DNA of 64,000 bases, from assembly GCA_049799515.1 (NCBI GenBank), contig JBARIA010000119.1:18613-82612 (forward strand), given 5' to 3'. Positions 1-64,000 of the stretch are shown here, piece by piece. The notes beneath the pieces are model-generated. The model was given only the letters and a program-made list of their open reading frames with translations, did no database searches and had not been told where the DNA came from. The translations under genes were made by a program, and so were the position numbers. Source of the stretch: Candidatus Dormiibacterota bacterium (lineage in GTDB: Bacteria > Chloroflexota > Dormibacteria > Aeolococcales > Bog-877). How positions within the stretch are numbered: the first letter of the stretch is position 1; every line of letters begins with the position of its first letter.

Positions 1-1645
1 GGATCTGGGCCACCGGCACCGAAACTACCTCGACCCGATTCTGCGCCAACCCCTGCTCCACTGCGGCCGCCGCCTCCTGCGCGGTGTGGGCCAGGGTGCC
101 GCTCGCCCCGTAGGCGCGGGCAGCCGCCAGGTGGTCGATCCCGAGCAGTTCTGTACCGGGGTGGAGGCGGGGATCGTGGGGCACTGCGAGCAGGTTTTCG
201 ATGGCCCGCTTCACCGCCAGATAGCCACCGTTGTCGAGCACCACCACCACTACCGGGGCGTCCTGGGCAACGGCCGTCCACAGCGCCTGCACTGAGAAGT
301 GGAGGCTGCCATCCCCGGTCACCAGCACCACCGGTCGGTCCGGACTGGCCAGTTTGGCGCCGATCGAAGCCGGCAGTCCCCAGCCAAGCGCCCCGCCGCT
401 GCTGCGCCAGATTTCACCCCCCTCTGGGACCCCGCCGTGCCGAAAGAGGTTGCGAGAGGCCCGGACCGCCTCGTCGACCAGGATCGTTCGCTTGGGCAGG
501 ACCCGGGCCAACTCCGAGACGACCTCGGCAACCGCCAGCGGTTGGCTGCCTCGGGCAGAGTCCAATTCCTTGGCGACGGCTGCTTCCCGGTCCGTCCGCA
601 CCCGGGCCAACTCTCGCTCTCGATCCTCCCGGGCGCCCGGGCCAGGAAGACGGCGGCAATCGTCGAGCAGCGCTGTCAGCACCGTCTGGGGATCGCCTAC
701 AACACCGATATCGGTCGGCAGCCTGCGTCCCAATTGCAATGGGTCCGGATGTACGTGGACCAGCCGGGCGCCCGTCGGGAGCTTGGGCCGCAGTCGGTTG
801 GAGAAGGGGAAGAACACTCGACCCCCCACAGCCAGAACCAGGTCGCAGCCGTCGAAGAAGGAGGGATCGTCCCCGTACACCCCAAGGTAATGGGGGTCGG
901 AGGCGGGGAAGGAGAAGGTGACCAGGTCGGTGAGGTCGGCGGCCATCACCGCCAATCCCATCTCGGAGGCTAGTTCCGCCGCCGCCTGGCCCGCCGAACT
1001 AGCCTCCGTCCCCAGCACCATGACCGGGTTCCGAGCCGCCCGGATCAGCTCTGCGACCGCGGCCAGCTCGCCCGGCCGAGGCCCGGGTGGACCCGGCCGG
1101 TCTCGCACCGATGGGAGGGACGTCGAGTCGAGGGGAGTGGTCAGCTGAGCCCCCAGCAGATCCTCCGGTACCGCCAGGTAGGCGGGGCCCCGGGGGAATG
1201 CGGTCGCCGCCAGCAGCGCCCTAGAGAGGTCGGCCGCGATCATTTCCGCTGACAGGCTCTGCCAGGCTGACTTGGTGAACGGCCGCAGCAGCGAGGAAAG
1301 GTCGGGAAAGGCGCAGAAGCCGTCCTCGGCCAGCACCGTCCGATCCTTGTGCCCCGCGGTCATGACCACCGGAATGCCATCCCGGGACGAGTTGAAGAGC
1401 TGGCTCATCCCGTTCATGGTGCCCACCGTGGTGTGCAGCCCCACGACCCCAGGCCGCCCAGACGCTCGCGCATACCCGTCGGCCATCGCTACCGCGATGC
1501 CCTCGTGCAGCGACAGCACGTAGCGGATGGCACCGTCTGCGCGCAGCGCCTCCAGGAGCGGGGCTTCGGTAGATCCTGGCAAGCCGAAGAAGGTGTCCAC
1601 TCCCCAACTTTTCAGAGTGGCGACAAAGGCCTCAGCCCCGTTCAC
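1..1645 (-). CDS. Thiamine-diphosphate-dependent enzyme, benzoylformate decarboxylase / acetolactate synthase-like (C-terminus runs off the left window edge)
   Basis: Absent from the ORF track because this minus frame has no stop inside the window. My translation from GTG 1645 reads [34 protein letters not shown]...[14 protein letters not shown]...TAGHKD. Near the edge it reads [42 protein letters not shown]...VVVLDNGGY, a GDG...N ThDP-binding motif. The GTG overlaps the upstream stop (GTGA, 1642-1645). Confidence 0.8.
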   Translation of the reverse strand, partial: [548 protein letters not shown]

Positions 1646-2430
1646 TGGTTCCCTCCAACTTCGGCTGCCGCCTGGGCAGTCGCCCCACCCAGAAAGATCT
1701 CCCGCATACGCGGATCACGCAGCACCTGTTCGGCCGGGGCCGAGACCTCGACCCGTCCCCGTACCAGAAGACATGCCCAGTCGGCCACCTGGAGCGCCGC
1801 CACCGCCTTCTGCTCCACCAGGAGAACCGACTTACCTAGCTCGGTGAGCGGCCGCACCTGTTCCTCTAGCACCACCTTCGACATCTCAGGGCTGAGGCTG
1901 GCGGTCGGCTCATCGAGCACCAGCACCTTGGGGTCCAGCATCAGCACGCGGGCGATCGCGGTCATCTTGCGCTCACCGCCACTCAGGGTCTCGGCGTATT
2001 GGTGGAGCTTGGTCCGGAGCTGGGGAAACACCTGCAGCACCTGATCCATCCGCCGATCCCGCTCGGCCCGCTTGCAGAGGTAGCCGCCCATCTCCAGGTT
2101 CTCGATGACCTTCAAGGAGTCAAACACGTCGTCAAGTTGGGGAACGTAGCCGACGCCCATTCGGGCCAGTTTCTCGAGGGCCATCCCGGTCACCTCCTGG
2201 CCGTCCAGGAACACCTTCCCGGACATCACCCCCACGATCCCCAGCATCGCTTTGAGCAGGGTGCTCTTGCCGGAGCCGTTGGGCCCTGCCACCGCGACGA
2301 CCTTGCCGGCAGGAACCTCGAGGCTGACGCCATTTACTACCGGGAAGTCGCCGTACCCGGCGACCAACTCCTGCACGCCGAGCGCTGCTGCGACCCCGCT
2401 AGCCGATGACATAGGCGTCCTGGACCTCAC
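1642..2430 (-). CDS. ABC transporter ATP-binding protein, LivF-like (HAAT family)
   Basis: 262-aa ORF with Walker A GPNGSGKST, signature LSGGERKM and Walker B LVLDEP. It is the fifth gene of the transporter set. The start may be the internal ATG at 2412. Confidence 0.85.
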   Translation of the reverse strand: MRSRTPMSSASGVAAALGVQELVAGYGDFPVVNGVSLEVPAGKVVAVAGPNGSGKSTLLKAMLGIVGVMSGKVFLDGQEVTGMALEKLARMGVGYVPQLDDVFDSLKVIENLEMGGYLCKRAERDRRMDQVLQVFPQLRTKLHQYAETLSGGERKMTAIARVLMLDPKVLVLDEPTASLSPEMSKVVLEEQVRPLTELGKSVLLVEQKAVAALQVADWACLLVRGRVEVSAPAEQVLRDPRMREIFLGGATAQAAAEVGGNQ

Positions 2431-3238
2431 GCCGGGTCCGCAGCTCGGCCATTTCGCCCCGGGCGATGATCTTGCCCCAGGCCATCACCAGCACCTCAGA
2501 GCAGATGCGCTCCACTGTGTCCAGCTCGTGCTCGATGATAAGTACTGTAAGGCCCCGTTCCCGTAAGGCTAAGAGCACTTCTTCCAGCTGCCGGACCAGT
2601 CGGGGATTGAGCCCCGCCATTGGCTCGTCGACCAGCAGCATCTTGGGCCGGGTCATCAGCACTCGCATGATCTCAACTGCGCGGCGCTGGCCACCGCTCA
2701 GGCTGCCCGCGCGCTCGTTGGCTTTGTCAGCCATGCCGAAGGTGGCCATCAATTGGTGAGCTTGCTCCACAATCGCATCCTCTTCCGGTCCCCAGAAACG
2801 TCTCCCCAGCAGAAGGCCCCGCGGGGATAGGGATCGCTGCTGGGGAACCGCCACCATGAGGTTCTCCAGGGCAGTCAGCCCATCAAACACGCGCGCGATC
2901 TGAAAGGTTCGCACTAGGCCCCTACGCGCACGCCGGTCCGTCGGCTCACGGGTAACATCCACCCCGTCAAACTCGATGCGCCCCGACGTCGCGGGCGAGA
3001 AGCCGCTCATCACGGTCAATACAGTCGATTTGCCGGCTCCATTCGGACCGATGATCCCGGTGACGGTGCCCGGCGTAATATCGAACGAGACGCCGTCCAC
3101 GGCGCGCACCCCCCCGTAGTGCTTCACCAAGTCCGTGACCCGAAGCAGTGCGCGCGTCTCCCCATCCGCTGGGCGAGCACTGCTCTCGGAAGTCCCAGCC
3201 GGTGTCATATGGAGGGGTCGAATTTTGCTCTCACTCAC
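2399..3238 (-). CDS. ABC transporter ATP-binding protein, LivG-like (HAAT family)
   Basis: 279-aa ORF with GPNGAGKST, LSGGQRRAVEI and LLVDEP. The GTG start overlaps the permease stop (GTGA at 3235-3238). Confidence 0.85.
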   Translation of the reverse strand: MSESKIRPLHMTPAGTSESSARPADGETRALLRVTDLVKHYGGVRAVDGVSFDITPGTVTGIIGPNGAGKSTVLTVMSGFSPATSGRIEFDGVDVTREPTDRRARRGLVRTFQIARVFDGLTALENLMVAVPQQRSLSPRGLLLGRRFWGPEEDAIVEQAHQLMATFGMADKANERAGSLSGGQRRAVEIMRVLMTRPKMLLVDEPMAGLNPRLVRQLEEVLLALRERGLTVLIIEHELDTVERICSEVLVMAWGKIIARGEMAELRTRREVQDAYVIG

Positions 3239-4308
3239 ACCGGCGGCGTCACAGCCGATCCCGCTCCTCCGCTCCCGTCTTCAGGGGACTGATTGCCAAA
3301 GCGGTAGCGAGGTCTTCTCTCTCGGAACACCCCCTGCGGCCGTACCGCCAGAAAGACGATGGTCATGCTCCCGAGAATGATCCAGCCCAGAGCCTCGGTG
3401 AGCCCTGTGTGGGCGCGAATTTCCGGCAGAAACTGCACACCCTGAAGGAGAAGCACGGCGATGATAAAGGTTCCCACGCTCACCCCGAAGTCGTTGCCGA
3501 GACCGCCCACGATGATCGCTGTCAGCAATGCCAGGGTCTCCACGTAAGCCCATGCGCCCGGCGACCAGCCCCCGATGAAAGCCACTAGCAGTGCTCCGCT
3601 GACCCCCCCAAACGCTCCCCCAACTGCTTGGCTCAGCAAGCGCATTTTGACCACGCTGACACCCATCGCAGCGGCCGCATGCTCATCGTCCCGAACCGCT
3701 CGAAGGGCGCGGCCCATGGGACCGCCGGTGAACCGCCGCATGACCAGGTAGCCCACCAAGCAGGCGAAGGCCACCATTCCCACATATGCCCAGTCTCCGG
3801 CAGACGGACTGAGTCCAGAGAATGGATTTGGAATCAAACTCAAGCCAGCCTGGCCCCCCAAAAAGCCCGTGTCCGCGCCCACTACTGTGGCCGCCATCAA
3901 CGAGATGACCAGCATCACCATGGCCTGGTAATCCTGCCGAATACGCTTGAGGCCGGTTACCCCGATTGCTACCCCGACGATGGCCCCGACCACCGCAGCC
4001 GCGACCACGGCGAGCGCAAAGGGAAAGTGGAGCCCGACAACGTACTGCTGGAAGCCACCATTGCCAGTGTCTGGGCCTAGGGTGAAGACCGCGTAGGTGT
4101 AGGCGCCGGCGGCGATCACAACGATGTAGGCCAGGTTGGCGACGCCCGACACCCCGAACTCGAGGTTAAGCCCCCACGCCGCCAAGAGATCTGTCCCTAG
4201 GTAGACCAGTAGCACGACTCCGTAGAACGCAAGGCCGGTCATCGCGTCCGCCTCAAAGTCAGCCGCGCAGGGGTCATGCCAGCAGCCTTCTGGCGCTCCC
4301 GCTTCCAA
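3235..4308 (-). CDS. Branched-chain amino acid-type ABC permease, LivM-like
   Basis: Long polytopic hydrophobic ORF in the expected operon position. The likely true start is ATG 4242 (MTGLAFYGVVLL...) rather than 4308. Confidence 0.8.
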   Translation of the reverse strand: MEAGAPEGCWHDPCAADFEADAMTGLAFYGVVLLVYLGTDLLAAWGLNLEFGVSGVANLAYIVVIAAGAYTYAVFTLGPDTGNGGFQQYVVGLHFPFALAVVAAAVVGAIVGVAIGVTGLKRIRQDYQAMVMLVISLMAATVVGADTGFLGGQAGLSLIPNPFSGLSPSAGDWAYVGMVAFACLVGYLVMRRFTGGPMGRALRAVRDDEHAAAAMGVSVVKMRLLSQAVGGAFGGVSGALLVAFIGGWSPGAWAYVETLALLTAIIVGGLGNDFGVSVGTFIIAVLLLQGVQFLPEIRAHTGLTEALGWIILGSMTIVFLAVRPQGVFRERRPRYRFGNQSPEDGSGGAGSAVTPPV

Positions 4309-5158
4309 ACAGACCGCGCGGTCGCACCAACAACATCAAGATCAAGATAGCGAAGGCAATGACACTCTCATAGGCGGGGTTCCAGTAGGCTGCCGACACC
4401 TCAGTGGCGATGCCCACGACCAGACCTCCCACCATGGCCCCGTAGGGCTGTCCCACACCTCCCAGGACCGCTGCCGCGATCATCGGGATGAGAAAGACAG
4501 ATCCTAGGGTGAAGTCGAACGACTCCGTGGTGATGGCTAGGGCAATACCAGCCATCCCACAAAATGTACCGGAGATGAGCCAAGCGAAGTCGCTGACGCG
4601 CGAGGTTGAGATTCCGCAGCTTTGTGCCAAAATCCGATTCGACGACGTGGCCCTCATCGCGCGCCCCAGCTGGGTCCGGGTCAGCAGCAGATGCAGACCA
4701 AGCATCAGGACCACGGCGATAGCCAGAATGATCACCTGCGAGCTGGTGAGCGTAAAGTACCAAAACCGCAAAGTCGCGCCGCTAAGGTTGCCATACGATT
4801 GAGTGGCCGGGCCGGCCACCGCCACGATCAGGTATTCCAGGACGATGCCTGCGGATACGCTCACTATCACCAAACTGAACGGCCGAAGCCCACGCCGGGT
4901 CAGGGGGCTGATCAGACCACGGCTGAAGGCCACTGACGATGCCCCGACCATCAGCCCGCCTAAGAGCATCACCAACCAAACATTGAGTCCGAAGCCCAGG
5001 AGGAACAGTCCTAGAAATGCTCCGACGCTCATCAGAGCCCCATAGGCCACGTTCAGCAGGTTGCTGATTCCGAACTGCAAGGTGAAGCCCACCGCACCCA
5101 GCGACAGCACAGCCCCGGAGGCGACCCCGAACCCTATGGACTCGATCAGAAGATGCAC
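4274..5158 (-). CDS. Branched-chain amino acid-type ABC permease, LivH-like
   Basis: 294-aa multi-TM ORF (MHLLIESIGFGVASGAVLSLGAVGF...), directly downstream of the binding protein and upstream of the second permease. Confidence 0.8.
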   Translation of the reverse strand: MHLLIESIGFGVASGAVLSLGAVGFTLQFGISNLLNVAYGALMSVGAFLGLFLLGFGLNVWLVMLLGGLMVGASSVAFSRGLISPLTRRGLRPFSLVIVSVSAGIVLEYLIVAVAGPATQSYGNLSGATLRFWYFTLTSSQVIILAIAVVLMLGLHLLLTRTQLGRAMRATSSNRILAQSCGISTSRVSDFAWLISGTFCGMAGIALAITTESFDFTLGSVFLIPMIAAAVLGGVGQPYGAMVGGLVVGIATEVSAAYWNPAYESVIAFAILILMLLVRPRGLFGSGSARRLLA

Positions 5159-5234
5159 TCAAGACTCCTCGGAATTCGCTACCCCCCGTTGCCGTCAGTT
5201 GTCTTGAGAGGGTCGCCAAACCAGCGCGGGGTTC

Positions 5235-6521
5235 CTATCCCAGCAGCTTGGATACCTCAGACGCTGAGATCAGGGAGGACCGACGCGAGGTAGAGGAACC
5301 GGTGAACACGTCCGCGGCAAAGGCTCCCGCAAAGTTGTGGTACTTGTTGAATGTGACGGCACCCAGGACGCCCACGTACTGAATCGTCTTTCCCTTGTCA
5401 AGCGCCTTCTTTCCTGCGGCAAAGCTGTCCACAACCACCGCTCCTGACTTCGGCTCGACCACCTTGGTGACGTCGGAGTTGTACACCGATCCGGTGGCAC
5501 TCTTCGCCATCACCATCGCCAGGGCCAGGATGTTGATGCCGTCGTAGATGGAGGCAGGGGGCCCTACCGAGGACAAGGTGTTGGCAATGCCGTGGGTCTT
5601 CGGGTCGGCCAAGAGGGCTGCCTTGTAAATGGAGAATGCGGGTGTGCTCTGGCTGAAGTAGGAGCCGACCAGGGCCACGTGGTGGAAAATGTAGGACTTG
5701 CCAACCGCCTTCGCCACCGCGGAGTACCAGTCCGGTGTCAACGAGTCAGTGGCCGTGATCAGCGTTGGGAGTTTGCCGCTGTTCAATTGGGAGTAGTTGG
5801 AGAGGAAGGTTGCCGTCGTCTGAGGATCGGCATCGAAGACCAGGGCCTGGGGGTGATCGGATATCACGGTCGCGGCTGTGCTGGAGTAGGAGGTCGCATC
5901 TCCGGGGATGGTGGTGTTGATGGTGAGCTTGACCCCCAGCTTGCTGGCAGCCTTCTCGATTCCCGGCACGTTGCCAGTGTCGGTGGCGTTGTCCTCGAAG
6001 ACCACCGCTATCTTCTTGTACCCCTTCTGTGCCGCGTAGGCGACCATGGCGGCGCCGTTCGCGTCATCGGCAGGCGTGAGCCGCCAAAAGTACTTGTCCT
6101 TGGTCTTGTCATAGCCGGTCAAACCGGCCGCAGTGACGAACGGAATTTTTGCCTGATTGACCAGCGGGATGGTGGTTGCTGCAGTGTTGGTCTCAAGCCC
6201 CGCCGCCATGTCGAAGTTCGAGATGGTTCCAATCGCACGAGTCACGTTGGGAACAGCGTCAGCTGGGTCCCCAGTGTCGTCGACGGAAGTGCACTGCAGC
6301 TTGTGCCCCAGCACGCCCCCTGCTTTGTTGATCAGGTCAGTCGCCGCATAGCAAGGAGCTGAGAGCAGGGTGCCGAACTCAGCTGCCGATCCCGAGAAGG
6401 GGGCGATCACACCGACATTTATCGGCCCCGACGAGAGGCCCGAGCTGGCCGCACTGGCTGCCACGCCATCGGCCGCCAGCGCTACCAGTCCAATCAAAGG
6501 TATGACCAAGAGCTTACGCAT
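5235..6521 (-). CDS. ABC transporter substrate-binding protein (type-1 periplasmic binding fold, Leu/Ile/Val-binding family)
   Basis: The ORF track gives 5235..6566. I place the start at ATG 6521, with GGAGGG 7 nt upstream. That gives the signal-like N-terminus MRKLLVIPLIGLVALAADGVAASAA. The sequence style matches LivK-family binding proteins. Confidence 0.8.
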   Translation of the reverse strand: MRKLLVIPLIGLVALAADGVAASAASSGLSSGPINVGVIAPFSGSAAEFGTLLSAPCYAATDLINKAGGVLGHKLQCTSVDDTGDPADAVPNVTRAIGTISNFDMAAGLETNTAATTIPLVNQAKIPFVTAAGLTGYDKTKDKYFWRLTPADDANGAAMVAYAAQKGYKKIAVVFEDNATDTGNVPGIEKAASKLGVKLTINTTIPGDATSYSSTAATVISDHPQALVFDADPQTTATFLSNYSQLNSGKLPTLITATDSLTPDWYSAVAKAVGKSYIFHHVALVGSYFSQSTPAFSIYKAALLADPKTHGIANTLSSVGPPASIYDGINILALAMVMAKSATGSVYNSDVTKVVEPKSGAVVVDSFAAGKKALDKGKTIQYVGVLGAVTFNKYHNFAGAFAADVFTGSSTSRRSSLISASEVSKLLG

Positions 6522-6815
6522 CCGTCGTCCCTCCATCCTGCTCAGAGTGAGCGCCCCCGTGGACATCTATGGCCCCCGACAAGGCGACGGACCCCTGGTC
6601 TCGACAATCGAGGAGCGAACCCGGACGCCCCGGCGCGCGCGGTGGGAGGGTCGACTTGGTCGGCTCTGCCAGCCTGGTGCGTCTCGACTCGGGCACTTGG
6701 ATTCGCGCTCCCCCTTACTTGAGTAGGGAGGATTATATGTTGGTTATGCCGAGCGGCGCAAGGGGCTGGTGCAGAGGTATTTGCGAGCGGTTCGGAAGAC
6801 ATCAATTCCGGCGTC

Positions 6816-7349
<534 letters not shown>

Positions 7350-7457
7350 GGTCACGGTCGGAAGTACTCCCCATGGGGATCCCCGGCGCAACTGCCCGCG
7401 ACCGCTGGCCAAGGCCCGCCCACCGTTCCTCCGCCCAGCAGCTGGCCAGCTGTCAAT

Positions 7458-8321
7458 TTGGCAGGTCAGCCAGTGTCGGCCCAGGTTGAGCCTTCCCCAT
7501 TCGGGGGCGCACCTGTGATCCCAGCTCCCTTCGAGTACTCGAGGGCCTACTCGGTCGAAGAGGCGGTGTCTCAGCTAAGGAACGCCGGCCCGGGGGCCAA
7601 GCTGATTTCGGGTGGCCAAAGCCTGCTTCCGATGATGCGACTGCGTCTGGCCCAGCCCAGCCACCTGGTCGACATCAACCTGGTCAAAGAGCTGGACCAC
7701 GTCCGGGTGGAGGACGGCCAGCTACACCTGGGCGCTATGGTCCGGCACGCAACTTTGGCCAGCTCCGCCGAGGTGCAGCGCCAGCTGCCGTTGCTCTCTG
7801 AGATCGCCGCCGAGATCGGCGACGTTCAGATCCGCAGCCGAGGAACGCTGGGCGGGGTTATGGCGCACGCTGATGCCGCCGGCGACTATCCAACCCTGGC
7901 GGTCATGCTCGAGGCCACCATCGTCACCGACCGACGCCAGATCGCGGCCGCGGAGTTCTTTCAGCACCTCTTCACCACTCCGCTGGAGGCGGATGAGCTG
8001 GTCTGCGAGGTGGTGTTTCCGGTCGCCGCGGGGCCCCACTGCTACCTCAAGTTCCGCCTTCGCCAGTACGACTGGGCGATCGTGGCGGCCGGAGTCCAGC
8101 AGACCGATGCCGGCTGGCGGGTGGGGCTGACCCACGTCGGCCCCACCCCGACCCGAGCCTGGACCGTCGAGACCGCGCTCAGAGCGGGTGCCAGCCCAGC
8201 TGAGGCGGCGGAACACGCCTCCGACGGACTGGAGCCCAGCAGCGACGTCCGCGCCTCGGCCGACTACCGCCGCCATCTCTCGCGGGTGTTGACCAGGCGA
8301 GCCCTCGAGCGGGCCTCCTGA
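7458..8321 (+). CDS. FAD-binding medium subunit of a molybdo-hydroxylase (CoxM/CutM type)
   Basis: 287-aa ORF with PFEYSRAYSVEEAV...GAKLISGGQSLLPMMRLRLA, typical of the FAD_binding_5/CO_deh_flav_C family. An alternative start is GTG 7515 (VIPAPFEY). Confidence 0.8.
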   Translation: MAGQPVSAQVEPSPFGGAPVIPAPFEYSRAYSVEEAVSQLRNAGPGAKLISGGQSLLPMMRLRLAQPSHLVDINLVKELDHVRVEDGQLHLGAMVRHATLASSAEVQRQLPLLSEIAAEIGDVQIRSRGTLGGVMAHADAAGDYPTLAVMLEATIVTDRRQIAAAEFFQHLFTTPLEADELVCEVVFPVAAGPHCYLKFRLRQYDWAIVAAGVQQTDAGWRVGLTHVGPTPTRAWTVETALRAGASPAEAAEHASDGLEPSSDVRASADYRRHLSRVLTRRALERAS

Positions 8322-8338
8322 ATGCCGACCGGAAGCGA

Positions 8339-9016
8339 ATGCCGATCGGTTTCCCAGGCGGGATGACCTTCATCGACGCCGCCCCGACCCCGCAACCGCT
8401 GGTTCTGCTGGCGGCGGGGCGCAGCCTTCGGATGGGCCAGCCCAAGCCGCTGCTGAGCTGGCGAGGGGCCACCCTGCTGGAGCACGCCTGTCTGGCTGCC
8501 CGCAGTGGCGGCGCCAAGCCGATCCTGATCGTGGCCGAGGACGCTGAGTGGCTGAGCCAACGGTCGGGGCCGGTCGGGGAGGTGCTCTGGGTGAGCTGCC
8601 CAGCGGCGAACCAGGGCCAATCGGTGTCGCTCCGGGCAGGTCTGGCGGCCGCCCGGGCCGTTGCCCCGGCCGCCCAGGCGGTACTGGTTTGCCTGGTAGA
8701 TCAGGTGGGGCTGCGGCCAGAGGCGGTCCGGAGGGTGGTGGAGTCAGTTGCGCAAGGCGGTGCCGACGCCTGGGTCGCTGACTACGGCGGCCAGCGCCGG
8801 ATCCCTGGTCACCCGGTGGCTCTGGGGCCCAAGACATGGCCGCTGGTGGAACTGCTCCGGGGCGATGTCGGAGCCCGCCACATCTTGAAGGGACTGGCGG
8901 AGGCCCTCAAGTGGGTGACCCTACCGGCCGGGTGGTGTCCGGTCGACTGCGACACCCCGGAGGAGTACCAAAACCTCCTGGCTCGAGACCTGCCGAGCAG
9001 ACGAGAGCGACCATGA
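8339..9016 (+). CDS. MobA-like NTP transferase (molybdenum cofactor cytidylyl/guanylyl-transferase, MocA-like)
   Basis: N-terminal LVLLAAGRSLRMGQPKPLL nucleotidyl-transferase motif, about 220 aa, sitting next to cox-type genes. Confidence 0.7.
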   Translation: MPIGFPGGMTFIDAAPTPQPLVLLAAGRSLRMGQPKPLLSWRGATLLEHACLAARSGGAKPILIVAEDAEWLSQRSGPVGEVLWVSCPAANQGQSVSLRAGLAAARAVAPAAQAVLVCLVDQVGLRPEAVRRVVESVAQGGADAWVADYGGQRRIPGHPVALGPKTWPLVELLRGDVGARHILKGLAEALKWVTLPAGWCPVDCDTPEEYQNLLARDLPSRRERP

Positions 9017-9117
9017 CCACTACCCACTGAACAGCTGGGCCATGGCGACCCGCTGACGCTAGTGCTTGGCTACTATTTCCCGAACTACGGGTCCGGTACC
9101 GGCGCGAAGGAGCCCGC

Positions 9118-9684
9118 TTGATCCTGGACAACGACTTCCATGTAGCGATTCCGCCCGACCAGCTATGGCCGCTGCTGGGTGATCTCGAGCGAATTGCCCC
9201 TTGCCTTCCGGGCGGAGCCATCACCGAGCGGATCGATGCCAACACCTACCGCGGGACCATCACCATCAAGGTGGGTCCGATCACTGTGAACTACGCGGGA
9301 ACCGCCAAGGTCCTCGAGGTTAGCCCGGAGTCGGGCCGGATGGTGATGCGCTGCGAAGGTCGGGAGACCAGAGGCCCGGGAAGCGCTAGCGCAGACATCA
9401 CCATCGAGATCGTGTCAGAGGGGGCAGGATCGTCGGGGCACATCCGCTCCGAAGTCACGGTCACGGGACGAGTGGCCCAGTTCGGGCGCAGCATGATGGC
9501 CGAAGTTGGCGATCGGATCCTGGTCCAATTCGCCAAGTGCGTGGAGGTGACTATGACCGCGTCCACCCCCGGCGCCGGCGAGACTTCGGGGGCACAGTCC
9601 AATTCCGGGCCGCCACAGGTCAACTTGCTGCGGATGCTCCTCGGAATCGCCTGGGATCGGTTGCGTTTCTGGAAGCAGCGGTAG
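9118..9684 (+). CDS. CoxG-like SRPBCC-fold protein (carbon monoxide dehydrogenase subunit G family)
   Basis: TTG start with GAAGGAG 7 nt upstream. The sequence FHVAIPPDQLWPLLGDLERIAPCLPGGAITE...GTITIKVGPITVNYAGTAKV...VTGRVAQFG matches my recollection of the CoxG family. Confidence 0.7.
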   Translation: MILDNDFHVAIPPDQLWPLLGDLERIAPCLPGGAITERIDANTYRGTITIKVGPITVNYAGTAKVLEVSPESGRMVMRCEGRETRGPGSASADITIEIVSEGAGSSGHIRSEVTVTGRVAQFGRSMMAEVGDRILVQFAKCVEVTMTASTPGAGETSGAQSNSGPPQVNLLRMLLGIAWDRLRFWKQR

Positions 9685-9806
9685 TCCGACTGGCCAATCT
9701 CTCCCAGACCTTTACAGGGCAGATCTCGGAGAGAAGCTGAGGCGCTGGCCGAAGGAGGTGCCCCGGTGCCCCGTCGCCGTCGACGAGCTCCTAAACCAGG
9801 GGCGAC

Positions 9807-10298
9807 TCAGGCGGCCGCTAGCGACCCAGCACGAGGCGTCCGCCGCCGCCGCCGCGGCCGAGGCCAATCGTCCCTCTCCTGGTTGAGGTCGGGGAACCGC
9901 TCCCGGCGGTGCGGCACCAGCGCATCCAGGACCAGTGACTGCCAGTTGAGCAAGGCCGAGTGCAGGTCGTACGAGTTGCGGGCCGTCTGGACAGCCTCGG
10001 GAGGATCTTCGTGGACAGTCTCCGCCAAGTGGGCGACCACCTTCCGACAGCCCTCTCGCCTGGCGATCCGAGCCCCTTTGGCGTGCAGGTCCTCCAGCTT
10101 GGTCAGGCAGTCATCGATCGCGGTCAGGCAGCGGCGCCTACGGGACTGGACCATGGCCCTCTGCTGGCTCTCGGCTAGCGCCACCCGAATCTCCCGGTTG
10201 GTGCGTTCCATCCTCTCTGCGCCGGGATGCCACCTTGAGAAGGAGCTGGCCCTGTTCTCAGGGCTGCCGGTATGCCGCGCTGTTGTGGCTGGTGACAA
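9807..10298 (-). CDS. Hypothetical protein (helical, Arg-rich C-terminal tail)
   Basis: TTG start preceded by GGAGGAG 5 nt upstream. The composition is protein-like, unlike the Arg/Ser-rich ORF on the opposite strand (9766..10320). No family recognised. Confidence 0.5.
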   Translation of the reverse strand: MSPATTARHTGSPENRASSFSRWHPGAERMERTNREIRVALAESQQRAMVQSRRRRCLTAIDDCLTKLEDLHAKGARIARREGCRKVVAHLAETVHEDPPEAVQTARNSYDLHSALLNWQSLVLDALVPHRRERFPDLNQERDDWPRPRRRRRTPRAGSLAAA

Positions 10299-10693
10299 CT
10301 CGTCTCCTCCTATCGCCTAGCTATCCCCCGGCCCCGCCGGGCGTCTCCGTCACCAAACTGACTGAGGCAGTCCCGCCCTGGCCCCGCCAATCGCGTCCAC
10401 CCTGACTAACGGTGTATCCCACCAGGCGTTTCGCGGCAGGCTTCCAGAGATTGTTCGCCCGGCGACGTTGATATTTCGCAGCGCAAAGGAATTAGTCGTC
10501 GCCCAGTTCGGATGCTGAAAGTTACTTAGTCAGGCATACATTCGGAAACCGGAAATAGCAGTCTGGCACAATGTCATGTAATTGCAATATTCCCCTAAAA
10601 AATAAGGAGTAATTAACATCCAGCGCTTGCATTGGCGCCTGCCGCTGTGCTAGTTTCCCTAGCGCTGGAGGGGGAAACGATCAGTAGGAGATA

Positions 10694-11374
10694 TTGACCT
10701 TGAAGGATCGAATCGCCACTCAAGAAAGTCAACTGAATAACCCAGCGGGAGCGGCGCCGACGGCTGAGAGGATGGCGTCCCAGATGTTCCTGCGGCACTA
10801 CACCGAAGTTTTCCGCTACGTCAGGGCGCGGGTCGGGACCCAGGCCGAGGCAGAAGACCTCACCAGCGATGTCTTCTGCAAGGCGGTCGCCGGGCTCAAG
10901 AGGTACCGGCCCCTGCGCTCTTCGGCGCTGCCCTGGCTCTATACGATCGCCGCTCACCGAGTGGCGGACCACTACCGAGCGGCCCGGCCGACCAGCGAAC
11001 TGGACCGGGCGGTGCAGGTGGCGGACGGTGGCCCCAACCCGGCAGACGTGGTCACCACCCGGGAGCTGGTGCGTGAGGTCTGGGACCTCTCCAAAAGTCT
11101 GCCTGCCTCCCAGAGACGGGCGCTGTGGCTCCGCTACGGAGAGGAGTTGGAGCTCCGTGAGATTGCTCTGCTGATGGGACGCAGCGTGGAGGCGGTCAAG
11201 CTGCTGGTCCACCGGGCGATCCGGGGAGTCCGAGCCAGCTTGCCCAGCTCGGTTGGCACCCCGGTCTTCGACATCCGCCCGGCCCCCGCCCAGGGCGCCG
11301 GGCGGAGGACCGGGTCAGGGCGCCGGACGGGGCGGTGCCGCTCCACCTTGAAGAATCCGGCGCTGGCCGCCTGA
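10694..11374 (+). CDS. ECF-type sigma-70 family RNA polymerase sigma factor
   Basis: TTG start with AGGAG 5 nt upstream. Region 2 reads FLRHYTEVFRYVRARVG...AEDLTSDVF...LPWLYTIAAHRVADHYR. Region 4 reads LPASQRRALWLRYGEELELREIALLMGRSVEAVKLLVHRAIRGVR. Confidence 0.85.
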   Translation: MTLKDRIATQESQLNNPAGAAPTAERMASQMFLRHYTEVFRYVRARVGTQAEAEDLTSDVFCKAVAGLKRYRPLRSSALPWLYTIAAHRVADHYRAARPTSELDRAVQVADGGPNPADVVTTRELVREVWDLSKSLPASQRRALWLRYGEELELREIALLMGRSVEAVKLLVHRAIRGVRASLPSSVGTPVFDIRPAPAQGAGRRTGSGRRTGRCRSTLKNPALAA

Positions 11375-11599
11375 GGCCGATTCGGGCCAGTTGTCGCTCA
11401 GGCCGGTGCGTATCTCGCCCAGGCTGGCCAGGTCAACCTTCCAGCCCGCTCCCGTACCCGTGGCCCTCAGTGAGGGTGGGTGCACGAACGAGCGCTGTCG
11501 TAGCGCGGAGTTGAGCTCGGCGCGCTCGCTGGGCAACTCGAAGTGGCTCATCACCGAGGCGCAGCCTTGGCCGTCGAGATCGATGTGGGTGTGAGGCAC
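11315..11599 (-). CDS. Hypothetical small protein (uncertain)
   Basis: 94-aa ORF with high third-position GC, downstream of the YceI gene on the same strand. Its 3' end overlaps the sigma-factor 3' end by 60 nt. No motif recognised. Confidence 0.3.
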   Translation of the reverse strand: MPHTHIDLDGQGCASVMSHFELPSERAELNSALRQRSFVHPPSLRATGTGAGWKVDLASLGEIRTGLSDNWPESASGGQRRILQGGAAPPRPAP

Positions 11600-11695
11600 A
11601 CGGACACAGCACGCCGCCGTCTGCTTACCGACTGCGAACGGGCGGCGGCCGTCGGCTGCAACTTATGGGCGCTGGGCGGTGGGTCAGGACCAAAA

Positions 11696-12397
11696 CTACG
11701 AGTGGGACAGCTGGAGTAGGAACTCCATCTTCCCCGTGTTGCCCACCTGGGCCGGACCGCCGCTGGGGTTCTGAATGTTCCAGTTGGCAAACGTGATGGG
11801 GATGGAGCCGCTGACCACAATCCCTGTTCCCTCTCGCTCCGCGCTGATCGTGAAGGTGACTGAGCGGCTCACGCCGTGCATCGACAGGGTACCGGTGGCT
11901 GGCACGGAGATGACTTTGCCTGGCGAGGGAATCGCCCCCAGCTGAATCGGTGAGGTAAGCGTGAAGACGGCATCCGGGTACTGGGACACATCCATGATTC
12001 GGGTACGGAACTGCACGTCGCGCAGCGATTCGTTACTGACTACGGACGCCAGCGGAACGGTGAATTTCGCTGCCGATACGGTGCTTCCCTGGAGATTGAA
12101 CGACCCACTGATGTGCCCGGTCTTTCCGACTGCGATCGCACTCTGCCCGAACAGGATCTCGGCGACCCGGTACTCCACCTGGGAGCCGCTCGCGATCGTG
12201 TAGGTTCCGCTGGCGACGGTGGCTGATGAGCCGGGCGATGTGCCCGGCGAGTGGTGGGATCGGTGGATCGAGAGCGGCGGAGGTGCAGGGCTCTCGATGA
12301 GGTGGAGGAAGACAAACGGTCCGATCACCGTGACACAGAGCACCAGGGCGAGTGCGCCGCCGAGCCACCATCTCCAGTGCTGCCGCATTGTGGTCAC
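11696..12397 (-). CDS. YceI-like domain protein with N-terminal membrane anchor
   Basis: N-terminal TM segment WWLGGALALVLCVTVIGPFVF, followed by a YceI-style beta-barrel sequence (YTIASGSQVEYRV...GTLSMHGVSRSVTFTI...). Confidence 0.7.
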   Translation of the reverse strand: MTTMRQHWRWWLGGALALVLCVTVIGPFVFLHLIESPAPPPLSIHRSHHSPGTSPGSSATVASGTYTIASGSQVEYRVAEILFGQSAIAVGKTGHISGSFNLQGSTVSAAKFTVPLASVVSNESLRDVQFRTRIMDVSQYPDAVFTLTSPIQLGAIPSPGKVISVPATGTLSMHGVSRSVTFTISAEREGTGIVVSGSIPITFANWNIQNPSGGPAQVGNTGKMEFLLQLSHS

Positions 12398-12616
12398 CTC
12401 GAATCCGCTTCCTGAAGGGCTGGCGGGCCCAGCTCTCAGATTCTGCGAACATCACCAGCCGTCGGGCTGCGATGAGTACGCGCAGTTGTAGAGGGTCGAG
12501 CCCGGGTTCGAGGGAGTGTAGAAGGTGCTGGCTGCGGACCTCGTGAACGAATCGGTCCCTGGCAGTGGCTTCCATGTTGGCCAGCGGACACCGTTCAGGT
12601 CCTGGGGAACCCATCA

Positions 12617-13435
12617 GTGACCCCGTCGGCCGCAGCTAGATGGGCGACGGCCCTCGGCGAATGGGCCATTCCAGAGCGGATCCAATCCCTCGCCCCCGAA
12701 CCTCCGTGGGTTCTTCCTCCGGAGATGTTCAAGGTTGAGCATTCCGCTTTGGGGGAAGACCGCCCCTCACTTGAGCTGGCCCGGGCCGCTCTGGCAGCTG
12801 GTGGGTCAGTCCTCGACGTCGGCTGTGGTGGCGGTGCCGCCAGTGTGCCGCTGATCCCCCAGGCCGTTCAGATCACTGGAGTGGACGAGCGGGCGACGAT
12901 GCTCAGCAACTTTGCCGGGGCCTGCGCCCGCGCCGGGGTGGCGCACCGGGAGGTGGAGGGTCGTTGGCCGGATGTCGCCGCCGGGCTGGAGCCGGCGGAG
13001 GTGGTCGTCTGCCACCACGTCGTCTACAACGTGGCCCAGATCGATCCCTTCCTGAGCGCGCTGACCGAGCGCGCCCGGGGTCTGGTGGTGGTGGAGCTGA
13101 CCGAGACTCATCCCACCTCTCCCTTCAATCCGCTCTGGGAGCAGTTCTGGCAGCTGCCCCGGCCCTTGGAGCCGACCGCCGAGCTCTTCTTGGAGGTGGT
13201 CCGGGAGCTGGGGTACGACCCCATCGAGGAGACTTTCGTGCGCCCGCACCGGTCCCAGAGCCTGAGTCGAGGGGAATATGTCGCCTTCGCCAGACGGCGG
13301 CTCTGCCTGACGGCGGACCGAGACCCGGAGATTGAGGCGGCGCTCGGCGAAGACTGGCCGCTGGAGGATCCCCGAGTCGTAACCGTGGCCTGGAAGCCGT
13401 CCCAGGCTCCTGGCGGCGGCCGGTCAGCCCGCTGA
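12617..13435 (+). CDS. Class I SAM-dependent methyltransferase
   Basis: SAM-binding motif I VLDVGCGGGAASVPL, 272 aa. Confidence 0.7.
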   Translation: MTPSAAARWATALGEWAIPERIQSLAPEPPWVLPPEMFKVEHSALGEDRPSLELARAALAAGGSVLDVGCGGGAASVPLIPQAVQITGVDERATMLSNFAGACARAGVAHREVEGRWPDVAAGLEPAEVVVCHHVVYNVAQIDPFLSALTERARGLVVVELTETHPTSPFNPLWEQFWQLPRPLEPTAELFLEVVRELGYDPIEETFVRPHRSQSLSRGEYVAFARRRLCLTADRDPEIEAALGEDWPLEDPRVVTVAWKPSQAPGGGRSAR

Positions 13436-13915
13436 GGGTGGTGGCTCGGGCGAGGTGGCAGTGGCGCGGAAGAGGGCCCAGGCGAAGCAGAAGAGAGCGA
13501 TCGCCAAGAACACGGCCATATACATCGAGTTGGCATTCGCGCCGTAGTTGAGGAATGCAGCCCCGTTGAATGCTGCGGCCAGCACCGCTACCGCGCCCAC
13601 GACCGCGGCCGTCCGGATCCTGGGCTGGGAAACGGCGAAGGCCGCCAGGGCAAAGCCGATGGAGCCCAGCACCAGCACAATCCCCAGTCCCGCATGGAGG
13701 GCCAGGTACCCACCGTGGGAGATCCCCCAGATCACGCTCTGGAAGGCTCGGACCAAGAAGTCGCTACCCGAGGCGCCCGGATGATGCCGGGAGATCGACA
13801 CAAAGAGGTTGAGCTCCATCCCAAGCAGGTACTGAAGGAGGCAGAGCACGATCAGCAAGAGGGACAGGCGACGGATCTCGACGGGGCCATTCTGACCGCG
13901 ACCGCGCTTGGCCAC
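13424..13915 (-). CDS. Hypothetical integral membrane protein (about 4 TM segments)
   Basis: 163-aa hydrophobic ORF, divergent from the MarR gene. No family recognised. Confidence 0.55.
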   Translation of the reverse strand: MAKRGRGQNGPVEIRRLSLLLIVLCLLQYLLGMELNLFVSISRHHPGASGSDFLVRAFQSVIWGISHGGYLALHAGLGIVLVLGSIGFALAAFAVSQPRIRTAAVVGAVAVLAAAFNGAAFLNYGANANSMYMAVFLAIALFCFAWALFRATATSPEPPPSAG

Positions 13916-13977
13916 GCTCTATAATTGCCTTATCAGCATAGTATCTTGGTTAGAAAGGTACGGGAGGTCCGTCCGGG

Positions 13978-14424
13978 TTGTCAAGCAGGCAGGAGCTTCT
14001 CCAATTGGTGGATTCTCGGCTCCGGCGGGCCACCACCGCGATCGACGGTCTAGACCACCGGGCGGCCCTCATATTCGGGGTCAACCGGACCGACCTTCGC
14101 CTGCTGATCCTCCTGGTCGGCCAGGGGCCGCTCACCGCCGGTGCTCTGGCCCGGGCGGTGGGTATCAGCACTGGTGGGATGACCATCGCCCTTGATCGGC
14201 TGGAACAAGCTGGGTATGTCAGACGAGAGCCCAATGCGAAGGACCGGCGCAGTGTGGTGGTTCGGGTGACGGACAGAATTGCAGCTCCCTCCCGCCAGGC
14301 ATTCGGCCCGCTCCAAAGGAGGTTGACCACCGTGCTGCGGGCCTACCAGCCAGAGCAGCTGGAGTTGCTGGCAGAGCTCCTGGACAGCTGGGTCGACGCC
14401 GTGGAAGAGGCACTCCGAAGCTAG
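13978..14424 (+). CDS. MarR family transcriptional regulator
   Basis: 148 aa with a winged-HTH region, LLILLVGQGPLTAGALARAVGISTGGMTIALDRLEQAGYVRREPNAKDRR. A TATAAT sits in the short AT-richer divergent spacer. Confidence 0.8.
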   Translation: MSSRQELLQLVDSRLRRATTAIDGLDHRAALIFGVNRTDLRLLILLVGQGPLTAGALARAVGISTGGMTIALDRLEQAGYVRREPNAKDRRSVVVRVTDRIAAPSRQAFGPLQRRLTTVLRAYQPEQLELLAELLDSWVDAVEEALRS

Positions 14425-14525
14425 ATTGGGAGCTGGGAGAGGGAACTAACGACCCCACCCTCGGCAGGGCCAGGGAACCAATCGGAGCAACCCGGCGTCT
14501 CTCATTCCGACATGGAAGTCCAACT

Positions 14526-16316
14526 GTGACCCGGCGCCCCGCCCAGCGACGGGCATCCCGGCCCCTGACCCGGAGCGGTCTGCATCGGCTCCTGATCGCT
14601 GCCGCGGCGGTCGGGAGCGCGCTCTCAGCCTCAGTCCTGGGTGGGAGTCTCGTCTCACTGGCGGCGAACTCGACCGGCTACCAGATCCTAGTCGCGGATG
14701 GGGCCTCGGGCACCATATACGTCACCGACCCCAGCAGCGGATTCGTGACCCCGGTTGCTGCCCCCACCTCAGGCGGAATCCAGAGCCTGGCCATCAACCC
14801 CAACGGTTCGGTCGTCTACGTCGCCTTCAAGAACGGCAGCATCGGCACCCTGGCCACCCCATCCGACGTCTATCTCGGTGCGCCTCTCGATCTCGGATCG
14901 ACCAGCGCGCCCCTGGCGATGGTGGTCACCCCGAACGGACAGGACCTCTACGTCGCCGAGTCAGGGTCGGGCCAGGTGGTTGAGATATCAACCGACAACG
15001 GCCTTCTCACCGGTCCAGTGGTCGGATCACCGATCGCAACTGGACCCGTGTCGAATCTGGCGATCTCCCCTGATGGCAGCTCGCTGTTCGTCGACGGGGG
15101 AAGCCAGGGCACCTCCGTCAGCGTCATCGACACGGCCACCAATACCGTGACTGGAAGCCCGATCCCGGTCGCGGCCCCGGGAGCCATGGCGATGGCTGCG
15201 GACGGGAGCCAGCTTTACGTGCTGACCAGCTCCGCCTCCGGCCCGGCGGTAGTGGAGATCGACCCAAGCACCGACTCCGTGGTGGGCACGCCGATCGCTC
15301 TTCCCGCGAGCAGCCAACCGGAAGGGCTGGCACTGAGTACAGACGGCAGTGAACTGTATGTATCCGACGGCCGTGGCCAGCAGGTGGACAGCATCGCCAC
15401 CGCCACCGCCTCCCTCAATTCCGCAGCCATCTCACTGCCCCAAGGGCTCAGCCCGCGCGATATCGCAATCACTCCTGACGGCGCGACCGCCTACGTGGAT
15501 GGCACCAGCGTGAGTGGGACCAGCGAAGTCGTCGCGGTAGATCTCGCCACCGGCAGTGCTGGCTCCCCGGTGAGCCTGGTCGGGGGGACGCAGCCGGCGG
15601 GATTGGTGGTCGTGCCACTGGCAGCCACCACCAGCCCAACTCCCACCCCTTCGCCAACCCCCACTCCTAGCTGCACACCGACTGGAATCGGCCCGGTCGG
15701 TGTGGGGCCCGATCAGACCTCGGTCGGAGGCCATCTGAACGTCGTGGCCCCCGCCAGTGGTGGTGCCCCTGCCACAACTTCGTCGTCAAGTCCGTCCCCC
15801 AGGGGTTCGAGCACCGCGGTTCAGTCCGTCCCGGCGATCTCCCCTCTGCCCGAGATCTCACCAAGTCCCAGCACCACCCCGTCCGGGTGCGCCTGTGACC
15901 CGACTGGAATCGGCCCGGTGATTGTCGGGCCAGACCAGACCCCAGCCTCCAGCAGTCCTCCCGAACAGTCCTCCTCCACAAGCGGTGGTGCCCCCGCTCC
16001 ATCTCCCGCGGCAGGCTCTTCACAGGCGGCTCCGAGCAGCAACGAGCAGACGGTGCCGCTGCCCTCCCCCTCGCCGGAGAGTTCACCCAGCTCCAGCTCC
16101 AGCACCAGCCCGGTCCTCTGCTTTGGCGCGGCGGCCGTGCCCGGCGCAGTCCACGCTGAAGCGGCTCTGACCGCGGGGACTGCCGCTGCGCTTTCGGGGG
16201 GTGCGTACCTGCGACTGGCACTGGTGATTCTGGTGCTGGCCGGAGGGGCGGCGGTGGCAGTCAGGCGCTTCGGGCTGAGGCTCCCTCCTCGCCTCCGGAA
16301 CCGGAAGACCGGCTGA
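14526..16316 (+). CDS. Secreted/surface YVTN-type beta-propeller repeat protein with Pro/Ser/Thr-rich stalk and C-terminal membrane anchor
   Basis: N-terminal signal-like segment. About seven repeats of the YVTN style (..LYVAESGSGQVVEI.., ..LFVDGG..VSVIDTATNTV.., ..LYVLTS..VVEIDPSTDSV.., ..LYVSDG.., ..AYVDG..). These are followed by a PT/PS-rich region, a hydrophobic helix and a basic tail. Confidence 0.75.
   Translation: MTRRPAQRRASRPLTRSGLHRLLIAAAAVGSALSASVLGGSLVSLAANSTGYQILVADGASGTIYVTDPSSGFVTPVAAPTSGGIQSLAINPNGSVVYVAFKNGSIGTLATPSDVYLGAPLDLGSTSAPLAMVVTPNGQDLYVAESGSGQVVEISTDNGLLTGPVVGSPIATGPVSNLAISPDGSSLFVDGGSQGTSVSVIDTATNTVTGSPIPVAAPGAMAMAADGSQLYVLTSSASGPAVVEIDPSTDSVVGTPIALPASSQPEGLALSTDGSELYVSDGRGQQVDSIATATASLNSAAISLPQGLSPRDIAITPDGATAYVDGTSVSGTSEVVAVDLATGSAGSPVSLVGGTQPAGLVVVPLAATTSPTPTPSPTPTPSCTPTGIGPVGVGPDQTSVGGHLNVVAPASGGAPATTSSSSPSPRGSSTAVQSVPAISPLPEISPSPSTTPSGCACDPTGIGPVIVGPDQTPASSSPPEQSSSTSGGAPAPSPAAGSSQAAPSSNEQTVPLPSPSPESSPSSSSSTSPVLCFGAAAVPGAVHAEAALTAGTAAALSGGAYLRLALVILVLAGGAAVAVRRFGLRLPPRLRNRKTG
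15678..15697 (+). repeat. Direct repeat copy 1 (CCGACTGGAATCGGCCCGGT) inside the propeller-protein stalk
   Basis: An identical 20-mer recurs at 15900-15919. The flanks are also similar, and the repeats encode C(T/D)PTGIGPV(G/I)VGPDQT. Confidence 0.9.
15900..15919 (+). repeat. Direct repeat copy 2 (CCGACTGGAATCGGCCCGGT)
   Basis: Exact match to 15678-15697, 222 nt downstream and in the same reading frame. Confidence 0.9.
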
Positions 16317-16531
16317 CACCCGGCTGTAGGGCTGACCGCGGAAGTTCGTCAACCAGTCCCTGACAAAGTGCAGGGTCAGCCCGGTCGTCCGGGGACGGGG
16401 TCATTCACTTTCTGGGGATCTCGATCAGCGACTCGAGCTCACTCTGCTCCGGGTCGGGAAGTTCGATTGGGGCAACGTCCTGCTGGTCCACCACACTCCG
16501 GCAGGGTCAGTCTGACCCGAATTCGCCAAGC

Positions 16532-17449
16532 TCAGACGGGATCGGGTGATTCGGCCCCGCTGGGCTCTGGCTTACGAAGAGTGGGAGCCAGAACGAAGTG
16601 GTAGGAGATGCTCGCCCAAGGCCCGTCAACCTGGTGACCGAGTGGCGGGTCACCCTCACGGTGCTCCTGGATGTCGACAACCAGGGATTCCTTGACGCCG
16701 AAGACGGCATCGTCTTCCAGATAACGGTCGCCGGCCGCGAAAAGGTGGGTCACCAGGGTGCGCCAGCCTGGCGCGGAGATCATGAAGTGGAGGTGGGCTG
16801 GCCTCATTGGCCCGCGACCGGCTGAGCGCAGCAGCTCGCCGACCGGACCGTCGGTGGGGATGGGATAGGCGGTTGGACGGATGGCCCAGAAGGAGAAGCT
16901 GCCGCTCTCATCGGCGAAGAGATGGCCTCGGTTGGCGGTCACTTGTGCCTCGTGCTGCACGTCGTAGAGCCCATCCTCGTCAGCCCCCCACACCTCCACG
17001 CGCGCACCGCCGACCAGCTCCCCGTCTATGCCACGAACCGTGCCTTCGACGAAACAGGGCTGCCCTGGAGCACCCTGCGCGATGTCGCCGCCCAGCTCGA
17101 TTTGCGGTGATTGGGAAAGAAAGAAGGGACCAAAGACGGTTGACTCGGTGACAGTTCGTTCAGCAGTTTCGTTGACGCCGATGATCATCATGGAAGCGCC
17201 CAAGACATCCGAAAGCAGGATGAATTCCTGACGGTGTTGGTCGGTGATGTGGCCGGTCCTGGTGAGAAACTCGATTCCTCGGCGCCACTCGTCATCGGTT
17301 AACCTGACCTCGCGGATGAACGCGTGAAGGTGACGCACTAGGCTCTCCATCACCGCCCGGTGTCGGGGCGACGCAGTGTTGGCGAAACTCCTGAGCACCG
17401 AGTCGGTGAGCGCCTGCTCGCGGATATTGCGGAGTGAGTTGTCGTCCAT
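16532..17449 (-). CDS. Intradiol ring-cleavage dioxygenase (hydroxyquinol / catechol 1,2-dioxygenase family)
   Basis: The ORF track gives 16532..17707. I trim the start to ATG 17449 (MDDNSLRNIRE...), which removes the overlap with the upstream gene. Family-typical segments are LTDDEWRRGIEFLTRTGH, FILLSDVLG, GPFF and MRPAHLHFMISAPGWRTLVTHLF. Confidence 0.8.
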   Translation of the reverse strand: MDDNSLRNIREQALTDSVLRSFANTASPRHRAVMESLVRHLHAFIREVRLTDDEWRRGIEFLTRTGHITDQHRQEFILLSDVLGASMMIIGVNETAERTVTESTVFGPFFLSQSPQIELGGDIAQGAPGQPCFVEGTVRGIDGELVGGARVEVWGADEDGLYDVQHEAQVTANRGHLFADESGSFSFWAIRPTAYPIPTDGPVGELLRSAGRGPMRPAHLHFMISAPGWRTLVTHLFAAGDRYLEDDAVFGVKESLVVDIQEHREGDPPLGHQVDGPWASISYHFVLAPTLRKPEPSGAESPDPV

Positions 17450-17544
17450 TGGAGTGTCAGAGTCCGACAATACGACTATCCCCTTTCGGGTCACATTCCT
17501 CCCGGGTCCATGCGGGTTCGCCAAGGAATCGCGAGTCGATCGTC

Positions 17545-19146
17545 CTACCCGAGAAGATCCGCCAACAGTGAGGTCGGCGGGCTTCCGTGGGCCAACACCT
17601 GGTCGTAAGAGGTGATCGGAGCCAGCTGCTCGAAGAGCTCCTGAAGCTCGGTGTAGCCGACGAAGTAGGTGGAGAGTTGGGCTGAGCTGAGACAGGCCCG
17701 ACGCCATTTGCCCTGAGCCTCGGCTGGTTCCTGGAAGCCGCGGTCGATCATCATCGCCAGGGCCTCCTGCTCACTCATGTCCCCGGCGTGGACGGCGGCG
17801 TCGAGGATGGCGTTCATAGTGCAGCGAATGTGGACCTTGATCTGTTGCAGGCGAACCGGCAGCCCGCCCAGCCCCAGCTCGGCCACGATCCGCTCCGCAT
17901 GGCAGGCCCAACCCTCGCAGAAGGGCCCATTGGCAATGGCGGCTCTGACCTTGGTCGGTCCCTGGAACCTACGCGACACCGCCAGCTGGAGAACGTGTCC
18001 GGGCATCGCCTCGTGGGCCATCAGCATCACCAGCATCGCCGAGTTGATCTCGCGGTAGAAAGACTGCACCCGCTCGCTGGGCCACTCGTCGGGGGTGGGG
18101 GCGATCATGACCTGGGAATGGGCTCCCTCCTCGAAGGGCCCGGCCGGCATGCAGAACGCAGAAGCCATCCCGCGCATGAACTCGGGGACGACCGCCAGGT
18201 CGTAGGGGTCCTGGGGAACGGTGAAGAGCCCCGAAGACTCAACCGCCGTGGTCAGCTGGTCGAGCGCGATCCGAGCCTCGCCCAGGACGGTGTCGTTGGT
18301 CGGTCGGAGCTCGGCCACCTGGTCGAGGGCCCGGCGGATCACCTCCTGCTGAGATCCCCCACCCCCGACCAGCGCGCTGGCCGCCTCGGCCAGCTCCTCA
18401 GTGAGCTCCTCCAGCCGGGCGTTGGCACGCCGGAGCACCTCCTCAGGGTCCAGCGGGGAGTGCAGGGCGAGCCGTAGCTTCTTGGCGAAGCGGGTCTCCC
18501 CGAGCCGGAAGTTCCCCTGGGCCGACTCCAGGGACTCCTCCAGGTGGGCGCCGAACTTGCGCCACGCGGTGAGCGCTCGCTGCTGAGCCGTGGCGACCCT
18601 CCCCCGCAGATTGGGGTCGGTAACCTCTGCCACCAGGCGATCCACCTCCACCTGGATCAGATGGACCACCCCCGGGTGCTGCTGAAGGGCGGTCTCGACG
18701 TGGACGTGGGGAGGGTCGTCGAGTTGGCGAATCGCCAGCTCGACCACTTCTGGAATCGCCTCCAGGCGTCCGCAGACCCCGAGGAGACGGGTCTGGGCCA
18801 GCTGGGTCTCTTGAACCAGCAGCGAGAAGAGACCGTCGCCCGGGTTGTAGACCAGGGGATTCCAGCTCGGAGCTCTGATCTCCTCCTCGAGGAAGATCTC
18901 CAGCTCCAACTGATTCGCCAGCACGGCAGCGTCCACTTGGCTCTCGGGGTCCAGCTGGGTCCGGTCGACACTCTCGAGCTCTCGCTGACGCGCCCGAAGC
19001 CGGCGGACGGCGGTTTCGGAAGAGGCCAGGCCGCGGTCCGAGACCCGATCGTCAAACCGATGGTCGCCCAGCGAGGTGGCCTCCTCGGGGGTGCGTTCCA
19101 GGAGGTCGTCGACCGTGTCGTCAGCGATGGTGGGGAAGCCGGGCAT
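17545..19146 (-). CDS. DUF885 family protein (metallopeptidase-like)
   Basis: 533 aa. The HEAMPGHVLQ motif and overall length fit my recollection of DUF885. Confidence 0.65.
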   Translation of the reverse strand: MPGFPTIADDTVDDLLERTPEEATSLGDHRFDDRVSDRGLASSETAVRRLRARQRELESVDRTQLDPESQVDAAVLANQLELEIFLEEEIRAPSWNPLVYNPGDGLFSLLVQETQLAQTRLLGVCGRLEAIPEVVELAIRQLDDPPHVHVETALQQHPGVVHLIQVEVDRLVAEVTDPNLRGRVATAQQRALTAWRKFGAHLEESLESAQGNFRLGETRFAKKLRLALHSPLDPEEVLRRANARLEELTEELAEAASALVGGGGSQQEVIRRALDQVAELRPTNDTVLGEARIALDQLTTAVESSGLFTVPQDPYDLAVVPEFMRGMASAFCMPAGPFEEGAHSQVMIAPTPDEWPSERVQSFYREINSAMLVMLMAHEAMPGHVLQLAVSRRFQGPTKVRAAIANGPFCEGWACHAERIVAELGLGGLPVRLQQIKVHIRCTMNAILDAAVHAGDMSEQEALAMMIDRGFQEPAEAQGKWRRACLSSAQLSTYFVGYTELQELFEQLAPITSYDQVLAHGSPPTSLLADLLG

Positions 19147-19258
19147 GGCCGATTGAGTATCCCATCCGGAGTCATCCCCGGGATGTCGCCCTCAAGGCTC
19201 GTACCATCGTGACCGGGACGTGCCTGGTCGACTGGATGAGGTTTGGGGGAGATCTGAA

Positions 19259-19936
19259 ATGGCGGAGCTGACCGTGGTCTGCGGAGCCAGCGGGGGCCTG
19301 GGTCCAGCGGTAGCCAGCCGGCTGGCCCAGCGGGGAGACCAGGTGATCGCGGTCGCCTCTCCACGAGAGACGCGAGAGCAGCTGGAGCGGGCGGTCCCCG
19401 GGGTTGCCTGGGAGCAGGCGGACCTCACCGACCGAGAGCAGACCGAGCAACTCTGGAGCCGGATCGACGGCCTGGAGGGGAAGGTGCGCTGGCTGGTCAA
19501 CATCACCGGCGGGTACCGCGCCAGCCGGGCGCTGGAGACCAGCGAGGACGACTACCGCTTTCTCCTGCGTCTCAACCTCGACAGCTGCTGGTGGTCCTGC
19601 CAGGAGGGTGTCCGCCGGATGGTGACCGGAGGAGGCGGGGGGATCGTCAACATCTCTGCCCGGCAGGCGCTGGAGGGGGGCGTCGGCTCCGCCGCCTACG
19701 CTGTCTCCAAGGCGGCGGTGCTGCGGCTAAGTCAGGTGTTGGCCGCTGAGCTCAAACCCGAGCGGGTGCGGGTCAACGTCCTGCTGCCGACCTTGATCGA
19801 TACCCCGGCCAATCGACTTGAGCGCAGCGCCGAGGCCATGCGTAATGCGGTTTCCCCGGAAGCGGTGGCCCGGGTCATCGGCTGGCTCTGCAGTGAGGAG
19901 TCGGGGGCCATCACCGGGGCATCCCTCACCGTCTGA
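19259..19936 (+). CDS. Short-chain dehydrogenase/reductase (SDR)
   Basis: Start moved to ATG 19259 (MAELTVVCGASGGLGPAVA, Rossmann TGxxxGxG-like). Catalytic YxxxK is present (AAYAVSKAA). Confidence 0.8.
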   Translation: MAELTVVCGASGGLGPAVASRLAQRGDQVIAVASPRETREQLERAVPGVAWEQADLTDREQTEQLWSRIDGLEGKVRWLVNITGGYRASRALETSEDDYRFLLRLNLDSCWWSCQEGVRRMVTGGGGGIVNISARQALEGGVGSAAYAVSKAAVLRLSQVLAAELKPERVRVNVLLPTLIDTPANRLERSAEAMRNAVSPEAVARVIGWLCSEESGAITGASLTV

Positions 19937-19963
19937 CGGGTCGCCAGGCGCGCACGGATCGGA

Positions 19964-21109
19964 TCACCCGCCCATCGATCTGATCAACTCCACCACCTCG
20001 GTGGCCAGCCACCACTGAGCCGGTCGACCGGGACCATGCCGGGCGAGGTCGGTCGGGACCAGGATCCCCACCTCGGCCAGCAGCCGCAAGGCAGAGCGAG
20101 CCGCCCGCTCGGAGATGCCCAGCCGCTGCGCCACCAACGAGGACGAGAGGAGCGGCAGGCCGGGAAGGAGGCGCAGCAGGCGGTGGGACGCCGCATCGGC
20201 TCTGGTGTCGGAGAGCCGGAGCGCCAATCGCTCCAGCAGCCGGGCGACCTGATCGACCAGTTCAACCATCGCCAGACTGGAGCGAGCCACGATTTCGGCG
20301 AACCAGGCCACCCACTGATCGATCCGGCCCGCTCGATAGACGGTTAGACCCGCCAGGTAGCCACCCCGATCTCGCGCCATGAAGACGCTGACCGGCGATG
20401 GCACTTCGACCCCGAGCCGGCGGGCCAGCAGCCAGCCGACCAGAACCCGGCCGATCCTGCCGTTGCCGTCGGCGTACGGGTGAATGGTCTCGAACTGGGC
20501 GTGAGCGACCGCCGCCTGGGTGATTGGGTCGACGTCCTGGCGGTTGACGTAGGCAACCAGGTCGCCCATTAGCCCCGGGATCATCTCGGGCGGGGGAGGC
20601 ACGTACGCCGCCATCAGGGGGGTTGGTCCGCCGACCCAACCGAGAGCTCCCCGAAAATCCCCGACCCAGGCTGCCGGAAGGCGCTCATCGTGGCGCATCA
20701 GCCGCCGGTGCCAATCGTGCAGCAGCTGAATCGAGAGCGGCTCCGCCTGGGCTGCGCCGAGCGCTTCGGCGACCACCCCCAGGTTGTCGGCAACCCAAGT
20801 GGCAGCTCCGCCTTCGGGCCGTCCGAGCTCCGCTGCGGCGACCTCTTCGAGGGGGGCCCGCAGCCCTTCGATCTCTGAGGATGCCACCCCTTCAGCGCGG
20901 AGAAGAAGGCGGGCGAGGGGTTCCCAATCCGCTGGCAGTCGCTGCCCTGCCCGGAGCACCTCAGCCGCAGCTCGCTCGGTGAGGCGCGCCGTGGTCACCG
21001 ACAACTCTTTCCCTGCCAGAGCCAGAGGCGCCGGGACCCAGGCCCTGACGTCGCGACCGTTCCAGCGAACCGTCGTTCCGTACCCCAAGCCTTCCGAATC
21101 TCGGCCCAT
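19964..21109 (-). CDS. Fic family protein (AMPylase-type Fic domain plus C-terminal winged-helix)
   Basis: Canonical Fic motif HPYADGNGRIGR. An N-terminal SSEIEG matches the [ST]xxxE[GN] auto-inhibitory helix motif. Confidence 0.85.
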   Translation of the reverse strand: MGRDSEGLGYGTTVRWNGRDVRAWVPAPLALAGKELSVTTARLTERAAAEVLRAGQRLPADWEPLARLLLRAEGVASSEIEGLRAPLEEVAAAELGRPEGGAATWVADNLGVVAEALGAAQAEPLSIQLLHDWHRRLMRHDERLPAAWVGDFRGALGWVGGPTPLMAAYVPPPPEMIPGLMGDLVAYVNRQDVDPITQAAVAHAQFETIHPYADGNGRIGRVLVGWLLARRLGVEVPSPVSVFMARDRGGYLAGLTVYRAGRIDQWVAWFAEIVARSSLAMVELVDQVARLLERLALRLSDTRADAASHRLLRLLPGLPLLSSSLVAQRLGISERAARSALRLLAEVGILVPTDLARHGPGRPAQWWLATEVVELIRSMGG

Positions 21110-21146
21110 ATCGGAAGGATAGACTCTTAGCCTACCGTAATAGCGA

Positions 21147-21635
21147 TCAGGAGCCTGGGCCGGATAGCTCCGCTCTGGTCAGATGAAGCAGGAAGAGTTC
21201 CCTTGCGGCCAGCGGGCGCAGCTTCATCAGGAGATCACCGCTCCCGATCTCAAGCTTGAAGTCGCTGCAACCGATCTCCTGATTCGCCTCGGCATTCTCG
21301 GGCATTCCCTGCCGATGGCTGAAGCTGAGCTTGACCGAGGTGGTGCTCAGGTCGCAGCTGACCGGCCCGGGCGGTGGGACGGCTCCTAGTCGATTGACCA
21401 GCTTGATCAGGGATGTGAGCTGGGGTCCGGTGCTAAGCGTCAGCGATCTCCTACCGACGGCCGGGGCTAGGCTATTCAGGGAGATCGTGGCGGAATGATC
21501 TGAACTGGGCACCAAGGTCGGGTTGTTCAGGGAGGACAGCCCACCACAGCCGGTCAGCGTGAGCGCGACCACCAGGTCCAGCCCGACGACCATCGCCAGG
21601 CGCCACCGGAAAGCTGCCAGACCCATCTCGAACAC
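21147..21635 (-). CDS. Putative lipoprotein, unknown function
   Basis: Signal peptide ending in the lipobox LTLTGC. 162 aa, located 38 nt upstream of the Fic gene on the same strand. Confidence 0.6.
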   Translation of the reverse strand: MFEMGLAAFRWRLAMVVGLDLVVALTLTGCGGLSSLNNPTLVPSSDHSATISLNSLAPAVGRRSLTLSTGPQLTSLIKLVNRLGAVPPPGPVSCDLSTTSVKLSFSHRQGMPENAEANQEIGCSDFKLEIGSGDLLMKLRPLAARELFLLHLTRAELSGPGS

Positions 21636-21796
21636 TATGACGAGCCCGAGGCTTGGCCCGGGCGGCGGAATGATCTCCCGGTCGTCCTCGGCAACCTCCG
21701 CACTGACCGGTGTACTGAGGGTGGAGGGAAGTCAGGTTCGGCCCACCCTCGGCAACATCCGCACTGACCGGGTCGCTCCTCCCAGAGGACAGACCG

Positions 21797-22405
21797 CTAG
21801 TCCGGCTGAGCAATCCCGAGAACGTCACGGAGCACCGAAACCAGCTCTGCCTTCAGCCTGTCGGGGGCTTCCGACCCCAGGGCCCGGGCGGTACCCACAG
21901 CGGCAGCCATCACCGCCCCCAGGGCGGCGGCGACCCGAACCCGGTCACGGAGCGAGATCTCCGGATTCGCCGCGAACGCCGCCCACTGCTGCACCAGCTT
22001 CTGGTGTTCCGCCTGGTGCTCAGGATCATGGCCGCCGAGGCCCTCGATGGCGGTGCGATTCCGCTCCATCAGAAGGAAGATCTTGCGGTTGGACAGCACC
22101 TCGTCGAGGATCACGTCGAAGGCCTGCAGGGCCGCCTCGAAGTCGACGGGACCATCGAGCAGGGGTAGAACGTCGAGCCCGTGGTGCCCGATTCCGTGAG
22201 CCCGCTCCACCAGCGAGGAGAGGATCTCCTCCTTGCTGTGGAAGTAGTAATAGAGCGCCGCTTTGGTTACTCCGACCCGCTCGGACACCTCTCGCAGCGA
22301 GGTCTTGTCGAAACCCTGCTCCGTGAAGAGGTCGAGGGCAGCCTCCAGGATCCGGCCCCGGGTCGAGGAGTCTGCCGGGTCGTCGGTGTGATTCACTTTA
22401 GGCAT
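21797..22405 (-). CDS. TetR family transcriptional regulator
   Basis: N-terminal HTH GRILEAALDLFTEQGFDKTSLREVSERVGVTKAALYYYFHSKEE. Confidence 0.85.
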   Translation of the reverse strand: MPKVNHTDDPADSSTRGRILEAALDLFTEQGFDKTSLREVSERVGVTKAALYYYFHSKEEILSSLVERAHGIGHHGLDVLPLLDGPVDFEAALQAFDVILDEVLSNRKIFLLMERNRTAIEGLGGHDPEHQAEHQKLVQQWAAFAANPEISLRDRVRVAAALGAVMAAAVGTARALGSEAPDRLKAELVSVLRDVLGIAQPD

Positions 22406-22423
22406 TCTACTTGACGGCCGGTA

Positions 22424-22438
22424 GGTAGACCGTCTACC
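22424..22438. promoter_or_regulatory. Perfect 15-bp palindrome GGTAGACCGTCTACC, candidate TetR operator
   Basis: Lies in the 75-bp divergent spacer between the TetR gene and the ABC exporter. A related GGTAGTTTACC follows at 22446-22456, and TTGACG sits at 22411-22416. Confidence 0.5.
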
Positions 22439-22480
22439 GTCCTCTGGTAGTTTACCGGCCGGATGGTAAGGAGATCAAGG

Positions 22481-23449
22481 GTGGGTGAAAGGCCTCCGAT
22501 CCTCGTCGAGGGGCTGGTGAAGCTCTACGGCAATACCAGAGCAGTCGATGGCCTGGACCTGGTCGTTGAGAAGGGCAGCGTGGTGGCGGTGCTGGGACCC
22601 AACGGGGCCGGTAAGACTACCCTGATCCGAATCCTGGCGACTCTAGCCAAGCCCACTGCTGGGCGAGCTTTGGTGGCGGGCATCGATGTGGCCCAGCACC
22701 CTGCCCAGGTCCGGCGCCACATCGGCATCGCCGGCCAGTCGTCCAGCATTGATGAGTACCTGACCGGGCGCCAGAACCTGGTGATGGTGGGCGAACTCAG
22801 CCGGCTCGCCCGAGGAGAGGCCAAGCGGCGGGCGGCCGAGCTGCTCGAGCGCTTCGAGCTGGGCGAGGCGGCCGACCGGACGACCAAGACTTACTCCGGG
22901 GGCATGCGTCGCAAGCTGGACCTGGCGGCCAGCCTGATCACCCAGCCCGAGGTGCTCTTCCTGGACGAGCCAACCACCGGTCTCGACCCCCGGGCGAGGA
23001 TGGGCATGTGGCAGCTGATCCGTGAGCTGGGAGACGCCGGCACCACGCTCTTGCTGACCACCCAATACCTGGACGAGGCCGATCAGCTGGCCCACGACAT
23101 CGCCGTGGTCGACCAGGGAAAGGTGATCGCCTGGGGCACGCCGGACCAACTGAAGACCCAGGTGGGCGGCGCGGTTTTGGAGGTGACCCTTCCCGCGAGC
23201 GCCGACGCCGAGGCCGCCGGGCAGCTGCTGCGTGAAGCGACCGCGGCCGTGGTGACCGTCGACCAACGCCGGCACCGGCTGACGCTGCCGGCCACTGCCG
23301 AGGCCGGTCTGGTGACCAGGGTGATCCGGGCGCTGGACGCCGGAGGAGCTGTGGTCGACGACATCACCGTCCGGCGCCCCGCGCTCGATGACGTGTTCAT
23401 GACCCTCACCGGTCACAAAGCCGAAGCCGACAGCGAGGAAGCGGCGTGA
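22481..23449 (+). CDS. ABC transporter ATP-binding protein, DrrA-like (ABC-2 exporter ATPase)
   Basis: The ORF track starts at 22463. I prefer GTG 22481, with AAGGAG 7 nt upstream. Motifs are GPNGAGKTT, YSGGMRRKLDLA and LFLDEPTTGLD. Confidence 0.85.
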   Translation: MGERPPILVEGLVKLYGNTRAVDGLDLVVEKGSVVAVLGPNGAGKTTLIRILATLAKPTAGRALVAGIDVAQHPAQVRRHIGIAGQSSSIDEYLTGRQNLVMVGELSRLARGEAKRRAAELLERFELGEAADRTTKTYSGGMRRKLDLAASLITQPEVLFLDEPTTGLDPRARMGMWQLIRELGDAGTTLLLTTQYLDEADQLAHDIAVVDQGKVIAWGTPDQLKTQVGGAVLEVTLPASADAEAAGQLLREATAAVVTVDQRRHRLTLPATAEAGLVTRVIRALDAGGAVVDDITVRRPALDDVFMTLTGHKAEADSEEAA

Positions 23450-24300
23450 GCGTGGTGCCAGCTGTGGAGATTCATCGTGGCGCCGGGGAAGCCGGACTCT
23501 CGCGCATCCTCTGGTTTCTGAAAGACGTACTGGTGCTGACCCGACGCAGCCTGGTGCATGTGGTCAGAGATCCGGCCCAGCTGGCCGACGTGACCATCCA
23601 GCCGATCATGTTCGTGGTGCTCTTCACCTACGTATTTGGCAGCGCGATCAAGCTACCGGGTGGAGGCAATTACCACGAGTACGTGGTTGCGGGAATCTTC
23701 GCGATCACCATGGCCGGTGCGGCGCCGGGCGTCGCCGTGGGGCTGGCCACCGACATCCAGTCAGGCATCATCGACCGCTTCCGTTCCCTGCCGATGTCGC
23801 GGGCGGCGGTGCTCGCCGGGCGGCTCACCGCGGACCTGATGACCGCGGTTCTGGGCCTGATTGTGGTTGTCGCGGTGGGTCTCCTGGTCGGATGGCGGGT
23901 ACACACCAGCGCGCCTGATGTGCTGGCTGGTTTTGCTCTAGCTCTCCTGTTCAACTACGCGATGAGCTGGGCCGGCGCGTCGGCCGGGATGTGGTTGCAC
24001 AACCCCGAGTCGGCACAGGCTATGGCGTTCGTGGTCTTCTTCCCAATGATCTTCGTTTCCAACGCGTTCGTCGCCCTGCAGAACATGCCGGTCTGGTTGC
24101 GGGTGGTGGCCGAGTGGAACCCGGTCAGCACCGTCACCGCCAGCTGTCGCGAGCTATTTGGCAATCCCAACCCGTCCGCGTCGGTACAGGTGTGGCCGCT
24201 GCAGCATCCCGAACTGGCGACCGCGGTCTGGGCGGCGGCTTTGCTTCTGATCTTCGTGCCGCTCTCGATCAGGCTCTACCGGCGCGAGGATTTGAGCTGA
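23446..24300 (+). CDS. ABC-2 type transporter permease, DrrB-like
   Basis: 284-aa six-TM-like ORF. Its start overlaps the ATPase stop by 4 nt. Confidence 0.8.
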   Translation: MSVVPAVEIHRGAGEAGLSRILWFLKDVLVLTRRSLVHVVRDPAQLADVTIQPIMFVVLFTYVFGSAIKLPGGGNYHEYVVAGIFAITMAGAAPGVAVGLATDIQSGIIDRFRSLPMSRAAVLAGRLTADLMTAVLGLIVVVAVGLLVGWRVHTSAPDVLAGFALALLFNYAMSWAGASAGMWLHNPESAQAMAFVVFFPMIFVSNAFVALQNMPVWLRVVAEWNPVSTVTASCRELFGNPNPSASVQVWPLQHPELATAVWAAALLLIFVPLSIRLYRREDLS

Positions 24301-24352
24301 TCCAACCTAACCCTGGACCCGGGCCGGCAGGCGCTAGGCGACGGTGCAGAGC

Positions 24353-25087
24353 CTAAGCCGGTGAGCGGGGCTCGATCGGCAGACCGGAAAGCGGCAGCTT
24401 TTGCTCTCCCTGGGCATCGAAGTTGGATGGCTCCAACCACTTCTCGAGACGCGACTTCCGGGCCGGCCATTCACCGTCGAGGATCGAGAACCAAGCGGTG
24501 TCGCGGCTCCGGCCCTTGATCACCATGTGCTGGCGGAAGATGCCCTCGAAGGTGAAACCGAGCCGCAGCGCAGCCCGGCGCGAGGGCCCATTGAGCGAGT
24601 CGCACTTCCACTCGTAGCGACGGTACCCAAGGTCCTCGAAGACGTGGCGAGCAAGCAGATACATGGCCTCGGTCGCGCCCCGGCTGCGCTGCAGTGAGGG
24701 TGTGAAGAGGATGTAACCCACCTCCACGCTGCGGTGCTGCGGCTTGATGCGCATCAGCGAGGCCCAGCCGAGGGCGCGCTTGCTGTCGCCGTCAAGGATC
24801 GCGAAAAACAGAGGGCTGTCCGAGCTGCAGAGGATCTTCAGATTGGCGTCGAAGGCAGCGCGGTCAGCGAAAGGGCCGTCTGGCAGATATCTCCAGAGAC
24901 GGTCATTGGCCGGGTCAAGGACCGCCTCCCAGAGCGCGGCTCCGTGCTTGGCCGAGTCCAGCGGGGCGAGTTCCACGTAGCGACCGCGCACGGTCACCCC
25001 TCTGGGAAGTGGGGCGGGAGTGGGATCAACTCGAGGGCCCACCGGTAAACCGGTATCAGGATCGTGGTCGGGAGTCTGCGCAGACAC
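24353..25087 (-). CDS. GNAT family N-acetyltransferase (RimJ/RimL-like)
   Basis: 244 aa with LGYRRYEWKCDSLNGPSRRAALRLGFTFEGIFRQHMV, typical of the Acetyltransf_3-type GNATs. Confidence 0.75.
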   Translation of the reverse strand: MSAQTPDHDPDTGLPVGPRVDPTPAPLPRGVTVRGRYVELAPLDSAKHGAALWEAVLDPANDRLWRYLPDGPFADRAAFDANLKILCSSDSPLFFAILDGDSKRALGWASLMRIKPQHRSVEVGYILFTPSLQRSRGATEAMYLLARHVFEDLGYRRYEWKCDSLNGPSRRAALRLGFTFEGIFRQHMVIKGRSRDTAWFSILDGEWPARKSRLEKWLEPSNFDAQGEQKLPLSGLPIEPRSPA

Positions 25088-25269
25088 CGTCCCGAGACCT
25101 CCAAGGCGCGGCTTTAGCTCAACTGGAGGGCGGCCCCAGCCGACGCCAGGTTAGCTAAAAGGCCCGCGGATACCGTGGAATCCGACCGGCCGCCGCTCCC
25201 AGGATCCTCCCCCTCCCGGAGCGTCAGGCGGGAATCTTAGCAGCGGAGGGCGGGCTGAGGGCGAATAAC

Positions 25270-25881
25270 TCAGGGCTGGAGCCGTTCCACCTGCCAACCG
25301 GCAGCCGCGCGGCGGTAGCGGATTCGGTCGTGGAGACGGTTCTCCCGGTGCTGCCAGAACTCGTAGCTGAGTGGAGTGATCCGGTACCCACCCCACCAGC
25401 CGGGACGGAGAACCGCCTGACCTGCTAGCGATAGCGCAAGCTCGCCAACTCGCCGATCCAGCCCTTCCCGACTTTCCACCGTCTGGCTCTGGGCCGACGC
25501 AAGCGCGCCCAGCTGACTAGGCCTGGGGCGACTGGCAAAGTATCGGTCCGAGTCCGATTCGCTGATCTGCTCCACAGGCCCTTCGATGCGCAGCTGACGT
25601 CCCAGCAGGGGCCAGTAGAAGAGCAGCGCCGCCCAGGGGTTGGCCGCCAGCTCGCCGCCCTTGCGACTCTGGTGGTTGCTGTAGAAGACGAAGCCCTGCT
25701 CATCCCAGCCCTTGATCAGCACCATTCGCACCGAAGGACGGCCCGCGGCATCGGCGGTGGCCAGCGCCGCGGCTTCGGCTAAGGGAATGTCCGTGACCGC
25801 CTGGTCGAACCATCGCTGGAACTGAGTCAGCGGCTGCGCATCGATGTCCTGCTCGCGCAGCTCCGGGAACTTCTCGGTCAA
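25270..25881 (-). CDS. pdxH: Pyridoxamine 5'-phosphate oxidase
   Basis: 203 aa with RMVLIKGWDEQGFVFYSNHQSRKG, ALLFYWPLLGRQLRIEG, YFASRP, EFWQHRENRLHDRIRY and a C-terminal ...WQVERLQP. Confidence 0.9.
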   Translation of the reverse strand: MTEKFPELREQDIDAQPLTQFQRWFDQAVTDIPLAEAAALATADAAGRPSVRMVLIKGWDEQGFVFYSNHQSRKGGELAANPWAALLFYWPLLGRQLRIEGPVEQISESDSDRYFASRPRPSQLGALASAQSQTVESREGLDRRVGELALSLAGQAVLRPGWWGGYRITPLSYEFWQHRENRLHDRIRYRRAAAGWQVERLQP

Positions 25882-25955
25882 GGTTCAGCTCCCCTCGTTC
25901 AGATCTGGTGATAACCACTCTAGAGGCTGCCGGCCTAGATCGGGTCAGGCCAGTT

Positions 25956-27008
25956 TCAGCCGAGGTATCCCTGGGCCACCAGCAGTTCCGCGTTGAGGAG
26001 CGCCGCGCCGGCCGCCCCCCGAATCGCGTTGTGAACGACCAGGGTGAACTTCCAGTCGAGCACTGGGCAGGGGCGGAGGTGGCCCACGCTCACCGCCATC
26101 CCCAGTTCCGCATCTCGATCCAGCCGTGGTTGAGGGCGGTCGTCGCCATCCAGCACCAGGACCGGGTGGGGTGGAGCGCTGGGCAGCTGCAGCCGCTGCG
26201 GCTCGGAAGTGAAGTTGGCGAACGCCTGGCGCAGCTCTTTGGCGGTCGCGGAGTTGCCCAGCCTGATCGAGACGGCCTCGGTGTGCCCGTCGGCAACCGC
26301 GACTCGGTTGCACTGGGCGCTGACCCGGATTTTGGCCGGGATGAACCGCTCGCCCTCCAGACCGCCCAGGATCTTCAAGGACTCGGTCTGGATCTTCTCC
26401 TCTTCATCAGAGACGTAGGGGATGACGTTGTCCAGGATGGTCATGGCCGGGACCCCATTGATTCCGGCGCCCGAGAGTGCTTGCATGGTCACTACCGAGA
26501 CCTCTGCCAAGCCGAAGGCGTCCTGAAGGGGCTTGAGGGCCAGGGTCAGCCCGATCGCCGAGCAATTGGGGTTGGTCGCTATGAACCCGGTTGTGTAGCG
26601 GTGGAGCGCCCGCTGGTGCGTGAGAATCGCAGCGTGCTGCCAGTTCACCTCGGGGATCAAGAGCGGGACGTCCCCGTCCATGCGGTGATTGCGGGCATTG
26701 CTGATGACCGGGTAGCCGGCGGCGGCCAGCGAGGCCTCAGCCTCGCCTGCCACCTTGGCGTCCAGGGCGGACAGCACCAGGTCGCACTCCAGGTCGGCGG
26801 TGAGGGGCCGCACCACCATCCTGGCGGCCTCCTCGGGAATCGCGGTGCCCAGTCGCCAAGAAACCGCTTCCCGGTAGGGCCGGCCGACCGAGCGTTCGGA
26901 GGCTACCAGCTCGGTCAAGCTGAACCACGGGTGGCCCTCTAACAGCTGGACCAGACGCTGGCCCACGGCTCCGGTCGCTCCCAGCACGCCGACGCGATAT
27001 CTCTTCAT
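25956..27008 (-). CDS. asd: Aspartate-semialdehyde dehydrogenase
   Basis: 350 aa. N-terminal VGVLGATGAVGQRLVQLL, active-site region ATNPNCSAIGLTLALKPL, and VVTMQALSGAG. Confidence 0.9.
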   Translation of the reverse strand: MKRYRVGVLGATGAVGQRLVQLLEGHPWFSLTELVASERSVGRPYREAVSWRLGTAIPEEAARMVVRPLTADLECDLVLSALDAKVAGEAEASLAAAGYPVISNARNHRMDGDVPLLIPEVNWQHAAILTHQRALHRYTTGFIATNPNCSAIGLTLALKPLQDAFGLAEVSVVTMQALSGAGINGVPAMTILDNVIPYVSDEEEKIQTESLKILGGLEGERFIPAKIRVSAQCNRVAVADGHTEAVSIRLGNSATAKELRQAFANFTSEPQRLQLPSAPPHPVLVLDGDDRPQPRLDRDAELGMAVSVGHLRPCPVLDWKFTLVVHNAIRGAAGAALLNAELLVAQGYLG

Positions 27009-27399
27009 CTGCAGGGGAGTTTGCCAGGGCAGAGGCGGATTGCTCTCGCCCCGGACCCGACCGGGTGGCGGACGCAGTTCGTTTTCGTTAGAGTTGCGCC
27101 ATGGCTATTGCTTCGGCGGCTGGCGGCTGGCATCAGGGCGCCCTGAGCGCGCTTGGTTGCCGAACCCTCAGCTCTCGGGGCGGCTCCTGCTCCGGTGACG
27201 ACCCAGGCCTGATTGGCCGCGGACCCGCTTGGTCTCCTGTTCCAGGAAGCCGAATGCGTCAGCGCGCCACGGGGGATCCACGAACTAAGTCCTAGCGCCT
27301 TCGAGTGCTAGCTCCCCCGGATCGACCCCCAGGGCACCTTGCCAAACGCTCTGGACCACCTCGGGCGATCCACCTAACTGATACTCAAAGGAGCAAGCC

Positions 27400-28641
27400 G
27401 TGTCGGAACTATTTCAATTGCGCTGCGAGCAGTGCGGGCGTCATTTCGGAAACGGTCCCCTGGTGCTCTGCGAAGACTGCTTCGCTCCGCTGGAAGTGTC
27501 CTTCGACCTACCGGAGGTGCGCTCGGCGGTGAGCCGGGGCTCGATTGAACGCCGCTCCCAGGACATCTGGCGCTACCGAGAATTCCTCCCGGTCGCGGAG
27601 GGCTTCCAGTCGGACCTTCCTGTCGGCTTCACCCCCCTGCTCCGGGCCCCCCGACTAGGGGCCAGCGTCGGAAGCCAGGACCTCTGGCTCAAGGACGACG
27701 CGGCCTGCTTTCCGACCCTCTCCTTCAAGGATCGGGTGGTGGCGGTGGCGCTGGCCCAGGCCCGGGCTTTCGGCTTTGAGGTGGTCGGCTGCGCCTCGAC
27801 CGGAAATCTGGCCAATGCGGTGGCCGCCCAGGCCGCCCGGCTGGGGTTGGAGGCGGTGATCTTCATCCCCGCCGACCTGGAGGCAGTCAAGGTGCTCGGC
27901 ACCTCGGTCTACGGGGCCACGGTGATCCGCGTGGACGGCAACTACGACCAGGTCAACCGCCTCTGCGCCGAGATTGCCGAGCTCCACCCCTGGGGCTTCG
28001 TCAACGTCAACCTCCGGCCCTACTACGCCGAGGGTTCCAAGACGGTGGGGTTCGAGATCGCCGAGCAGCTGGGCTGGCGGCTCCCCGACAACGTGGTGGT
28101 GCCGATGGCCGGGGGGGCCCAGATCACCAAGATCGCCAAGTCCTTCGCGGAGCTGGTCGCCACCGGTCTGGTGGAGGCCCACCCGGTCCGGGTGTTCGGT
28201 GCCCAGGCCCTGGGCTGCTCGCCGATTGCCAGCGCAGTCTCCGGGGGCCAGACCGAGATCACCCCGCAGCTTCCCGACACCATCTGCCGGTCGCTGGCCA
28301 TCGGCAACCCGGCAGACGGCTACCGGGCCATGGAGGTGATTCGGACCAGCGGCGGCTGGGCGGAGTCGGCCACCGACCCCGAGATCGTGGCCGGGATGAG
28401 GCTGCTGGCTGAGACGGAAGGGGTCTTCGGGGAGACGGCGGGCGGAGTGACCGTCGCGGTTGTCGGTCAGCTGGTCAGAGATGGGCGGATCCAGAGCGGC
28501 GAAACAACCGTGCTGTGCGTCACCGGGAACGGACTCAAGACCACCGACGCGCTGGTCGGCGAACTGCCGGAGATCCCGGTGCTGGCGCCCAAACTCGATG
28601 TCTTCGAGGAGCAGTTCGGGGCGGTGAGGGTGGGCGATTGA
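27400..28641 (+). CDS. Threonine synthase-like PLP enzyme with N-terminal Cys4 zinc-ribbon (paralog 1)
   Basis: GTG start with AAGGAG upstream. It has CEQCG...CEDC, the PLP-lysine context PTLSFKDRVVAVAL, and ASTGNLANAVAA. 413 aa. Confidence 0.8.
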   Translation: MSELFQLRCEQCGRHFGNGPLVLCEDCFAPLEVSFDLPEVRSAVSRGSIERRSQDIWRYREFLPVAEGFQSDLPVGFTPLLRAPRLGASVGSQDLWLKDDAACFPTLSFKDRVVAVALAQARAFGFEVVGCASTGNLANAVAAQAARLGLEAVIFIPADLEAVKVLGTSVYGATVIRVDGNYDQVNRLCAEIAELHPWGFVNVNLRPYYAEGSKTVGFEIAEQLGWRLPDNVVVPMAGGAQITKIAKSFAELVATGLVEAHPVRVFGAQALGCSPIASAVSGGQTEITPQLPDTICRSLAIGNPADGYRAMEVIRTSGGWAESATDPEIVAGMRLLAETEGVFGETAGGVTVAVVGQLVRDGRIQSGETTVLCVTGNGLKTTDALVGELPEIPVLAPKLDVFEEQFGAVRVGD

Positions 28642-28666
28642 AGCTGGCCGGAAGAGAGCAGCGGCC

Positions 28667-29593
28667 GTGATCGAGGTAGCTGTCCCGGCCACCTCCGCCA
28701 ATCTCGGCTGCGCATTCGACTGCGCGGCGATCGCGCTCGATCTCAACCTGGTGGTGCAGGCGACCGTGCTCCCGGAGCCGGGCTTGGAGCTCCTCTGCCA
28801 AGGCGAGGGGGCCGACGCCATCCCCAAGGACTCATCCAACCTGGTGGTCCGGGGGATCAACCGGCTCCAGGCCTGGACCGAAGTCCCGGAAACGGGGCTG
28901 CGGTTGAGCCTGCGCAGCGAGATCCCGGTGGGAGTCGGTCTGGGCTCCAGCGCGGCGGCGATTGTCGCGGGCCTTTTGGTCGGGGTCGGGCTGTCCCGGA
29001 GGCGGCCCGATGATGCCAACTTGATCGGCCTAGCGGCGGAGCTGGACGGGCACCCCGACAATGTCGCCGCCGCCTACCTGGGTGGGATGGTGGTGTCGGC
29101 CTCTGGAGCCGGGCCGGGCCCGGTGCTGAGCCGCAAAGCGAAAGTGCCAGCCGACGTTCAATTCATCGTTGTGGTGCCCGATCGGCTAACCCCGACTGCC
29201 GAGGCACGGGCGGTCCTGCCCGGGGTCTACAGCCGAGTCGATGCCGTTCACAACCTCCAGCGAGTTGCTCTCCTGGTGGCGTCGGCCTTCTCCGGGGAGT
29301 TCAACTTTGAACCCGAGTTCTTCGCCGACCGGTTCCACCAGACCCGCCGGGCCTCTCTACTTCCCGGTATCGCCGAGTGCCTAGCTCTCCAGCATCCGGA
29401 CTTGCTGGGCGTCTGCCTGAGCGGGTCCGGCTCCTCGGTCCTGGCGGTGATTCGGGGGACCGCCGCGACGGAGATCGCCGGCCAGCTGGTGCAGCGGTTT
29501 CAGAGTCAGGGGGTTATGGCGCGGGCGCTCACCCTGGCCGCCGACAACCTCGGCGCAAAGGGGCGACTCCCAGAGGAGCTCCGGGACTTGTGA
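28667..29593 (+). CDS. thrB: Homoserine kinase
   Basis: 308 aa. N-terminal VPATSANLGCAFD and the GHMP kinase motif PVGVGLGSSAAAIVAG. Confidence 0.9.
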   Translation: MIEVAVPATSANLGCAFDCAAIALDLNLVVQATVLPEPGLELLCQGEGADAIPKDSSNLVVRGINRLQAWTEVPETGLRLSLRSEIPVGVGLGSSAAAIVAGLLVGVGLSRRRPDDANLIGLAAELDGHPDNVAAAYLGGMVVSASGAGPGPVLSRKAKVPADVQFIVVVPDRLTPTAEARAVLPGVYSRVDAVHNLQRVALLVASAFSGEFNFEPEFFADRFHQTRRASLLPGIAECLALQHPDLLGVCLSGSGSSVLAVIRGTAATEIAGQLVQRFQSQGVMARALTLAADNLGAKGRLPEELRDL

Positions 29594-30978
29594 ACCTGCG
29601 GCCACTTCGAGTAATGAAGTTCGGCGGCTCCTCGGTCGGCGACGCCAGCCGGATGACGGGTACCGCCTCGATCATCAGCCGGCACGCCACGGATTCCCAG
29701 CTGGTGGTGGTGGTCTCGGCACTGCACAAGGTCACCGATTCCCTGCTTCGGGCCGCGACCGCCGCCAGCCGAAGGGAGACCGAAACCTGGGAGGCGATTG
29801 GTGCGGAGTTGAAGCTCCGCCACACCGAGGTCTGCCGGGAGCTGATACCGGCTGCGGACCGGCCTGCCATCCAGGAGCAGATCGAGGTCGCGCTGGCGAC
29901 CTTCGACGAGTTCTGCGCTGGCTTCTCTTTGGTCCGGGAGCTGACCCCTCGCTCGCTCGACTCTCTCTCGTCCTTGGGAGAGGTGTTGTCGGCCACCTTG
30001 CTGGCCGCCGTTCTGCGTGCGGGCGGCCTCGATGCCGAGGCGGTGGATGCCACCCAGCTGATCGTCACCGACGATGGTTTTGGCAACGCCACGCTGCTCT
30101 TCGAGCCGACTCGAGAGCTGGTCCAAAGCCGGCTGGCTTCCTTGCTGGAGCGCCGGGCGGTCCCGGTGGTGACCGGGTTCCGCGGCGCCACCAGGGATGG
30201 CATCTGCACTACCTTGGGCCGGGGTGGCTCGGACTACAGCGCGACCATCCTGGGTGCGGCCCTGCCGGCCCGGGAGATCTGGATCTGGACCGATGTGGAC
30301 GGTATGATGACCGCCGATCCGAAGCTGGTCCCTGAGGCCCAGGTGATTCCGGAGCTTTCCTACCGGGAGGCGATCGAGCTCTCATTCTTCGGGGCCAAGG
30401 TGCTCCATCCCAAGTCGCTGGACCTGCCCTTCCAGGCCGGGATCCCAGTCCTGATCAAGAACACCTTCCACCCGGAGGCATCGGGGACCGAGGTGGGCGG
30501 AACCAATCCGGGGCGACCCGGGGTGCGGGCGATCGCCTCCACCGCCGAGGCGGAGCTGTTCACGGTGACCGGCGCCCGGTCCATCTCCTTCACCAGACTG
30601 GCGACTCAGGTGTTCGGCTGGCTGGACGCGGATCGGGTAAGCACCCTGGTAGTCACTCAGTCGTCCGCAGAGAACGTCCTCACCTTCGCGGTCAACCGCT
30701 CCGACGCCGCCCGGGTGCGGCACCGGCTGGACCGCGAGCATGGCCCATCCCTGGCGGCAGTCGAGGAGCTGCCAGATGTCGGGGTGGTCGTCGCGGTGGG
30801 TGAGGGCATGAAGGGCACGCCCGGGATCGCCGCCCGGATCTTCAGCTCGGTGGCCGGCCTCGGGATCAACATAGCCGCGATCGCCCAGGGTTCCTCGGAG
30901 CTGAGCATCTCCCTGGTTGTGAAATCGTCGGACGTCCCAGCGTCGGTGCTGGCTATGCATCGGGAGTTCGGGCTCTAA
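29590..30978 (+). CDS. ask: Aspartate kinase (monofunctional, with C-terminal ACT domains)
   Basis: The ORF track gives 29377..30978. Likely starts are GTG 29590 (GTGA overlap with the thrB stop) or ATG 29614 (MKFGGSSVGD). Further motifs are VVVVSALHKVTD and GRGGSDYSATILGAAL. Confidence 0.88.
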   Translation: MNLRPLRVMKFGGSSVGDASRMTGTASIISRHATDSQLVVVVSALHKVTDSLLRAATAASRRETETWEAIGAELKLRHTEVCRELIPAADRPAIQEQIEVALATFDEFCAGFSLVRELTPRSLDSLSSLGEVLSATLLAAVLRAGGLDAEAVDATQLIVTDDGFGNATLLFEPTRELVQSRLASLLERRAVPVVTGFRGATRDGICTTLGRGGSDYSATILGAALPAREIWIWTDVDGMMTADPKLVPEAQVIPELSYREAIELSFFGAKVLHPKSLDLPFQAGIPVLIKNTFHPEASGTEVGGTNPGRPGVRAIASTAEAELFTVTGARSISFTRLATQVFGWLDADRVSTLVVTQSSAENVLTFAVNRSDAARVRHRLDREHGPSLAAVEELPDVGVVVAVGEGMKGTPGIAARIFSSVAGLGINIAAIAQGSSELSISLVVKSSDVPASVLAMHREFGL

Positions 30979-30988
30979 AGTCTGGCCG

Positions 30989-32272
30989 ATGACCCGCTCC
31001 TTCCTGCGCTGCTCGGAGCCCGCCTGTGCCAGGGAGAACGCGGAACCCGGGATCACCTATGCCTGCGCTAGCTGCGGTGGACTGCTGGAGGTGGGCTACG
31101 AGTTCGACGACGCCGATCCCAGCGGCTGGCGTCGTCTATGGGGCGACCGGCAGATCGGGACTGAAGAGGCCGACCGTAGTGGAGTCTGGCGGTACCAGGA
31201 GCTCCTGCCCTTCCTAAGCCCGGAGCAGGCCCCGGTCACCCTGGGAGAGGGTTCGACCCCACTGGTGAGTTCCCCCCAGGCGGCGAGTTGGGCCGGTCTC
31301 GATCGGCTTGAGGTGAAACACCAGGGGGTCAACCCGACGGGGTCCTTCAAGGACCTGGGGATGACTGCTTGTATCAGCCACGCTCACTCCCAGCAGGTTC
31401 AAGTGGTGGCCTGCGCCTCGACTGGGAACACCTCCTCATCGATGGCCGCCTACGCCGCTCGGGCCGGGCTCCGGGCGCTGCTCTTCGTTCCCCAGGGAGC
31501 GGTCTCCAGCGCCAAGCTGGCCCAGGCCATCGATTTCGGGGCACAGGTGGTGGAGACCGGGAGCAACTTCGACCAAGCACTCCGCCTGCTCCGCGTGGTC
31601 GCCGGCGACCTGGGCTGGTACGTGGTGAACTCGATCAACCCCTATCGGATCGAAGGCCAGAAGACGGTGATCGTCGAGCTGCTGGAGCAGCGGGGCTGGC
31701 GGGTGCCTGACTACGTGGTGGTGCCGGGGGGCAACCTGGGCAACGTCTCGGCGATCGGCAAGGGGCTGATGGAGCTGACCAGCCTCGGCATCATCACCAA
31801 GGTCCCCCGGCTGATTGTGGTCCAGGCGGACGGTTCCAACCCCTTCTATCGGCTGTGGTCGGCGGGGGGCGGCACCCTGGAGCCGCTGGCGGATCCCCAG
31901 ACCAGGGCCACCGCGATCAGGATCGGCAGCCCGGCCAACTGGCCCAAGGCGCTGCGCGCGCTTAGGTGGTCCGAGGGCGCCTGTGAGACGGTCAGCGACC
32001 GGGAGATCGGGGCCGCCAAGGAGGCACTGGGTCGCGACGGGGTCGGTTGCGAGCCAGCCTCGGCGACCACCGTCGCCGGCCTGCGGAAGCTGCGACAGAG
32101 CGGCCAGATCGAGAAGGACGCCGACGTGGTGGCGATCCTCACTGGCCATCAGCTCAAAGATGTCGACTACATCCTGGAGGAGCACAACGCAAGCGCTCGG
32201 ACGCTGCGGCTAGACCCGGATTCCCAGACCGCTCCCGAGCTTCTCTCCGCGTGGTTGGAGTCCGTCGGTTAG
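30989..32272 (+). CDS. thrC: Threonine synthase (paralog 2)
   Basis: 427 aa. N-terminal Cys cluster CSEPAC...CASCGG, PLP-lysine context NPTGSFKDLGMT, ASTGNTSSSMAAYAA and NSINPYRIEGQKT. Confidence 0.85.
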   Translation: MTRSFLRCSEPACARENAEPGITYACASCGGLLEVGYEFDDADPSGWRRLWGDRQIGTEEADRSGVWRYQELLPFLSPEQAPVTLGEGSTPLVSSPQAASWAGLDRLEVKHQGVNPTGSFKDLGMTACISHAHSQQVQVVACASTGNTSSSMAAYAARAGLRALLFVPQGAVSSAKLAQAIDFGAQVVETGSNFDQALRLLRVVAGDLGWYVVNSINPYRIEGQKTVIVELLEQRGWRVPDYVVVPGGNLGNVSAIGKGLMELTSLGIITKVPRLIVVQADGSNPFYRLWSAGGGTLEPLADPQTRATAIRIGSPANWPKALRALRWSEGACETVSDREIGAAKEALGRDGVGCEPASATTVAGLRKLRQSGQIEKDADVVAILTGHQLKDVDYILEEHNASARTLRLDPDSQTAPELLSAWLESVG

Positions 32273-32300
32273 AGGATCGCCGAGGTCTGGTCGCGGGACA

Positions 32301-32798
32301 TTATTGCCGTGCCGGCCCCAACTCCACCGAGTCGAAGAGATCAAGTTCTAGTTGGTCCGGTACTTCGAACAGAGTCGACCAATATTCGAGCTGCTCGCGG
32401 CTGATCGGAACTGCGGCCCATGTCGAACTCTGATTCCTCAGCTCCAGTCGGCGCCACAACTCCTCAGGAGGCACATCCAGATATTGCAGATGGACCGCTA
32501 CTCCCAGGACTCGTGCTCCCAGCCGCTTTTCGTCACGATCCGAGCGCAGCCAGAATCCTGACTCCAAGATCACGCTTTGGCCGAGCCTCAGCAGGTCCTG
32601 GGCGAGAAGCCAGAACTGCACTTCGATCCGGTCTCGCGCCTGCTCGTCGTGGAGGGTGATGCCCAGACGCGCCATCCACTCGTCGCCGCACAGCCGGACC
32701 GCCGAAAGCTGTCCCCCCAGATGCTTGGCGAGGGTCGTCTTCCCGGAGCCGGGCAGTCCGCAGAGCAGAATCAGGCGGGGGGTGGGGCGCCCGGTCAC
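32301..32798 (-). CDS. P-loop kinase-like ATP-binding protein (AAA_33 / zeta-toxin-like fold)
   Basis: 165 aa with Walker A GLPGSGKTT near the N-terminus. Confidence 0.6.
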   Translation of the reverse strand: MTGRPTPRLILLCGLPGSGKTTLAKHLGGQLSAVRLCGDEWMARLGITLHDEQARDRIEVQFWLLAQDLLRLGQSVILESGFWLRSDRDEKRLGARVLGVAVHLQYLDVPPEELWRRLELRNQSSTWAAVPISREQLEYWSTLFEVPDQLELDLFDSVELGPARQ

Positions 32799-32892
32799 AA
32801 CCCGTCTCCGAACTCACGAGCAGTCAAGGTGGGCCGGAGCGTAGCGGTTGCGAGCGCGGTGGCCCACACGGGACCCGCTCCGGCGTCCTGGC

Positions 32893-33258
32893 TCAGTCTC
32901 CGGCCGATTCCTGCAGGCTGGTCTGCGCCGTCAAAGGGTAGTCGAATCGGATCACGTCGATCGGCCGTTCCAGCACCCACGCCAAAAAGCTCTGATGCAG
33001 CGGATGGATCAGATACGCCGCGTAGGCGTCGGAATCAGTGAACTCGGTTAGGAGACCGAACTGGTAGCCGTCGGCTCGCTCTAGGGTGTCGCGCCCGAAC
33101 CGTAGCCGACGCAAGCCCGGCAGTCCCGCCCATTTGGCTATCTGGCGTCGCATCTCCTCCTCGACCTCCGGCCGCGGCTCCTCCCGGAGCCGGAAGAGGA
33201 CCAGGTGCTGGATCGGCCAGTGAGAGTCAGTGGCCGACGATGAGTCCATCAGGAGCAC
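32893..33258 (-). CDS. Dabb (stress-responsive alpha/beta-barrel) domain protein
   Basis: 121 aa. IQHLVLFRL...FGLLTEFTDSDAYAAYLIHPLHQSF is the typical Dabb pattern. Confidence 0.7.
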   Translation of the reverse strand: MLLMDSSSATDSHWPIQHLVLFRLREEPRPEVEEEMRRQIAKWAGLPGLRRLRFGRDTLERADGYQFGLLTEFTDSDAYAAYLIHPLHQSFLAWVLERPIDVIRFDYPLTAQTSLQESAGD

Positions 33259-33276
33259 CGGCCACGGGCTGAAGAG

Positions 33277-34779
33277 TTAGAAGAATTCAAAGTATTCGTT
33301 CTGCTCCCACTCTGTGACCTCGGCGGGGTCGGCGGCGGATCCGGCCTCCTCCACATATCTGTTGTACTCAAAACGCTTGAGCATGACCAGGTAGTCGACG
33401 ATCTCGGACCCCAGGGCCTGGCGGAAGAATTTGTCTCGGTCGAGCGCCTCCACCGCCTCACCCAGACTGACGGGCAGGGCCGGCGCCGCCTCTGAGTAGG
33501 GGTCGGCATGGACCATCGGCGGTGGGGCCAGTTGGCGTCGGATCCCGTCCAGTCCAGCGGCGATGTTGGCGGCCATGTAGAGGTAGGGATTGGCGGCCGG
33601 CTCCCCGAGCCGATTCTCCAGGTGCGAGCCCTGGTCCCCGGGCTGTCCCTGAACGCGGAGCATCGAGCCGCGGTTCTCCAGCGCCCAGTTGACCCGGTTG
33701 GGCGCGAACGAGTACGGCTTGAACCGCTTGAAGCCGTTGACGGTGGGGGTGGAGAAGACGGTCATGGGGATGGCGTGCTCCAGGATTCCTGCGGCGAACT
33801 GACGCCCGGTCAGAGAGAGCGCCTCCTGGTCGGTGCTGGCAAAGGAGTTGCCTCCCTGCTTGGCGTCCTGGAGCGACTCGTGCAGGTGCCAGCCGCTCGA
33901 GGAGACGTTGGGGATCAGTGGCCGGCACATGAATGTGGCGTGGAAGCCGAGCTGGTGGCAGATTTGCTTGGCGGCGGTCCGGAACAGGACCATGGCATCA
34001 GCGGCTCCCAGTCCCAGCTGGGGGTCGAAGGTGATCTCCGTCTGACCGGGACCCCACTCGTCCTCCATGGTGCGCAGAGGCAGCCCGACCGCCTCGAAGT
34101 GGTCCCGCAGAGGATCGAGGATCTCGCTGATCTGGGCCAGGCGGGTCTCGGAAAGGTACTGGTAGCCCTGAGCCACCACGCTGACCTGAGGCGCCTTGGG
34201 CGGCCAGCCGGTTTCGTCGATGCCGATCCGCAGCTGCTCCCGACGGAAGATGTAGAACTCGACCTCCAGGCCGGCGGCGTACTCGAAGCCCATCTCTCGC
34301 GCCAGCTCAAGCTGCCGGCGCAGCACCTGCCGGGTGAAGAGTCCCACCGGCTTGCCATTGCTGAAATAGGCGTCGGAGAGCACCCAGGCGGTCTGGTTGG
34401 CCCAGGAGAGGACCTGGAAGGTGGTCGGGTCCGGGACCAGGACCAGATCCGGGAAACCTGTCAGCTCGGGGATGCCGAACCCGCCCCCCTCCACGAAGGC
34501 CGGGGGAAATACCTTGTTGGCCGTGTCGAGGCTCAGGATGGCCCCGGAGAAGTCGATGCCGTTGCGCAAAGAGAGCAGGAAATCGTGGGCGGACACGAAC
34601 TTGCAGCGGACCATCCCGTGCTGGTCCACCACCCCCACCCGCACCGTCCGGATGCCCTGCTCCGAGACCAGCGCTGCGGCGCGCTCGGCGCCCGCCTGCA
34701 TGGCGTCGGTGAAGAGACCGTGCTGGGCGATGAAACCCACCTTGCCGACGGCTAAGTCCCGCACTGACGTGCTGGTCAT
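33277..34779 (-). CDS. Glutamine synthetase family protein (GS-like gamma-glutamyl ligase, GlnA/PuuA-like)
   Basis: 500 aa. GS catalytic-domain hallmarks are GLEVEFYIF, DEWGPGQTEITF, ATFMCRP, SGWHLHESL, NGFKRF and NRGSMLRV...LENRLGEPAANPYL. Confidence 0.85.
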   Translation of the reverse strand: MTSTSVRDLAVGKVGFIAQHGLFTDAMQAGAERAAALVSEQGIRTVRVGVVDQHGMVRCKFVSAHDFLLSLRNGIDFSGAILSLDTANKVFPPAFVEGGGFGIPELTGFPDLVLVPDPTTFQVLSWANQTAWVLSDAYFSNGKPVGLFTRQVLRRQLELAREMGFEYAAGLEVEFYIFRREQLRIGIDETGWPPKAPQVSVVAQGYQYLSETRLAQISEILDPLRDHFEAVGLPLRTMEDEWGPGQTEITFDPQLGLGAADAMVLFRTAAKQICHQLGFHATFMCRPLIPNVSSSGWHLHESLQDAKQGGNSFASTDQEALSLTGRQFAAGILEHAIPMTVFSTPTVNGFKRFKPYSFAPNRVNWALENRGSMLRVQGQPGDQGSHLENRLGEPAANPYLYMAANIAAGLDGIRRQLAPPPMVHADPYSEAAPALPVSLGEAVEALDRDKFFRQALGSEIVDYLVMLKRFEYNRYVEEAGSAADPAEVTEWEQNEYFEFF

Positions 34780-34816
34780 TTACCTCTCCTCCTCGTGCGT
34801 GCTCTCCCCCCGCCGC

Positions 34817-35551
34817 TCAGCCGCCGCCAGCCGCCACCCCTGACGCCGCCGGGTGTCCGGTCTGGCTCTCACCCACCGACACCACCTCCTTGGGCGCCAG
34901 CCTAACCCTGTGACTGGCGGTCGGGAAGCAGAGCGTGAAGATGGCCTCGTCCAGTGAGTGGAGAGCGGTGCTGGCGACCTCGGCCCCATCCAGTCGGAAG
35001 CGCCAGCCATCGTTCTCGGGGTTGCCGGCGTAAAAGAGGGGCGAGCCTCTGGCGGGCAGGTAAGCCAGGTTGGCACTTCCTCCCAGCTGCCGGTGCACCT
35101 CCTTGAGCGCGGTCGCTGGCTCCGGGCCATCCGCGACCAGTGACTCAAAGAGCCGGAATCCGACCTCGCTGTCCGCCTGCCCCTCGAGCTTCCCTGCGAA
35201 ATGGTCCCGCAACCCGGGGGCTCCATCCAGCCCACCGTTGTGGCCGAAGGCAAAGGAGCCATCGTCGGCCACGAAGGGCTGGGTGTCGGCCAGGCCGACC
35301 GTTGTGAGTCGAGCGGGTCGGCGGAGATGGAGCAGGAAGTGGCTGGAGCGGATCCCGAGCAGGTTGGCCCGGCCATTGTGGTCGTCGCGGAGTGTCCCCG
35401 GATCCCGGTACCGACGGATCCGACCCGCCTCACGCCAGGCCAGACCCCAGCCGAAGCCGCCAATCCCTAGGCGTTCTAACTCCAGGCCCCAGGGAAGCAC
35501 CTTCTCGAAGGGTTGCGGCTCGGGCCACACGGCGACCAAAATCTCACACAC
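34817..35551 (-). CDS. Class II (Ntn-type) glutamine amidotransferase-like protein
   Basis: The ORF track gives 34817..35935. I trim the start to GTG 35551 so the protein begins (M)CEILVAV, with the nucleophile Cys at position 2 as in Ntn amidotransferases. This start overlaps the lrp stop by 8 nt. About 244 aa. Confidence 0.7.
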   Translation of the reverse strand: MCEILVAVWPEPQPFEKVLPWGLELERLGIGGFGWGLAWREAGRIRRYRDPGTLRDDHNGRANLLGIRSSHFLLHLRRPARLTTVGLADTQPFVADDGSFAFGHNGGLDGAPGLRDHFAGKLEGQADSEVGFRLFESLVADGPEPATALKEVHRQLGGSANLAYLPARGSPLFYAGNPENDGWRFRLDGAEVASTALHSLDEAIFTLCFPTASHRVRLAPKEVVSVGESQTGHPAASGVAAGGG

Positions 35552-36083
35552 TACGTCCGCTCTCCGGGCTTGGGGTACCGTCTGCGGGGCCAGTCCGATG
35601 GGCATCGCTCTGATCCAAGAGCGACTCGGCCAGCTCCAAATCGAACGACTTGGGCGGCAGCTCCCCCAGGCAGAGCAGAGTCTCGGTGCGCTCGATCCCG
35701 CTGATCCGCCAGACCCGCTCGAAGAGCAGCTCCCGCAGGTGTTGCTGGTCCCGGGCCCGCAGCCGCACCAGGAGGTCGGAATCGCCGGTGACCACCTCCA
35801 CCTGCTCCACCTCAGGCAGGCGCCGAAGCTCGGCGACCGTGGCCGCCTGCTCGCTGCCCTGCACCCCGGTGACCCGGATGTAGACCAGCAGGCCGTAACC
35901 CAGCCGACTCCAGTCGATCTCAGCTCGGTAGCCACGGATCACCCCGTGACGTTCCAGCCGGGCGATCCGCTCGGCGACCGCCGGGGCTGACATGCGCACC
36001 TCAGCGGCGATCCCGCGCACCGAGCGGCGGGCGTCGCGCAGCAGCAGTACCAGGATCTGGAGATCGGTTGGATCGAGGCCCAT
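35544..36083 (-). CDS. Lrp/AsnC family transcriptional regulator
   Basis: Start trimmed to ATG 36083 (MGLDPTDLQILVLLLRDARRSVRGIAAEVRMSAPAVAERIARLERHGVIRGY). This is the HTH_AsnC region, followed by an RAM-like domain. Confidence 0.85.
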   Translation of the reverse strand: MGLDPTDLQILVLLLRDARRSVRGIAAEVRMSAPAVAERIARLERHGVIRGYRAEIDWSRLGYGLLVYIRVTGVQGSEQAATVAELRRLPEVEQVEVVTGDSDLLVRLRARDQQHLRELLFERVWRISGIERTETLLCLGELPPKSFDLELAESLLDQSDAHRTGPADGTPSPESGRSV

Positions 36084-36194
36084 TGGGGGCCCCTGGACCG
36101 CCGCAAACGGTCCGGATTCCGGCTCACCATCAGTAAGGTGGTTAAGAGGTTTTACCGCTATGTCGTGAGGAGCGCTCCCGTTAGCCACCCTTTC

Positions 36195-36228
36195 ATGATA
36201 TAGGTAGATGCCATAATTAGGCTATCAT
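36195..36228. promoter_or_regulatory. AT-rich inverted repeat ATGATA-N22-TATCAT, candidate Lrp operator in the divergent control region
   Basis: The only strongly AT-rich patch (ATGATATAGGTAGATGCCATAATTAGGCTATCAT) in the 253-bp spacer between the lrp gene and the cupin gene. Confidence 0.35.
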
Positions 36229-36336
36229 TTGCGACTGGGGCCGGACGGTTTTCCGTCTGGTTTGTGGGCACGGTGACAGCGGGATTTGTGGGGCCGGATT
36301 TGATCGCCGGCTAAGGGCGTCGAGGGGAGTTCAGCT

Positions 36337-36759
36337 ATGAGTCTCGCGGACCAGTACTTCGCCGAGCCGGGATCGGGCAAGGCCCCCACCAGCCAGGGTC
36401 ATTTCGTGGACCTGGCCAAAGACGTCGAGCCGGTCGTGTTCGTGCCTGGACTGGAGTTCAGGCCGGCTCTGGGCGAGGCCACCATGCTGAATTCCGTGCG
36501 CTTCGCGCCCCACACCGAGGCTCCCCTGCACAGCCACGACGAGGAGCAGCTGACCCTGGTGGTGGAGGGAGAGCTGGAGTTCGAGATCGATGGCGAGGTG
36601 CGCCTGCTCACCCCGGGGATGGTGGCGGTGATCCCGGCCAATGTCCCTCACGGGGCCAAGACCGGAGATCTGCCCTGCCACGAGTACGACGTCTTCAACC
36701 CACCCCGCCGAGCGCTGCTGGCCCTGCGGACTCAGAGCCTGCCCCAGGCCGACGGCTAG
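36337..36759 (+). CDS. Cupin domain protein
   Basis: 140 aa with cupin motifs PLHSHDEEQLTLVVEGELEF and VIPANVPHGA. Confidence 0.75.
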   Translation: MSLADQYFAEPGSGKAPTSQGHFVDLAKDVEPVVFVPGLEFRPALGEATMLNSVRFAPHTEAPLHSHDEEQLTLVVEGELEFEIDGEVRLLTPGMVAVIPANVPHGAKTGDLPCHEYDVFNPPRRALLALRTQSLPQADG

Positions 36760-36762
36760 CTG

Positions 36763-37545
36763 GTGGATCTCAACCTGCAGGGGCGACGGGCCGTGGTGAC
36801 CGGTGGCTCCAAGGGGCTGGGCGCGGCCATCGCCAGGGAGCTGCTCGCCGAGGGAGCGGTGGTCGCGATCTGCTCTCGGAACCAGGATGAGCTGGAGGCC
36901 GCGGCAGAGGAGCTGCGCCAGGGCGGGGGCCAGGTGGTCGCGCAGGTCGCAGACGTCACGGACCCCGAGCAGGTGGAGAGCTTCATCGGCCACTCGGTGG
37001 CGGAGCTGGGCGGTCTTGACGTACTGGTCAACAACGCGGGCCGGGCCCATCCCGGGACCTTCGCGACATTGACCGACGCCGACTTCCAGGCGGATCTGGA
37101 GGTCAAGCTCTTCTCCCAGATGCGCTGCAGCCGGGCCGCGCTGCCCCACCTGCGCCAGGCCGGAGGTGGAGCGATCATCAACATCAACGCCATCTACGGG
37201 CGGCAGCCCGACCCCGCCTTCTTCGCCACCTCGGTGGACCGGGCAGCTTGCCTGGCCTTCAACAAGGCGCTGGCGATGGAGGTGGCGGCTGAGGGGATCC
37301 TGGTCAACAGCGTCAACATCGGCTTCGTCCGCACGCCCCAGTGGCACAACCTCCACCAGCGGCGGGGACCCCAGCTCAGCGAGGAAGAATTTCTGGCCCA
37401 GACTGCCGCGGTCGAGGTCCCCCTGGGCCGGTTCGGCGAGGCCGACGAGGTCTCGGGGCTGGTCGCCTTTCTGGCCAGTTCTCGGGCCAGCTACATCACC
37501 GGTGCGTCGATCGACGTAAGCGGTGGCATGGGGAGGTACGTATGA
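36763..37545 (+). CDS. Short-chain dehydrogenase/reductase (FabG-like)
   Basis: 260 aa with VVTGGSKGLGAAIAREL and NNAG. The stop overlaps the next start (ATGA). Confidence 0.85.
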   Translation: MDLNLQGRRAVVTGGSKGLGAAIARELLAEGAVVAICSRNQDELEAAAEELRQGGGQVVAQVADVTDPEQVESFIGHSVAELGGLDVLVNNAGRAHPGTFATLTDADFQADLEVKLFSQMRCSRAALPHLRQAGGGAIININAIYGRQPDPAFFATSVDRAACLAFNKALAMEVAAEGILVNSVNIGFVRTPQWHNLHQRRGPQLSEEEFLAQTAAVEVPLGRFGEADEVSGLVAFLASSRASYITGASIDVSGGMGRYV

Positions 37546-38492
37546 CCGCACCTGGTGAGATCGTCTACTTCGGCGGAGAGTTCGTGGACCAGGAACGGGC
37601 CCGGGTCCCGATCACCTCCCACGCCTTCAACTACGGCACCGGCTGTTTCGAGGGGATCCGCGCCTACTGGAGTGACCCCCGCGAGCAGCTCTTCGTGATC
37701 CGGCTTAGGGAGCACGGCCAGCGGATCCTGCGCTCGGCGAAAATCCTGCATCTGGAGCCAGATCCCGAGCTCACCGTGGGCAGGTTTGAGCAGATCGTCC
37801 TGGAGCTGCTGGCCCGCAACGACTACCACCAGGACGCCTACATCCGTCCCATCATCTACAAAGGCGGTCACACCATCAAGGTGACCCTAGCCGGGATTCC
37901 CACCGAGTTCTGCTGTTACACGCTGCCGATGGGCGACTACCTGGACATCCGCAAGGGACTCCGGATGATGACCTCCAGCTGGCGTCGAATCGATGACAAC
38001 GCCATTCCGGCCCGGGCCAAGCCGACCGGGGCCTACCTCAATGCCGCCCTGGCTGCCGACGAGGCCCGGTCGCTGGGCTTCGACGAGGCGCTGATGCTGA
38101 CCCACGACGGCCAGGTGGCCGAGGCCTCCTCGGCCAACCTCTTCATGGTCCAGGACGGGGTTGTGATCACCCCCCCGGTCACCGACGACCTGCTGGTTGG
38201 GGTGACCAGGGACTGCGTCATCGCGATGGTCAAGCAGAAGGGCTGGGCGCTGGAAGTGCGTCAGATCGACCGCAGCGAGCTGCTGGCGGCCGACGAGGCG
38301 TTTCTCTGCGGGACCGGGGTGCAGGTCGCCCCGGTGACCAGCATCGATCAACGTCAGGTCGGGGACGGCCAGCTGGGCGAGCTGACCAAGGAGCTCCAGG
38401 ACTGGTACCTGCAGATCATGCGGGGGGAGGTGGAGGACTTCGCCAGCTGGCGCACTTTGGTCGCGCCGCTGGCCCTGCCGGCGAGTCGCTGA
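37542..38492 (+). CDS. Class IV aminotransferase (branched-chain amino acid / D-amino acid aminotransferase family)
   Basis: The ORF track gives 37341..38492. I use ATG 37542 ([43 protein letters not shown]), a typical IlvE-type N-terminus. Confidence 0.85.
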   Translation: [316 protein letters not shown]

Positions 38493-38519
38493 CCGAGCTG
38501 GCTGAAGAGGAGATTGGAA

Positions 38520-38963
38520 ATGGCGCTGGTCCACCTGGTCGAGGAGTCGGAAGCCGAGGGGCTGGTCCAGGAGGTCTACCAGGACATCATGACCAGCCGC
38601 AAGCTGGCCCGGGTGCCCAACTACTGGAAGGCGCTGGCCAACCAGCCGGCGGTGCTGGCGGTCACCTGGGAGAAGCTCAAGACGGTGATGGCCGAAGGTG
38701 CTCTCGATCGACGCACCAAGCAGATCATCGCGGTCGCGGTGTCGGCCACCAATAACTGCGACTACTGCCTGCAGAGCCACACGGACGCGCTCCGGAGCCT
38801 TGGCCTCGGTGACGCCGAACTGGTCGAGCTGATGGCGGTGGTGGACTTCTTCAACGGATCGAACGCTATGGCATCGGGACTGAAAGTTGAGTACGTCCCG
38901 GCGGTGCCGCTGGAGGAGGAGTCGCCCGCCGGGGCATCAACAAACGGAAAGGAGGGGACCTGA
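38520..38963 (+). CDS. Carboxymuconolactone decarboxylase (AhpD-like) family protein
   Basis: CxxC-type motif NNCDYCLQSHT. Preferred start is ATG 38520, with GGAG 7 nt upstream. The track start is TTG 38514. Confidence 0.7.
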   Translation: MALVHLVEESEAEGLVQEVYQDIMTSRKLARVPNYWKALANQPAVLAVTWEKLKTVMAEGALDRRTKQIIAVAVSATNNCDYCLQSHTDALRSLGLGDAELVELMAVVDFFNGSNAMASGLKVEYVPAVPLEEESPAGASTNGKEGT

Positions 38964-40484
38964 ATGGCGACCAGCGAAGCGATATCCCAAGCCGGGAGCC
39001 TGGAGGGCACCGGCCAGCTGCGCAAGGGAAGCCTGCGCACCATCGACGCGGTGGCGATGGCGGTCGCGGTGCTGGCACCGGCGATGGCCATGGCCTACAA
39101 CACCAGCGGGTCGGCGGCCTTCTCGGGCACCTCGACCCCACTGGCGTTCCTGATCGGAGGCATCGGTTGCCTGGCTCTGGGCTTTGTGGTGATCGGATTC
39201 ACCCGCCGGATGGCCTCGGCCGGCTACGCCTACACCTACTCCAGCCGGACGCTGGGCAAGCGGGTGGGCTTCTTGACCGGCTGGATGTACTTCTTCGGGT
39301 TCTTCTGCTTCGTGCCGATGACCATGAGCGGGGTGGGCGGCTTCACCGCCGCCTTGATCCAGACCGAGGTCTGGCACGGGATGCCCAGCTGGTTCTGGTT
39401 CCCTATCTTCCTGGTGGGGATGGCGGCGCTGGTGACCCTCTCCTACCGGGGCGTCAAGCTCAGCGCCCGGGCCCTGCTCTGGGTGGGAGCGGTCACCGTC
39501 ACCGTGATCGTGGTCCTCGACGTCATCCTGACCATCAAGGGGGGAAAGTTCGGCCAGACGCTGCAGCCGTTCACCTTCGGGCACACCCTGCAGGGAGGCT
39601 TCAGTGGCATCTTCTACGGACTGATCTTCGGGGTCACGTCCTTCATCGGCTTCGAGACCGCAGCGGTGCTCGGTGAGGAGACGCGAAACCCCCGCAAGGC
39701 GATCCCGATTTCGGTGCTGGTGGCTGTCTGCTTCGCCATCATCTTCTACGTCTGGACCACCTACAACATCGCCATCGGAGTGGGAGTCAACGCGGCTGGT
39801 TCCAAGGCCTGGGCCGCCAACCCCGCCATCCTGGCCACGCTGGCCAAGACCTTTGTCGGCACGCCGATGATGATCATCGTCGACCTGGCCGCCATCGGCT
39901 CGGCGTTCATCGTCTGCCTGGCCTGCGCTACCGCCGCGACCAGAACCCTCTTTGCGATGGGTCGGGAAGGGGTGCTGCCGAACTGGCTGGGACGCACCCA
40001 TCCAGTCACCCGCACCCCGACCAACGCGATCCTGATGCTCGCCGGAGCGGCCACGATTTCCGCCTTTGTGAGCGGCATCCTTTGGAACCTGGGCCCCTCC
40101 AATAACTATTTCTTCTACGCCAGTGTTGGCACCATTGCGGTGTGCCTCGTCTATGTGGTCCTCTGCGTCGGTGGCTCGGTCTACTTCCGCCGCATCTCGC
40201 AGCGGTACAACCTGCTCGTCCACGGGCTGATCCCGGTGATCGGGATCGCCGTCTTTGGTCTCGCCGTGTACGGTTCCATCTACTCAGGAGCGGTTCCGCC
40301 GGCGCCCTATACCTTCGTGCCCTACGTCAACCTGGGCTGGCTGGTGGTGGGGATCATGCTGGTGGCCTACCTGTCCAAGAGCGCCCCCGAAAAGGTGGGC
40401 CAGATCGGGTCCATCCTGGGCGAGGAGGGCGGGGAGGCGGCCGCGGTTCTGGATCAGCCAGCAATCGCGCCCGCCAGCGGCTAG
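38964..40484 (+). CDS. APC superfamily amino acid/polyamine permease
   Basis: 506-aa ORF with about 12 TM segments. The ATG abuts the upstream stop (TGAATG), with AAAGGAGG upstream. Confidence 0.8.
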   Translation: MATSEAISQAGSLEGTGQLRKGSLRTIDAVAMAVAVLAPAMAMAYNTSGSAAFSGTSTPLAFLIGGIGCLALGFVVIGFTRRMASAGYAYTYSSRTLGKRVGFLTGWMYFFGFFCFVPMTMSGVGGFTAALIQTEVWHGMPSWFWFPIFLVGMAALVTLSYRGVKLSARALLWVGAVTVTVIVVLDVILTIKGGKFGQTLQPFTFGHTLQGGFSGIFYGLIFGVTSFIGFETAAVLGEETRNPRKAIPISVLVAVCFAIIFYVWTTYNIAIGVGVNAAGSKAWAANPAILATLAKTFVGTPMMIIVDLAAIGSAFIVCLACATAATRTLFAMGREGVLPNWLGRTHPVTRTPTNAILMLAGAATISAFVSGILWNLGPSNNYFFYASVGTIAVCLVYVVLCVGGSVYFRRISQRYNLLVHGLIPVIGIAVFGLAVYGSIYSGAVPPAPYTFVPYVNLGWLVVGIMLVAYLSKSAPEKVGQIGSILGEEGGEAAAVLDQPAIAPASG

Positions 40485-40566
40485 TGGCGGGCGGCAACAC
40501 CATCCCCAAGCGGGCTTCGGGTGAGGGCCGACGGGCCCCCACCCGGGCCCACTTCCGCGCCCAGTC

Positions 40567-41664
40567 ATGATCGACAGCCATGGCCACCCGGTCACCGGGG
40601 CGGGCGAGCCGCTCGACCTCAGTGGGATCCACCTGGAGATCGCCAGCGACGGGGAGGCCCGAGCGCTCAGAGCCCAGGCCTCCCCCGGCCGGCTGAGCCA
40701 GGAGCTGATGGCCGTGCGGCTGTCCGCCTACCTCCGTTGCGAGGTGGAAGAGCTAGGTGTGGCCAGGGCCCAGGCCAGCGCCCACTGGCCCGGCTACGTG
40801 GCCGGACTCTTCGCCGACGCCCGCATCGAGGGCCTGGTCTTGGACCCCGGAAGCTACCAGGAGGATCCCGCGCCAGCGACCCAGGAGATGGCCACTATCA
40901 CGGCGACCAAGGTCCGCCCGATCATGCGCCTCGACCCCTTGCTGGACCGGCTCATCTCCGAGGGGCTGACCGCCTCGGAGATCCTTGCGGCCGCCGAGCA
41001 GGCGGTACACCAGGCTCCCGATCAGGGATATGTCGGGCTGAAGACGATCCTCGCCTATCGCACCGGGCTCAAGGTGGACCCCGACGCGACTCTGAAGGAG
41101 GCGGATGCCTCGCTCAAGAACACCAAGGAGCTGCCCACGCGCCGACGGGGCAAGGCGCTCCGCGACCTGATCTGTCGCAAGACGCTGGGCTGGGCCACCG
41201 AACTCGATCTACCGATTCAGTTCCACACCGGCTTCGGCGACTCCGAGCTCCGGCTCAGTGAGGCCGATCCTCTGCTCTTGGAGGAGCTGCTGCTGACCCC
41301 CGAGGGGACAGCCGCCACCGTGGTGCTGATCCATGGTTCCTATCCCTGGCACGAACAGCTGGCCTACCTGACCTTGGTCCGACCCAACGTCCACGCCGAA
41401 CTTTCGCTCTTCAATCTGTTCGCCCCGGTCACGGTCGCCCAGAGGCTGGAGCGGGTGCTGGAGCTGGCACCCGCCTCCCGGGTGATGTGCGGCACCGATG
41501 GCCACGGCTCGCCCGAGACCTACTGGTTCGCTGCCCACGTACTGCGCGAGGCCTGGGCCAAAGTGCGCCAGGACTGGGCGGCTGCAGGGGCCCGCAAGGC
41601 GTGGCTCACGTCACTTGAGGACTCCATCTTTCGGGCCAACGCCGCCCGCCTCTACCGGTTCTGA
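40567..41664 (+). CDS. Amidohydrolase_2 (TIM-barrel metal-dependent hydrolase) family protein
   Basis: 365 aa. N-terminal MIDSHGHP metal-ligand motif, then later ...PIQFHTGFGD... and ...GTDGHG... Confidence 0.7.
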   Translation: MIDSHGHPVTGAGEPLDLSGIHLEIASDGEARALRAQASPGRLSQELMAVRLSAYLRCEVEELGVARAQASAHWPGYVAGLFADARIEGLVLDPGSYQEDPAPATQEMATITATKVRPIMRLDPLLDRLISEGLTASEILAAAEQAVHQAPDQGYVGLKTILAYRTGLKVDPDATLKEADASLKNTKELPTRRRGKALRDLICRKTLGWATELDLPIQFHTGFGDSELRLSEADPLLLEELLLTPEGTAATVVLIHGSYPWHEQLAYLTLVRPNVHAELSLFNLFAPVTVAQRLERVLELAPASRVMCGTDGHGSPETYWFAAHVLREAWAKVRQDWAAAGARKAWLTSLEDSIFRANAARLYRF

Positions 41665-41732
41665 CCGGAACGGTCCATCGCCAGCACGGCCAGCTGCTCC
41701 CGGTGGCAATGGTCACGGGTCAGGCCGGATTG

Positions 41733-42959
41733 CTACTCGTGATCGCCAACGTTGACCGAGAGCGCCCCCTCCATACCGGGAGAAGTGCGTCGGGAGGGAA
41801 TCAATGACTGCCAGCTCTGCCGCTGTCGCCCGGTCAGAGCGAATGCGAGGGGAGTTCGCGCCAAGAGGCCAGTGAGCAGGCCGCAGCCCACAAAGACGAG
41901 CACCACCGTGAAGAGGGACACCACCGGCCAGGGGATGACGCCGTCGAGATTGCGCCAGCCCCAGGCCTCCAGCGGAACAATGAATAGCATTTGAGAGAGG
42001 TAGATGCCGTAGGAGTTGTCGGATCCGGAACGAACCAGTGCCCGCAACCGAGTGGATCGGCGAGCGTCCGCCAGCCAGACCCCCAACAGGTAGAGCGAGC
42101 AGATGGCGCCAATGTAGAAGGGCACCACGATGGGCTGGAAGGGATCTGTCGGCCCGCCCAACCCAATGACGGTACCGGTCGAGTCCAGGGTGTACCAGAG
42201 CTCGGCGACCGCGGCGGCGGCGGCAGTCGCGGCCAGAACCAGATGCGCGTGGCTCCGCAGCCAGGCGTCAATGGTGTCTAGGTGCCAGGCGACGACCATG
42301 CCTCCGACCAAATAGAACTGGTAGGAGGTGAACTCTCGGGACGCGGCGAGTCCCAGCATCCACGACGGCAAGTGCGACCAGTGGATCAGGGAGACGAGCA
42401 CCAACTGAAGCACCAGGCTGATCGAGAGCAGCCACTTGTGATGCCGTTGGGTCGCCCGCAATAGTAGCAAAAATAGGGGGAAAACAAGGTAGAACTGCAT
42501 GATCACGATCAGGTAGTACAGCTGGTAGTAACCGGTACCCACCAGGTATCCCAGGTGAGCTAGTGCGCCCAGCGGTGTGTACGAGACTCCCTTTAGCGGG
42601 AAAACCATGCGAAGGCCGAAGTAGATGAGCGTCCAAGCGAGATACGGGATCCCCACGGCCACGAAACGGCGCTTGTAGAAGCGGCGGTATCCCCCGCGCG
42701 CCAGATCCCGGTAGCTGTAGGTGAGCATGCACGCTGAGAGAAAGAGAAACCCCTCGCGGGTCACGTGGAACAGTAGGATCGACGCGCCAACGGCGATGGC
42801 GCCGCCTGGGGCAAAACCCAACAACGTGTGATTGGAGATCACCCCGACCTGTTTGATCGGCCGCATCGCGTCGACGTGGTCGAGACGCCGTTTGGAATTG
42901 TTCGCGCCGTGAGTCGGGGGAGTGCTCCCCGCTGGTGGCGAGCTCAGTGGGTCTTCCAC
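41733..42959 (-). CDS. Membrane acyltransferase, acyltransferase_3 family
   Basis: 408 aa with about 10 TM segments. The N-terminal RLDHVDAMRPIKQ resembles the conserved R-x-D-x-x-R/G opening of the acyltransferase_3 family. Confidence 0.75.
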   Translation of the reverse strand: MEDPLSSPPAGSTPPTHGANNSKRRLDHVDAMRPIKQVGVISNHTLLGFAPGGAIAVGASILLFHVTREGFLFLSACMLTYSYRDLARGGYRRFYKRRFVAVGIPYLAWTLIYFGLRMVFPLKGVSYTPLGALAHLGYLVGTGYYQLYYLIVIMQFYLVFPLFLLLLRATQRHHKWLLSISLVLQLVLVSLIHWSHLPSWMLGLAASREFTSYQFYLVGGMVVAWHLDTIDAWLRSHAHLVLAATAAAAAVAELWYTLDSTGTVIGLGGPTDPFQPIVVPFYIGAICSLYLLGVWLADARRSTRLRALVRSGSDNSYGIYLSQMLFIVPLEAWGWRNLDGVIPWPVVSLFTVVLVFVGCGLLTGLLARTPLAFALTGRQRQSWQSLIPSRRTSPGMEGALSVNVGDHE

Positions 42960-42997
42960 CGAGAGCTAGTAGTGGCCTTTGGTGGTGGGGCGATGGG

Positions 42998-44686
42998 TCA
43001 CGAGCTGGCCCGCAGGCAGTAGAGGCTCACGGTCTGGCCGACCAGGTGTCGGCGCACCTTGCCGGTGGCGCCAAACGGAAGGTTCTCGACCACGTGAAAT
43101 GCGACCGGCCGCCGGGCCCGCGACAACGACCGCTCGCAGTGCTCCTGGACCCGGTGCACCAGCACTCTGGCCCGGGCCCCGTCCCGCTGGCTGATCGGAA
43201 CTCTGGGCACCAGATAGGCGACCGGGACCTGTCCCATGACCACATCGGCCCGAGCCACGACGGCGACCGCCGCGATCTCGGGGTCGGCCATGATCACCTC
43301 CTCCACTTCGCGAGGGTAGATCTTCTCGCCACCCCGGTTGATCACGTCGTCGGCGCGCCCGACCAGGAATAGGTAGCCATCGTCATCCAGCCGGCCGAGG
43401 TCGCCGGTGTCGAGCCATCCATCCGAGTCGAACCGGTCCTCGTAGCCGGCGCCAAAGTACCGAGTGATAACGCCCGGCCCTCTGATCAGAACCGCTCCAA
43501 CTGCCGTCGACAGGGATCCGATCTCGTCTGGACCGTCCTCAGCCGGTCGACGGGCGCCTTCCCGCTCCCGGTGGCGCCCGGCCGCTAGGGCAGCGGGCAG
43601 CAGGCGCAGTTCGACTCCGATCGGCACTCCCACCGAACCCGGTTTGCGGGTGCCGCTGAGGGGATTGGCGGTGATCTGGCTACCCGCCTCGCTCATCCCG
43701 TATGTCTCGATCACTGGGACGCCGGTGGTGTCCTCGAAGCGCCGAAGAGTCGACACCGGCAGCGGTGCGGAGGCCGACCTGATGAACCTCACCGATGATG
43801 GAACCCGCTCATCCGGATCGAGCGGAACCAACCGGGCGATCACCGCGGGCACAGCATTGATCCAGGTGACTTGCCACCGCTCCATCAGTCGCCAGAAGCC
43901 CTTGCGGTGGAAGCGATCGTCGACCACCAAGGTCGCGCCCGCCAGCAGGGTCGCCAACAGTCCCACCGCCTCCGCGTTGATATGGAAGAGGGGAAGTGGA
44001 TTGAAGCCGCAGTCACTGGGCGTGAGCTGGTGGTGGGAGGCGATGCCGCGCGCGGTATGCAGCAGCTGGGCCTCGGAAAGACAGATCAGCTTCGGTTGGC
44101 CGGTAGTCCCCGAACTGGAGAGGAGGAGACCGCCTGACGTGCCGGCAGGGTGGGCGTCACGGTTGGCAAAGAGATTGCTCGGAGGCACAGGAATCACGGG
44201 CGCGGCCGGCCGCGCGTTTTCCTGCAGTCCTGTCCAGCCGGAGTGGAACGCCAATTCCGGCCTGTCGAAGGATCCGGTTGGTAGCTCGCTCCACCCGTCC
44301 ACAGCTGGGCCGGGAGACGGATGGTCAGCGATCACGATGCGGGGATGAAGCCGCTGGCATACGGCGCTCAGCTCCTCGTCGGGCGCGGCAGGATTGAGTG
44401 GTGCCGCAGTTCTGCCTGAAGCGACCACGGCCAGGAACAGCAGTGAGAAGTCAACCGGGTCTGCCACGGCGATACCTACCACCTGGCCCCGCCGGGCGCC
44501 CAGCTTGGGGAGCAGTGTGCGCCAGCGGTCCACCACTTCGTGGAGCTCGCCGAAGGTGATCCCACGCTCCCCACGTGAATGCTCGAGAAAGGCGTCCTCA
44601 CCGTCGGTTGCGGCCCTACGCCGAATAACTTCAGCCAACTGGGACCCGCGATCAGAAGGCTCAATCTCGGGGATTTCTGCCGCCAT
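42998..44686 (-). CDS. ANL-superfamily adenylate-forming enzyme (acyl-CoA synthetase/ligase-like)
   Basis: 562 aa. AMP-binding motif LLSSSGTTGQPKLI, ETYGMSE, and TGDLGRLDDDGYLFLVGRADDVINRGGEKIYPREVE. The ATG shares 1 nt with the upstream stop (TGATG). Confidence 0.85.
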   Translation of the reverse strand: MAAEIPEIEPSDRGSQLAEVIRRRAATDGEDAFLEHSRGERGITFGELHEVVDRWRTLLPKLGARRGQVVGIAVADPVDFSLLFLAVVASGRTAAPLNPAAPDEELSAVCQRLHPRIVIADHPSPGPAVDGWSELPTGSFDRPELAFHSGWTGLQENARPAAPVIPVPPSNLFANRDAHPAGTSGGLLLSSSGTTGQPKLICLSEAQLLHTARGIASHHQLTPSDCGFNPLPLFHINAEAVGLLATLLAGATLVVDDRFHRKGFWRLMERWQVTWINAVPAVIARLVPLDPDERVPSSVRFIRSASAPLPVSTLRRFEDTTGVPVIETYGMSEAGSQITANPLSGTRKPGSVGVPIGVELRLLPAALAAGRHREREGARRPAEDGPDEIGSLSTAVGAVLIRGPGVITRYFGAGYEDRFDSDGWLDTGDLGRLDDDGYLFLVGRADDVINRGGEKIYPREVEEVIMADPEIAAVAVVARADVVMGQVPVAYLVPRVPISQRDGARARVLVHRVQEHCERSLSRARRPVAFHVVENLPFGATGKVRRHLVGQTVSLYCLRASS

Positions 44687-45096
44687 CAGTACATCATTCG
44701 GTGGTCGCGATAGTGCTTGAACTCGATCAGGTTGTCGGACGGGTCGCGCAGGACGAAGGTGCGGTGCACCTCGGCCCGGCCCTCGAACCTGCTCGTGAGG
44801 TCACTGAAGAAAGGGATCTCGCGCATAACTGCAACCTCATGCACAGCGTCGAAGTCCTCACCGTGCCGGAAGGTAACCCCGAAATGGCGCGGGTACATGC
44901 TCTCTGGACCACCTTTGGATCCAGGATCCCCCGCGGTCAGATGGCAGACCACCTGGTCGCCGAAGAAGTCCAGCGTGATGCGATCGTCGTAGTGGCGGGC
45001 CAGCTTGCAGCCGAGCAGGTCTACGTAGAAGTGCTGGGCAGCCTGCAGGTCGTAGGCCGGGATGGCCACGTGGAAGACGTCACCGGAGTCCCTCAC
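44686..45096 (-). CDS. VOC (glyoxalase/bleomycin resistance/dioxygenase) family protein
   Basis: 136 aa. VFHVAIPAYDLQAAQHFYVDLLGCKL is a typical VOC beta-alpha-beta-beta-beta opening. GTGA overlap with the comA-like stop. Confidence 0.7.
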   Translation of the reverse strand: MRDSGDVFHVAIPAYDLQAAQHFYVDLLGCKLARHYDDRITLDFFGDQVVCHLTAGDPGSKGGPESMYPRHFGVTFRHGEDFDAVHEVAVMREIPFFSDLTSRFEGRAEVHRTFVLRDPSDNLIEFKHYRDHRMMY

Positions 45097-45869
45097 CGAA
45101 CGGCGCCTTCGAACACGGTCAGGGTGTCGGACCGCAACCCGAGGCGCAGTGTTTCCAACGGAATGACGTCGTTGGCCGCCACATTGCCGAGATTGACGTC
45201 GCTGCCGACGCGGCGGACGAAATATGCCTGTAGGGTCGTGGTCGGGGCCTCGAACATCAGCTGGTTAACTGTGAGCTCGCCGCCCAGCAACTCTTCGATG
45301 AGCCCGATGCGAAGTTGGCCATCGCTGCGGCAGATTCCGGAGCGCCCACTTTCCCGCGATTCCAGGGTAACCAGAGAGGCGCCGGCATCCAAGTCCTCGC
45401 AGATGTACTCGATCCAGCGCTTGGGCATCAATTCCTCTGAGCGGGTTGGGTCCTTGAAGCCCACTTCTGAGATCACCGTGAAGTCAGGAGCCAGCTTGCG
45501 GATGTAGTCCGCCTTCTCATGGTTGGACATGGTCACGGTTCCGTTCGACACCTCCACTCGGGTACAGCCGTATTCCTGACAGAGGGCACGGAACTCATCA
45601 AAACGCCGCTGCAGCACGTGCTTTTCGAAGAGTGTGCCGCCGAAGTAGAAATCGATTTCGCGTTCTTGGAGCACCTCGACCTTGCTGCTCAGTTCCCGGG
45701 AGACCAGGGCGGTCCCCCAGCCGAACTTCACCAGGTCGATGAAGTCGCCCGCGCTGTCGATCATGTCACCCAGGGTGCGTAGGGGAAGGCCATCGTCGAG
45801 AACCATGGTCAACCCGGCGTTGCGAGGTTTGGTAGCCCGTGCTGGGAGTCGCAAGGTCGTTTGATTCAT
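45093..45869 (-). CDS. comA: (2R)-phospho-3-sulfolactate synthase (ComA) family protein
   Basis: The ORF track gives 45093..45974. I use ATG 45869, which forms an ATGA overlap with the upstream stop. KPRNAGLTMVLDDGL...GDFIDLVKFGWGTA...FYFGGTLFE...GCTRVEVSNGTV...VISEVGFKD matches my recollection of the ComA family pattern. Confidence 0.75.
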   Translation of the reverse strand: MNQTTLRLPARATKPRNAGLTMVLDDGLPLRTLGDMIDSAGDFIDLVKFGWGTALVSRELSSKVEVLQEREIDFYFGGTLFEKHVLQRRFDEFRALCQEYGCTRVEVSNGTVTMSNHEKADYIRKLAPDFTVISEVGFKDPTRSEELMPKRWIEYICEDLDAGASLVTLESRESGRSGICRSDGQLRIGLIEELLGGELTVNQLMFEAPTTTLQAYFVRRVGSDVNLGNVAANDVIPLETLRLGLRSDTLTVFEGAVR

Positions 45870-46564
45870 CGGAGCGCTCCGTCTGCCACCCGGCGCGAGG
45901 AGCTGGGTGTTTGGTTGCTGGCCTCGGAGGGCACTACGCGACGCACCACCAGGCCGTTCTCGATCGCTAGCCATGCCATCTCGTCAGGTCCCGTTCCGAC
46001 GAGCAGGGCCAGCAAGACGCGCACCATTCCGCCGTGAGTTACCAGCACCAGGTCGCCGGGCTCGGGAAGCTGTTGAATTGCTTCGACGATATCGGCGGCC
46101 CGCGCGTAGAGTTCCCGGATCGACTCTCCGTTGGGAGGGGCGGCATCGGCGTCGGTCACCCGTCCGTAGCGGATGCCTGAGAACCGTGGAGAGAGAGTCC
46201 GAGTCCCTGTTCCTTCAGCCCGGCCGTAGCTTCGCTCGCGCAACCGGCGATCTGACCCCACCGGAAGGCCCAGAGCGGCGGCTATCGGATCCGCGGTCTG
46301 CAGAGCACGCTGCAGGTCACTCGACCAGACCACTCCCACCGGTTCGTCAGCCAGTTGGCGGGCCACTTCCTGGGCCTGGGCCACTCCCCGCCGGGTTAGC
46401 ACGGGCACCTGGGTCTGCCCCTGCACCAGACCGCGGGCGTTCCAGGTGCTCTCCCCATGGCGAACCAGCCAGATCACCCGTTCGCTCGGCGCGGGATCGA
46501 TCACCAGACCAGTCTTTCGGCCAACCCTTAGGTTCCGGTGAGGTATTGCTGGGCACGGCCTCAA
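45866..46564 (-). CDS. Histidine phosphatase superfamily protein (phosphoglycerate-mutase-like)
   Basis: Contains the RHGES catalytic motif (VIWLVRHGESTWNARGLVQGQ) and later VTHGG. The start is uncertain: TTG 46564, or one of the in-frame GTGs further in. Confidence 0.75.
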   Translation of the reverse strand: MRPCPAIPHRNLRVGRKTGLVIDPAPSERVIWLVRHGESTWNARGLVQGQTQVPVLTRRGVAQAQEVARQLADEPVGVVWSSDLQRALQTADPIAAALGLPVGSDRRLRERSYGRAEGTGTRTLSPRFSGIRYGRVTDADAAPPNGESIRELYARAADIVEAIQQLPEPGDLVLVTHGGMVRVLLALLVGTGPDEMAWLAIENGLVVRRVVPSEASNQTPSSSRRVADGALR

Positions 46565-46687
46565 GTTCTGCTGGGAAAAGGAACGCCGAAGCGTTGGAGC
46601 CGACCGAGGCGGGCCTTGGTTGGCCGTCAGCCGCCGGCGGAAAAGCTCCAGCCGGCGGTTGGGGTGGTGGCGGGCGCCCTCACACCC

Positions 46688-47311
46688 TCAGGAGAAGAGC
46701 CCCTCGGTGGTGGTCACCGGACGCCACTTGGGCCGGCTCAGCTCGAAGGCGGCGATGGCCTTCTCCTGACCGACGGCCATGGCGATCGGATCGCGGCCGC
46801 TCAGTAAACAGTCACGCCAGAAGGGGTCGATGGCGAAGTCGGCGATCGACCCACCTTGGTCCCGGACCTGTTGCTGGTCGAGGTCGACAGCCAGCCGATA
46901 ACCGCCCTTCGTCGCGCGCTCACGGAGGCCGGTTACCGCATCGGCTGGCAGCTGGACCGGAAGCAGTCCGTTCTGCAGGGCATTGGCGGTGAAGATGTCG
47001 GCGAAGGACGGAGCGATGACCACCCTGAATCCCATCCCCACCAGTGCCCACACGGCGTGTTCCCGCGAGGAACCGCAGCCGAAGTTGCGCCCGGTGACCA
47101 GGATGCTGGCGCCTTGACAGGCCGGGTCGTTCAGTTCGAATTCGGGACGGGGCTGTCCCTGGTCGTCGTAGCGCCAGGCGAAGAAGCAGGCGTCGCCGTA
47201 GTCGTCCCGGTCGGTCCGCTTCAGGAACTGCTTGGGGATGATCTGGTCGGTGTCGACATCGTCGCGGCTCAGGGCCGCACAAAGCCCCTCGTGAAGCGTG
47301 AAGACATCCAT
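46688..47311 (-). CDS. leuD: 3-isopropylmalate dehydratase small subunit
   Basis: 207 aa with DVDTDQIIPKQFLK and GRNFGCGSSREHA. Confidence 0.9.
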   Translation of the reverse strand: MDVFTLHEGLCAALSRDDVDTDQIIPKQFLKRTDRDDYGDACFFAWRYDDQGQPRPEFELNDPACQGASILVTGRNFGCGSSREHAVWALVGMGFRVVIAPSFADIFTANALQNGLLPVQLPADAVTGLRERATKGGYRLAVDLDQQQVRDQGGSIADFAIDPFWRDCLLSGRDPIAMAVGQEKAIAAFELSRPKWRPVTTTEGLFS

Positions 47312-47320
47312 CTCTTTGCC

Positions 47321-48805
47321 CTACCCGACGGCCGTCAGGGCGGCCGGCTCCAGATCTCGGACGTCGACGAAGTGACCGTGGAGTGCCGCCGCTGCTGCCA
47401 TCGACGGACTGACCAGGTGGGTGCGGCCCCCGGCGCCCTGGCGACCCTCGAAATTGCGGTTCGAGGTCGAGGCGCAGCGCTCGCCTGAGGCCAGTACATC
47501 CGGGTTCATGCCCAGGCACATCGAGCAGCCGGCCTCCCGCCATTCGAAGCCCGCGTCGATGAAGATGCGGTCGAGCCCCTCCTTCTCGGCGGCCCGCTTG
47601 ACGGTTTGGGATCCTGGCACGACCATCGCCCGGACCCCGGGATGCACCCGACCGCCGGCGGCGATGGCCGCTGCAGCTCGGAGGTCCTCCAGCCGGCCGT
47701 TGGTGCAGGAACCGATGAATACCCGGTCGATCGAGATCTCCTCGATCGCGGTGCCCTCGGTGAGCCCCATGTACTCCAGAGCCCGGACAACCTGCTGGCG
47801 CTCCAACTCGTTGCTGAACTCGCTCAGCCGGGGAATCCGCCCGGTTACCTGGGCCACCATGCCCGGGTTGGTTCCCCAGGTCACATGGGGCACCAGCTGG
47901 CTGGCCTCGATCACAACCGTGCGATCAAATTCCGCCCCTTCGTCGGTGGCGAACTCCAGCCAGGCCTGGGTCGCCTGCTCGAACTCCGACCCTTTCGGGG
48001 AGGCCGCCCGACCGGCCAGGTAGCGCACCGTTGTCTGGTCAGCGGAGACCAGTCCAGCTCGAGCTCCCGCCTCGATAGTCAGGTTGCAGACCGTCATCCG
48101 ACCCTCCATTGACAGCGCCCTGATGGCGCTGCCGCAGTACTCGACCACGGTGCCCTGAGCGCCCGCCACCCCAACCCGGCCGATGATCGCCAGGGCCATG
48201 TCCTTGGCGGTAACCCCCAGCGGTAGCTCACCGTCCACTCTGATCTCCAGGGTCTGGGCGGGAGCTTGCCAGAGGCACTGGGTGGCCAGAACCTGCTCCA
48301 CCTCGGAGGTACCGATCCCAAAGGCCAGCGCTCCAAGTGCCCCGAGCGTCGAGGTGTGGGAGTCGCCGCAGACGATGGTCATGCCCGGCTGGATCAGGCC
48401 CAGCTCCGGTCCGATCACGTGAACGATCCCCTGGCGCCGGTGGTGCAGATCCAGCAGGGGCACCCGGGCCTCGCCGCAGTTGGCGGCCAGCTGACGGAGC
48501 TGCTCGGCGGCCACCGGGTCGGGGGTGGGCCGGCTGCGCTCCCAGGTGGGCACGGTGTGGTCCATCACCGCCAGGGTGAGGTCGGCGCGACGGACTCCCC
48601 GACCCTCCGCCCGCAGTCCGGCGAACGCTTGGGGCGAGGTCACTTCATGGACCAGGTGCAGGTCGACGTAGATCAGGGCCCGGGAGTCCGGGTCGCCGCT
48701 GACCGTGTGCGCGTCCCAGATCTTGCGATACGCGGTCCGGGGGGCAGCCGACGATTCCTGCTTGACCACGGCGCGGTTCTGCTCCATCCGGTTGATGTCC
48801 TTCAT
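47321..48805 (-). CDS. leuC: 3-isopropylmalate dehydratase large subunit
   Basis: The ORF track gives 47321..48961. I trim the start to ATG 48805 (alternative 48787), downstream of the cimA stop. Aconitase-family motifs are VCGDSHT, GSCTNGR and NRNFEGRQG. Confidence 0.9.
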
Positions 48806-48824
48806 ATGGTGCTGGCCAGAATTC

Positions 48825-50459
48825 TCAGGCGGTCGGGGAGAGGCGGGCCAACGATTCGGCATGGCGGGCCGCCCACTCGTAGCTGTCGACCAGCGCCAGC
48901 GCGGAGGCCTGGAGGATGTTGGCGGAGCATCCGACCGTGGTCCAGACCCGCTCGCCGTCACTGGAGTCTATCCCCACCCTTACTGTGGCCCCGGTCCCCT
49001 GATCCCCGTCGATGACCCGAACCCGGTAATCCAGCAGCTGTACTGAGGCCAGGCTCGGGAAGTGTGGAGCTAAGGCTCGGCGCAGGGCCAGGTCGAGCGC
49101 CTCCACCGGGCCGGCCGCCTCGGCGGCGGTGTGGACCACGGTGCCGGCCACCAGCACCTTGACACTGGCCTGAACGTTCTGGGACGGCTCAGCCGCCCGC
49201 GGGGTCGAGGTCTCGTGGGCCACCAACAGCGACTCCTGCAGCGCGAACGGCGCGCAGTCGCCCGGGGCGCTCCTGGTGACCAGCAGCTCGAAGGAGGCGT
49301 CGGCGTCCTCGAAGGCCCAGCCGGCGGTTTCCAGCTGCTTCAGTCGCTCCACGATGGATCCGCGGGCGTCCCGGTCAAGACCCTCAAGCCCCAGCTCCTT
49401 CAGCTTGCTGGCAACGTTGCTGCGCCCGCTCTGGTCGGAGACCACCGTCCGGGCCTCGTTCCCCACCAAAGCGGGGTCGATGTGCTGATAGGCGCGCTCG
49501 TCCCGGGCGACCGCCTGGGCGTGGAGTCCCCCCTTGTGCAGAAAGGCGGCAGGGCCGACGTAGGGCCGGTGGGGATCCGGTGCCCGGTTGACCAGGGCGT
49601 CGAACAAGCGGGAGACCCCGACCAGCTCCTGCAAGCGCCCAGGACTGAGCACCGGGCGTCCCAACTTCAACTGGAGGTTGGCGGCGATGACCAAGAGGTC
49701 GGCGTTGCCGCAGCGCTCGCCGCTGCCGTTGACGGTGCCCTGGACCATGGTGGCGCCGGCCTCCACCGCGGCCAGGGAGTTGGCCACCGCGACTCCAGCG
49801 TCGTTATGGCAGTGGATCCCGAGCGGTACCTCGATCTTGGCTCGCACCACCTCGGTGGCCCGGCCCACCGCAGTTGGAAGCTGGCCGCCGTTGGTGTCGC
49901 AGAGGACTAACCAACTGGCACCGGCCCGGGCCGCGGTCTCGATCACGGACAGGGCGTAACCCTGGTCCTGGTCCAGCCCGTCGAAGAAATGCTCGGCGTC
50001 GAAGATCACCTCTCGGCCCAGGGCGACCGCGTAGGTGACGGTGTCCTCCACCATCCGCAGGTTCTCCTGTGCTGTGGTGCCCAGCACCGTCTCCGCCTGC
50101 CAGCGGGAGGACTTGCCCACCACCGTCACCACCGGGGCGCCGGAGTTGATGGTCAGCGCCAGTCCCGGGTCGAGCAGCGCCTCGACTCCCGGGCGACAGG
50201 TCGAACCGAAGGCGGCCAGCCGGGCAGAGCCCAGCGGGGCCAGGGCCAACCGCTCGAAGACGGCGGTGTCCCGTGGATTGGCCCCCGGCCAGCCGGCCTC
50301 GACGTAGTCGACCCCCAGATCATCGAGGCGGCGGGCGACCTTGAGCTTCTGCTCGATGCTGAGCTGGAGGCCGAAGCCCTGCATCCCATCACGCAGGGTG
50401 GTGTCGTAGAGCACCACCTTTGCCGCCCCCGGAAGGTCCTTTCGGGCTGCCGCACTCAT
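48825..50459 (-). CDS. cimA: Citramalate synthase-type member of the 2-isopropylmalate synthase family (with C-terminal regulatory domain)
   Basis: 544 aa. The opening [20 protein letters not shown]...[15 protein letters not shown] fits my recollection of the CimA (LeuA2) clade. HCHND is present, and a long C-terminal domain is retained. Confidence 0.75.
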
Positions 50460-51541
50460 GCGGTGGCTCCCACCGCCAGCCGTGCGAGCACTGCCTCGGT
50501 GACCGACTCGCTGGTCGCAGTTCCGCCGAGGTCGGGGGTAAGCCGACCCTCGGCGATCACCGCTCCGACTGCCTGCTCGACCGCCACCGCCAGCTCCTCC
50601 AGCTTGAGCGTGAGCCGGAGCAACAGGGCAACGGTGGCGATGGCTCCCAGGGGATTGGCGATTCCTTTCCCAGCGATGTCAGGCGCCGAGCCGTGGACCG
50701 GCTCATAGAGCCAGGGACCCTCCCCTCCTCCGCTGGCTGATGGGAGGACCCCGAGCGAGCCGCTGAGGGCGCCGGCCTCGTCAGTGAGGATGTCGCCGAA
50801 GAGGTTCTCGGTGACCACCACGTCGAAGGCTGCCGGCTGTTGCAGCATCCGCAGCGCGAAGCTGTCCACCAGGCAGTGCTCCAGAGCCACGTCGGGGAAC
50901 TTCTGACCAACGTCGGACACCACCTCACGCCAGAGCTGGGAGGTGGCCAGCACGTTGGCCTTGTCCACCGAGGTGACCTGGGAGCGGCGCTGCCGGGCTG
51001 CCCGGAAGGCCACCTCGGCGGTCCGCCGGACCTCGGCCTCGCTGTACTCACTGGTGTCCACCGAATGGCGGTGGGGAGAGTGGCCGGAGACCCCCCTGGG
51101 CCGACCGAAGTAGATTCCCCCTGTGAGTTCGCGGACGAAGAGGATGTCGGCGCCCCGGAGCAACTCCTGGCGGAGCGGGCTGAGCCGCTCCAGCCCTGGC
51201 CAGACCCTGACCGGCCGGAGATTGGCGAAGGCCCCCAACCCGGAGCGCAGCCGCAGCAGCCCAGCCTCCGGTCGGACCGGGGCGTGGTCCCAGGCGGGCC
51301 CCCCGACCGCCCCCAGGAAGACGGCGTCAGCCGAGCACGCCGCCGTCAGGCTCTCGTCGGGGAGCGGGTCCCCGGTCTGGTCCAGGGCCGACCCCCCGAT
51401 CAGATGGGAGCTGCTGATCAGGCTGATCCCCACCGAGCGCAGGGCGGTCTCCAGCACCCGGAGAGCTGCCGCGGTCACCTCGGGGCCGATGCCGTCGCCA
51501 GCCAGCACGGTCAGGTGCAGCGCCTTCGGTTGATCGGTCAC
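50456..51541 (-). CDS. leuB: 3-isopropylmalate dehydrogenase
   Basis: 361 aa with VLAGDGIGPEV, LFVRELTGGIYFG, NLFGDILTDEA and GSAPDIAGKGIANP. There are 4-nt overlaps with both neighbours. Confidence 0.9.
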   Translation of the reverse strand: MTDQPKALHLTVLAGDGIGPEVTAAALRVLETALRSVGISLISSSHLIGGSALDQTGDPLPDESLTAACSADAVFLGAVGGPAWDHAPVRPEAGLLRLRSGLGAFANLRPVRVWPGLERLSPLRQELLRGADILFVRELTGGIYFGRPRGVSGHSPHRHSVDTSEYSEAEVRRTAEVAFRAARQRRSQVTSVDKANVLATSQLWREVVSDVGQKFPDVALEHCLVDSFALRMLQQPAAFDVVVTENLFGDILTDEAGALSGSLGVLPSASGGGEGPWLYEPVHGSAPDIAGKGIANPLGAIATVALLLRLTLKLEELAVAVEQAVGAVIAEGRLTPDLGGTATSESVTEAVLARLAVGATA

Positions 51542-52754
51542 CCGGGGGCTGACCTCAAGGTGGCCTGGGCTCCGGATACCTCACCGACGATCTGGGTCAG
51601 GGTCTCGTCCTCGACCTCCTTGGAGCTGTCCGCCACCTCCAGAAAGCGGGTCCAGACCGCCTGGAAGGAGTCCGGTGGCAGCTCCAGCCCGATCCGGTCC
51701 AACCGGTGCCGCAAGGCGTGCCGTCCAGAGCGGGCGGTCAGGACGATCCTGGACTCTCCGGCGCCGACATCCTCGGCCGCGATGATCTCGTAGGTCCGGC
51801 GATCCTTGAGGACCCCGTGCTGATGCACCCCGGAGGCGTGGGCGAAAGCGTTGGCGCCCACCACCGGCTTGTTGGCGGGCACCATCATCCCGGTCAGCTC
51901 CGCGACCAGCCGGCTGGTCGGCACCAGCTCGGTGGCGCAGAGGTTGTCGGCCAGCCCGAGCACCGGCCGGCGCACCCGAAGCGCCATCAGGATCTCCTCA
52001 ATGGAGGCGTTGCCAGCCCGCTCTCCGATCCCGTTGATGCAACCCTCGACCCGCCTGGCTCCGGCGGCGATCCCGGCAAGCGAATTGGCGGTCGCCAGCC
52101 CCAGGTCATCGTGGCAGTGCACGCTGACCAGCACCCGGTCCATGCCACGGACCTCCCGGCGCACCGTTGCCACCAGGTTCTGAAATTCGCTGGGCAGGCA
52201 GTAGCCGGTGGTGTCGGGCAGGTTGATCACGGTGGCCCCCGAGTCGACGGCGGCCTGGACCACCGCGCAGAGGTAGTCGAGGTCGGCCCGTCCGGCATCC
52301 TCGGGGGAGAACTGGACATCGTCGCAGAGGGTTTTGGCGTACGCGATCGCCTCCGCCGTCTGGCGGAGGACGGCGGCCCGATCCAGCCCCAGCTTGTGGG
52401 TGATGTGGATGTCGGAGACGCTCATGAAGACGTGGATCAGGTGCCGGGGCGCGTCCCGGACCGCCTGGTAGACCGCGTCGATGTCGCTCGCCTTGGTCCT
52501 GGCCAGCCCGGTCACCGCCGGTCCCTCGACCTCGCGGGCGATCTGTTGGACCGCCTGGAAGTCGCCTGGGGAGGATGCCGGGAAGCCGGCCTCGATGACG
52601 TCGACCTGGAGCCGCTTGAGCTGGTGGGCGATCACCAGCTTGTCGGCCGGGTGCAGGGTTGCCCCCGGGCACTGCTCGCCGTCGCGCAGGGTGGTGTCGA
52701 AGAACTGCACTACCTCGGGCTGCTCGCCCTGGGCTACTGAGCCCTCCCCGGTGC

Positions 52755-52758
<4 letters not shown>
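51538..52758 (-). CDS. leuA: 2-isopropylmalate synthase family enzyme, short form (no C-terminal regulatory domain)
   Basis: 406 aa with [27 protein letters not shown] and [16 protein letters not shown]. It ends shortly after ...[16 protein letters not shown], where full-length LeuA would continue into the LeuA_dimer domain. Confidence 0.8.
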
Positions 52759-53818
<1,060 letters not shown>

Positions 53819-53822
<4 letters not shown>

Positions 53823-54421
53823 GTCTCAGACCTCCCTCCGGGGTCAGGGGCTGAATCGGGGCTAGAACCCCCGGCGGGGACGGTGGCCAAAGCCAGCGGT
53901 CCACTGGAGATCCAATCGGAACTGGTTCTCTGCCGCAGCTCCGCCAGCGCCTCCTCCACCGGTCCCGGCGGGCCGGAGATGGCGGCGATGGTCCGCTCAC
54001 CGGTCTGACGCACCACCTGGCCGCCGACCCCGGTGGGCAGCCCGGTGAAGGTTCTGTCCAGCTGGTCGGTGCGGAGGTCGATCAGCGCCGTGCTCCACTC
54101 CACCGTGGCGGAGTTGGTGATGTCCTCGACGCTGACCACGTCGATCAGCTTGTTGAGCTGCTTGACGATCTGCTCATGAGCCTGGGTGCCGGCGTCTATG
54201 CGCAGGCTGATGGCCACCACGCCGGGCTCGGCGCTGGGACCGACCGCGCAGGTCTCGATGCCGAATCCGCGCCGACCCAGCAAGTTGGTGACCCGCTGCA
54301 GGACGCCGCGGCGGTCCTCCACCCTGACCGAGATCAGCCGAATCCGGCCGGGGTGGCGGGTGGTGGTGAGCCCGTCGGTGCCGGGGGCCAGCCGGGGAGC
54401 GGCGATGGCCGGTGGAGCCAT
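53819..54421 (-). CDS. ilvN: Acetolactate synthase small (regulatory) subunit
   Basis: ACT-domain sequence [32 protein letters not shown]...[17 protein letters not shown] prefer ATG 54421 (TGATG junction with the ilvB stop). The track start is 54436. Confidence 0.85.
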
Positions 54422-56157
54422 CAAGGCCCCGGACACTCGACGAAGTCGGAGAGGCCCATCCCCAGCGGCACGATCGGGTAGACGTTGGCGTCGGGGTCGA
54501 TCTGGAAGTCGACCACCGCTGGACCCGGGTGGGCGAAGGCCTCGTCCAGCGCGGGCCCGATCTCGCGCGACTCGCGGACCACCGCGCCGAAGCAGCCGAA
54601 GGCCCGGGCCAACATCGCGAAGTCGGGGGTGAGCACATGGTCGACCTGGGAGCGCACCCCGCCGTAGAAGTCGTCCTGAAACTGGCGCACCATGCCCAGC
54701 TGGCGATTGTTGAGGACCACCGCCTTGACCGGCAAATGGGACTCGGCAGCGGTTGCCAGCTCCTGCAGGGTCATCACGAATCCGCCCTCGCCGCTGACGC
54801 TCAGCACCCGGCGCTCCGGGTGAGCGGCCTGGGCTCCTATGGCGGCCGGGAGGGCGAAGCCCATGGTCCCCTGACCGCCGGAGTTGAGGAAGAGTCCGGG
54901 CCGATCTCCGGTCCAGGCCACCGCCGCCCAGATCTGGTTGAGCCCCACGTCGGCGACGGTGATGTCATCCGGGCCCAGCCGGGCGTAGCAGGCGGCCAGC
55001 ACCTCCTGGGGTTGAAGCCGTCCGTTGTGCGGGTGGCGCAGGGGGTGCTGGGCCCGCCAGCCGTCCACCTGGGCGCGCCAGTGGGGTCGGCTCTTTGCAG
55101 AGAGCTGGGCCTCCAGCTCCTCCAGGGCGGCCCGAGCGTCGCCCACGATCTGGCAGTCCGCCTTGACCGTCTTGCCCAACTCGGCCGGGTCGATGTTGAT
55201 GTGAATGATGTGAGTCGCCCGGGGGGCGAACTGATCCAAGCGGCAGGTGACCCGGTCATCGGCCCGCATGCCGACCATCAGCAGGACGTCGCAGTTGGTC
55301 ACCGCCCGGTTGCAGTAGCCGGTGCCCATGAAGCCGACCAGACCCAGCGCCAGGGGATGGCTGCTGGGGAAGATCCCGGTTCCCAGCAGGGTGGTTCCCA
55401 CCGGCGCGTCGCAGGTCTCGGCCAGGGCCCGGAGGGCGGCTTGGCCGCCAGAGATGGCCACCCCCCTGCCCGCCAGAATCATGGGCCGATCGGCCGCTGC
55501 CAGAAACCCCGCCGCCTGGGCGAGTTGGGATCGGTCGGGCCGTCCCGGCGCCCGGTGTGGCCGCTGCCGCTGGATCGGATCCGCCACCTCGTCAACCCGC
55601 TGCTGCTGGACGTCCTTGGGGATGTCGATGAGGACTGCCCCGGGCCGTCCGGTGCGGGCGATATGGAAGGCTTCGGCGACCACCCCGGGGATGTCCGCCG
55701 CATCGAGGATCTGGTAGCTGTGCTTGGTCACCGAGAGGCTGGAGCCGATCACGTCCGACTCCTGGAAGGCGTCGGTGCCGATGGTCGCCGCCGCCACCTG
55801 CCCGGTGATCGCCACCACCGGCACCGAGTCGAAGTGGGCGGTGGCCAGCCCGGTGATCAGGTTGAGGGCGCCCGGCCCGGAGGTCGCCACGCACACCCCC
55901 ACCCTGCCGCTGGCCCGGGCGTAGCCATCTGCCATGTGGGCAGCGCCCTGCTCATGGCGGACCAGCACGTGCCGGAGGGGAAAGTCGGGCAGGTGCTGAT
56001 AGATGGGCAGGTTGGCTCCGCCGGGTATGCCGAAGACCGTGTCCACCCCTTCCTTGACCAGCGCGGCCAGCAGCAGCTCGGCGCCGGTCGTCCCGGGGGT
56101 GAGGCTCGGCGCCGGAACCTGCCGGGTCGCGCGATCGATGGTGGCGGTGATGGTCAC
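54421..56157 (-). CDS. ilvB: Acetolactate synthase large (catalytic) subunit
   Basis: 578 aa with GAELLLAALVKEGVDTVFGIPGG, ADGYARASGRVGVCVATSGPGALN and SGEGGFVMTLQELATA...VLNNRQLGMV. Confidence 0.92.
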   Translation of the reverse strand: MTITATIDRATRQVPAPSLTPGTTGAELLLAALVKEGVDTVFGIPGGANLPIYQHLPDFPLRHVLVRHEQGAAHMADGYARASGRVGVCVATSGPGALNLITGLATAHFDSVPVVAITGQVAAATIGTDAFQESDVIGSSLSVTKHSYQILDAADIPGVVAEAFHIARTGRPGAVLIDIPKDVQQQRVDEVADPIQRQRPHRAPGRPDRSQLAQAAGFLAAADRPMILAGRGVAISGGQAALRALAETCDAPVGTTLLGTGIFPSSHPLALGLVGFMGTGYCNRAVTNCDVLLMVGMRADDRVTCRLDQFAPRATHIIHINIDPAELGKTVKADCQIVGDARAALEELEAQLSAKSRPHWRAQVDGWRAQHPLRHPHNGRLQPQEVLAACYARLGPDDITVADVGLNQIWAAVAWTGDRPGLFLNSGGQGTMGFALPAAIGAQAAHPERRVLSVSGEGGFVMTLQELATAAESHLPVKAVVLNNRQLGMVRQFQDDFYGGVRSQVDHVLTPDFAMLARAFGCFGAVVRESREIGPALDEAFAHPGPAVVDFQIDPDANVYPIVPLGMGLSDFVECPGP

Positions 56158-56170
56158 GGGCTAACTCCGC

Positions 56171-56362
56171 TCAGTCCGAGCCGTAGGCGTTGCCGATGGC
56201 TGCCGTCACGGCGGCGTCGGCGGCCAGGCTGCGCAGCGGTCGCTGGGGGTCGGCGGCGCTCTGGCGGCTCACCCAGTTGCGGCCTGCCTCGTCGAGCTCG
56301 ATGTCATCCGGAAACGTCTCTGAGCGTCCGGATTTGGCGGTTCCTGGCGTTTCGGTGGTCAC
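56171..56362 (-). CDS. Small hypothetical protein (63 aa) between the attenuator and ilvB
   Basis: GTG start with AGGAGA 6-7 nt upstream. Third-position GC is high. It ends 13 nt before the ilvB start. No family recognised. Confidence 0.45.
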   Translation of the reverse strand: MTTETPGTAKSGRSETFPDDIELDEAGRNWVSRQSAADPQRPLRSLAADAAVTAAIGNAYGSD

Positions 56363-56443
56363 GGGATTTCTCCTCTGCGGGTTGACGATGGGTCGAAATT
56401 CGGCTGGGGTAGTAAGGCGGGGTCTTCGCTGCGGTCTGGGTAC

Positions 56444-56479
56444 AAAAAAACCGGCCCCCCGGGGTTTCCGGGGGGCCGG
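56444..56479 (-). terminator. Strong intrinsic terminator (attenuator terminator) upstream of the ilvB operon
   Basis: The minus strand reads CCGGCCCCCCGG-AAACC-CCGGGGGGCCGG followed by TTTTTTT. This is a 12-bp perfect stem (56479-56468 / 56462-56451), a 5-nt loop and a T7 tract (56450-56444). Confidence 0.85.
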
Positions 56480-56503
56480 TGATTTCGCCAGGTCGCGCAG
56501 ACG

Positions 56504-56587
56504 CTAGCTGATCGGCCCTCCGGGAATTAGGAGTACTAGGACCTGGAGGTCCTCGGCGATCAGCAGGACGCGCTGGACGTTCGGCAA
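56504..56587 (-). promoter_or_regulatory. Putative ilv leader peptide ORF (27 codons): MPNVQRVLLIAEDLQVLVLLIPGGPIS
   Basis: My translation runs from TTG 56587 to TAG 56506-56504. 13 of 27 residues are Ile/Leu/Val. The run VLVLLI (56542-56525) uses CTA, GTA and ATT codons. The start codon assignment is uncertain because no clear SD is present. Confidence 0.6.
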
Positions 56588-56596
56588 AGTGTCGTG

Positions 56597-56625
56597 ATTA
56601 TCCGGGCCCACCCATGGAGTGTCAA
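56597..56625 (-). promoter_or_regulatory. Near-consensus sigma-70-type promoter for the ilv leader/operon
   Basis: On the minus strand: TTGACA (56625-56620), a 17-nt spacer, then GATAAT (56602-56597). Confidence 0.65.
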
Positions 56626-56838
56626 GTCACGGAACGGTCGCGGGTCGGAATGGAGTCCGTGCCCAGCGTCTGCTGAGTGCCATTCTCTAGCCCTTCGACG
56701 CGTTGCCAGGGCAGCTGGTCGATGGCGCCGCTCGGGGCCCGGTGAGGCTGGAATTGGACTCCGAAGTGGTCGCGCGGCTGAAAAAGAGCCCCTTGCTAGC
56801 ATCGATTTGGTCAGGTGACCCTCTGGGAGGAATTGACC

Positions 56839-57849
56839 ATGATGAATTTGCGTACTGTTTCGATCGCCGCCGCCGCACTTGCGTTGATCGGCCTGGGGGC
56901 CACGACAGCCCTGGCCCGCTCGGGGCGCAGCCCAGAGTCTCTGACCATGGGCCAGGTGCAGTCGGTCAACGGCTCGACTGGGGCCCAGAGCTGCGAAACC
57001 CATGGCACCGCCGGGACCCTGACCCTCCTGCTGCGCAACGGCACCACCGAGACGGTGGAGGTGAGCAGCGCCACCGCACTCTCCGAGTCTGGGAAGAGCT
57101 CGCCCTCCCTGGCAGACATATGTGTGGGCGATTGGCTGACCACTTCCGGCACCTCATCTGGGAGCGTCCTGGCCGCCAGCAAGCTATCGGTCGCAACTCC
57201 TGGCTCCTTCGGGGCGGTGGAGTCGGTGGACGGGGCAGCTGCGCCGGGGAGCTGCGGCGCCACAGCTGGGTCGGGAAGCTTCACGGTCCAGGGCTGGGGC
57301 GCCTCGCCGCCGACCTGGACGGTCAGGGTCGGCTCCGGTACCACCTTCTACCAGCGAGGCACCTCGAGCGCCACGTTCGCCAACCTCTGCGTCGGGGATT
57401 GGGCGGCCGCCTCCGGAACGGTGACCGGACCCGATGCCCTAAGCGCCAGCCGGGTGGGGATCACCACTCCGCGGCTGCTTGGTGAGGTGCAGTCGGTCGA
57501 CGGGACCGCTACTGCCGGGACCTGTGGCAGTGCCAGAAGCACCGGCAGCTTCGATCAAGGGGGGAGAGGGCACACCACCTGGACCGTCAAGGTGACCTCC
57601 AGCACCACCTTCATCCAGCCCAGCGCCAGCTCAGCATCCTTCGCCAGCGTCTGCGTCGGCGACTCAGTGGCGGCCTTCGGTTCCGCCTCGGGGACCACCT
57701 TGACCGCCTCTTCGGTCGTGGTCAACGTCCCTGTCTCCAACCATCCGGCTGGGCCGCCTGGCGGCAGCCAGCCGGCCCAGCGCAAGGACCCGATTCCCGT
57801 TCAGCCTCAGCCGATCTTTCCGGGCGGCATCGTCGGTTCAGGATCCTGA
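56839..57849 (+). CDS. Secreted protein with three tandem ~90-aa Cys-containing repeats and a Pro-rich C-terminal tail
   Basis: The ORF track gives 56815..57849. I prefer ATG 56839 (MMNLRTVSIAAAALALIGLGATTALA signal peptide). The repeats have the form G-x-V-[QE]-SV-[ND]-G...C...G[ST][LF]T...W/TV.V...TF...S[AS]FA..CVGD[WS]..A.G. Confidence 0.7.
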   Translation: MMNLRTVSIAAAALALIGLGATTALARSGRSPESLTMGQVQSVNGSTGAQSCETHGTAGTLTLLLRNGTTETVEVSSATALSESGKSSPSLADICVGDWLTTSGTSSGSVLAASKLSVATPGSFGAVESVDGAAAPGSCGATAGSGSFTVQGWGASPPTWTVRVGSGTTFYQRGTSSATFANLCVGDWAAASGTVTGPDALSASRVGITTPRLLGEVQSVDGTATAGTCGSARSTGSFDQGGRGHTTWTVKVTSSTTFIQPSASSASFASVCVGDSVAAFGSASGTTLTASSVVVNVPVSNHPAGPPGGSQPAQRKDPIPVQPQPIFPGGIVGSGS

Positions 57850-58467
57850 TCCCAGATCAGCTGAGACCGGGTCGCGGCGGCCGACTGAAAGACCGGCCCT
57901 CGATGACCGACCTGACCCCAGCAGGAAGGGACCGATTGGTTACGGTGCGCACTCGCCACTTTCCTCGATTACCTCACCGGTGAGCTGCTGAGCAGCGGGG
58001 ATGTCGGCGCAGCTAATTAGCTGGCCTGCCCACCGATGTTGGGCAGACACCGATTGCTGCGAACCTCCATTTCAGCGCGCTATCGAGACGCGCGGGTTTC
58101 ACTGGCACTCGCCGGAGTGAGTGGAACCAACCTCAACATCCCTCACTAAAAACCCATGCAGAGATGGCTAGTTCTGGTGCAGGCAAAGCGCTCGACTGCG
58201 CACCACTTGGAGTTGCGGTACGTCCTCCTGAGCCGGTGCCGGGCGAACCACCCAGCTCTGGCTAGCGCACCCGACCGATGATGCGCGACCGGTGGCGCCG
58301 TCCTTGACATGCTCTCCCGATCCCTGCCATCCTCGCGCGGAGGGACCTCTTTCGGGACTGGTGGTTGTCGCAGGCGCGACCGTCCTAAGTGGGGCTGGCA
58401 CCCACTGGATGCGTTAGGTCGGGGTTCTGGGCGCGGATCGATGTTCGAACAAGGGAGAGCAAGGCGG

Positions 58468-60186
58468 ATGGAGACCACCAGCACCAACCCGAATCTGCCC
58501 AGTCGGGGACTCGTCGTAGGCCGTGAGCGGGCTGCTGCCCGGGCCATGCTCAAGGGCACCGGACTGACCGACGCTGATCTCTCCCGGCCCCTGATCGGCA
58601 TCGCCAACACCTGGATCGAGACCATGCCCTGCAACCTGGGGTTGCGGGCTCTGGCGGAGCACGTCAAACAGGGGATCCGGGCGGCCGGGGCGACCCCCCT
58701 GGAGTTCAACACCATCGCCATCAGCGACGGGGTTTCCATGGGTACCCAGGGCATGAAGGCATCGCTGATCAGCCGGGAGCTGATCGCCGACTCCATCGAG
58801 CTGGTCTGCCGCGGCCACCTCCTGGACGGGGTGGTGGCGCTGGTGGCCTGCGACAAGACCATCCCGGGGGCGGCCATGGCACTGGCCCGACTCGACCTGC
58901 CCGGCTGCCTGCTCTACGGTGGCGCCATCCAGCCCGGTCGCTTCCGGGGACGGGACGTCACCATCATCGACGTTTTCGAGGCGATCGGCAGCGTCGAGGC
59001 CGGCCGCATGACCGACCAGGATCTGTCGGAGCTGGAGGACGTCGCCTGCCCGGGGGCCGGGGCTTGTGGCGGACAGTTCACCGCCAACACCATGGCCATG
59101 GTGATCGAGCTGCTGGGGGTCGCTCCTATGCAGACGGGAGGGGTGGCGGCGACTGATCCGGCCAAGCCGGCCGTCGCCAGGGAGGTGGGCCGAGCGGTGG
59201 TCGAGATGGTGCGCCAGGACCGCCGGCCCAGCTCCTATCTGAGCCCAGCCTCCTTCCACAACGCGGTGGCCGGGGTGATGGCCACCGGGGGATCGACCAA
59301 CGCCGTGCTTCACCTGATGGCGATCGCCCGCGACGCCAACATCCCCCTGGTCATCGATGACTTCGACGTGATCAGTCAGCGAACCCCCTGGATCGCCGAC
59401 CTCCGGCCCGGCGGCCGCTACAACGCCGTCGACCTAACCAAAGCAGGCGGCGTCGCCCTGGTGGCGCGCCGGCTCCTGGAGCGAGACCTCCTCCAAGGAG
59501 ACGCCGGGACCTGCACCGGTCAGACCCTCGCCAAAGCCGCGAGCTCAGCCGCGGCCGTCTACCCCGAACCTCCTGAGCAGGATGTGGTCAGAAGGCTGGA
59601 CCACCCGCTCACCGAAACCGGGGGGATGGCAATCCTGCACGGTCCCCTGACCCCGGAGGGGGGAGTGGTCAAGGTGGCTGGCCACGAGCGCCGACACCAC
59701 ACTGGCCCCGCCCGCGTTTTCGACTCCGAGGAGGAGGCGATGGCCGCCGTCAAGGCCCAGCAGATCAGCCCCGGGGACGTGGTGGTCGTCCGCTACGAGG
59801 GGCCGCGAGGCGGCCCTGGGATGAGGGAGATGCTGGGAGTGACCGCGGCCCTGGTGGGCCAGGGACTGGGTGAGCAGGTGGCCCTGATGACCGACGGCCG
59901 ATTCAGCGGGGCCACCCACGGGTTGATGGTCGGGCACGTGGCTCCAGAGGCCGCAGTCGGGGGACCGATCGCTTTCCTGGTCGATGGGGATGAGATCACC
60001 ATCGATGTCGACAGCCGCTCCATCTCCAGCTCGGTGGAGGCCGACGAGTGGGCCCGCCGGGCCGCGGCCTGGTCACCTCGACCGGCCCTGACGGGTACCA
60101 GCGCCTTCGCCCGCTACGCCCACCTGGTCGGGACGGCCTCCCGCGGCGCGGTGCTGGTGGTGGGAGAGAAGGTGGAGCCGTCCTGA
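58468..60186 (+). CDS. ilvD: Dihydroxy-acid dehydratase
   Basis: The ORF track gives 58309..60186. I trim the start to ATG 58468 ([33 protein letters not shown]...PLIGIANTW). Further motifs are [19 protein letters not shown] and [11 protein letters not shown]. Confidence 0.92.
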
Positions 60187-61031
60187 GCGGGTCCGGCTCC
60201 GACTCAGAGCCGACCGGACCGGTCGCCTACCAGGGGGAGCCAGGTGCCTACTCGGACGAGGCCGCCCAGCAACTCTTCCCGGGAGTCGCAACCGTGGGGC
60301 ACCCTACCTTCGCCCTGGCCTTCGCCGCCGTCGAGGAAGGGCGGGCCCAGGCCGCCGTGCTGCCGGTCGAGAACAGCGTGGCCGGCGTGGTTCAGGAGGT
60401 CTCCGACCTGCTCTGGGCGCATCCTCGGCTCACCGTTGTCGGGGAGCACGTCAGCCCGATCCGGCATCACCTGCTGAGCCGAGGGGAGGCACCGGTTCTT
60501 CGTGCCCTCTCCCATCCCCAGGCGCTGGCCCAGTGCGCCGGCTGGCTGGCGCAGCACCAGATCACCCCGGTCCCGGTTCACGACACCGCCGGCGCCGCCC
60601 GGGAGGTTGCCGAGCGCGGCGGACCGACCGACGGCGCTATCGCCAGCCGGGCAGCTGCCGAGCGCTACCAGCTGCAGATCGTGGCGGCCGATATCGCCGA
60701 CCAGCCCAGCAACCGCACCCGCTTTCTGGTGGTGCGGTCGGGCCCAGTCCTGGCCCCCGGTGCCGGAACTCTGAAGCTGGCCCTGGGCTTGGTGGCGGAG
60801 CACCGCCCAGGTGGTTTGGCCCAGGTCCTCCAGGTCTTCGCCGGGGAGGAGGTCAACTTGACCCGACTGGACTCCCGGCCGATTCCTGAGCAGCCCTTCA
60901 ACTACCGCTTCTACGTGGACGCGGAGGTGGCGGAGGCGCGGCAGCTACCGCCTCTGCTGGCGGCGCTGACGGAGGCAACCGCTGAGCTGCGCCTGTTCGG
61001 CGCCTACCCCAGCCTTCCCGCCGCCAGCTGA
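60048..61031 (+). CDS. pheA: Prephenate dehydratase (PDT domain plus ACT domain); start uncertain
   Basis: Contains [30 protein letters not shown] and [18 protein letters not shown]. The only ATG/GTG/TTG in frame upstream of the conserved N-terminus is GTG 60048, which overlaps ilvD by 139 nt. A CTG lies at 60183. Confidence 0.8.
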
Positions 61032-61065
61032 CCGGGGATCTCCGATCGACAGAAGGAGACGGTGG

Positions 61066-62706
61066 TCAGCCAGGCTGGGCCAGAGGCGGCAGAGGCAGGG
61101 CCACCGGTTGGGTGAGCGGGTGGGAGAGCCGGGCCAGCACCAGCGCCGGGCTCAGGGCGGCCGCCCGGAAGTGGAGTTCTAGGTACCGTTCCAGGGTCCG
61201 GTTCCAGGGGATGCGGGAGCCGCTGAGCGGAGTCAGCACCAGGTAGTCGGCCCGCCGGAAGTAGGAGAGCCAGGTCGGCGCCGCCTTCTGGGCGCTCGGG
61301 CTGCTGGGGAGCTGGCTCCCGGAAATCGCGATCGTGGTACCGAGTCCGTCGACCAGCAAGGGACAGTTGGCCGAATCTGCCACGTAGCGGTTGGCGGTAA
61401 GGGTGTACTCGGGATCGTCGGTGACCACGCAGCTGCCTGCCGGGATGAGGGCGGCGATCTCCGCGCCCGGGGTTGGGGCCTTCTCCAGCAGCAGCGGAAT
61501 CGCCAGTGCGTGCAGTAGCCCGATGGCCCCGACCAGGGCCACCAAACCGAGCACGGGCTGGGGGTGGAGAGGACCGAGCCGGCCCACCGCAAGCCCCACC
61601 AGGAGAGCCAGGAAGGGACCGAAGAAGGCGGCATAGTGATAGAAAAAATCGGCTGGGATCAGAAGGGCCACGCCGGTCAGGAGGGTGCACCCCAAGGCGA
61701 ACATCTCCAGCTGGCTCAGGCGCCCGCGGTGGCCCTTGGCGCCGCCGCTCCCCGCCCCGTGGGCCTGGCCGAGCGAGGTCCCGAACCCGGCCAGGACCAC
61801 AGCCCCGATCCCGATCAGGGCCGCGGCGGCCAGGAATTCGTAGAGATGGCCGGTGGGGACTCCCAGTCCGGGCCACACCCCGGTCAGGAACTCCAGCCGG
61901 ATCAACGGCGAGAGGGCCGAGGCACCGGTTCGGCCGGCCTGGTCCACCACCACCTGGTGCCAGAAGGCGGTGGGGGCAGCGATCAGGAAGGGGAGGGCCG
62001 GTAGCAGAAAACCCAGCCCGGCACCGCCGATCAGGGTCGTGGCCCGGGACGGTCTGGGAAGGCAGAGCAGCAGCAGGATCGCGGCGGGAAAGACGGCCCA
62101 GAGTTTGATGTCTGCGCCGAACCCGAGGGCGGCTCCAGCCCAGAACACCCGCCAGCCGGAAGCGCTCAGCCGATCACCGTCGAAGATGGCCACCAGCGCC
62201 AGCAGGCAGAAGAGGATCAGGAAGGGCTCCAGAAGCAGCGCGGTGGAGGCCAGGATGTCGTCGGGAAAGACCGCCAGGAGCAGGCAGCTGGTCGCCACCA
62301 CCAGCCGGGAGCGGTGGCGCAAGAGCACTCCCAGCAGCACCACGTTGGCTCCGGCCACCACCGGTACCGCCAGCCTGGCCAGCTCCAGGCCCCGGTCGGT
62401 TCCGACCCAGTTGGAGAGGAGCGCGAAGGGGGTGAGCAGCAGGGTCACCCCCGGAGGCTGGATGAACACGAAGTCCCGGTAGGGCAGATGGCCGTGGATC
62501 AGCATCACCGCCGATCCGAAGTAGACCCCGTCGTCGTACTCGAAGACCCCGGACAGATGATGAGCCATCACCAGCGTCGCCACTCGGAGGGCGATCGCGA
62601 GGATGGCCCCAGCAGCGACGATCTTGCGCCAGCCGGTCCCTCCGGGACTGGCGAGAGCGAGATGGTCGCTGGGCTCCTTGTTCCAGCGCCCGGCGCTGGC
62701 GCTCAC
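61066..62706 (-). CDS. Integral membrane glycosyltransferase, GT-C fold (ArnT/PMT_2/DUF2029-like)
   Basis: 546 aa with more than 10 TM segments. The first extracytoplasmic loop motif is YDDGVYFGSAVMLIHGHLPYRDFVFIQPPG. Confidence 0.7.
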   Translation of the reverse strand: MSASAGRWNKEPSDHLALASPGGTGWRKIVAAGAILAIALRVATLVMAHHLSGVFEYDDGVYFGSAVMLIHGHLPYRDFVFIQPPGVTLLLTPFALLSNWVGTDRGLELARLAVPVVAGANVVLLGVLLRHRSRLVVATSCLLLAVFPDDILASTALLLEPFLILFCLLALVAIFDGDRLSASGWRVFWAGAALGFGADIKLWAVFPAAILLLLCLPRPSRATTLIGGAGLGFLLPALPFLIAAPTAFWHQVVVDQAGRTGASALSPLIRLEFLTGVWPGLGVPTGHLYEFLAAAALIGIGAVVLAGFGTSLGQAHGAGSGGAKGHRGRLSQLEMFALGCTLLTGVALLIPADFFYHYAAFFGPFLALLVGLAVGRLGPLHPQPVLGLVALVGAIGLLHALAIPLLLEKAPTPGAEIAALIPAGSCVVTDDPEYTLTANRYVADSANCPLLVDGLGTTIAISGSQLPSSPSAQKAAPTWLSYFRRADYLVLTPLSGSRIPWNRTLERYLELHFRAAALSPALVLARLSHPLTQPVALPLPPLAQPG

Positions 62707-62831
62707 AAAAATCCCTCGGCCCAGCCTAATGGGCTCAAGCTTCCGCTCCCCTCTTGCTTAGCTCATCCGCGCGGGCGTCAGTCTAGTTGTGCGGGGCTCA
62801 ATTCGGCGCTGGCGGAGACTCGGAGATTCGG

Positions 62832-63581
62832 TCAGGTGCGCAGGTAAGAGGCGCCATTTATGTCCAGCACCGCCCCACTGGTGAACTCCGCCTCGGGCGA
62901 GGCGAAGAAGACGGCGGCGGCGGCGATCTCTTCCGGTCGGGCCATCCGGCCGAACGGGCTCTGGCTCAGGATCTCGGCACCCCGCGGTCGCTTCAGCTCC
63001 TGGTTGGACATGTCGGTCGCCACCCAGCCGGGGGCGATGGTCATCACTCCGATTCCGTGAGCCCCCAGCGCTCGCGCCAACGACTGGCCGAAGGCGTTGA
63101 GACCGGCCTTGCTGGCGCCGTAGGCTGGCTGGTCGGGCTCTCCCCGGAAAGCTCCCCGGGAGCTGATGTTGATGATCCGTCCCCCCCGACCCAGCATCTG
63201 CTGGACCGCCCAATAGGTGACGAAGGCGGGGCCGCTCAGGTTGACGGCCATGGTCCGGTCCCAGGCCTTGCGCCAGGTCTCGAAGTCATCCGTGGTGATG
63301 TCGTGGAGGAGGCTGACCCCGGCGTTGTTGACCAGAACGTCAAGGCCGCCTAGCGCCGCCACGGTGGACTCCACCAGCTGCTTGGCTGCCTCGGGATCAG
63401 CCAGATCGGCCTGAATCGCGATGTGGCCAGAGCCGGGCAGAGAGCGCACCAACTCTTCTGCCTCCGCTCCTGAGTCGCGGTGGTTGACCACCACCAGGTC
63501 TCCGGCCGCGGCGAAGGCCTGAGCGGTCGCCCGGCCGATGCCCCGGGATGCGCCGGTGACCAGGACTGCCCGAGCCGGCAC
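62832..63581 (-). CDS. Short-chain dehydrogenase/reductase (FabG-like)
   Basis: 249 aa with VLVTGASRGIGRATAQAF, NNAG, and YGASKAG as the catalytic YxxxK. Confidence 0.85.
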   Translation of the reverse strand: MPARAVLVTGASRGIGRATAQAFAAAGDLVVVNHRDSGAEAEELVRSLPGSGHIAIQADLADPEAAKQLVESTVAALGGLDVLVNNAGVSLLHDITTDDFETWRKAWDRTMAVNLSGPAFVTYWAVQQMLGRGGRIINISSRGAFRGEPDQPAYGASKAGLNAFGQSLARALGAHGIGVMTIAPGWVATDMSNQELKRPRGAEILSQSPFGRMARPEEIAAAAVFFASPEAEFTSGAVLDINGASYLRT

Positions 63582-63675
63582 GGCTTCCCCCTCCTCGATT
63601 GCTGGCAGGCGCCAGGCCGACTGAGACGATCTAGCCTCAGTTTAGGTAGCGGGAGCCAGGGGAGTGGAGGCCAGA

Positions 63676-64000
63676 ATGAGAGCTGTGCCCAGTGCCCCGA
63701 TCTTGCTCGCCGGCCACCCGGTCCATCGGATGGGCTTCGGGGCCATGCAACTTCCCGGGCCAGGAGTGCTCGGACCGCCAGCCGACCGTGGGCTGGCGCT
63801 GGCGGTGCTGCGTCGGGCCGTCGAGGCCGGTGTCGACCATATCGACACCGCCCAGTTCTACGGTCCCGACGTTGCCAACGAACTGATCCGTGAGGCGCTC
63901 CACCCCTACCCCGAGGAGCTGGTGCTGGTCTCCAAGGTGGGTGCGGCGCGCGACCAACAGGGAAAGTGGCTCTCCGCCCAGCGTCCCGAGGAGCTGCGAT
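63676..64000 (+). CDS. Aldo/keto reductase (N-terminal part; runs off the right window edge)
   Basis: Absent from the ORF track because there is no stop in the window. My translation from ATG 63676 reads MRAVPSAPILLAGHPVHRMGFGAMQLPGPGV...AVEAGVDHIDTAQFYGPDVANELIREAL. The DTAxxYG motif is present, with GGAG upstream. Confidence 0.75.
   Translation, partial: MRAVPSAPILLAGHPVHRMGFGAMQLPGPGVLGPPADRGLALAVLRRAVEAGVDHIDTAQFYGPDVANELIREALHPYPEELVLVSKVGAARDQQGKWLSAQRPEELR

What the first reader, a model, noticed from the sequence alone, without database searches (positions are those of the whole stretch)
32893..41664. Lrp-centred divergent island pairing a GS-like ligase, an Ntn amidotransferase and a Dabb protein with a cupin/SDR/class IV aminotransferase/CMD/APC permease/amidohydrolase_2 operon
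**Seen in sequence.**
- The minus-strand arm is lrp (35544-36083), an 8-nt overlapped class II amidotransferase-like gene beginning (M)CEIL, a 500-aa glutamine-synthetase-family gene, then a Dabb gene.
- The plus-strand arm is divergent, across a 253-bp spacer. It carries six tightly spaced genes with ATGA and TGAATG junctions. These are cupin, SDR, IlvE-type aminotransferase, AhpD/CMD with a CxxC motif, APC permease and amidohydrolase_2.

**Established knowledge.** GS-like enzymes outside core nitrogen assimilation usually gamma-glutamylate amines, such as polyamines, ethanolamine, isopropylamine, methylamine and aniline. A partner amidotransferase or hydrolase handles the glutamyl group. As I recall, an amidohydrolase_2 domain fused to a GS-like domain is the architecture of fungal FluG. 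Both halves occur here as separate genes in one regulon-like unit.

**Inference.** This is an import-plus-gamma-glutamylation pathway for an unidentified amine or non-proteinogenic amino acid, probably switched by an amino-acid-sensing Lrp. I do not recognise this exact ten-gene composition as a described pathway.
Basis: partly seen in the sequence, partly recalled or inferred. Interest (0 to 1): 0.6.

Follow-up and report, generated by a model that had tools for sequence, protein, structure and literature searches.

The report
Conserved gamma-glutamyl tagging catabolic gene cluster
A soil bacterium of the Dormibacterota carries a ten-gene, regulator-centred cluster, shared with many uncultured soil Actinomycetota, that most likely takes up an unidentified amino compound, tags it with glutamate, processes it and removes the tag; it is a new variant of known amine-degradation routes.

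Summary

- **Ligase:** the GS-like protein is not a glutamine synthetase. It keeps every metal, ATP and glutamate ligand but has lost the ammonium site (S53E, E327F). It scores below all GlnA, PuuA and GmaS cut-offs. In a tree it sits beside the aromatic-amine gamma-glutamyl ligases NpaA1 and DcaQ.
- **Hydrolase:** the neighbouring Ntn protein keeps Cys1 and the PurF-type glutamine-site motifs.
- **FluG link:** the amidohydrolase_2 belongs to the small 2QPX/FluG-N family, which includes 844-aa AH2+GS fusions.
- **Conservation:** 30 of 40 genome loci whose GS is at least 56% identical carry six or more of the eight partner families. Only 1 of 40 more distant loci carries four or more.
- **Substitutions:** the aminotransferase and the Ntn gene are replaced by non-orthologous or differently placed versions in other lineages. 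That points to selection on function.
- **Distribution:** the cluster is accessory. It fills a variable thrC-leuD site and occurs in 15 of 22 congeneric genomes.

The substrate remains unknown. The canonical BCAT and an N-succinylamino-acid-racemase-like gene in sister loci point to a hydrophobic amino acid or a derived amine. I found no paper describing this cluster. Verdict: a real, new variant of a known kind.

The parts
32893..33258 (-). Dabb (stress-responsive alpha/beta-barrel) protein, 121 aa; last gene of the minus arm
   Evidence: Pfam Dabb, E 3e-15. A Dabb gene follows the GS or Lrp gene in 30 of 40 loci whose GS is at least 56% identical.
33277..34779 (-). GS-like ATP-dependent gamma-glutamyl ligase (GoaS type), 500 aa
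   Evidence: Gln-synt_C, E 5e-82. Below all GlnA, PuuA and GmaS equivalog cut-offs. Best solved relative is NpaA1 8wwu, E 3e-118. Catalytic ligands kept and ammonium site lost. Tree placement beside NpaA1 and DcaQ.
34817..35551 (-). Class II (Ntn, Cys1) amidotransferase-fold protein, 244 aa; predicted gamma-glutamyl-amide hydrolase
   Evidence: GATase_4, 28 bits against a cut-off of 23. Weak EgtC similarity. The Cys after the start codon is invariant in 38 homologues. Invariant C2, H75-L76-R77, H104-N105-G106 and D127-S128-E129. Homologous to the second Ntn type used in actinobacterial loci, hhalign probability 98.4%.
35544..36083 (-). Lrp/AsnC-family regulator, 179 aa; first gene of the minus arm; overlaps the Ntn start by 8 nt
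   Evidence: HTH_AsnC-type plus AsnC_trans_reg. Overlap read. Present in 34 of 40 loci whose GS is at least 56% identical, divergent from the cupin/aminotransferase arm in the common arrangement.
36084..36336 (.). Divergent 253-bp control region with an AT-rich block and inverted repeat ATGATA (36195-36200) ... TATCAT (36223-36228)
   Evidence: Sequence read. The right arm GCTATCAT and the left arm CAT(G/A)(A/T)TAT are conserved in orthologous spacers L001-L003, as is a block CAGTAAGGTGG. No consensus sigma-70 promoter was found in the spacer.
36337..36759 (+). Small metal-binding mono-cupin, 140 aa
   Evidence: Cupin_2, E 2e-15. H65, H67, E70/Q71 and H105 are invariant in 30 orthologues. AlphaFold model pLDDT 91. 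Nearest folds are Sthe2323 (function unknown), then KdgF, AerE and BacB.
36763..37545 (+). Classical SDR oxidoreductase, 260 aa
   Evidence: adh_short and adh_short_C2. Best NCBIfam match PRK07062, 250 bits against a cut-off of 266. Always directly downstream of the cupin.
37542..38492 (+). Class IV branched-chain amino acid aminotransferase paralogue, 316 aa
   Evidence: Passes BCAT equivalog cut-offs: NF005146 325.7 against 279, TIGR01122 305 against 245.55. Thirteen of the 16 checked E. coli IlvE sites are identical (M107I and A258G are shared with the housekeeping copy; W126M is the only cluster-specific change). A second ilvE, 47% identical, is on contig C4.
38520..38963 (+). AhpD-like CMD-family protein with CxxCxxxH (ORF from TTG 38514; likely start ATG 38520)
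   Evidence: CMD, E 3e-18. AhpD core domain TIGR00778, 58.2 against 27.8. Start discussed. Travels with the class IV aminotransferase in 8 loci.
38964..40484 (+). APC-superfamily amino acid/amine permease, 506 aa
   Evidence: AA_permease_2 and AA_permease. Only weak matches to named transporters. Present in 29 of 40 loci whose GS is at least 56% identical. Absent from some relatives: G003 and L043.
40567..41664 (+). Amidohydrolase_2 of the 2QPX / FluG-N-terminal family, 365 aa
   Evidence: Amidohydro_2, E 1.5e-19. Only solved relative is 2QPX, E 2e-30, with the K-x4-Y, H, H and D ligands aligned and HxH at residues 5 and 7. 29% identical over its whole length to the N-terminal half of the 844-aa AH2+GS fusion P0264.

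Best explanation
This is an accessory, Lrp-controlled catabolic or salvage cluster for an amino compound that has not been identified. It works by transient gamma-glutamylation.

Proposed steps:
1. The APC permease imports the compound.
2. The GS-like ligase uses ATP and glutamate to form a gamma-glutamyl amide on the compound's free amino group.
3. The protected intermediate, or the amino acid released from it, is processed by an aminotransferase (here a canonical BCAT that interconverts a hydrophobic L-amino acid and its 2-oxo acid). A metal cupin of the 2-oxo-acid-binding KdgF/AerE/BacB type and an SDR follow.
4. The Cys1 Ntn hydrolase removes the glutamate again.
5. The FluG-N-type binuclear amidohydrolase either unmasks the amine from an amide or lactam precursor, or acts as a second deglutamylase.
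6. The Lrp regulator senses the amino compound at the conserved inverted repeat in the divergent spacer.

Shown here: gene content, catalytic-residue status, family placement, synteny conservation, and accessory distribution.

Inferred: the order of steps, the direction (catabolic), the roles of the cupin, SDR, CMD, Dabb and AH2 proteins, and the substrate class. My best guess for the substrate is a branched-chain or otherwise hydrophobic amino acid, or an amine or amino alcohol derived from one.
For: **GS-like ligase**
- It keeps E129, E131, E212, E220, H269, H271, R321, R339, R344, E357 and R359.
- It has S53E and E327F, both invariant in 14 cluster copies, D50G (D50 is kept as Asp in 6 of the 14), and N264S.
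- It falls below all NCBIfam GlnA, PuuA and type III cut-offs.
- Its nearest solved protein is the 1-naphthylamine gamma-glutamyl ligase NpaA1. My reading of the alignment puts identity at about 45%. The acidic pair E232/E234 and W235 are kept.
- In the tree it is beside NpaA1, DcaQ and Rieske-linked ligases and far from GlnA and PuuA.
- A true GlnA exists elsewhere in the genome.

**Ntn protein**
- Cys1 is invariant in 38 homologues.
- The HLR, HNG and DSE motifs are invariant in both Ntn types. The two types are homologous.
- The only named relative is EgtC, a gamma-glutamyl amide hydrolase.

**Synteny**
- Of 40 loci whose GS is at least 56% identical, 32 hold at least 4 of the 8 partner families, 30 hold at least 6, and 8 hold all 8.
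- Of 40 more distant loci, 1 holds at least 4.
- No further conserved family was found in 38 loci.

**Functional substitution**
- The BCAT plus CMD pair here is replaced by a KAT-II/LysN-type class I aminotransferase in most actinobacterial loci.
- The Ntn gene appears as two types in two positions.

**Other components**
- The BCAT pocket is canonical.
- The cupin's characterised structural neighbours, KdgF, AerE and BacB, bind acid ligands at the metal.
- The AH2 metal ligands are intact.

**Distribution**
- The cluster occurs in 15 of 22 genomes of the genus and is absent from several genomes at least 90% complete.
- G001 has an empty thrC-leuD site.
Against:
- The cluster has no oxygenase, amine oxidase or aldehyde dehydrogenase, which every characterised gamma-glutamylation pathway uses on the tagged intermediate.
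- There are two candidate deglutamylases (Ntn and AH2), and their division of labour is unknown.
- AH2 at 40% identity or more is present in only 14 of 40 related loci. The permease is missing from some relatives.
- The cupin's nearest structure has no known function.
- The BCAT could simply be a second housekeeping copy.
- The Ntn match to GATase_4 is weak, 28 bits.
Confidence: 0.62

Rival explanations
1. Gamma-glutamyl serves as a removable N-acyl handle on the alpha-amino group of hydrophobic amino acids. The ligase makes gamma-Glu-Xaa from a D- or unusual amino acid. An N-acyl-amino-acid racemase inverts it, the Ntn hydrolase releases L-Xaa, and the BCAT feeds it into metabolism. This would be an ATP-driven analogue of the succinyl-transferase / NSAR / desuccinylase route for using D-amino acids.
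For: - In the sister branch of the window's own GS clade, 7 loci (L004, L005, L037, L047, L058, L081, L083) place an enolase-superfamily gene in the same locus as Ntn-GS, usually directly after AT4 or CMD.
- That gene passes the NSAR/OSBS-type model TIGR01928, 260 against 200.65, with no menaquinone genes nearby.
- EgtC, the only named Ntn relative, cleaves a gamma-glutamyl-amino acid (established knowledge).
- The BCAT pocket is canonical.
- The regulator is of the amino-acid-sensing Lrp type.
Against: - The window's cluster and its closest orthologues (L001-L003, L043) have no racemase gene.
- The genome's only homologue (41% identical, contig C143) is paired with an M20 peptidase elsewhere.
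- The scheme gives no role to the cupin, SDR, AH2 or Dabb proteins, which are the most conserved partners.
- Without a racemase, the ligase and hydrolase would form a futile cycle.
Confidence: 0.15
2. The cluster detoxifies or degrades an aromatic amine (aniline-like, or a natural arylamine amino acid such as kynurenine). Glutamylation of the aryl nitrogen would prevent side reactions while the rest of the molecule is transaminated and processed.
For: - The closest characterised ligases are arylamine gamma-glutamyl ligases: NpaA1, and the pLME1 aniline-cluster protein at about 45% identity.
- W235 and F86 of the NpaA1 arylamine tunnel are conserved.
- The aminotransferase of the actinobacterial form belongs to the KAT-II/LysN family.
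Against: - There is no Rieske dioxygenase, reductase or class I amidotransferase partner, all of which define the aniline systems.
- The substrate loop is more polar than in NpaA1: F75 becomes L, and A69-I70-G71-P72 become S-G-A-I.
- The window uses a canonical BCAT, not an aromatic aminotransferase.
- The permease is of the amino acid type.
Confidence: 0.1
3. The Ntn protein is a true glutaminase subunit. It delivers ammonia from glutamine to the GS-like protein, which amidates a carboxylate. Together they would form a two-subunit glutamine-dependent amidoligase rather than a tag-and-untag pair.
For: - Class II amidotransferase domains normally serve a synthase partner (established knowledge).
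- The Ntn and GS genes are adjacent here.
- The GS-like protein has lost its free-ammonium site.
Against: - In most related loci the Ntn gene is not next to the ligase. It lies at the end of the divergent operon, after the SDR.
- EgtC and the aniline-system amidotransferase-like proteins are precedents for stand-alone gamma-glutamyl amide hydrolases.
- The glutamate-binding residues of the ligase are intact.
Confidence: 0.05
4. This is an ordinary second glutamine synthetase next to unrelated genes, with no functional unit.
For: Public annotation calls the homologues 'glutamine synthetase family protein'.
Against: - The ammonium site is lost, the score is below the GlnA cut-off, and the tree placement is elsewhere.
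- Synteny is conserved across two phyla.
Confidence: 0.02

Closest known systems
Arylamine gamma-glutamylation systems (AtdA1/TdnQ/DcaQ/NpaA1 ligase with a class I amidotransferase-like hydrolase and a Rieske dioxygenase)
   Same: - The ligase is the nearest characterised relative: about 45% identity, E 3e-118 to NpaA1, and a neighbouring branch in the tree.
- The tag-then-untag logic is the same, with a dedicated gamma-glutamyl amide hydrolase encoded beside the ligase.
   Different: - The hydrolase here is a class II Ntn (Cys1) protein, not a class I amidotransferase.
- There is no Rieske oxygenase or reductase.
- The partners are a cupin, an SDR, an aminotransferase, AH2, Dabb and an amino acid permease.
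- The regulator is Lrp rather than LysR.
- The substrate loop is more polar.
Aliphatic amine gamma-glutamylation pathways (PuuA-D for putrescine; GlnA2/3/4 of Streptomyces and Mycobacterium for polyamines and ethanolamine; IpuC for isopropylamine)
   Same: - A GS-like ligase protects an amine so that the rest of the molecule can be oxidised or transaminated, and a hydrolase then releases glutamate.
- S. coelicolor glnA3 is co-transcribed with an amidohydrolase_2 gene (SCO6961) and a small unknown gene (PMC5403932). That resembles the GS, AH2 and Dabb genes here.
   Different: - The score is below the PuuA equivalog cut-off, 229.5 against 650.
- PuuA is very distant in the tree.
- The cluster has no oxidase, P450 or aldehyde dehydrogenase.
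- The hydrolase is of a different fold.
FluG (Aspergillus) / NodGS (plants): fused amidohydrolase_2 + GS-like proteins of unknown chemistry
   Same: - Both domain families are present in one regulon-like unit.
- The window's AH2 and the FluG N-terminal half share the same closest structure, 2QPX, and the same metal ligands.
- An 844-aa fusion aligns over its full length with the window's AH2 (29% identity) and GS (29% identity).
   Different: - The two are separate genes at opposite ends of the cluster and on opposite strands.
- The ligase is much closer to NpaA1 (about 45% identity) than to the fusion's GS half (29%).
- AH2 is not present in every related locus.
EgtC of ergothioneine biosynthesis (stand-alone class II Ntn gamma-glutamyl amide hydrolase)
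   Same: - It is a stand-alone Cys1 Ntn protein with the Arg, Asn-Gly and Asp glutamine-site motifs.
- It is the only named family hit for both Ntn types.
   Different: - The scores are far below the EgtC cut-off: 23.4 and 61.9 against 218.65.
- No other ergothioneine biosynthesis enzyme family turned up among the genes conserved next to it.
BacB-BacG-BacF / AerE-AerF trios (cupin isomerase, SDR reductase, aminotransferase acting on cyclic 2-oxo acids in bacilysin and aeruginosin biosynthesis)
   Same: - The same three enzyme classes are encoded side by side: aminotransferase, cupin, SDR.
- The cupin's characterised structural neighbours include AerE with bound 4-hydroxyphenylpyruvate, and BacB.
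   Different: - Sequence similarity is low, 18-26% identity.
- The window's cupin is a single-domain protein, whereas BacB and AerE are bicupins.
- There is no prephenate decarboxylase.
- The context here looks catabolic rather than biosynthetic.

Membership tests
Bona fide glutamine synthetase (GlnA, type I) | Score at or above the curated equivalog cut-off (TIGR00653) | tested here: not met
   214.7 bits against a cut-off of 429.15.
Bona fide glutamine synthetase (GlnA, type I) | Ammonium-site residues D50', S53' and the E327 flap (Salmonella/E. coli numbering; residue roles from established structural work) | tested here: not met
   D50 becomes G in the window (6 of 14 cluster copies keep D). 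S53 becomes E and E327 becomes F in all 14 cluster copies. The genome's own GlnA on C63 keeps all three.
GoaS (glutamyl organic-amide synthetases, GS-like gamma-glutamyl ligases) | GS catalytic domain with intact metal, ATP and glutamate ligands | tested here: met
   E129, E131, E212, E220, H269, H271, R321, R339, R344, E357 and R359 are all conserved. Gln-synt_C, E 5e-82.
GoaS (glutamyl organic-amide synthetases, GS-like gamma-glutamyl ligases) | Groups with characterised organic-amine ligases rather than with GlnA | tested here: met
   Groups in one well-supported clade (SH-aLRT 97) with the NpaA1/DcaQ/Rieske-linked group; the order of branches inside that clade is unresolved. Long branches separate it from GlnA and PuuA.
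GoaS (glutamyl organic-amide synthetases, GS-like gamma-glutamyl ligases) | Extra N-terminal substrate loop ('15th motif', NpaA1 V68-M81) | tested here: met
   The loop aligns without gaps to NpaA1 and has a different, more polar sequence.
GoaS (glutamyl organic-amide synthetases, GS-like gamma-glutamyl ligases) | ATP-dependent gamma-glutamylation of an organic amine in vitro | not testable with these tools
   Needs an enzyme assay.
Aniline/naphthylamine dioxygenase gene cluster (atd/tdn/dca/npa) | Class I amidotransferase-like hydrolase plus Rieske dioxygenase alpha and beta subunits and a reductase next to the ligase | tested here: not met
   All are present on pLME1. None is present in the window or in 38 related loci.
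Puu putrescine pathway | PuuA equivalog score; PuuB, PuuC and PuuD partners | tested here: not met
   229.5 bits against a cut-off of 650. No oxidase, aldehyde dehydrogenase or class I hydrolase is in the cluster.
N-methylglutamate pathway (GmaS + MgsABC) | Type III GS/GmaS equivalog score; glutamate-synthase-like MgsB and MgsC next to the Ntn domain | tested here: not met
   TIGR03105, 237.3 bits against a cut-off of 469.6. No MgsB- or MgsC-like genes are present.
FluG/NodGS | 2QPX-like amidohydrolase_2 domain with binuclear-site ligands, together with a GS-like domain | tested here: met
   for AH2; for GS.
FluG/NodGS | Both domains fused in one polypeptide (AH2 N-terminal, GS C-terminal) | tested here: not met
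   They are separate genes, 33277-34779 (-) and 40567-41664 (+). Fusions such as P0264 exist elsewhere in the AH2 family.
Class II (Ntn) glutamine amidotransferase fold / EgtC-like hydrolases | N-terminal nucleophile Cys directly after the initiator Met | tested here: met
   MCEIL here. Cys is invariant in 38 homologues of both types.
Class II (Ntn) glutamine amidotransferase fold / EgtC-like hydrolases | Glutamine-site Arg, oxyanion Asn-Gly and alpha-amino-binding Asp (PurF R73, N101-G102, D127; roles from established knowledge) | tested here: met
   R77, N105-G106 and D127 are invariant. The same motifs occur in the second type.
Class II (Ntn) glutamine amidotransferase fold / EgtC-like hydrolases | EgtC equivalog score and ergothioneine gene context | tested here: not met
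   23.4 bits against a cut-off of 218.65. No other ergothioneine biosynthesis enzyme family is among the genes conserved next to it.
Branched-chain amino acid aminotransferase (IlvE) | Equivalog score and substrate/PLP pocket residues | tested here: met
   NF005146, 325.7 against 279; TIGR01122, 305 against 245.55. Y31, F36, G38, R40, Y95, R97, V109, Y129, K159, Y164, E193, G256 and T257 are identical to E. coli IlvE. M107I and A258G are shared with the housekeeping copy; W126M is the only cluster-specific change.
Lrp/AsnC regulators | N-terminal AsnC-type HTH plus C-terminal ligand-binding (RAM) domain | tested here: met
   Both Pfam domains are above their cut-offs. No named equivalog is reached.
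AhpD-like CMD proteins | AhpD core domain with CxxCxxxH | tested here: met
   TIGR00778, 58.2 against 27.8. C-D-Y-C-L-Q-S-H is read.

The most novel reading that the evidence does not exclude
The cluster is the free-standing bacterial form of the FluG/NodGS chemistry, completed by a dedicated Ntn deglutamylase. The FluG-N-type amidohydrolase would liberate an amino compound. The GS-like ligase would attach glutamate as a removable N-acyl handle. On that handle hydrophobic amino acids, or amines derived from them, would be epimerised (in loci that carry the NSAR-like gene), transaminated, isomerised and reduced before the handle is cut off. If so, these operons would give a tractable bacterial system for working out what FluG and NodGS do, which has been unknown since the proteins were first described.
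Probability: 0.15. Interest if true: 0.75.

Novelty: new variant of a known kind. Interest (0 to 1): 0.5.

Why it matters
Gamma-glutamylation is a recurring way for bacteria to handle reactive or toxic amines. Every characterised route pairs the ligase with an oxygenase or oxidase and a class I amidotransferase-like hydrolase.

This cluster shows a different, self-contained solution: an Ntn hydrolase, a cupin, an SDR, an aminotransferase, a FluG-type amidohydrolase and a Dabb protein. It is conserved in dozens of uncultured soil Actinomycetota and Dormibacterota.

Identifying its substrate would:
- add a nitrogen- or carbon-source pathway for two abundant soil phyla;
- assign functions to several 'family protein' annotations;
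- perhaps give a first biochemical handle on the FluG/NodGS class.

Tried and rejected
- **Named-family searches.** NCBIfam gave no equivalog for the ligase, Ntn, cupin, AH2, Dabb, permease or regulator. Only the BCAT and the AhpD core domain pass their cut-offs.
- **Solved-structure searches.** The cupin, SDR, Ntn and Lrp proteins returned only uncharacterised or generic relatives: 4e2g, 3lf1, 1te5 and archaeal Lrp proteins. None hints at the substrate.
- **Cupin model.** A fold search with the AlphaFold model confirmed a KdgF/AerE/BacB-like mono-cupin but gave no specific function.
- **Unbiased ORF clustering.** Clustering all ORFs in 38 loci found no additional conserved family, such as an oxygenase or aldehyde dehydrogenase.
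- **Contexts of the nearest cultured or plasmid relatives.** These were S. tendae, M. nodulans, pLME1 and R. qingshengii. They differ from this cluster (Rieske oxygenases, class I amidotransferases, amidases), so they cannot be used to transfer a substrate.
- **Close GS relatives without the cluster (L033, L057).** These showed a cupin, ECF sigma factor and GS trio. It was not informative.
- **Second racemase module in the genome.** The only MR_MLE homologue is paired with an M20 peptidase on another contig.
- **Literature.** Searches found no description of this gene set.
- **Promoter scan.** No consensus sigma-70 promoter was found in the spacer.
- **One wasted Pfam call.** I passed only a 60-residue fragment.

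Full report
**Observation**

Each matches the stated Pfam family above its gathering score: Dabb, Gln-synt_C, GATase_4, AsnC-type HTH plus ligand domain, Cupin_2, adh_short, Aminotran_4, CMD, AA_permease and Amidohydro_2.

I read the junctions directly:
- The Lrp stop and the GTG start of the Ntn gene share GTGTGTGA, an 8-nt overlap.
- SDR and aminotransferase overlap as ATGA.
- CMD and permease abut as TGAATG.
- Cupin and SDR are 3 nt apart.
- The two arms diverge across 253 bp.

There are two small corrections. The CMD start is probably ATG 38520, which has a GAGGAG Shine-Dalgarno 7 nt upstream and matches the orthologue N-terminus MALVH. Homology supports the Lrp start at 36083 rather than the longest ORF.

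The flanks are unrelated. A P-loop AAA_33 kinase and a threonine-synthase-type PLP enzyme lie on one side, and an Acyl_transf_3 membrane protein lies on the other.

**The ligase**

The 500-aa GS-family protein scores below every curated equivalog: GlnA 214.7/429, type III 237/470, PuuA 229.5/650.

Its best solved relative by a wide margin is 8wwu, at E 3e-118; the next is at 2.5e-50. 8wwu is NpaA1, the 1-naphthylamine gamma-glutamyl ligase of Pseudomonas sp. JS3066 (PMC11335346).

I aligned it with E. coli GlnA taken from the annotated MG1655 record. All metal, ATP and glutamate ligands are present. The ammonium site is not: D50G, S53E and flap E327F. S53E and E327F are invariant in 14 cluster copies. 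The genome's own GlnA on contig C63 keeps all three residues.

In a maximum-likelihood tree the cluster-linked ligases form two neighbouring clades. These group with a third clade that holds NpaA1, the pLME1 aniline-cluster ligase and a Rieske-linked Methylobacterium protein (SH-aLRT 97 for the whole group, branching order unresolved). Long branches separate them from GlnA and PuuA.

The NpaA1 acidic pair E232/E234 and tunnel residues W235 and F86 are conserved. The substrate loop V68-M81 is present but more polar, and V201 is Tyr. The protein is therefore a GoaS-type gamma-glutamyl ligase for an organic amine. Its acceptor cannot be read from sequence.

**The Ntn protein**

The 244-aa protein begins Met-Cys. 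In 38 homologues from related loci, the residue after the start codon is always Cys.

Two types exist. One sits directly upstream of the ligase, as here (MCE[IL]L). The other sits at the end of the divergent operon, after the SDR (MCRLL). They are homologous (hhalign probability 98.4%). They share invariant HLR, HNG and DSE motifs. By established knowledge of PurF-type domains, these motifs correspond to the Arg that binds the glutamine carboxylate, the oxyanion Asn-Gly, and the Asp that binds the alpha-amino group.

The only named relative is EgtC, which hydrolyses a gamma-glutamyl amide. The simplest reading is a gamma-glutamyl-amide hydrolase that undoes the ligase's tag.

**The amidohydrolase and FluG**

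The AH2 protein has a single solved relative, 2QPX (E 2e-30). The FluG study PMC6478659 names 2QPX as the closest structure to the FluG N-terminal half and lists its ligands. K-x4-Y, two His and Asp align. An HxH sits at residues 5 and 7 of the window protein.

An exhaustive search of 1.84 billion representatives found only 1,389 relatives. One of them is an 844-aa protein with Amidohydro_2 followed by GS N- and C-domains. Its two halves align over their full length with the window's AH2 and its ligase, each at 29% identity.

However, the ligase here is much closer to NpaA1 than to the fusion's GS half.

In S. coelicolor, the polyamine ligase gene glnA3 is co-transcribed with an amidohydrolase_2 gene and a small unknown gene (PMC5403932). 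This is a second precedent for the pairing.

**The plus arm**

- **Aminotransferase.** The class IV enzyme passes two BCAT equivalog cut-offs. Thirteen of the 16 E. coli IlvE pocket and PLP sites I checked are identical. M107I and A258G are shared with the housekeeping copy, so W126M is the only cluster-specific change (residue roles from my knowledge of the E. coli BCAT structures). A second ilvE (47% identical) on contig C4 is the likely housekeeping copy.
- **Cupin.** It keeps a His-His-Glu/Gln-His metal site in 30 orthologues. It models with pLDDT 91. Its nearest folds are an uncharacterised Sphaerobacter protein, then KdgF, AerE (solved with 4-hydroxyphenylpyruvate) and BacB.
- **SDR, permease and CMD.** The SDR and the permease have no informative named relatives. 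The CMD protein is AhpD-like with CxxCxxxH.

**Conservation**

A pattern scan of one genome per species returned 80 loci. I searched them with the window's proteins and with proteins from two well-annotated relatives.

- Of 40 loci whose ligase is at least 56% identical, 32 hold at least four of the eight partner families within 10 kb. Thirty hold at least six, and eight hold all eight.
- Most exceptions are short or truncated contigs.
- Of 40 more distant loci, only one holds four or more.

The carriers are Dormibacterota and many Actinomycetota metagenome-assembled genomes.

The commonest arrangement is Ntn-SDR-cupin-aminotransferase, divergent from Lrp-GS-Dabb-permease-AH2. In that arrangement the aminotransferase is a class I enzyme of the KAT-II/LysN family instead of BCAT plus CMD.

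In the window's own ligase clade, seven loci add an enolase-superfamily gene that passes the NSAR/OSBS-type model. Unbiased clustering of all ORFs found no further conserved partner.

The same functions are supplied by different families or from different positions. That argues the set is selected as a pathway.

**Distribution and locus**

The ligase is present in 15 of 22 genomes of the same genus, counting the window's own. It is present in 3 of 16 genomes of the neighbouring family. It is absent from several genomes at least 90% complete, so it is accessory.

In G001, thrC is followed after about 150 nt by leuD. In the window, about 14 kb separates them. That stretch holds a small P-loop kinase gene, this cluster and the neighbouring ComA cluster. 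G003 has the cluster next to thrC but without the permease.

Base composition is uniform, so there is no sign of recent foreign origin.

**Control region**

The spacer contains one AT-rich block with ATGATA (36195-36200) and TATCAT (36223-36228). The right arm and most of the left arm are conserved in three orthologous spacers (L001-L003), as is a CAGTAAGGTGG block. This fits an Lrp operator but was not tested further. No consensus sigma-70 promoter was detected in the spacer.

**Mechanism**

I commit, at about 0.6, to an inducible catabolic or salvage route built on transient gamma-glutamylation. The steps are:
1. uptake;
2. ligation of glutamate to the free amine;
3. work on the rest of the molecule or on the released amino acid by the aminotransferase, cupin and SDR;
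4. removal of glutamate by the Ntn hydrolase.

The FluG-type amidohydrolase would act either before the ligase, to unmask the amine, or as a second hydrolase.

Three observations make a hydrophobic amino acid, or an amine or amino alcohol derived from one, the best guess for the substrate: the canonical BCAT, its replacement by a LysN/KAT-II-type enzyme, and the NSAR-like gene in sister loci. This guess is inference only.

I rate the rivals as follows:
- a stereo-inversion 'N-acyl handle' scheme, 0.15;
- arylamine detoxification, 0.10;
- a glutamine-dependent two-subunit amidoligase, 0.05;
- an ordinary GS with chance neighbours, 0.02, already contradicted.

**Comparison and novelty**

The cluster works like the Puu, GlnA2-4, Ipu and Atd/Tdn/Npa pathways but is a member of none. 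It lacks their oxidative enzymes and their class I hydrolase, and it fails their equivalog scores. It contains both FluG domain families, but unfused.

I found no paper describing it. Earlier notes of this scan on look-alike clusters in other genomes reached a similar reading. These are leads, not independent evidence.

My verdict is a new variant of a known kind, of moderate interest. The interest would rise if the substrate or a link to FluG chemistry were shown.

**Limits**

The GATase_4 match is weak. The residue roles for GS, PurF-type domains and BCAT rest on my knowledge of published structures.

Noticed in passing
window 32273-46687: The roughly 14 kb between thrC (ends 32272) and leuD (starts 46688) is a variable site. 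In congeneric genome G001 the two genes are about 150 nt apart. Both this cluster and the neighbouring ComA/acyltransferase cluster are therefore insertions relative to that genome.
   Followed up: partly
genome contig C143:64240-66545 (locus L087:6241-8546), outside the window: An M20 peptidase gene overlaps the start of an enolase-superfamily (MR_MLE) gene that is 41% identical to the NSAR-like gene of sister loci. This looks like a classical N-acyl-amino-acid racemase plus deacylase pair.
   Followed up: partly
window 32301-32798 (-): A small P-loop AAA_33 kinase-like gene (165 aa) lies between thrC and the Dabb gene. It has two paralogues in the genome (C52, C16) and is adjacent to the cluster in L001 only. 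It is probably not part of the cluster.
   Followed up: partly
G002:C93:40809-41411 (congeneric genome): Only residues 1-201 of the ligase are matched there, at 87% identity, in an open frame of 223 aa. This may be a truncated or decayed copy.
   Followed up: no
L033:8716-11503 and L057:8488-11491: Close ligase relatives that lack the cluster sit instead behind a different 145-aa cupin and an ECF sigma factor. The cupin, sigma factor and GS trio is seen in two actinobacterial genomes.
   Followed up: no
L008, L010, L011, L028 (downstream of the permease or ligase): A peptidase S58 (DmpA/BapA-type aminopeptidase) gene converges on the cluster in one actinobacterial subgroup, where AH2 is missing.
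   Followed up: no
window 36125-36145: A block CAGTAAGGTGG is conserved in all five aligned orthologous spacers, between the Lrp start and the AT-rich inverted repeat. Its function is unknown.
   Followed up: no

What the first reader, a model, noticed from the sequence alone, without database searches (positions are those of the whole stretch)
41733..46564. Five-gene, translationally coupled cluster built around a phosphosulfolactate synthase (ComA) homolog, lacking the rest of any known sulfolactate/coenzyme M pathway
**Seen in sequence.** Five minus-strand genes are packed with start/stop overlaps. Histidine phosphatase to ComA-like is ATGA at 45866-45869. ComA-like to VOC is GTGA at 45093-45096. 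VOC to ANL ligase is TGATG at 44684-44688. A 38-nt gap then separates the ligase from a polytopic acyltransferase_3 protein.

**Established knowledge.** ComA adds sulfite to phosphoenolpyruvate to give phosphosulfolactate, in methanogen coenzyme M synthesis and in Bacillus sulfolactate formation. It is normally followed by the ComB phosphatase and then ComC and ComDE. None of those three is recognisable in this window.

**Inference.**
- The RHG histidine phosphatase may be a non-orthologous replacement for ComB.
- The ANL enzyme could activate the resulting sulfolactate, or a partner acid.
- The VOC protein could act on the activated acid. Its fold includes methylmalonyl-CoA epimerase.
- The membrane acyltransferase_3 could transfer the group to an envelope glycan or lipid.

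If correct, this would be a route to a sulfonated cell-envelope decoration or metabolite that I do not recognise as described.
Basis: partly seen in the sequence, partly recalled or inferred. Interest (0 to 1): 0.7.

Follow-up and report, generated by a model that had tools for sequence, protein, structure and literature searches.

The report
Conserved sulfonate-acyl envelope modification gene module
The five genes are real and recur as a unit in dozens of soil and acid-loving bacterial species; they most likely build a small sulfonate-bearing acid from sulfite and hand it to a membrane acyltransferase that decorates the cell surface, a modification I could not find described.

Summary
Five minus-strand genes sit at 41733-46504 with the stated overlaps: histidine phosphatase, ComA-family phosphosulfolactate synthase, VOC metalloenzyme, ANL ligase and AT3 membrane acyltransferase.

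They are a conserved module, not a chance neighbourhood.
- In 66 species-representative loci with enough flank, ComA sits beside the VOC in 66, AT3 in 65, ANL in 64 and the phosphatase in 61. All five occur in 59.
- The ComA-VOC-ANL-AT3 core recurs in Alicyclobacillus (Bacillota), often beside an exported GDSL/SGNH protein.
- In Ferroacidibacillus a canonical ComB occupies the phosphatase slot (ComB-ComA-VOC).

The closest precedent is the misNOPQ cassette (ACP, acyl-CoA ligase, ComA, glyoxalase). It is predicted, not shown, to supply the 2-sulfoacetyl group of misaugamycin-B.

My best reading is: PEP plus sulfite gives phosphosulfolactate, then sulfolactate. The VOC converts it to sulfoacetate (inferred). 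The ligase makes sulfoacetyl-CoA. AT3 transfers the group to an unknown extracytoplasmic acceptor.

The VOC chemistry, the acyl group and the acceptor are all untested. The host is a Dormibacterota MAG, and the cluster looks horizontally acquired from Actinomycetota. I rate it a new variant of known kinds and moderately to highly interesting.

The parts
45866..46504 (-). Histidine phosphatase (branch 1, RHG), 212 aa from the GTG at 46504. A longer reading from the TTG at 46564 is possible. Proposed 2-phospho-3-sulfolactate phosphatase, a non-orthologous ComB substitute.
   Evidence: PF00300, E = 1.5e-48. The catalytic set R15/H16/G17, R66, E90 and H157 is at least 95% conserved in 59 sequences (the window protein plus 58 orthologues). 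It lies next to ComA in 61 of 66 loci. ComB occupies the same slot in L089. The 212-aa start matches the gene call and the NCBI protein.
45093..45869 (-). ComA-family (2R)-phospho-3-sulfolactate synthase homologue, 258 aa. Its start overlaps the phosphatase stop (ATGA).
   Evidence: PF02679, 273 bits, covering model positions 2-243 of 243. PDB 1U83 (B. subtilis YitD) scores 274 bits and 1QWG (M. jannaschii ComA) 165 bits, with the motifs KFGWGT, GGTLFE, EVSNG, SEVGxK, ExRESG and FEAP all kept. The score of 228 against TIGR03849 is below its cut-off of 280.
44686..45096 (-). Small VOC (glyoxalase/FosA-like fold) protein, 136 aa, of uncharacterised function. Proposed to convert sulfolactate to the acid that is then activated, most likely sulfoacetate.
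   Evidence: PF00903, E = 8.4e-12. PDB 3RRI (Alicyclobacillus, structural genomics) matches at E = 6.4e-48. The AF2 model has pLDDT 86; Foldseek finds 3RRI first, then uncharacterised VOC proteins and FosA/FosB. H9 and E125 align with FosA metal ligands H7 and E110. 57 columns are invariant, including H9, H52, H71, E109, H111, E125, C30, C51 and six Arg. It is always adjacent to ComA (66 of 66).
42998..44686 (-). ANL (AMP-forming) acid-CoA ligase, 562 aa. Its start shares one base with the VOC stop (TGATG).
   Evidence: PF00501, E = 1.3e-50, and PF13193. The closest solved structures are oxalate-CoA ligases 5IE0 and 6QJZ (221 and 214 bits), then MenE and malonyl-CoA synthetases. The P-loop and the A10 lysine K543 are conserved. 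It is present in 64 of 66 loci.
41733..42959 (-). Stand-alone AT3 (Acyl_transf_3) polytopic membrane acyltransferase, 408 aa, 38 nt downstream of the ligase.
   Evidence: PF01757, E = 7.2e-30. R33-X10-H44 in the first TM helix is conserved in 85 sequences; the motif is defined in PMC7448272. At least 7 hydrophobic segments are predicted. It is present in 65 of 66 loci.
46505..46687 (-). 183-nt spacer between the leuD stop and the phosphatase start. It holds a GC-rich hairpin (46631-46658) without a U-tract. The cluster's own promoter, or read-through from the ilv/leu operon, is undecided.
   Evidence: Sequence read. No sigma-70-like promoter or canonical terminator was found on the minus strand here. 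There is no Rfam match.

Best explanation
The five genes form one operon-like module. It makes a small sulfonated acyl donor and attaches it to something outside the cytoplasmic membrane.

**Proposed steps**
1. ComA adds sulfite to phosphoenolpyruvate, giving (2R)-2-phospho-3-sulfolactate. This is inferred from family membership and conserved active-site motifs.
2. The histidine phosphatase removes the phosphate, giving 3-sulfolactate. This is inferred from its fixed position beside ComA, and from a canonical ComB in the same position in a Bacillota relative.
3. The VOC metalloenzyme acts on the free C3 sulfonate.
   - It most likely shortens it oxidatively to sulfoacetate (sulfolactate + O2 -> sulfoacetate + CO2 + H2O).
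   - This is the weakest step.
   - It rests on the sulfoacetyl group of misaugamycin-B, on a FosA-like metal site, and on the aerobic lifestyles I attribute to the cultured carrier genera (own knowledge, not checked here).
4. The ANL ligase makes the CoA thioester, sulfoacetyl-CoA. Its nearest characterised relatives activate oxalate and malonate, and sulfoacetate is a malonate isostere.
5. [quoted passage not shown]
   - The acceptor could be a glycan, teichoic-like polymer, peptidoglycan or glycolipid, and is unknown.
   - In many relatives an exported SGNH/GDSL partner is present.

The result would be a permanently anionic sulfonate ester on the cell surface.
For: **Gene anatomy**
- Start/stop overlaps are as described.
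- Family assignments hold.

**Co-conservation**
- Across 66 informative species-level loci, ComA occurs in 66, AT3 in 65, ANL in 64 and the phosphatase in 61. All five occur in 59.
- ANL and AT3 appear in either order, so selection is on presence rather than inherited synteny.

**Cross-phylum recurrence**
- Alicyclobacillus acidoterrestris carries ANL, MFS, AT3, GDSL, ComA and VOC.
- A metagenomic lineage carries GDSL, a two-component system, ComA, VOC, ANL and AT3.
- Ferroacidibacillus carries ComB-ComA-VOC.

**Envelope link**
- GDSL/SGNH homologues lie beside AT3 in about 38 of 80 loci. Three that I inspected have N-terminal signal or anchor sequences.
- AT3 keeps the R-X10-H catalytic motif (PMC7448272).
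- AT3 proteins are known to transfer anionic succinyl groups (PMC9558356).

**Precedent**
- misNOPQ (ACP, acyl-CoA ligase, ComA, glyoxalase) is predicted to supply the 2-sulfoacetyl group of misaugamycin-B. Sulfite feeding favours that congener (PMC9136965).
- The VOC shares FosA's H and E metal ligands.
Against: - No step has been tested biochemically, here or in the literature I could search.
- The misNOPQ role is itself only a prediction. I could not obtain the Mis protein sequences to test orthology.
- The third metal ligand of the VOC is not cleanly aligned: FosA H64 aligns two residues before H71. No VOC enzyme is known to me that oxidatively decarboxylates a 2-hydroxy acid.
- The window has no SGNH partner, no second AT3 and no two-component system.
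- No glycosyltransferase or polymer-synthesis gene is consistently linked, so the acceptor is unknown.
- Two related loci pair ComA-VOC with a PLP decarboxylase, an amino-acid permease and a glutamate dehydrogenase instead of ANL/AT3. This hints that the VOC product might be sulfopyruvate-like rather than sulfoacetate.
- Plant HSA32, which a paper title and abstract listed present as a heat-stress protein stabilised by HSP101, belongs to the ComA family according to my own knowledge (not checked here). It would show the family is not tied to a single role.
Confidence: 0.5

Rival explanations
1. The logic is the same, but the transferred group is 3-sulfolactyl (C3). The ligase activates sulfolactate. 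The VOC is an accessory enzyme, for example a sulfolactate or sulfolactyl-CoA epimerase.
For: The VOC superfamily includes methylmalonyl-CoA epimerase (established knowledge). ComA plus a phosphatase suffice to make sulfolactate. Nothing in the window directly shows C3-to-C2 shortening. The ligase's relatives accept various small acids.
Against: The only chemically characterised product linked to a ComA + VOC + ligase cassette is 2-sulfoacetyl, not sulfolactyl (PMC9136965). ComA-VOC occurs without any ligase, so the VOC does not need a CoA ester. The VOC's nearest fold neighbours with a known function are FosA/FosB metalloenzymes acting on a free C3 phosphonate, not CoA epimerases.
Confidence: 0.2
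2. The module makes a soluble, secreted or lipid-bound small molecule rather than a polymer decoration. AT3 would acylate a small acceptor, as in macrolide or ansamitocin tailoring or Nod-factor acylation. Alternatively the sulfonate is an osmolyte or storage compound.
For: AT3 proteins acylate small molecules in antibiotic pathways (PMC9558356). The misaugamycin cassette serves a secondary metabolite. In L026 and L046, ComA-VOC is paired with a PLP decarboxylase, a permease and a glutamate dehydrogenase, which suggests a soluble sulfonate such as cysteate or taurine. An MFS transporter sits in the Alicyclobacillus cluster.
Against: No scaffold-building genes (NRPS, PKS, glycosyltransferase sets) are conserved around the module in 80 loci. 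Exported SGNH partners and nearby envelope-type two-component systems fit surface-polymer acylation better. The module lies among housekeeping genes here.
Confidence: 0.15
3. The module is a sulfite-detoxification or sulfonate-salvage route. ComA traps toxic sulfite on PEP and the downstream enzymes merely dispose of the product. Alternatively the pathway runs catabolically, with a SauT-like sulfoacetate-CoA ligase.
For: ComA consumes sulfite. By my own knowledge (not checked here) several cultured carrier genera are acidophiles from sulfur-rich habitats: Alicyclobacillus, Sulfobacillus and Ferroacidibacillus. CoA-dependent sulfoacetate degradation is known (PMC10413351, listed).
Against: Neither detoxification nor catabolism explains a strictly linked membrane acyltransferase and exported SGNH protein. 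No desulfonating enzyme (Xsc, SuyAB or a sulfoacetaldehyde dehydrogenase) is linked. Spending PEP plus ATP per sulfite is costly for detoxification.
Confidence: 0.07
4. The ComA homologue does not use sulfite in this context. It has another nucleophile or another role, so the product is not a sulfonate.
For: The score against the archaeal ComA equivalog model is below its cut-off (228 vs 280). By my own knowledge (not checked here) plant HSA32 is a ComA-family member; a paper listed presents HSA32 as a heat-stress protein.
Against: It is closer to B. subtilis YitD, a phosphosulfolactate synthase with a solved structure, than YitD-type enzymes are to archaeal ComA. All motifs shared by 1U83 and 1QWG are kept. 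A genuine ComB is its neighbour in Ferroacidibacillus. Sulfite feeding raised the sulfoacetyl congener in the Streptomyces system.
Confidence: 0.05

Closest known systems
misNOPQ cassette of the misaugamycin gene cluster (Streptomyces sp. WAC00631; PMC9136965)
   Same: It combines a ComA-family synthase, a small glyoxalase/VOC protein and an acyl-CoA (ANL) ligase in one operon. It is predicted to deliver a sulfonated acyl group (2-sulfoacetyl). It appears mobile between genomes.
   Different: The Mis cassette hands the acyl group to an ACP for an NRPS product and has no dedicated phosphatase. The module here has no ACP, adds a histidine phosphatase and ends in an AT3 membrane acyltransferase. 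The Mis role is itself only predicted.
Sulfolactate and coenzyme M pathways: archaeal ComA-ComB-ComC-ComDE, B. subtilis YitD/YitC, and bacterial XcbB1-E1 (PMC9457059)
   Same: The first committed enzyme is the same (PEP + sulfite -> phosphosulfolactate). Dephosphorylation is the presumed second step.
   Different: There is no ComB, ComC or ComDE, and no aspartase-type XcbC1 or later Xcb enzymes. The phosphatase comes from a different superfamily. The downstream genes (VOC, ANL, AT3) have no counterpart in those pathways. The end product is an acyl decoration, not a thiol cofactor.
AT3 (Acyl_transf_3) surface O-acyltransferases, including anionic-acyl transferases OpgC/MdoC, ExoH and IcaC (PMC9558356, PMC7448272)
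   Same: It is a polytopic AT3 protein with the R/K-X10-H motif. Relatives frequently pair it with an exported SGNH/GDSL protein. Precedents exist for transferring an anionic acyl group (succinyl) to envelope glycans.
   Different: Known AT3 systems draw on central-metabolism acyl-CoAs (acetyl, succinyl). This one is genetically welded to a dedicated pathway that would make an unusual sulfonated donor. The acceptor is unknown.
DltABCD D-alanylation of teichoic acids (own knowledge)
   Same: The operon logic matches: an ANL-superfamily activating enzyme, a polytopic membrane acyltransferase and an extracytoplasmic SGNH-like protein change surface charge. Relatives often have a two-component system nearby.
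   Different: Dlt uses a carrier protein (DltC) and an MBOAT (DltB), not AT3. It adds a cationic D-alanyl ester, whereas this module would add a strongly anionic group. The resemblance is functional only, not membership.
FosA/FosB fosfomycin-modifying VOC metalloenzymes and PDB 3RRI
   Same: The fold is the same small two-module VOC. Two FosA metal ligands align (H7 and E110 with H9 and E125). FosA binds a free C3 organo-anion at the metal. 3RRI is a true family member (about 60% identity).
   Different: Identity to FosA/FosB is only 13-23% in the listed Foldseek alignments. The third ligand and the thiol/K+ sites are not evidently conserved. 3RRI has no assigned function, so the VOC chemistry here is unknown.

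Membership tests
ComA / phosphosulfolactate synthase family (PF02679) | Full-length match to the family model above its gathering score | tested here: met
   273 bits against a cut-off of 25.2, covering model positions 2-243 of 243.
ComA / phosphosulfolactate synthase family (PF02679) | Score above the curated equivalog cut-off for archaeal ComA (TIGR03849) | tested here: not met
   228 bits against a cut-off of 280. It is a bacterial YitD-like member, not an archaeal-type equivalog.
ComA / phosphosulfolactate synthase family (PF02679) | Retention of residues shared by the two structurally solved synthases. These include the position of M. jannaschii Lys137 (proposed catalytic acid, recalled from memory) and the acidic residues of the barrel. 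| tested here: met
   Alignment to 1U83 and 1QWG keeps KFGWGT, GGTLFE, E(V/I)S(N/D)G, SEVGxK (K139 aligns with Mj K137), ExRESG and FEAP. These residues are at least 95% conserved in 76 sequences (the window protein plus 75 orthologues).
ComA / phosphosulfolactate synthase family (PF02679) | Catalysis of PEP + sulfite -> phosphosulfolactate | not testable with these tools
   Needs an enzyme assay.
Archaeal/Bacillus sulfolactate-CoM pathway (ComA-ComB-ComC-ComDE) | ComB (PF04029) phosphatase present with ComA | tested here: not met
   There is no ComB in the window (tblastn best E = 1.4) or in the 84 related loci L001-L084. A His_Phos_1 protein occupies the slot.
Archaeal/Bacillus sulfolactate-CoM pathway (ComA-ComB-ComC-ComDE) | ComC (Ldh_2) dehydrogenase and ComDE sulfopyruvate decarboxylase present | tested here: not met
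   Pfam scans of the window's ORFs found no Ldh_2. The only TPP enzyme is the AHAS of the ilv operon.
misNOPQ-type sulfoacetyl-supply cassette | Adjacent ComA-family, glyoxalase/VOC and acyl-CoA ligase genes | tested here: met
   ComA-VOC-ANL are contiguous and overlapping. The cassette is described in PMC9136965.
misNOPQ-type sulfoacetyl-supply cassette | Dedicated acyl carrier protein | tested here: not met
   There is no room for an ACP gene within the cluster (38-nt gap). No PP-binding family appeared among the recurrent neighbour clusters I scanned.
misNOPQ-type sulfoacetyl-supply cassette | Sequence orthology to MisO/MisP/MisQ, and a sulfoacetyl product | not tested
   The Mis sequences are not in any collection I could still query. 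The product needs chemistry.
AT3 membrane acyltransferases (PF01757) | Family model match and R/K-X10-H motif in the first TM helix | tested here: met
   104.6 bits. R33-X10-H44 is at least 95% conserved in 85 sequences. The motif is defined in PMC7448272.
AT3 membrane acyltransferases (PF01757) | RXXR motif in loop 2-3 / TM3, and FFXISG-like motif in TM2 | tested here: inconclusive
   There is a basic cluster RRFYKRR (R98 conserved) and FLFLSA, but neither is an exact RXXR or FFXISG.
AT3 membrane acyltransferases (PF01757) | Fused or adjacent extracytoplasmic SGNH partner (a feature of a subset of the family) | tested here: not met
   None is in the window. One is present beside AT3 in about 38 of 80 related loci and in L085 and L088.
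Histidine phosphatase superfamily branch 1 | RHG nucleophile motif plus the second Arg, Glu and His | tested here: met
   PF00300, E = 1.5e-48. R15, H16, G17, R66, E90 and H157 are conserved. No NCBIfam equivalog cut-off is reached, so the specificity is not assigned.
VOC metalloenzymes (FosA-like) | Paired beta-alpha-beta-beta-beta fold with a His/His(Glu)/Glu metal triad | tested here: inconclusive
   The fold is confirmed. H9 and E125 align with FosA H7 and E110. The third ligand is offset by two residues.

The most novel reading that the evidence does not exclude
A widespread but unrecognised cell-surface modification may exist: esterification of an envelope polymer with a sulfonate-bearing acyl group (2-sulfoacetyl). 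It would occur in soil, peat and acidophilic Actinomycetota, Bacillota, Chloroflexota and Dormibacterota. The donor would come from a dedicated pathway whose key step is a new reaction for the VOC superfamily, the O2-dependent conversion of sulfolactate to sulfoacetate. A sulfonate stays charged at any pH, so this would give these organisms a pH-independent anionic surface.
Probability: 0.3. Interest if true: 0.8.

Novelty: new variant of a known kind. Interest (0 to 1): 0.62.

Why it matters
- **A new surface chemistry.** If correct, this adds a new chemical class, C-sulfonate acyl esters, to bacterial envelope decorations.
- **A function for an orphan family.** It would assign a role to a very highly conserved VOC family that has had a crystal structure (3RRI) since 2011 but no function.
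- **A biosynthetic source.** It would give a biosynthetic rather than degradative origin for sulfoacetate.
- **An enzymatic basis for a drug feature.** It would explain the sulfoacetyl group that improves the activity of misaugamycin-B.
- **Reach.** Relatives of the VOC are encoded in at least 521 species-representative genomes. Many of these are abundant uncultured soil and peat Acidimicrobiia.
- **Immediate testability.** Cultured carriers exist, namely Alicyclobacillus acidoterrestris and Trebonia kvetii.

Tried and rejected
**Hypotheses rejected**
- *Coenzyme M or classic sulfolactate pathway.* Rejected because ComB, ComC, ComDE and Xcb enzymes are absent.
- *VOC as a CoA-ester epimerase.* Disfavoured because ComA-VOC occurs without a ligase.
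- *A riboswitch or leader RNA upstream.* No credible Rfam hit.
- *A recognisable promoter or terminator separating the cluster from leuD.* The simple scans found none on the relevant strand. Transcriptional coupling to the ilv/leu operon stays open.
- *A carrier protein hidden in the loci.* The 86-aa recurrent ORF is an ACT domain, not an ACP.

**Searches that found nothing**
- I searched for sulfoacetylated or sulfolactylated envelope polymers, for ComA with an acyltransferase, and for follow-up work on the mis cassette.
- The supplement holding the proposed mis pathway (Fig. S54) is not held.

**Leads of limited weight**
- An apparent ANL-AT3 fusion ORF in a Ktedonobacterales contig (L087) would support direct hand-off. 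It is a single MAG contig with low-complexity linkers, so I treat it as weak.

**Limits of the comparative data**
- The genome scan kept only the 80 closest of at least 521 loci. Streptomyces-type cassettes were therefore not recovered.

Full report

Yes. Five minus-strand ORFs lie between 41733 and 46564.

- ATGA at 45866-45869 (phosphatase stop, ComA start);
- GTGA at 45093-45096 (ComA stop, VOC start);
- TGATG at 44684-44688 (VOC stop, ligase start, one shared base);
- a 38-nt gap before the last gene.

Two starts need refinement.
- The ComA homologue starts most plausibly at the ATG at 45869 (258 aa). That is the length of its homologues and of the gene call on an identical contig.
- The phosphatase starts most plausibly at the GTG at 46504 (212 aa).

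Pfam confirms all five assignments:

| Gene | Family | E-value |
|---|---|---|
| Phosphatase | His_Phos_1 | 1.5e-48 |
| Synthase | ComA | 2.3e-81, full model length |
| VOC | Glyoxalase | 8.4e-12 |
| Ligase | AMP-binding, AMP-binding_C | 1.3e-50, 8.5e-11 |
| Acyltransferase | Acyl_transf_3 | 7.2e-30 |

**2. Surroundings and source**

- Directly upstream on the same strand is a long branched-chain amino-acid operon, from 46688 to 56157. It runs AHAS large and small subunits, KARI, two HMGL-type synthases flanking isopropylmalate dehydrogenase, then LeuC and LeuD.
- Downstream on the other strand is an unrelated operon: cupin, SDR, class IV aminotransferase, CMD, amino-acid permease and amidohydrolase.
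- The rest of the window is housekeeping.
- No ComB is present by tblastn. No Ldh_2 (ComC) or dedicated sulfopyruvate decarboxylase appears anywhere in the window.

The exact proteins belong to a Candidatus Dormibacterota MAG, on a 127-kb contig (NCBI MGC2192572-75). Three points suggest horizontal acquisition from Actinomycetota.
- The flanking KARI falls in a 90%-identity cluster of 47 members, most of whose named members are Dormibacterota.
- The cluster proteins have only one other member at that level. Their next relatives (at most 75% identity) are Acidimicrobiales.
- Three of the five cluster genes (ligase, ComA, phosphatase) have GC3 of 0.73-0.77; the VOC (0.82) and AT3 (0.79) are closer to the adjacent leu genes, which lie at 0.83-0.87.

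**3. Is the five-gene set conserved?**

I scanned one genome per bacterial and archaeal species with an alignment of the VOC protein.
- The 80 best loci were kept. They are mostly Acidimicrobiia and Streptosporangiales such as Trebonia.

tblastn of the five window proteins against these loci shows the same module almost everywhere. Among the 66 loci with enough flanking DNA:

| Component beside the VOC | Loci (of 66) |
|---|---|
| ComA | 66 |
| AT3 | 65 |
| ANL ligase | 64 |
| Histidine phosphatase | 61 |
| All five | 59 |

ANL and AT3 occur in either order, and the phosphatase occurs on either strand. This argues for selection on co-presence rather than frozen synteny. Flanking genes differ between lineages.

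Recurrent extra neighbours are:
- a second, divergent AT3 paralogue;
- a GDSL/SGNH protein immediately beside AT3 in about 38 of 80 loci;
- an OmpR-type response regulator with a histidine kinase in 21-27 loci.

The GDSL proteins I read carry N-terminal signal or anchor sequences, so they are extracytoplasmic. None of these extras is in the window.

**4. Cross-phylum contexts**

I searched with the sequence of the VOC's close PDB relative 3RRI and looked up genomic contexts.

| Locus and organism | Genes found |
|---|---|
| L085, Alicyclobacillus acidoterrestris | ANL, MFS transporter, AT3, GDSL, ComA, VOC |
| L088, metagenomic lineage | GDSL, response regulator, kinase, HTH, ComA, VOC, ANL, AT3 |
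| L089, Ferroacidibacillus | ComB (PF04029)-ComA-VOC with overlapping genes; no ligase or AT3 nearby |
| L086 and L090, Sulfobacillus-type | 2-hydroxyacid dehydrogenase beside VOC and a MurJ-like flippase; L090 also has a sulfotransferase and a GDSL protein; no ComA |
| L087, Ktedonobacterales contig | one ORF running from an ANL C-terminus into an AT3 domain, followed by ComA and VOC |
| L026 and L046, Actinomycetota | ComA-VOC converging on phosphatase + PLP decarboxylase, plus an amino-acid permease and glutamate dehydrogenase; no ANL or AT3 |

Three conclusions follow.
- ComA-VOC is the invariant core.
- A phosphatase, either ComB or a histidine phosphatase, is its usual companion.
- ANL-AT3, with or without SGNH, is the commonest output sub-module.

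**5. The individual proteins**

*ComA homologue*
- It is closer to B. subtilis YitD (1U83, 274 bits) than to M. jannaschii ComA (1QWG, 165 bits).
- It keeps every motif the two share. This includes the lysine aligned with Mj Lys137; my memory of its proposed role is not verified here.
- It scores below the archaeal equivalog cut-off (228 vs 280).

*Histidine phosphatase*
- It has the full catalytic set but reaches no equivalog threshold.
- Its solved relatives act on phosphoglycerate-like and similar small phosphoesters. That is chemically close to 2-phospho-3-sulfolactate (inference).

*ANL ligase*
- Its nearest solved relatives are oxalate-CoA ligases, then MenE and malonyl-CoA synthetases. 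These are enzymes for very small anionic acids that make CoA thioesters.

*VOC protein*
- The family is extraordinarily conserved. 57 columns are invariant in 32 sequences at 67-75% identity to the window protein, and identity to Bacillota members is still about 56-62%.
- The AlphaFold model is confident (pLDDT 86).
- Apart from 3RRI, which has no assigned function, the nearest folds are uncharacterised VOC proteins and FosA/FosB.
- Profile alignment puts H9 and E125 on FosA's metal ligands H7 and E110. The third ligand is offset.
- The many invariant Arg residues fit a poly-anionic substrate (inference).

*AT3*
- It keeps the R-X10-H motif of the first helix. That motif is essential in OafA (PMC7448272).
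- AT3 proteins are known to move succinyl as well as acetyl groups onto envelope glycans (PMC9558356).

**6. Literature**

The only paper I found linking ComA with a glyoxalase is the misaugamycin study (PMC9136965).
- The cassette is predicted to supply the 2-sulfoacetyl N-acyl group of misaugamycin-B.
- Sulfite feeding favoured that congener.

The proposed scheme (Fig. S54) is not held. I found no follow-up enzymology. I found no report of sulfoacetylated or sulfolactylated envelope polymers, or of ComA with a membrane acyltransferase.

**7. Most likely mechanism**

1. PEP and sulfite give phosphosulfolactate (ComA).
2. Dephosphorylation gives sulfolactate (histidine phosphatase, standing in for ComB).
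3. The VOC converts it to sulfoacetate.
4. The ligase makes sulfoacetyl-CoA.
5. [quoted passage not shown]

How firmly each step is supported:
- Steps 1 and 2 rest on family membership plus positional genomics.
- Steps 4 and 5 rest on nearest characterised relatives and conserved linkage.
- Step 3 is inference. A 2-hydroxy acid is a four-electron donor that could balance O2 without a co-substrate. The cultured carrier genera are aerobes by my own knowledge (not checked here). The only known product of such a cassette is a C2 sulfonate.

The PLP-decarboxylase variant (L026, L046) and the 2-hydroxyacid-dehydrogenase variant (L086, L090) keep open that the VOC's substrate or product is sulfopyruvate-related.

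The carriers include genera that are acidophilic by my own knowledge (Alicyclobacillus, Sulfobacillus, Ferroacidibacillus) and MAGs whose record names point to bog, palsa and SPRUCE samples. A sulfonate stays ionised at any pH, which suggests a rationale. This is speculation.

**8. Comparison with known systems**

The module works like an AT3 (+SGNH) surface O-acylation system fed by a dedicated donor pathway. In logic it resembles Dlt (activating enzyme, membrane acyltransferase, SGNH-like protein), but with the opposite charge.
- It shares three of four parts with the mis cassette, but lacks the ACP.
- It is not a coenzyme M or classical sulfolactate pathway.

I file it as a new variant of known kinds.

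**9. Verdict**

The envelope-sulfonate idea and the ComB replacement hold up. The VOC role and the identity of the acyl group probably differ. Part of the cassette has been noted before.
- Confidence in the overall mechanism is about 0.5.
- Interest is 0.62.

Noticed in passing
window 41733-46504 versus flanks: The cluster looks horizontally acquired. The contig is from a Dormibacterota MAG, and its KARI clusters at 90% identity mostly with other Dormibacterota. The cluster proteins' next relatives (at most 75% identity) are Acidimicrobiales. GC3 is 0.73-0.77 for the ligase, ComA and phosphatase (0.79-0.82 for AT3 and the VOC), against 0.83-0.87 in the adjacent leu genes.
   Followed up: partly
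window 46688-56157 (minus strand): A complete ilvB-ilvN-ilvC, HMGL-type synthase, leuB, second HMGL-type synthase (LeuA/CimA-like), leuC, leuD operon ends 183 nt upstream of the cluster on the same strand. A GC-rich hairpin without a U-tract lies at 46631-46658. Read-through into the cluster is possible.
   Followed up: partly
L087:1-3027: In a Ktedonobacterales MAG contig, one uninterrupted ORF runs from an ANL C-terminal domain through a low-complexity linker into an AT3 domain and a C-terminal HTH region. ComA and VOC follow directly. This is either a Rosetta-stone fusion or an assembly or stop-loss artefact.
   Followed up: partly
L026:9207-15831 and L046:91-7181: This is a variant module. 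ComA-VOC converges on a phosphatase plus a group II PLP decarboxylase, with an amino-acid permease and a glutamate/leucine-type dehydrogenase next to them, and no ANL or AT3. It suggests a route to an amino-sulfonate such as cysteate or taurine that uses the same ComA-VOC core.
   Followed up: partly
L086:6953-10407 and L090:2802-12168: In Sulfobacillus-type Bacillota the VOC orthologue has no ComA neighbour. It sits beside a D-2-hydroxyacid dehydrogenase and a MurJ-like flippase; L090 additionally has an MFS transporter, a sulfotransferase and a GDSL/DUF459 protein nearby. This is an envelope-polysaccharide-like context.
   Followed up: no
L002:15496-19525 (also L006, L018, L030, L044): Some Acidimicrobiales loci carry a second, divergent ANL ligase on the opposite strand beyond the GDSL gene. 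In L002 an FMN-dependent alpha-hydroxy-acid oxidase/dehydrogenase (PF01070) follows it. That enzyme is another candidate for oxidising a 2-hydroxy sulfonate.
   Followed up: no
L011:7675-8406, L049:6454-7977, L088:3606-5766: An OmpR-type response regulator (27 loci) and a HAMP histidine kinase (21 loci) recur next to the module in Streptosporangiales-type and other lineages. This hints at envelope-stress-type regulation. They are absent from the window.
   Followed up: partly
window 36337-41664 (plus strand): A tightly packed operon converges on the cluster's 3' end: cupin, SDR, class IV aminotransferase, carboxymuconolactone-decarboxylase-family protein, amino-acid permease and amidohydrolase_2. 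An Lrp/AsnC regulator lies upstream on the other strand (35544-36188). Its function is unknown.
   Followed up: no
window 6816-9684: This stretch holds a [2Fe-2S] small subunit and an FAD medium subunit of a molybdenum hydroxylase (CO-dehydrogenase/xanthine-dehydrogenase type), with MobA-like and CoxG genes. I did not see a large subunit among the ORFs I scanned.
   Followed up: no
window 44686-45096 / PDB 3RRI: The VOC family has had a crystal structure since 2011 (3RRI, Alicyclobacillus acidocaldarius, structural genomics) but no assigned function. It has two invariant cysteines (C30, C51) in addition to the His/Glu candidates for metal binding.
   Followed up: partly
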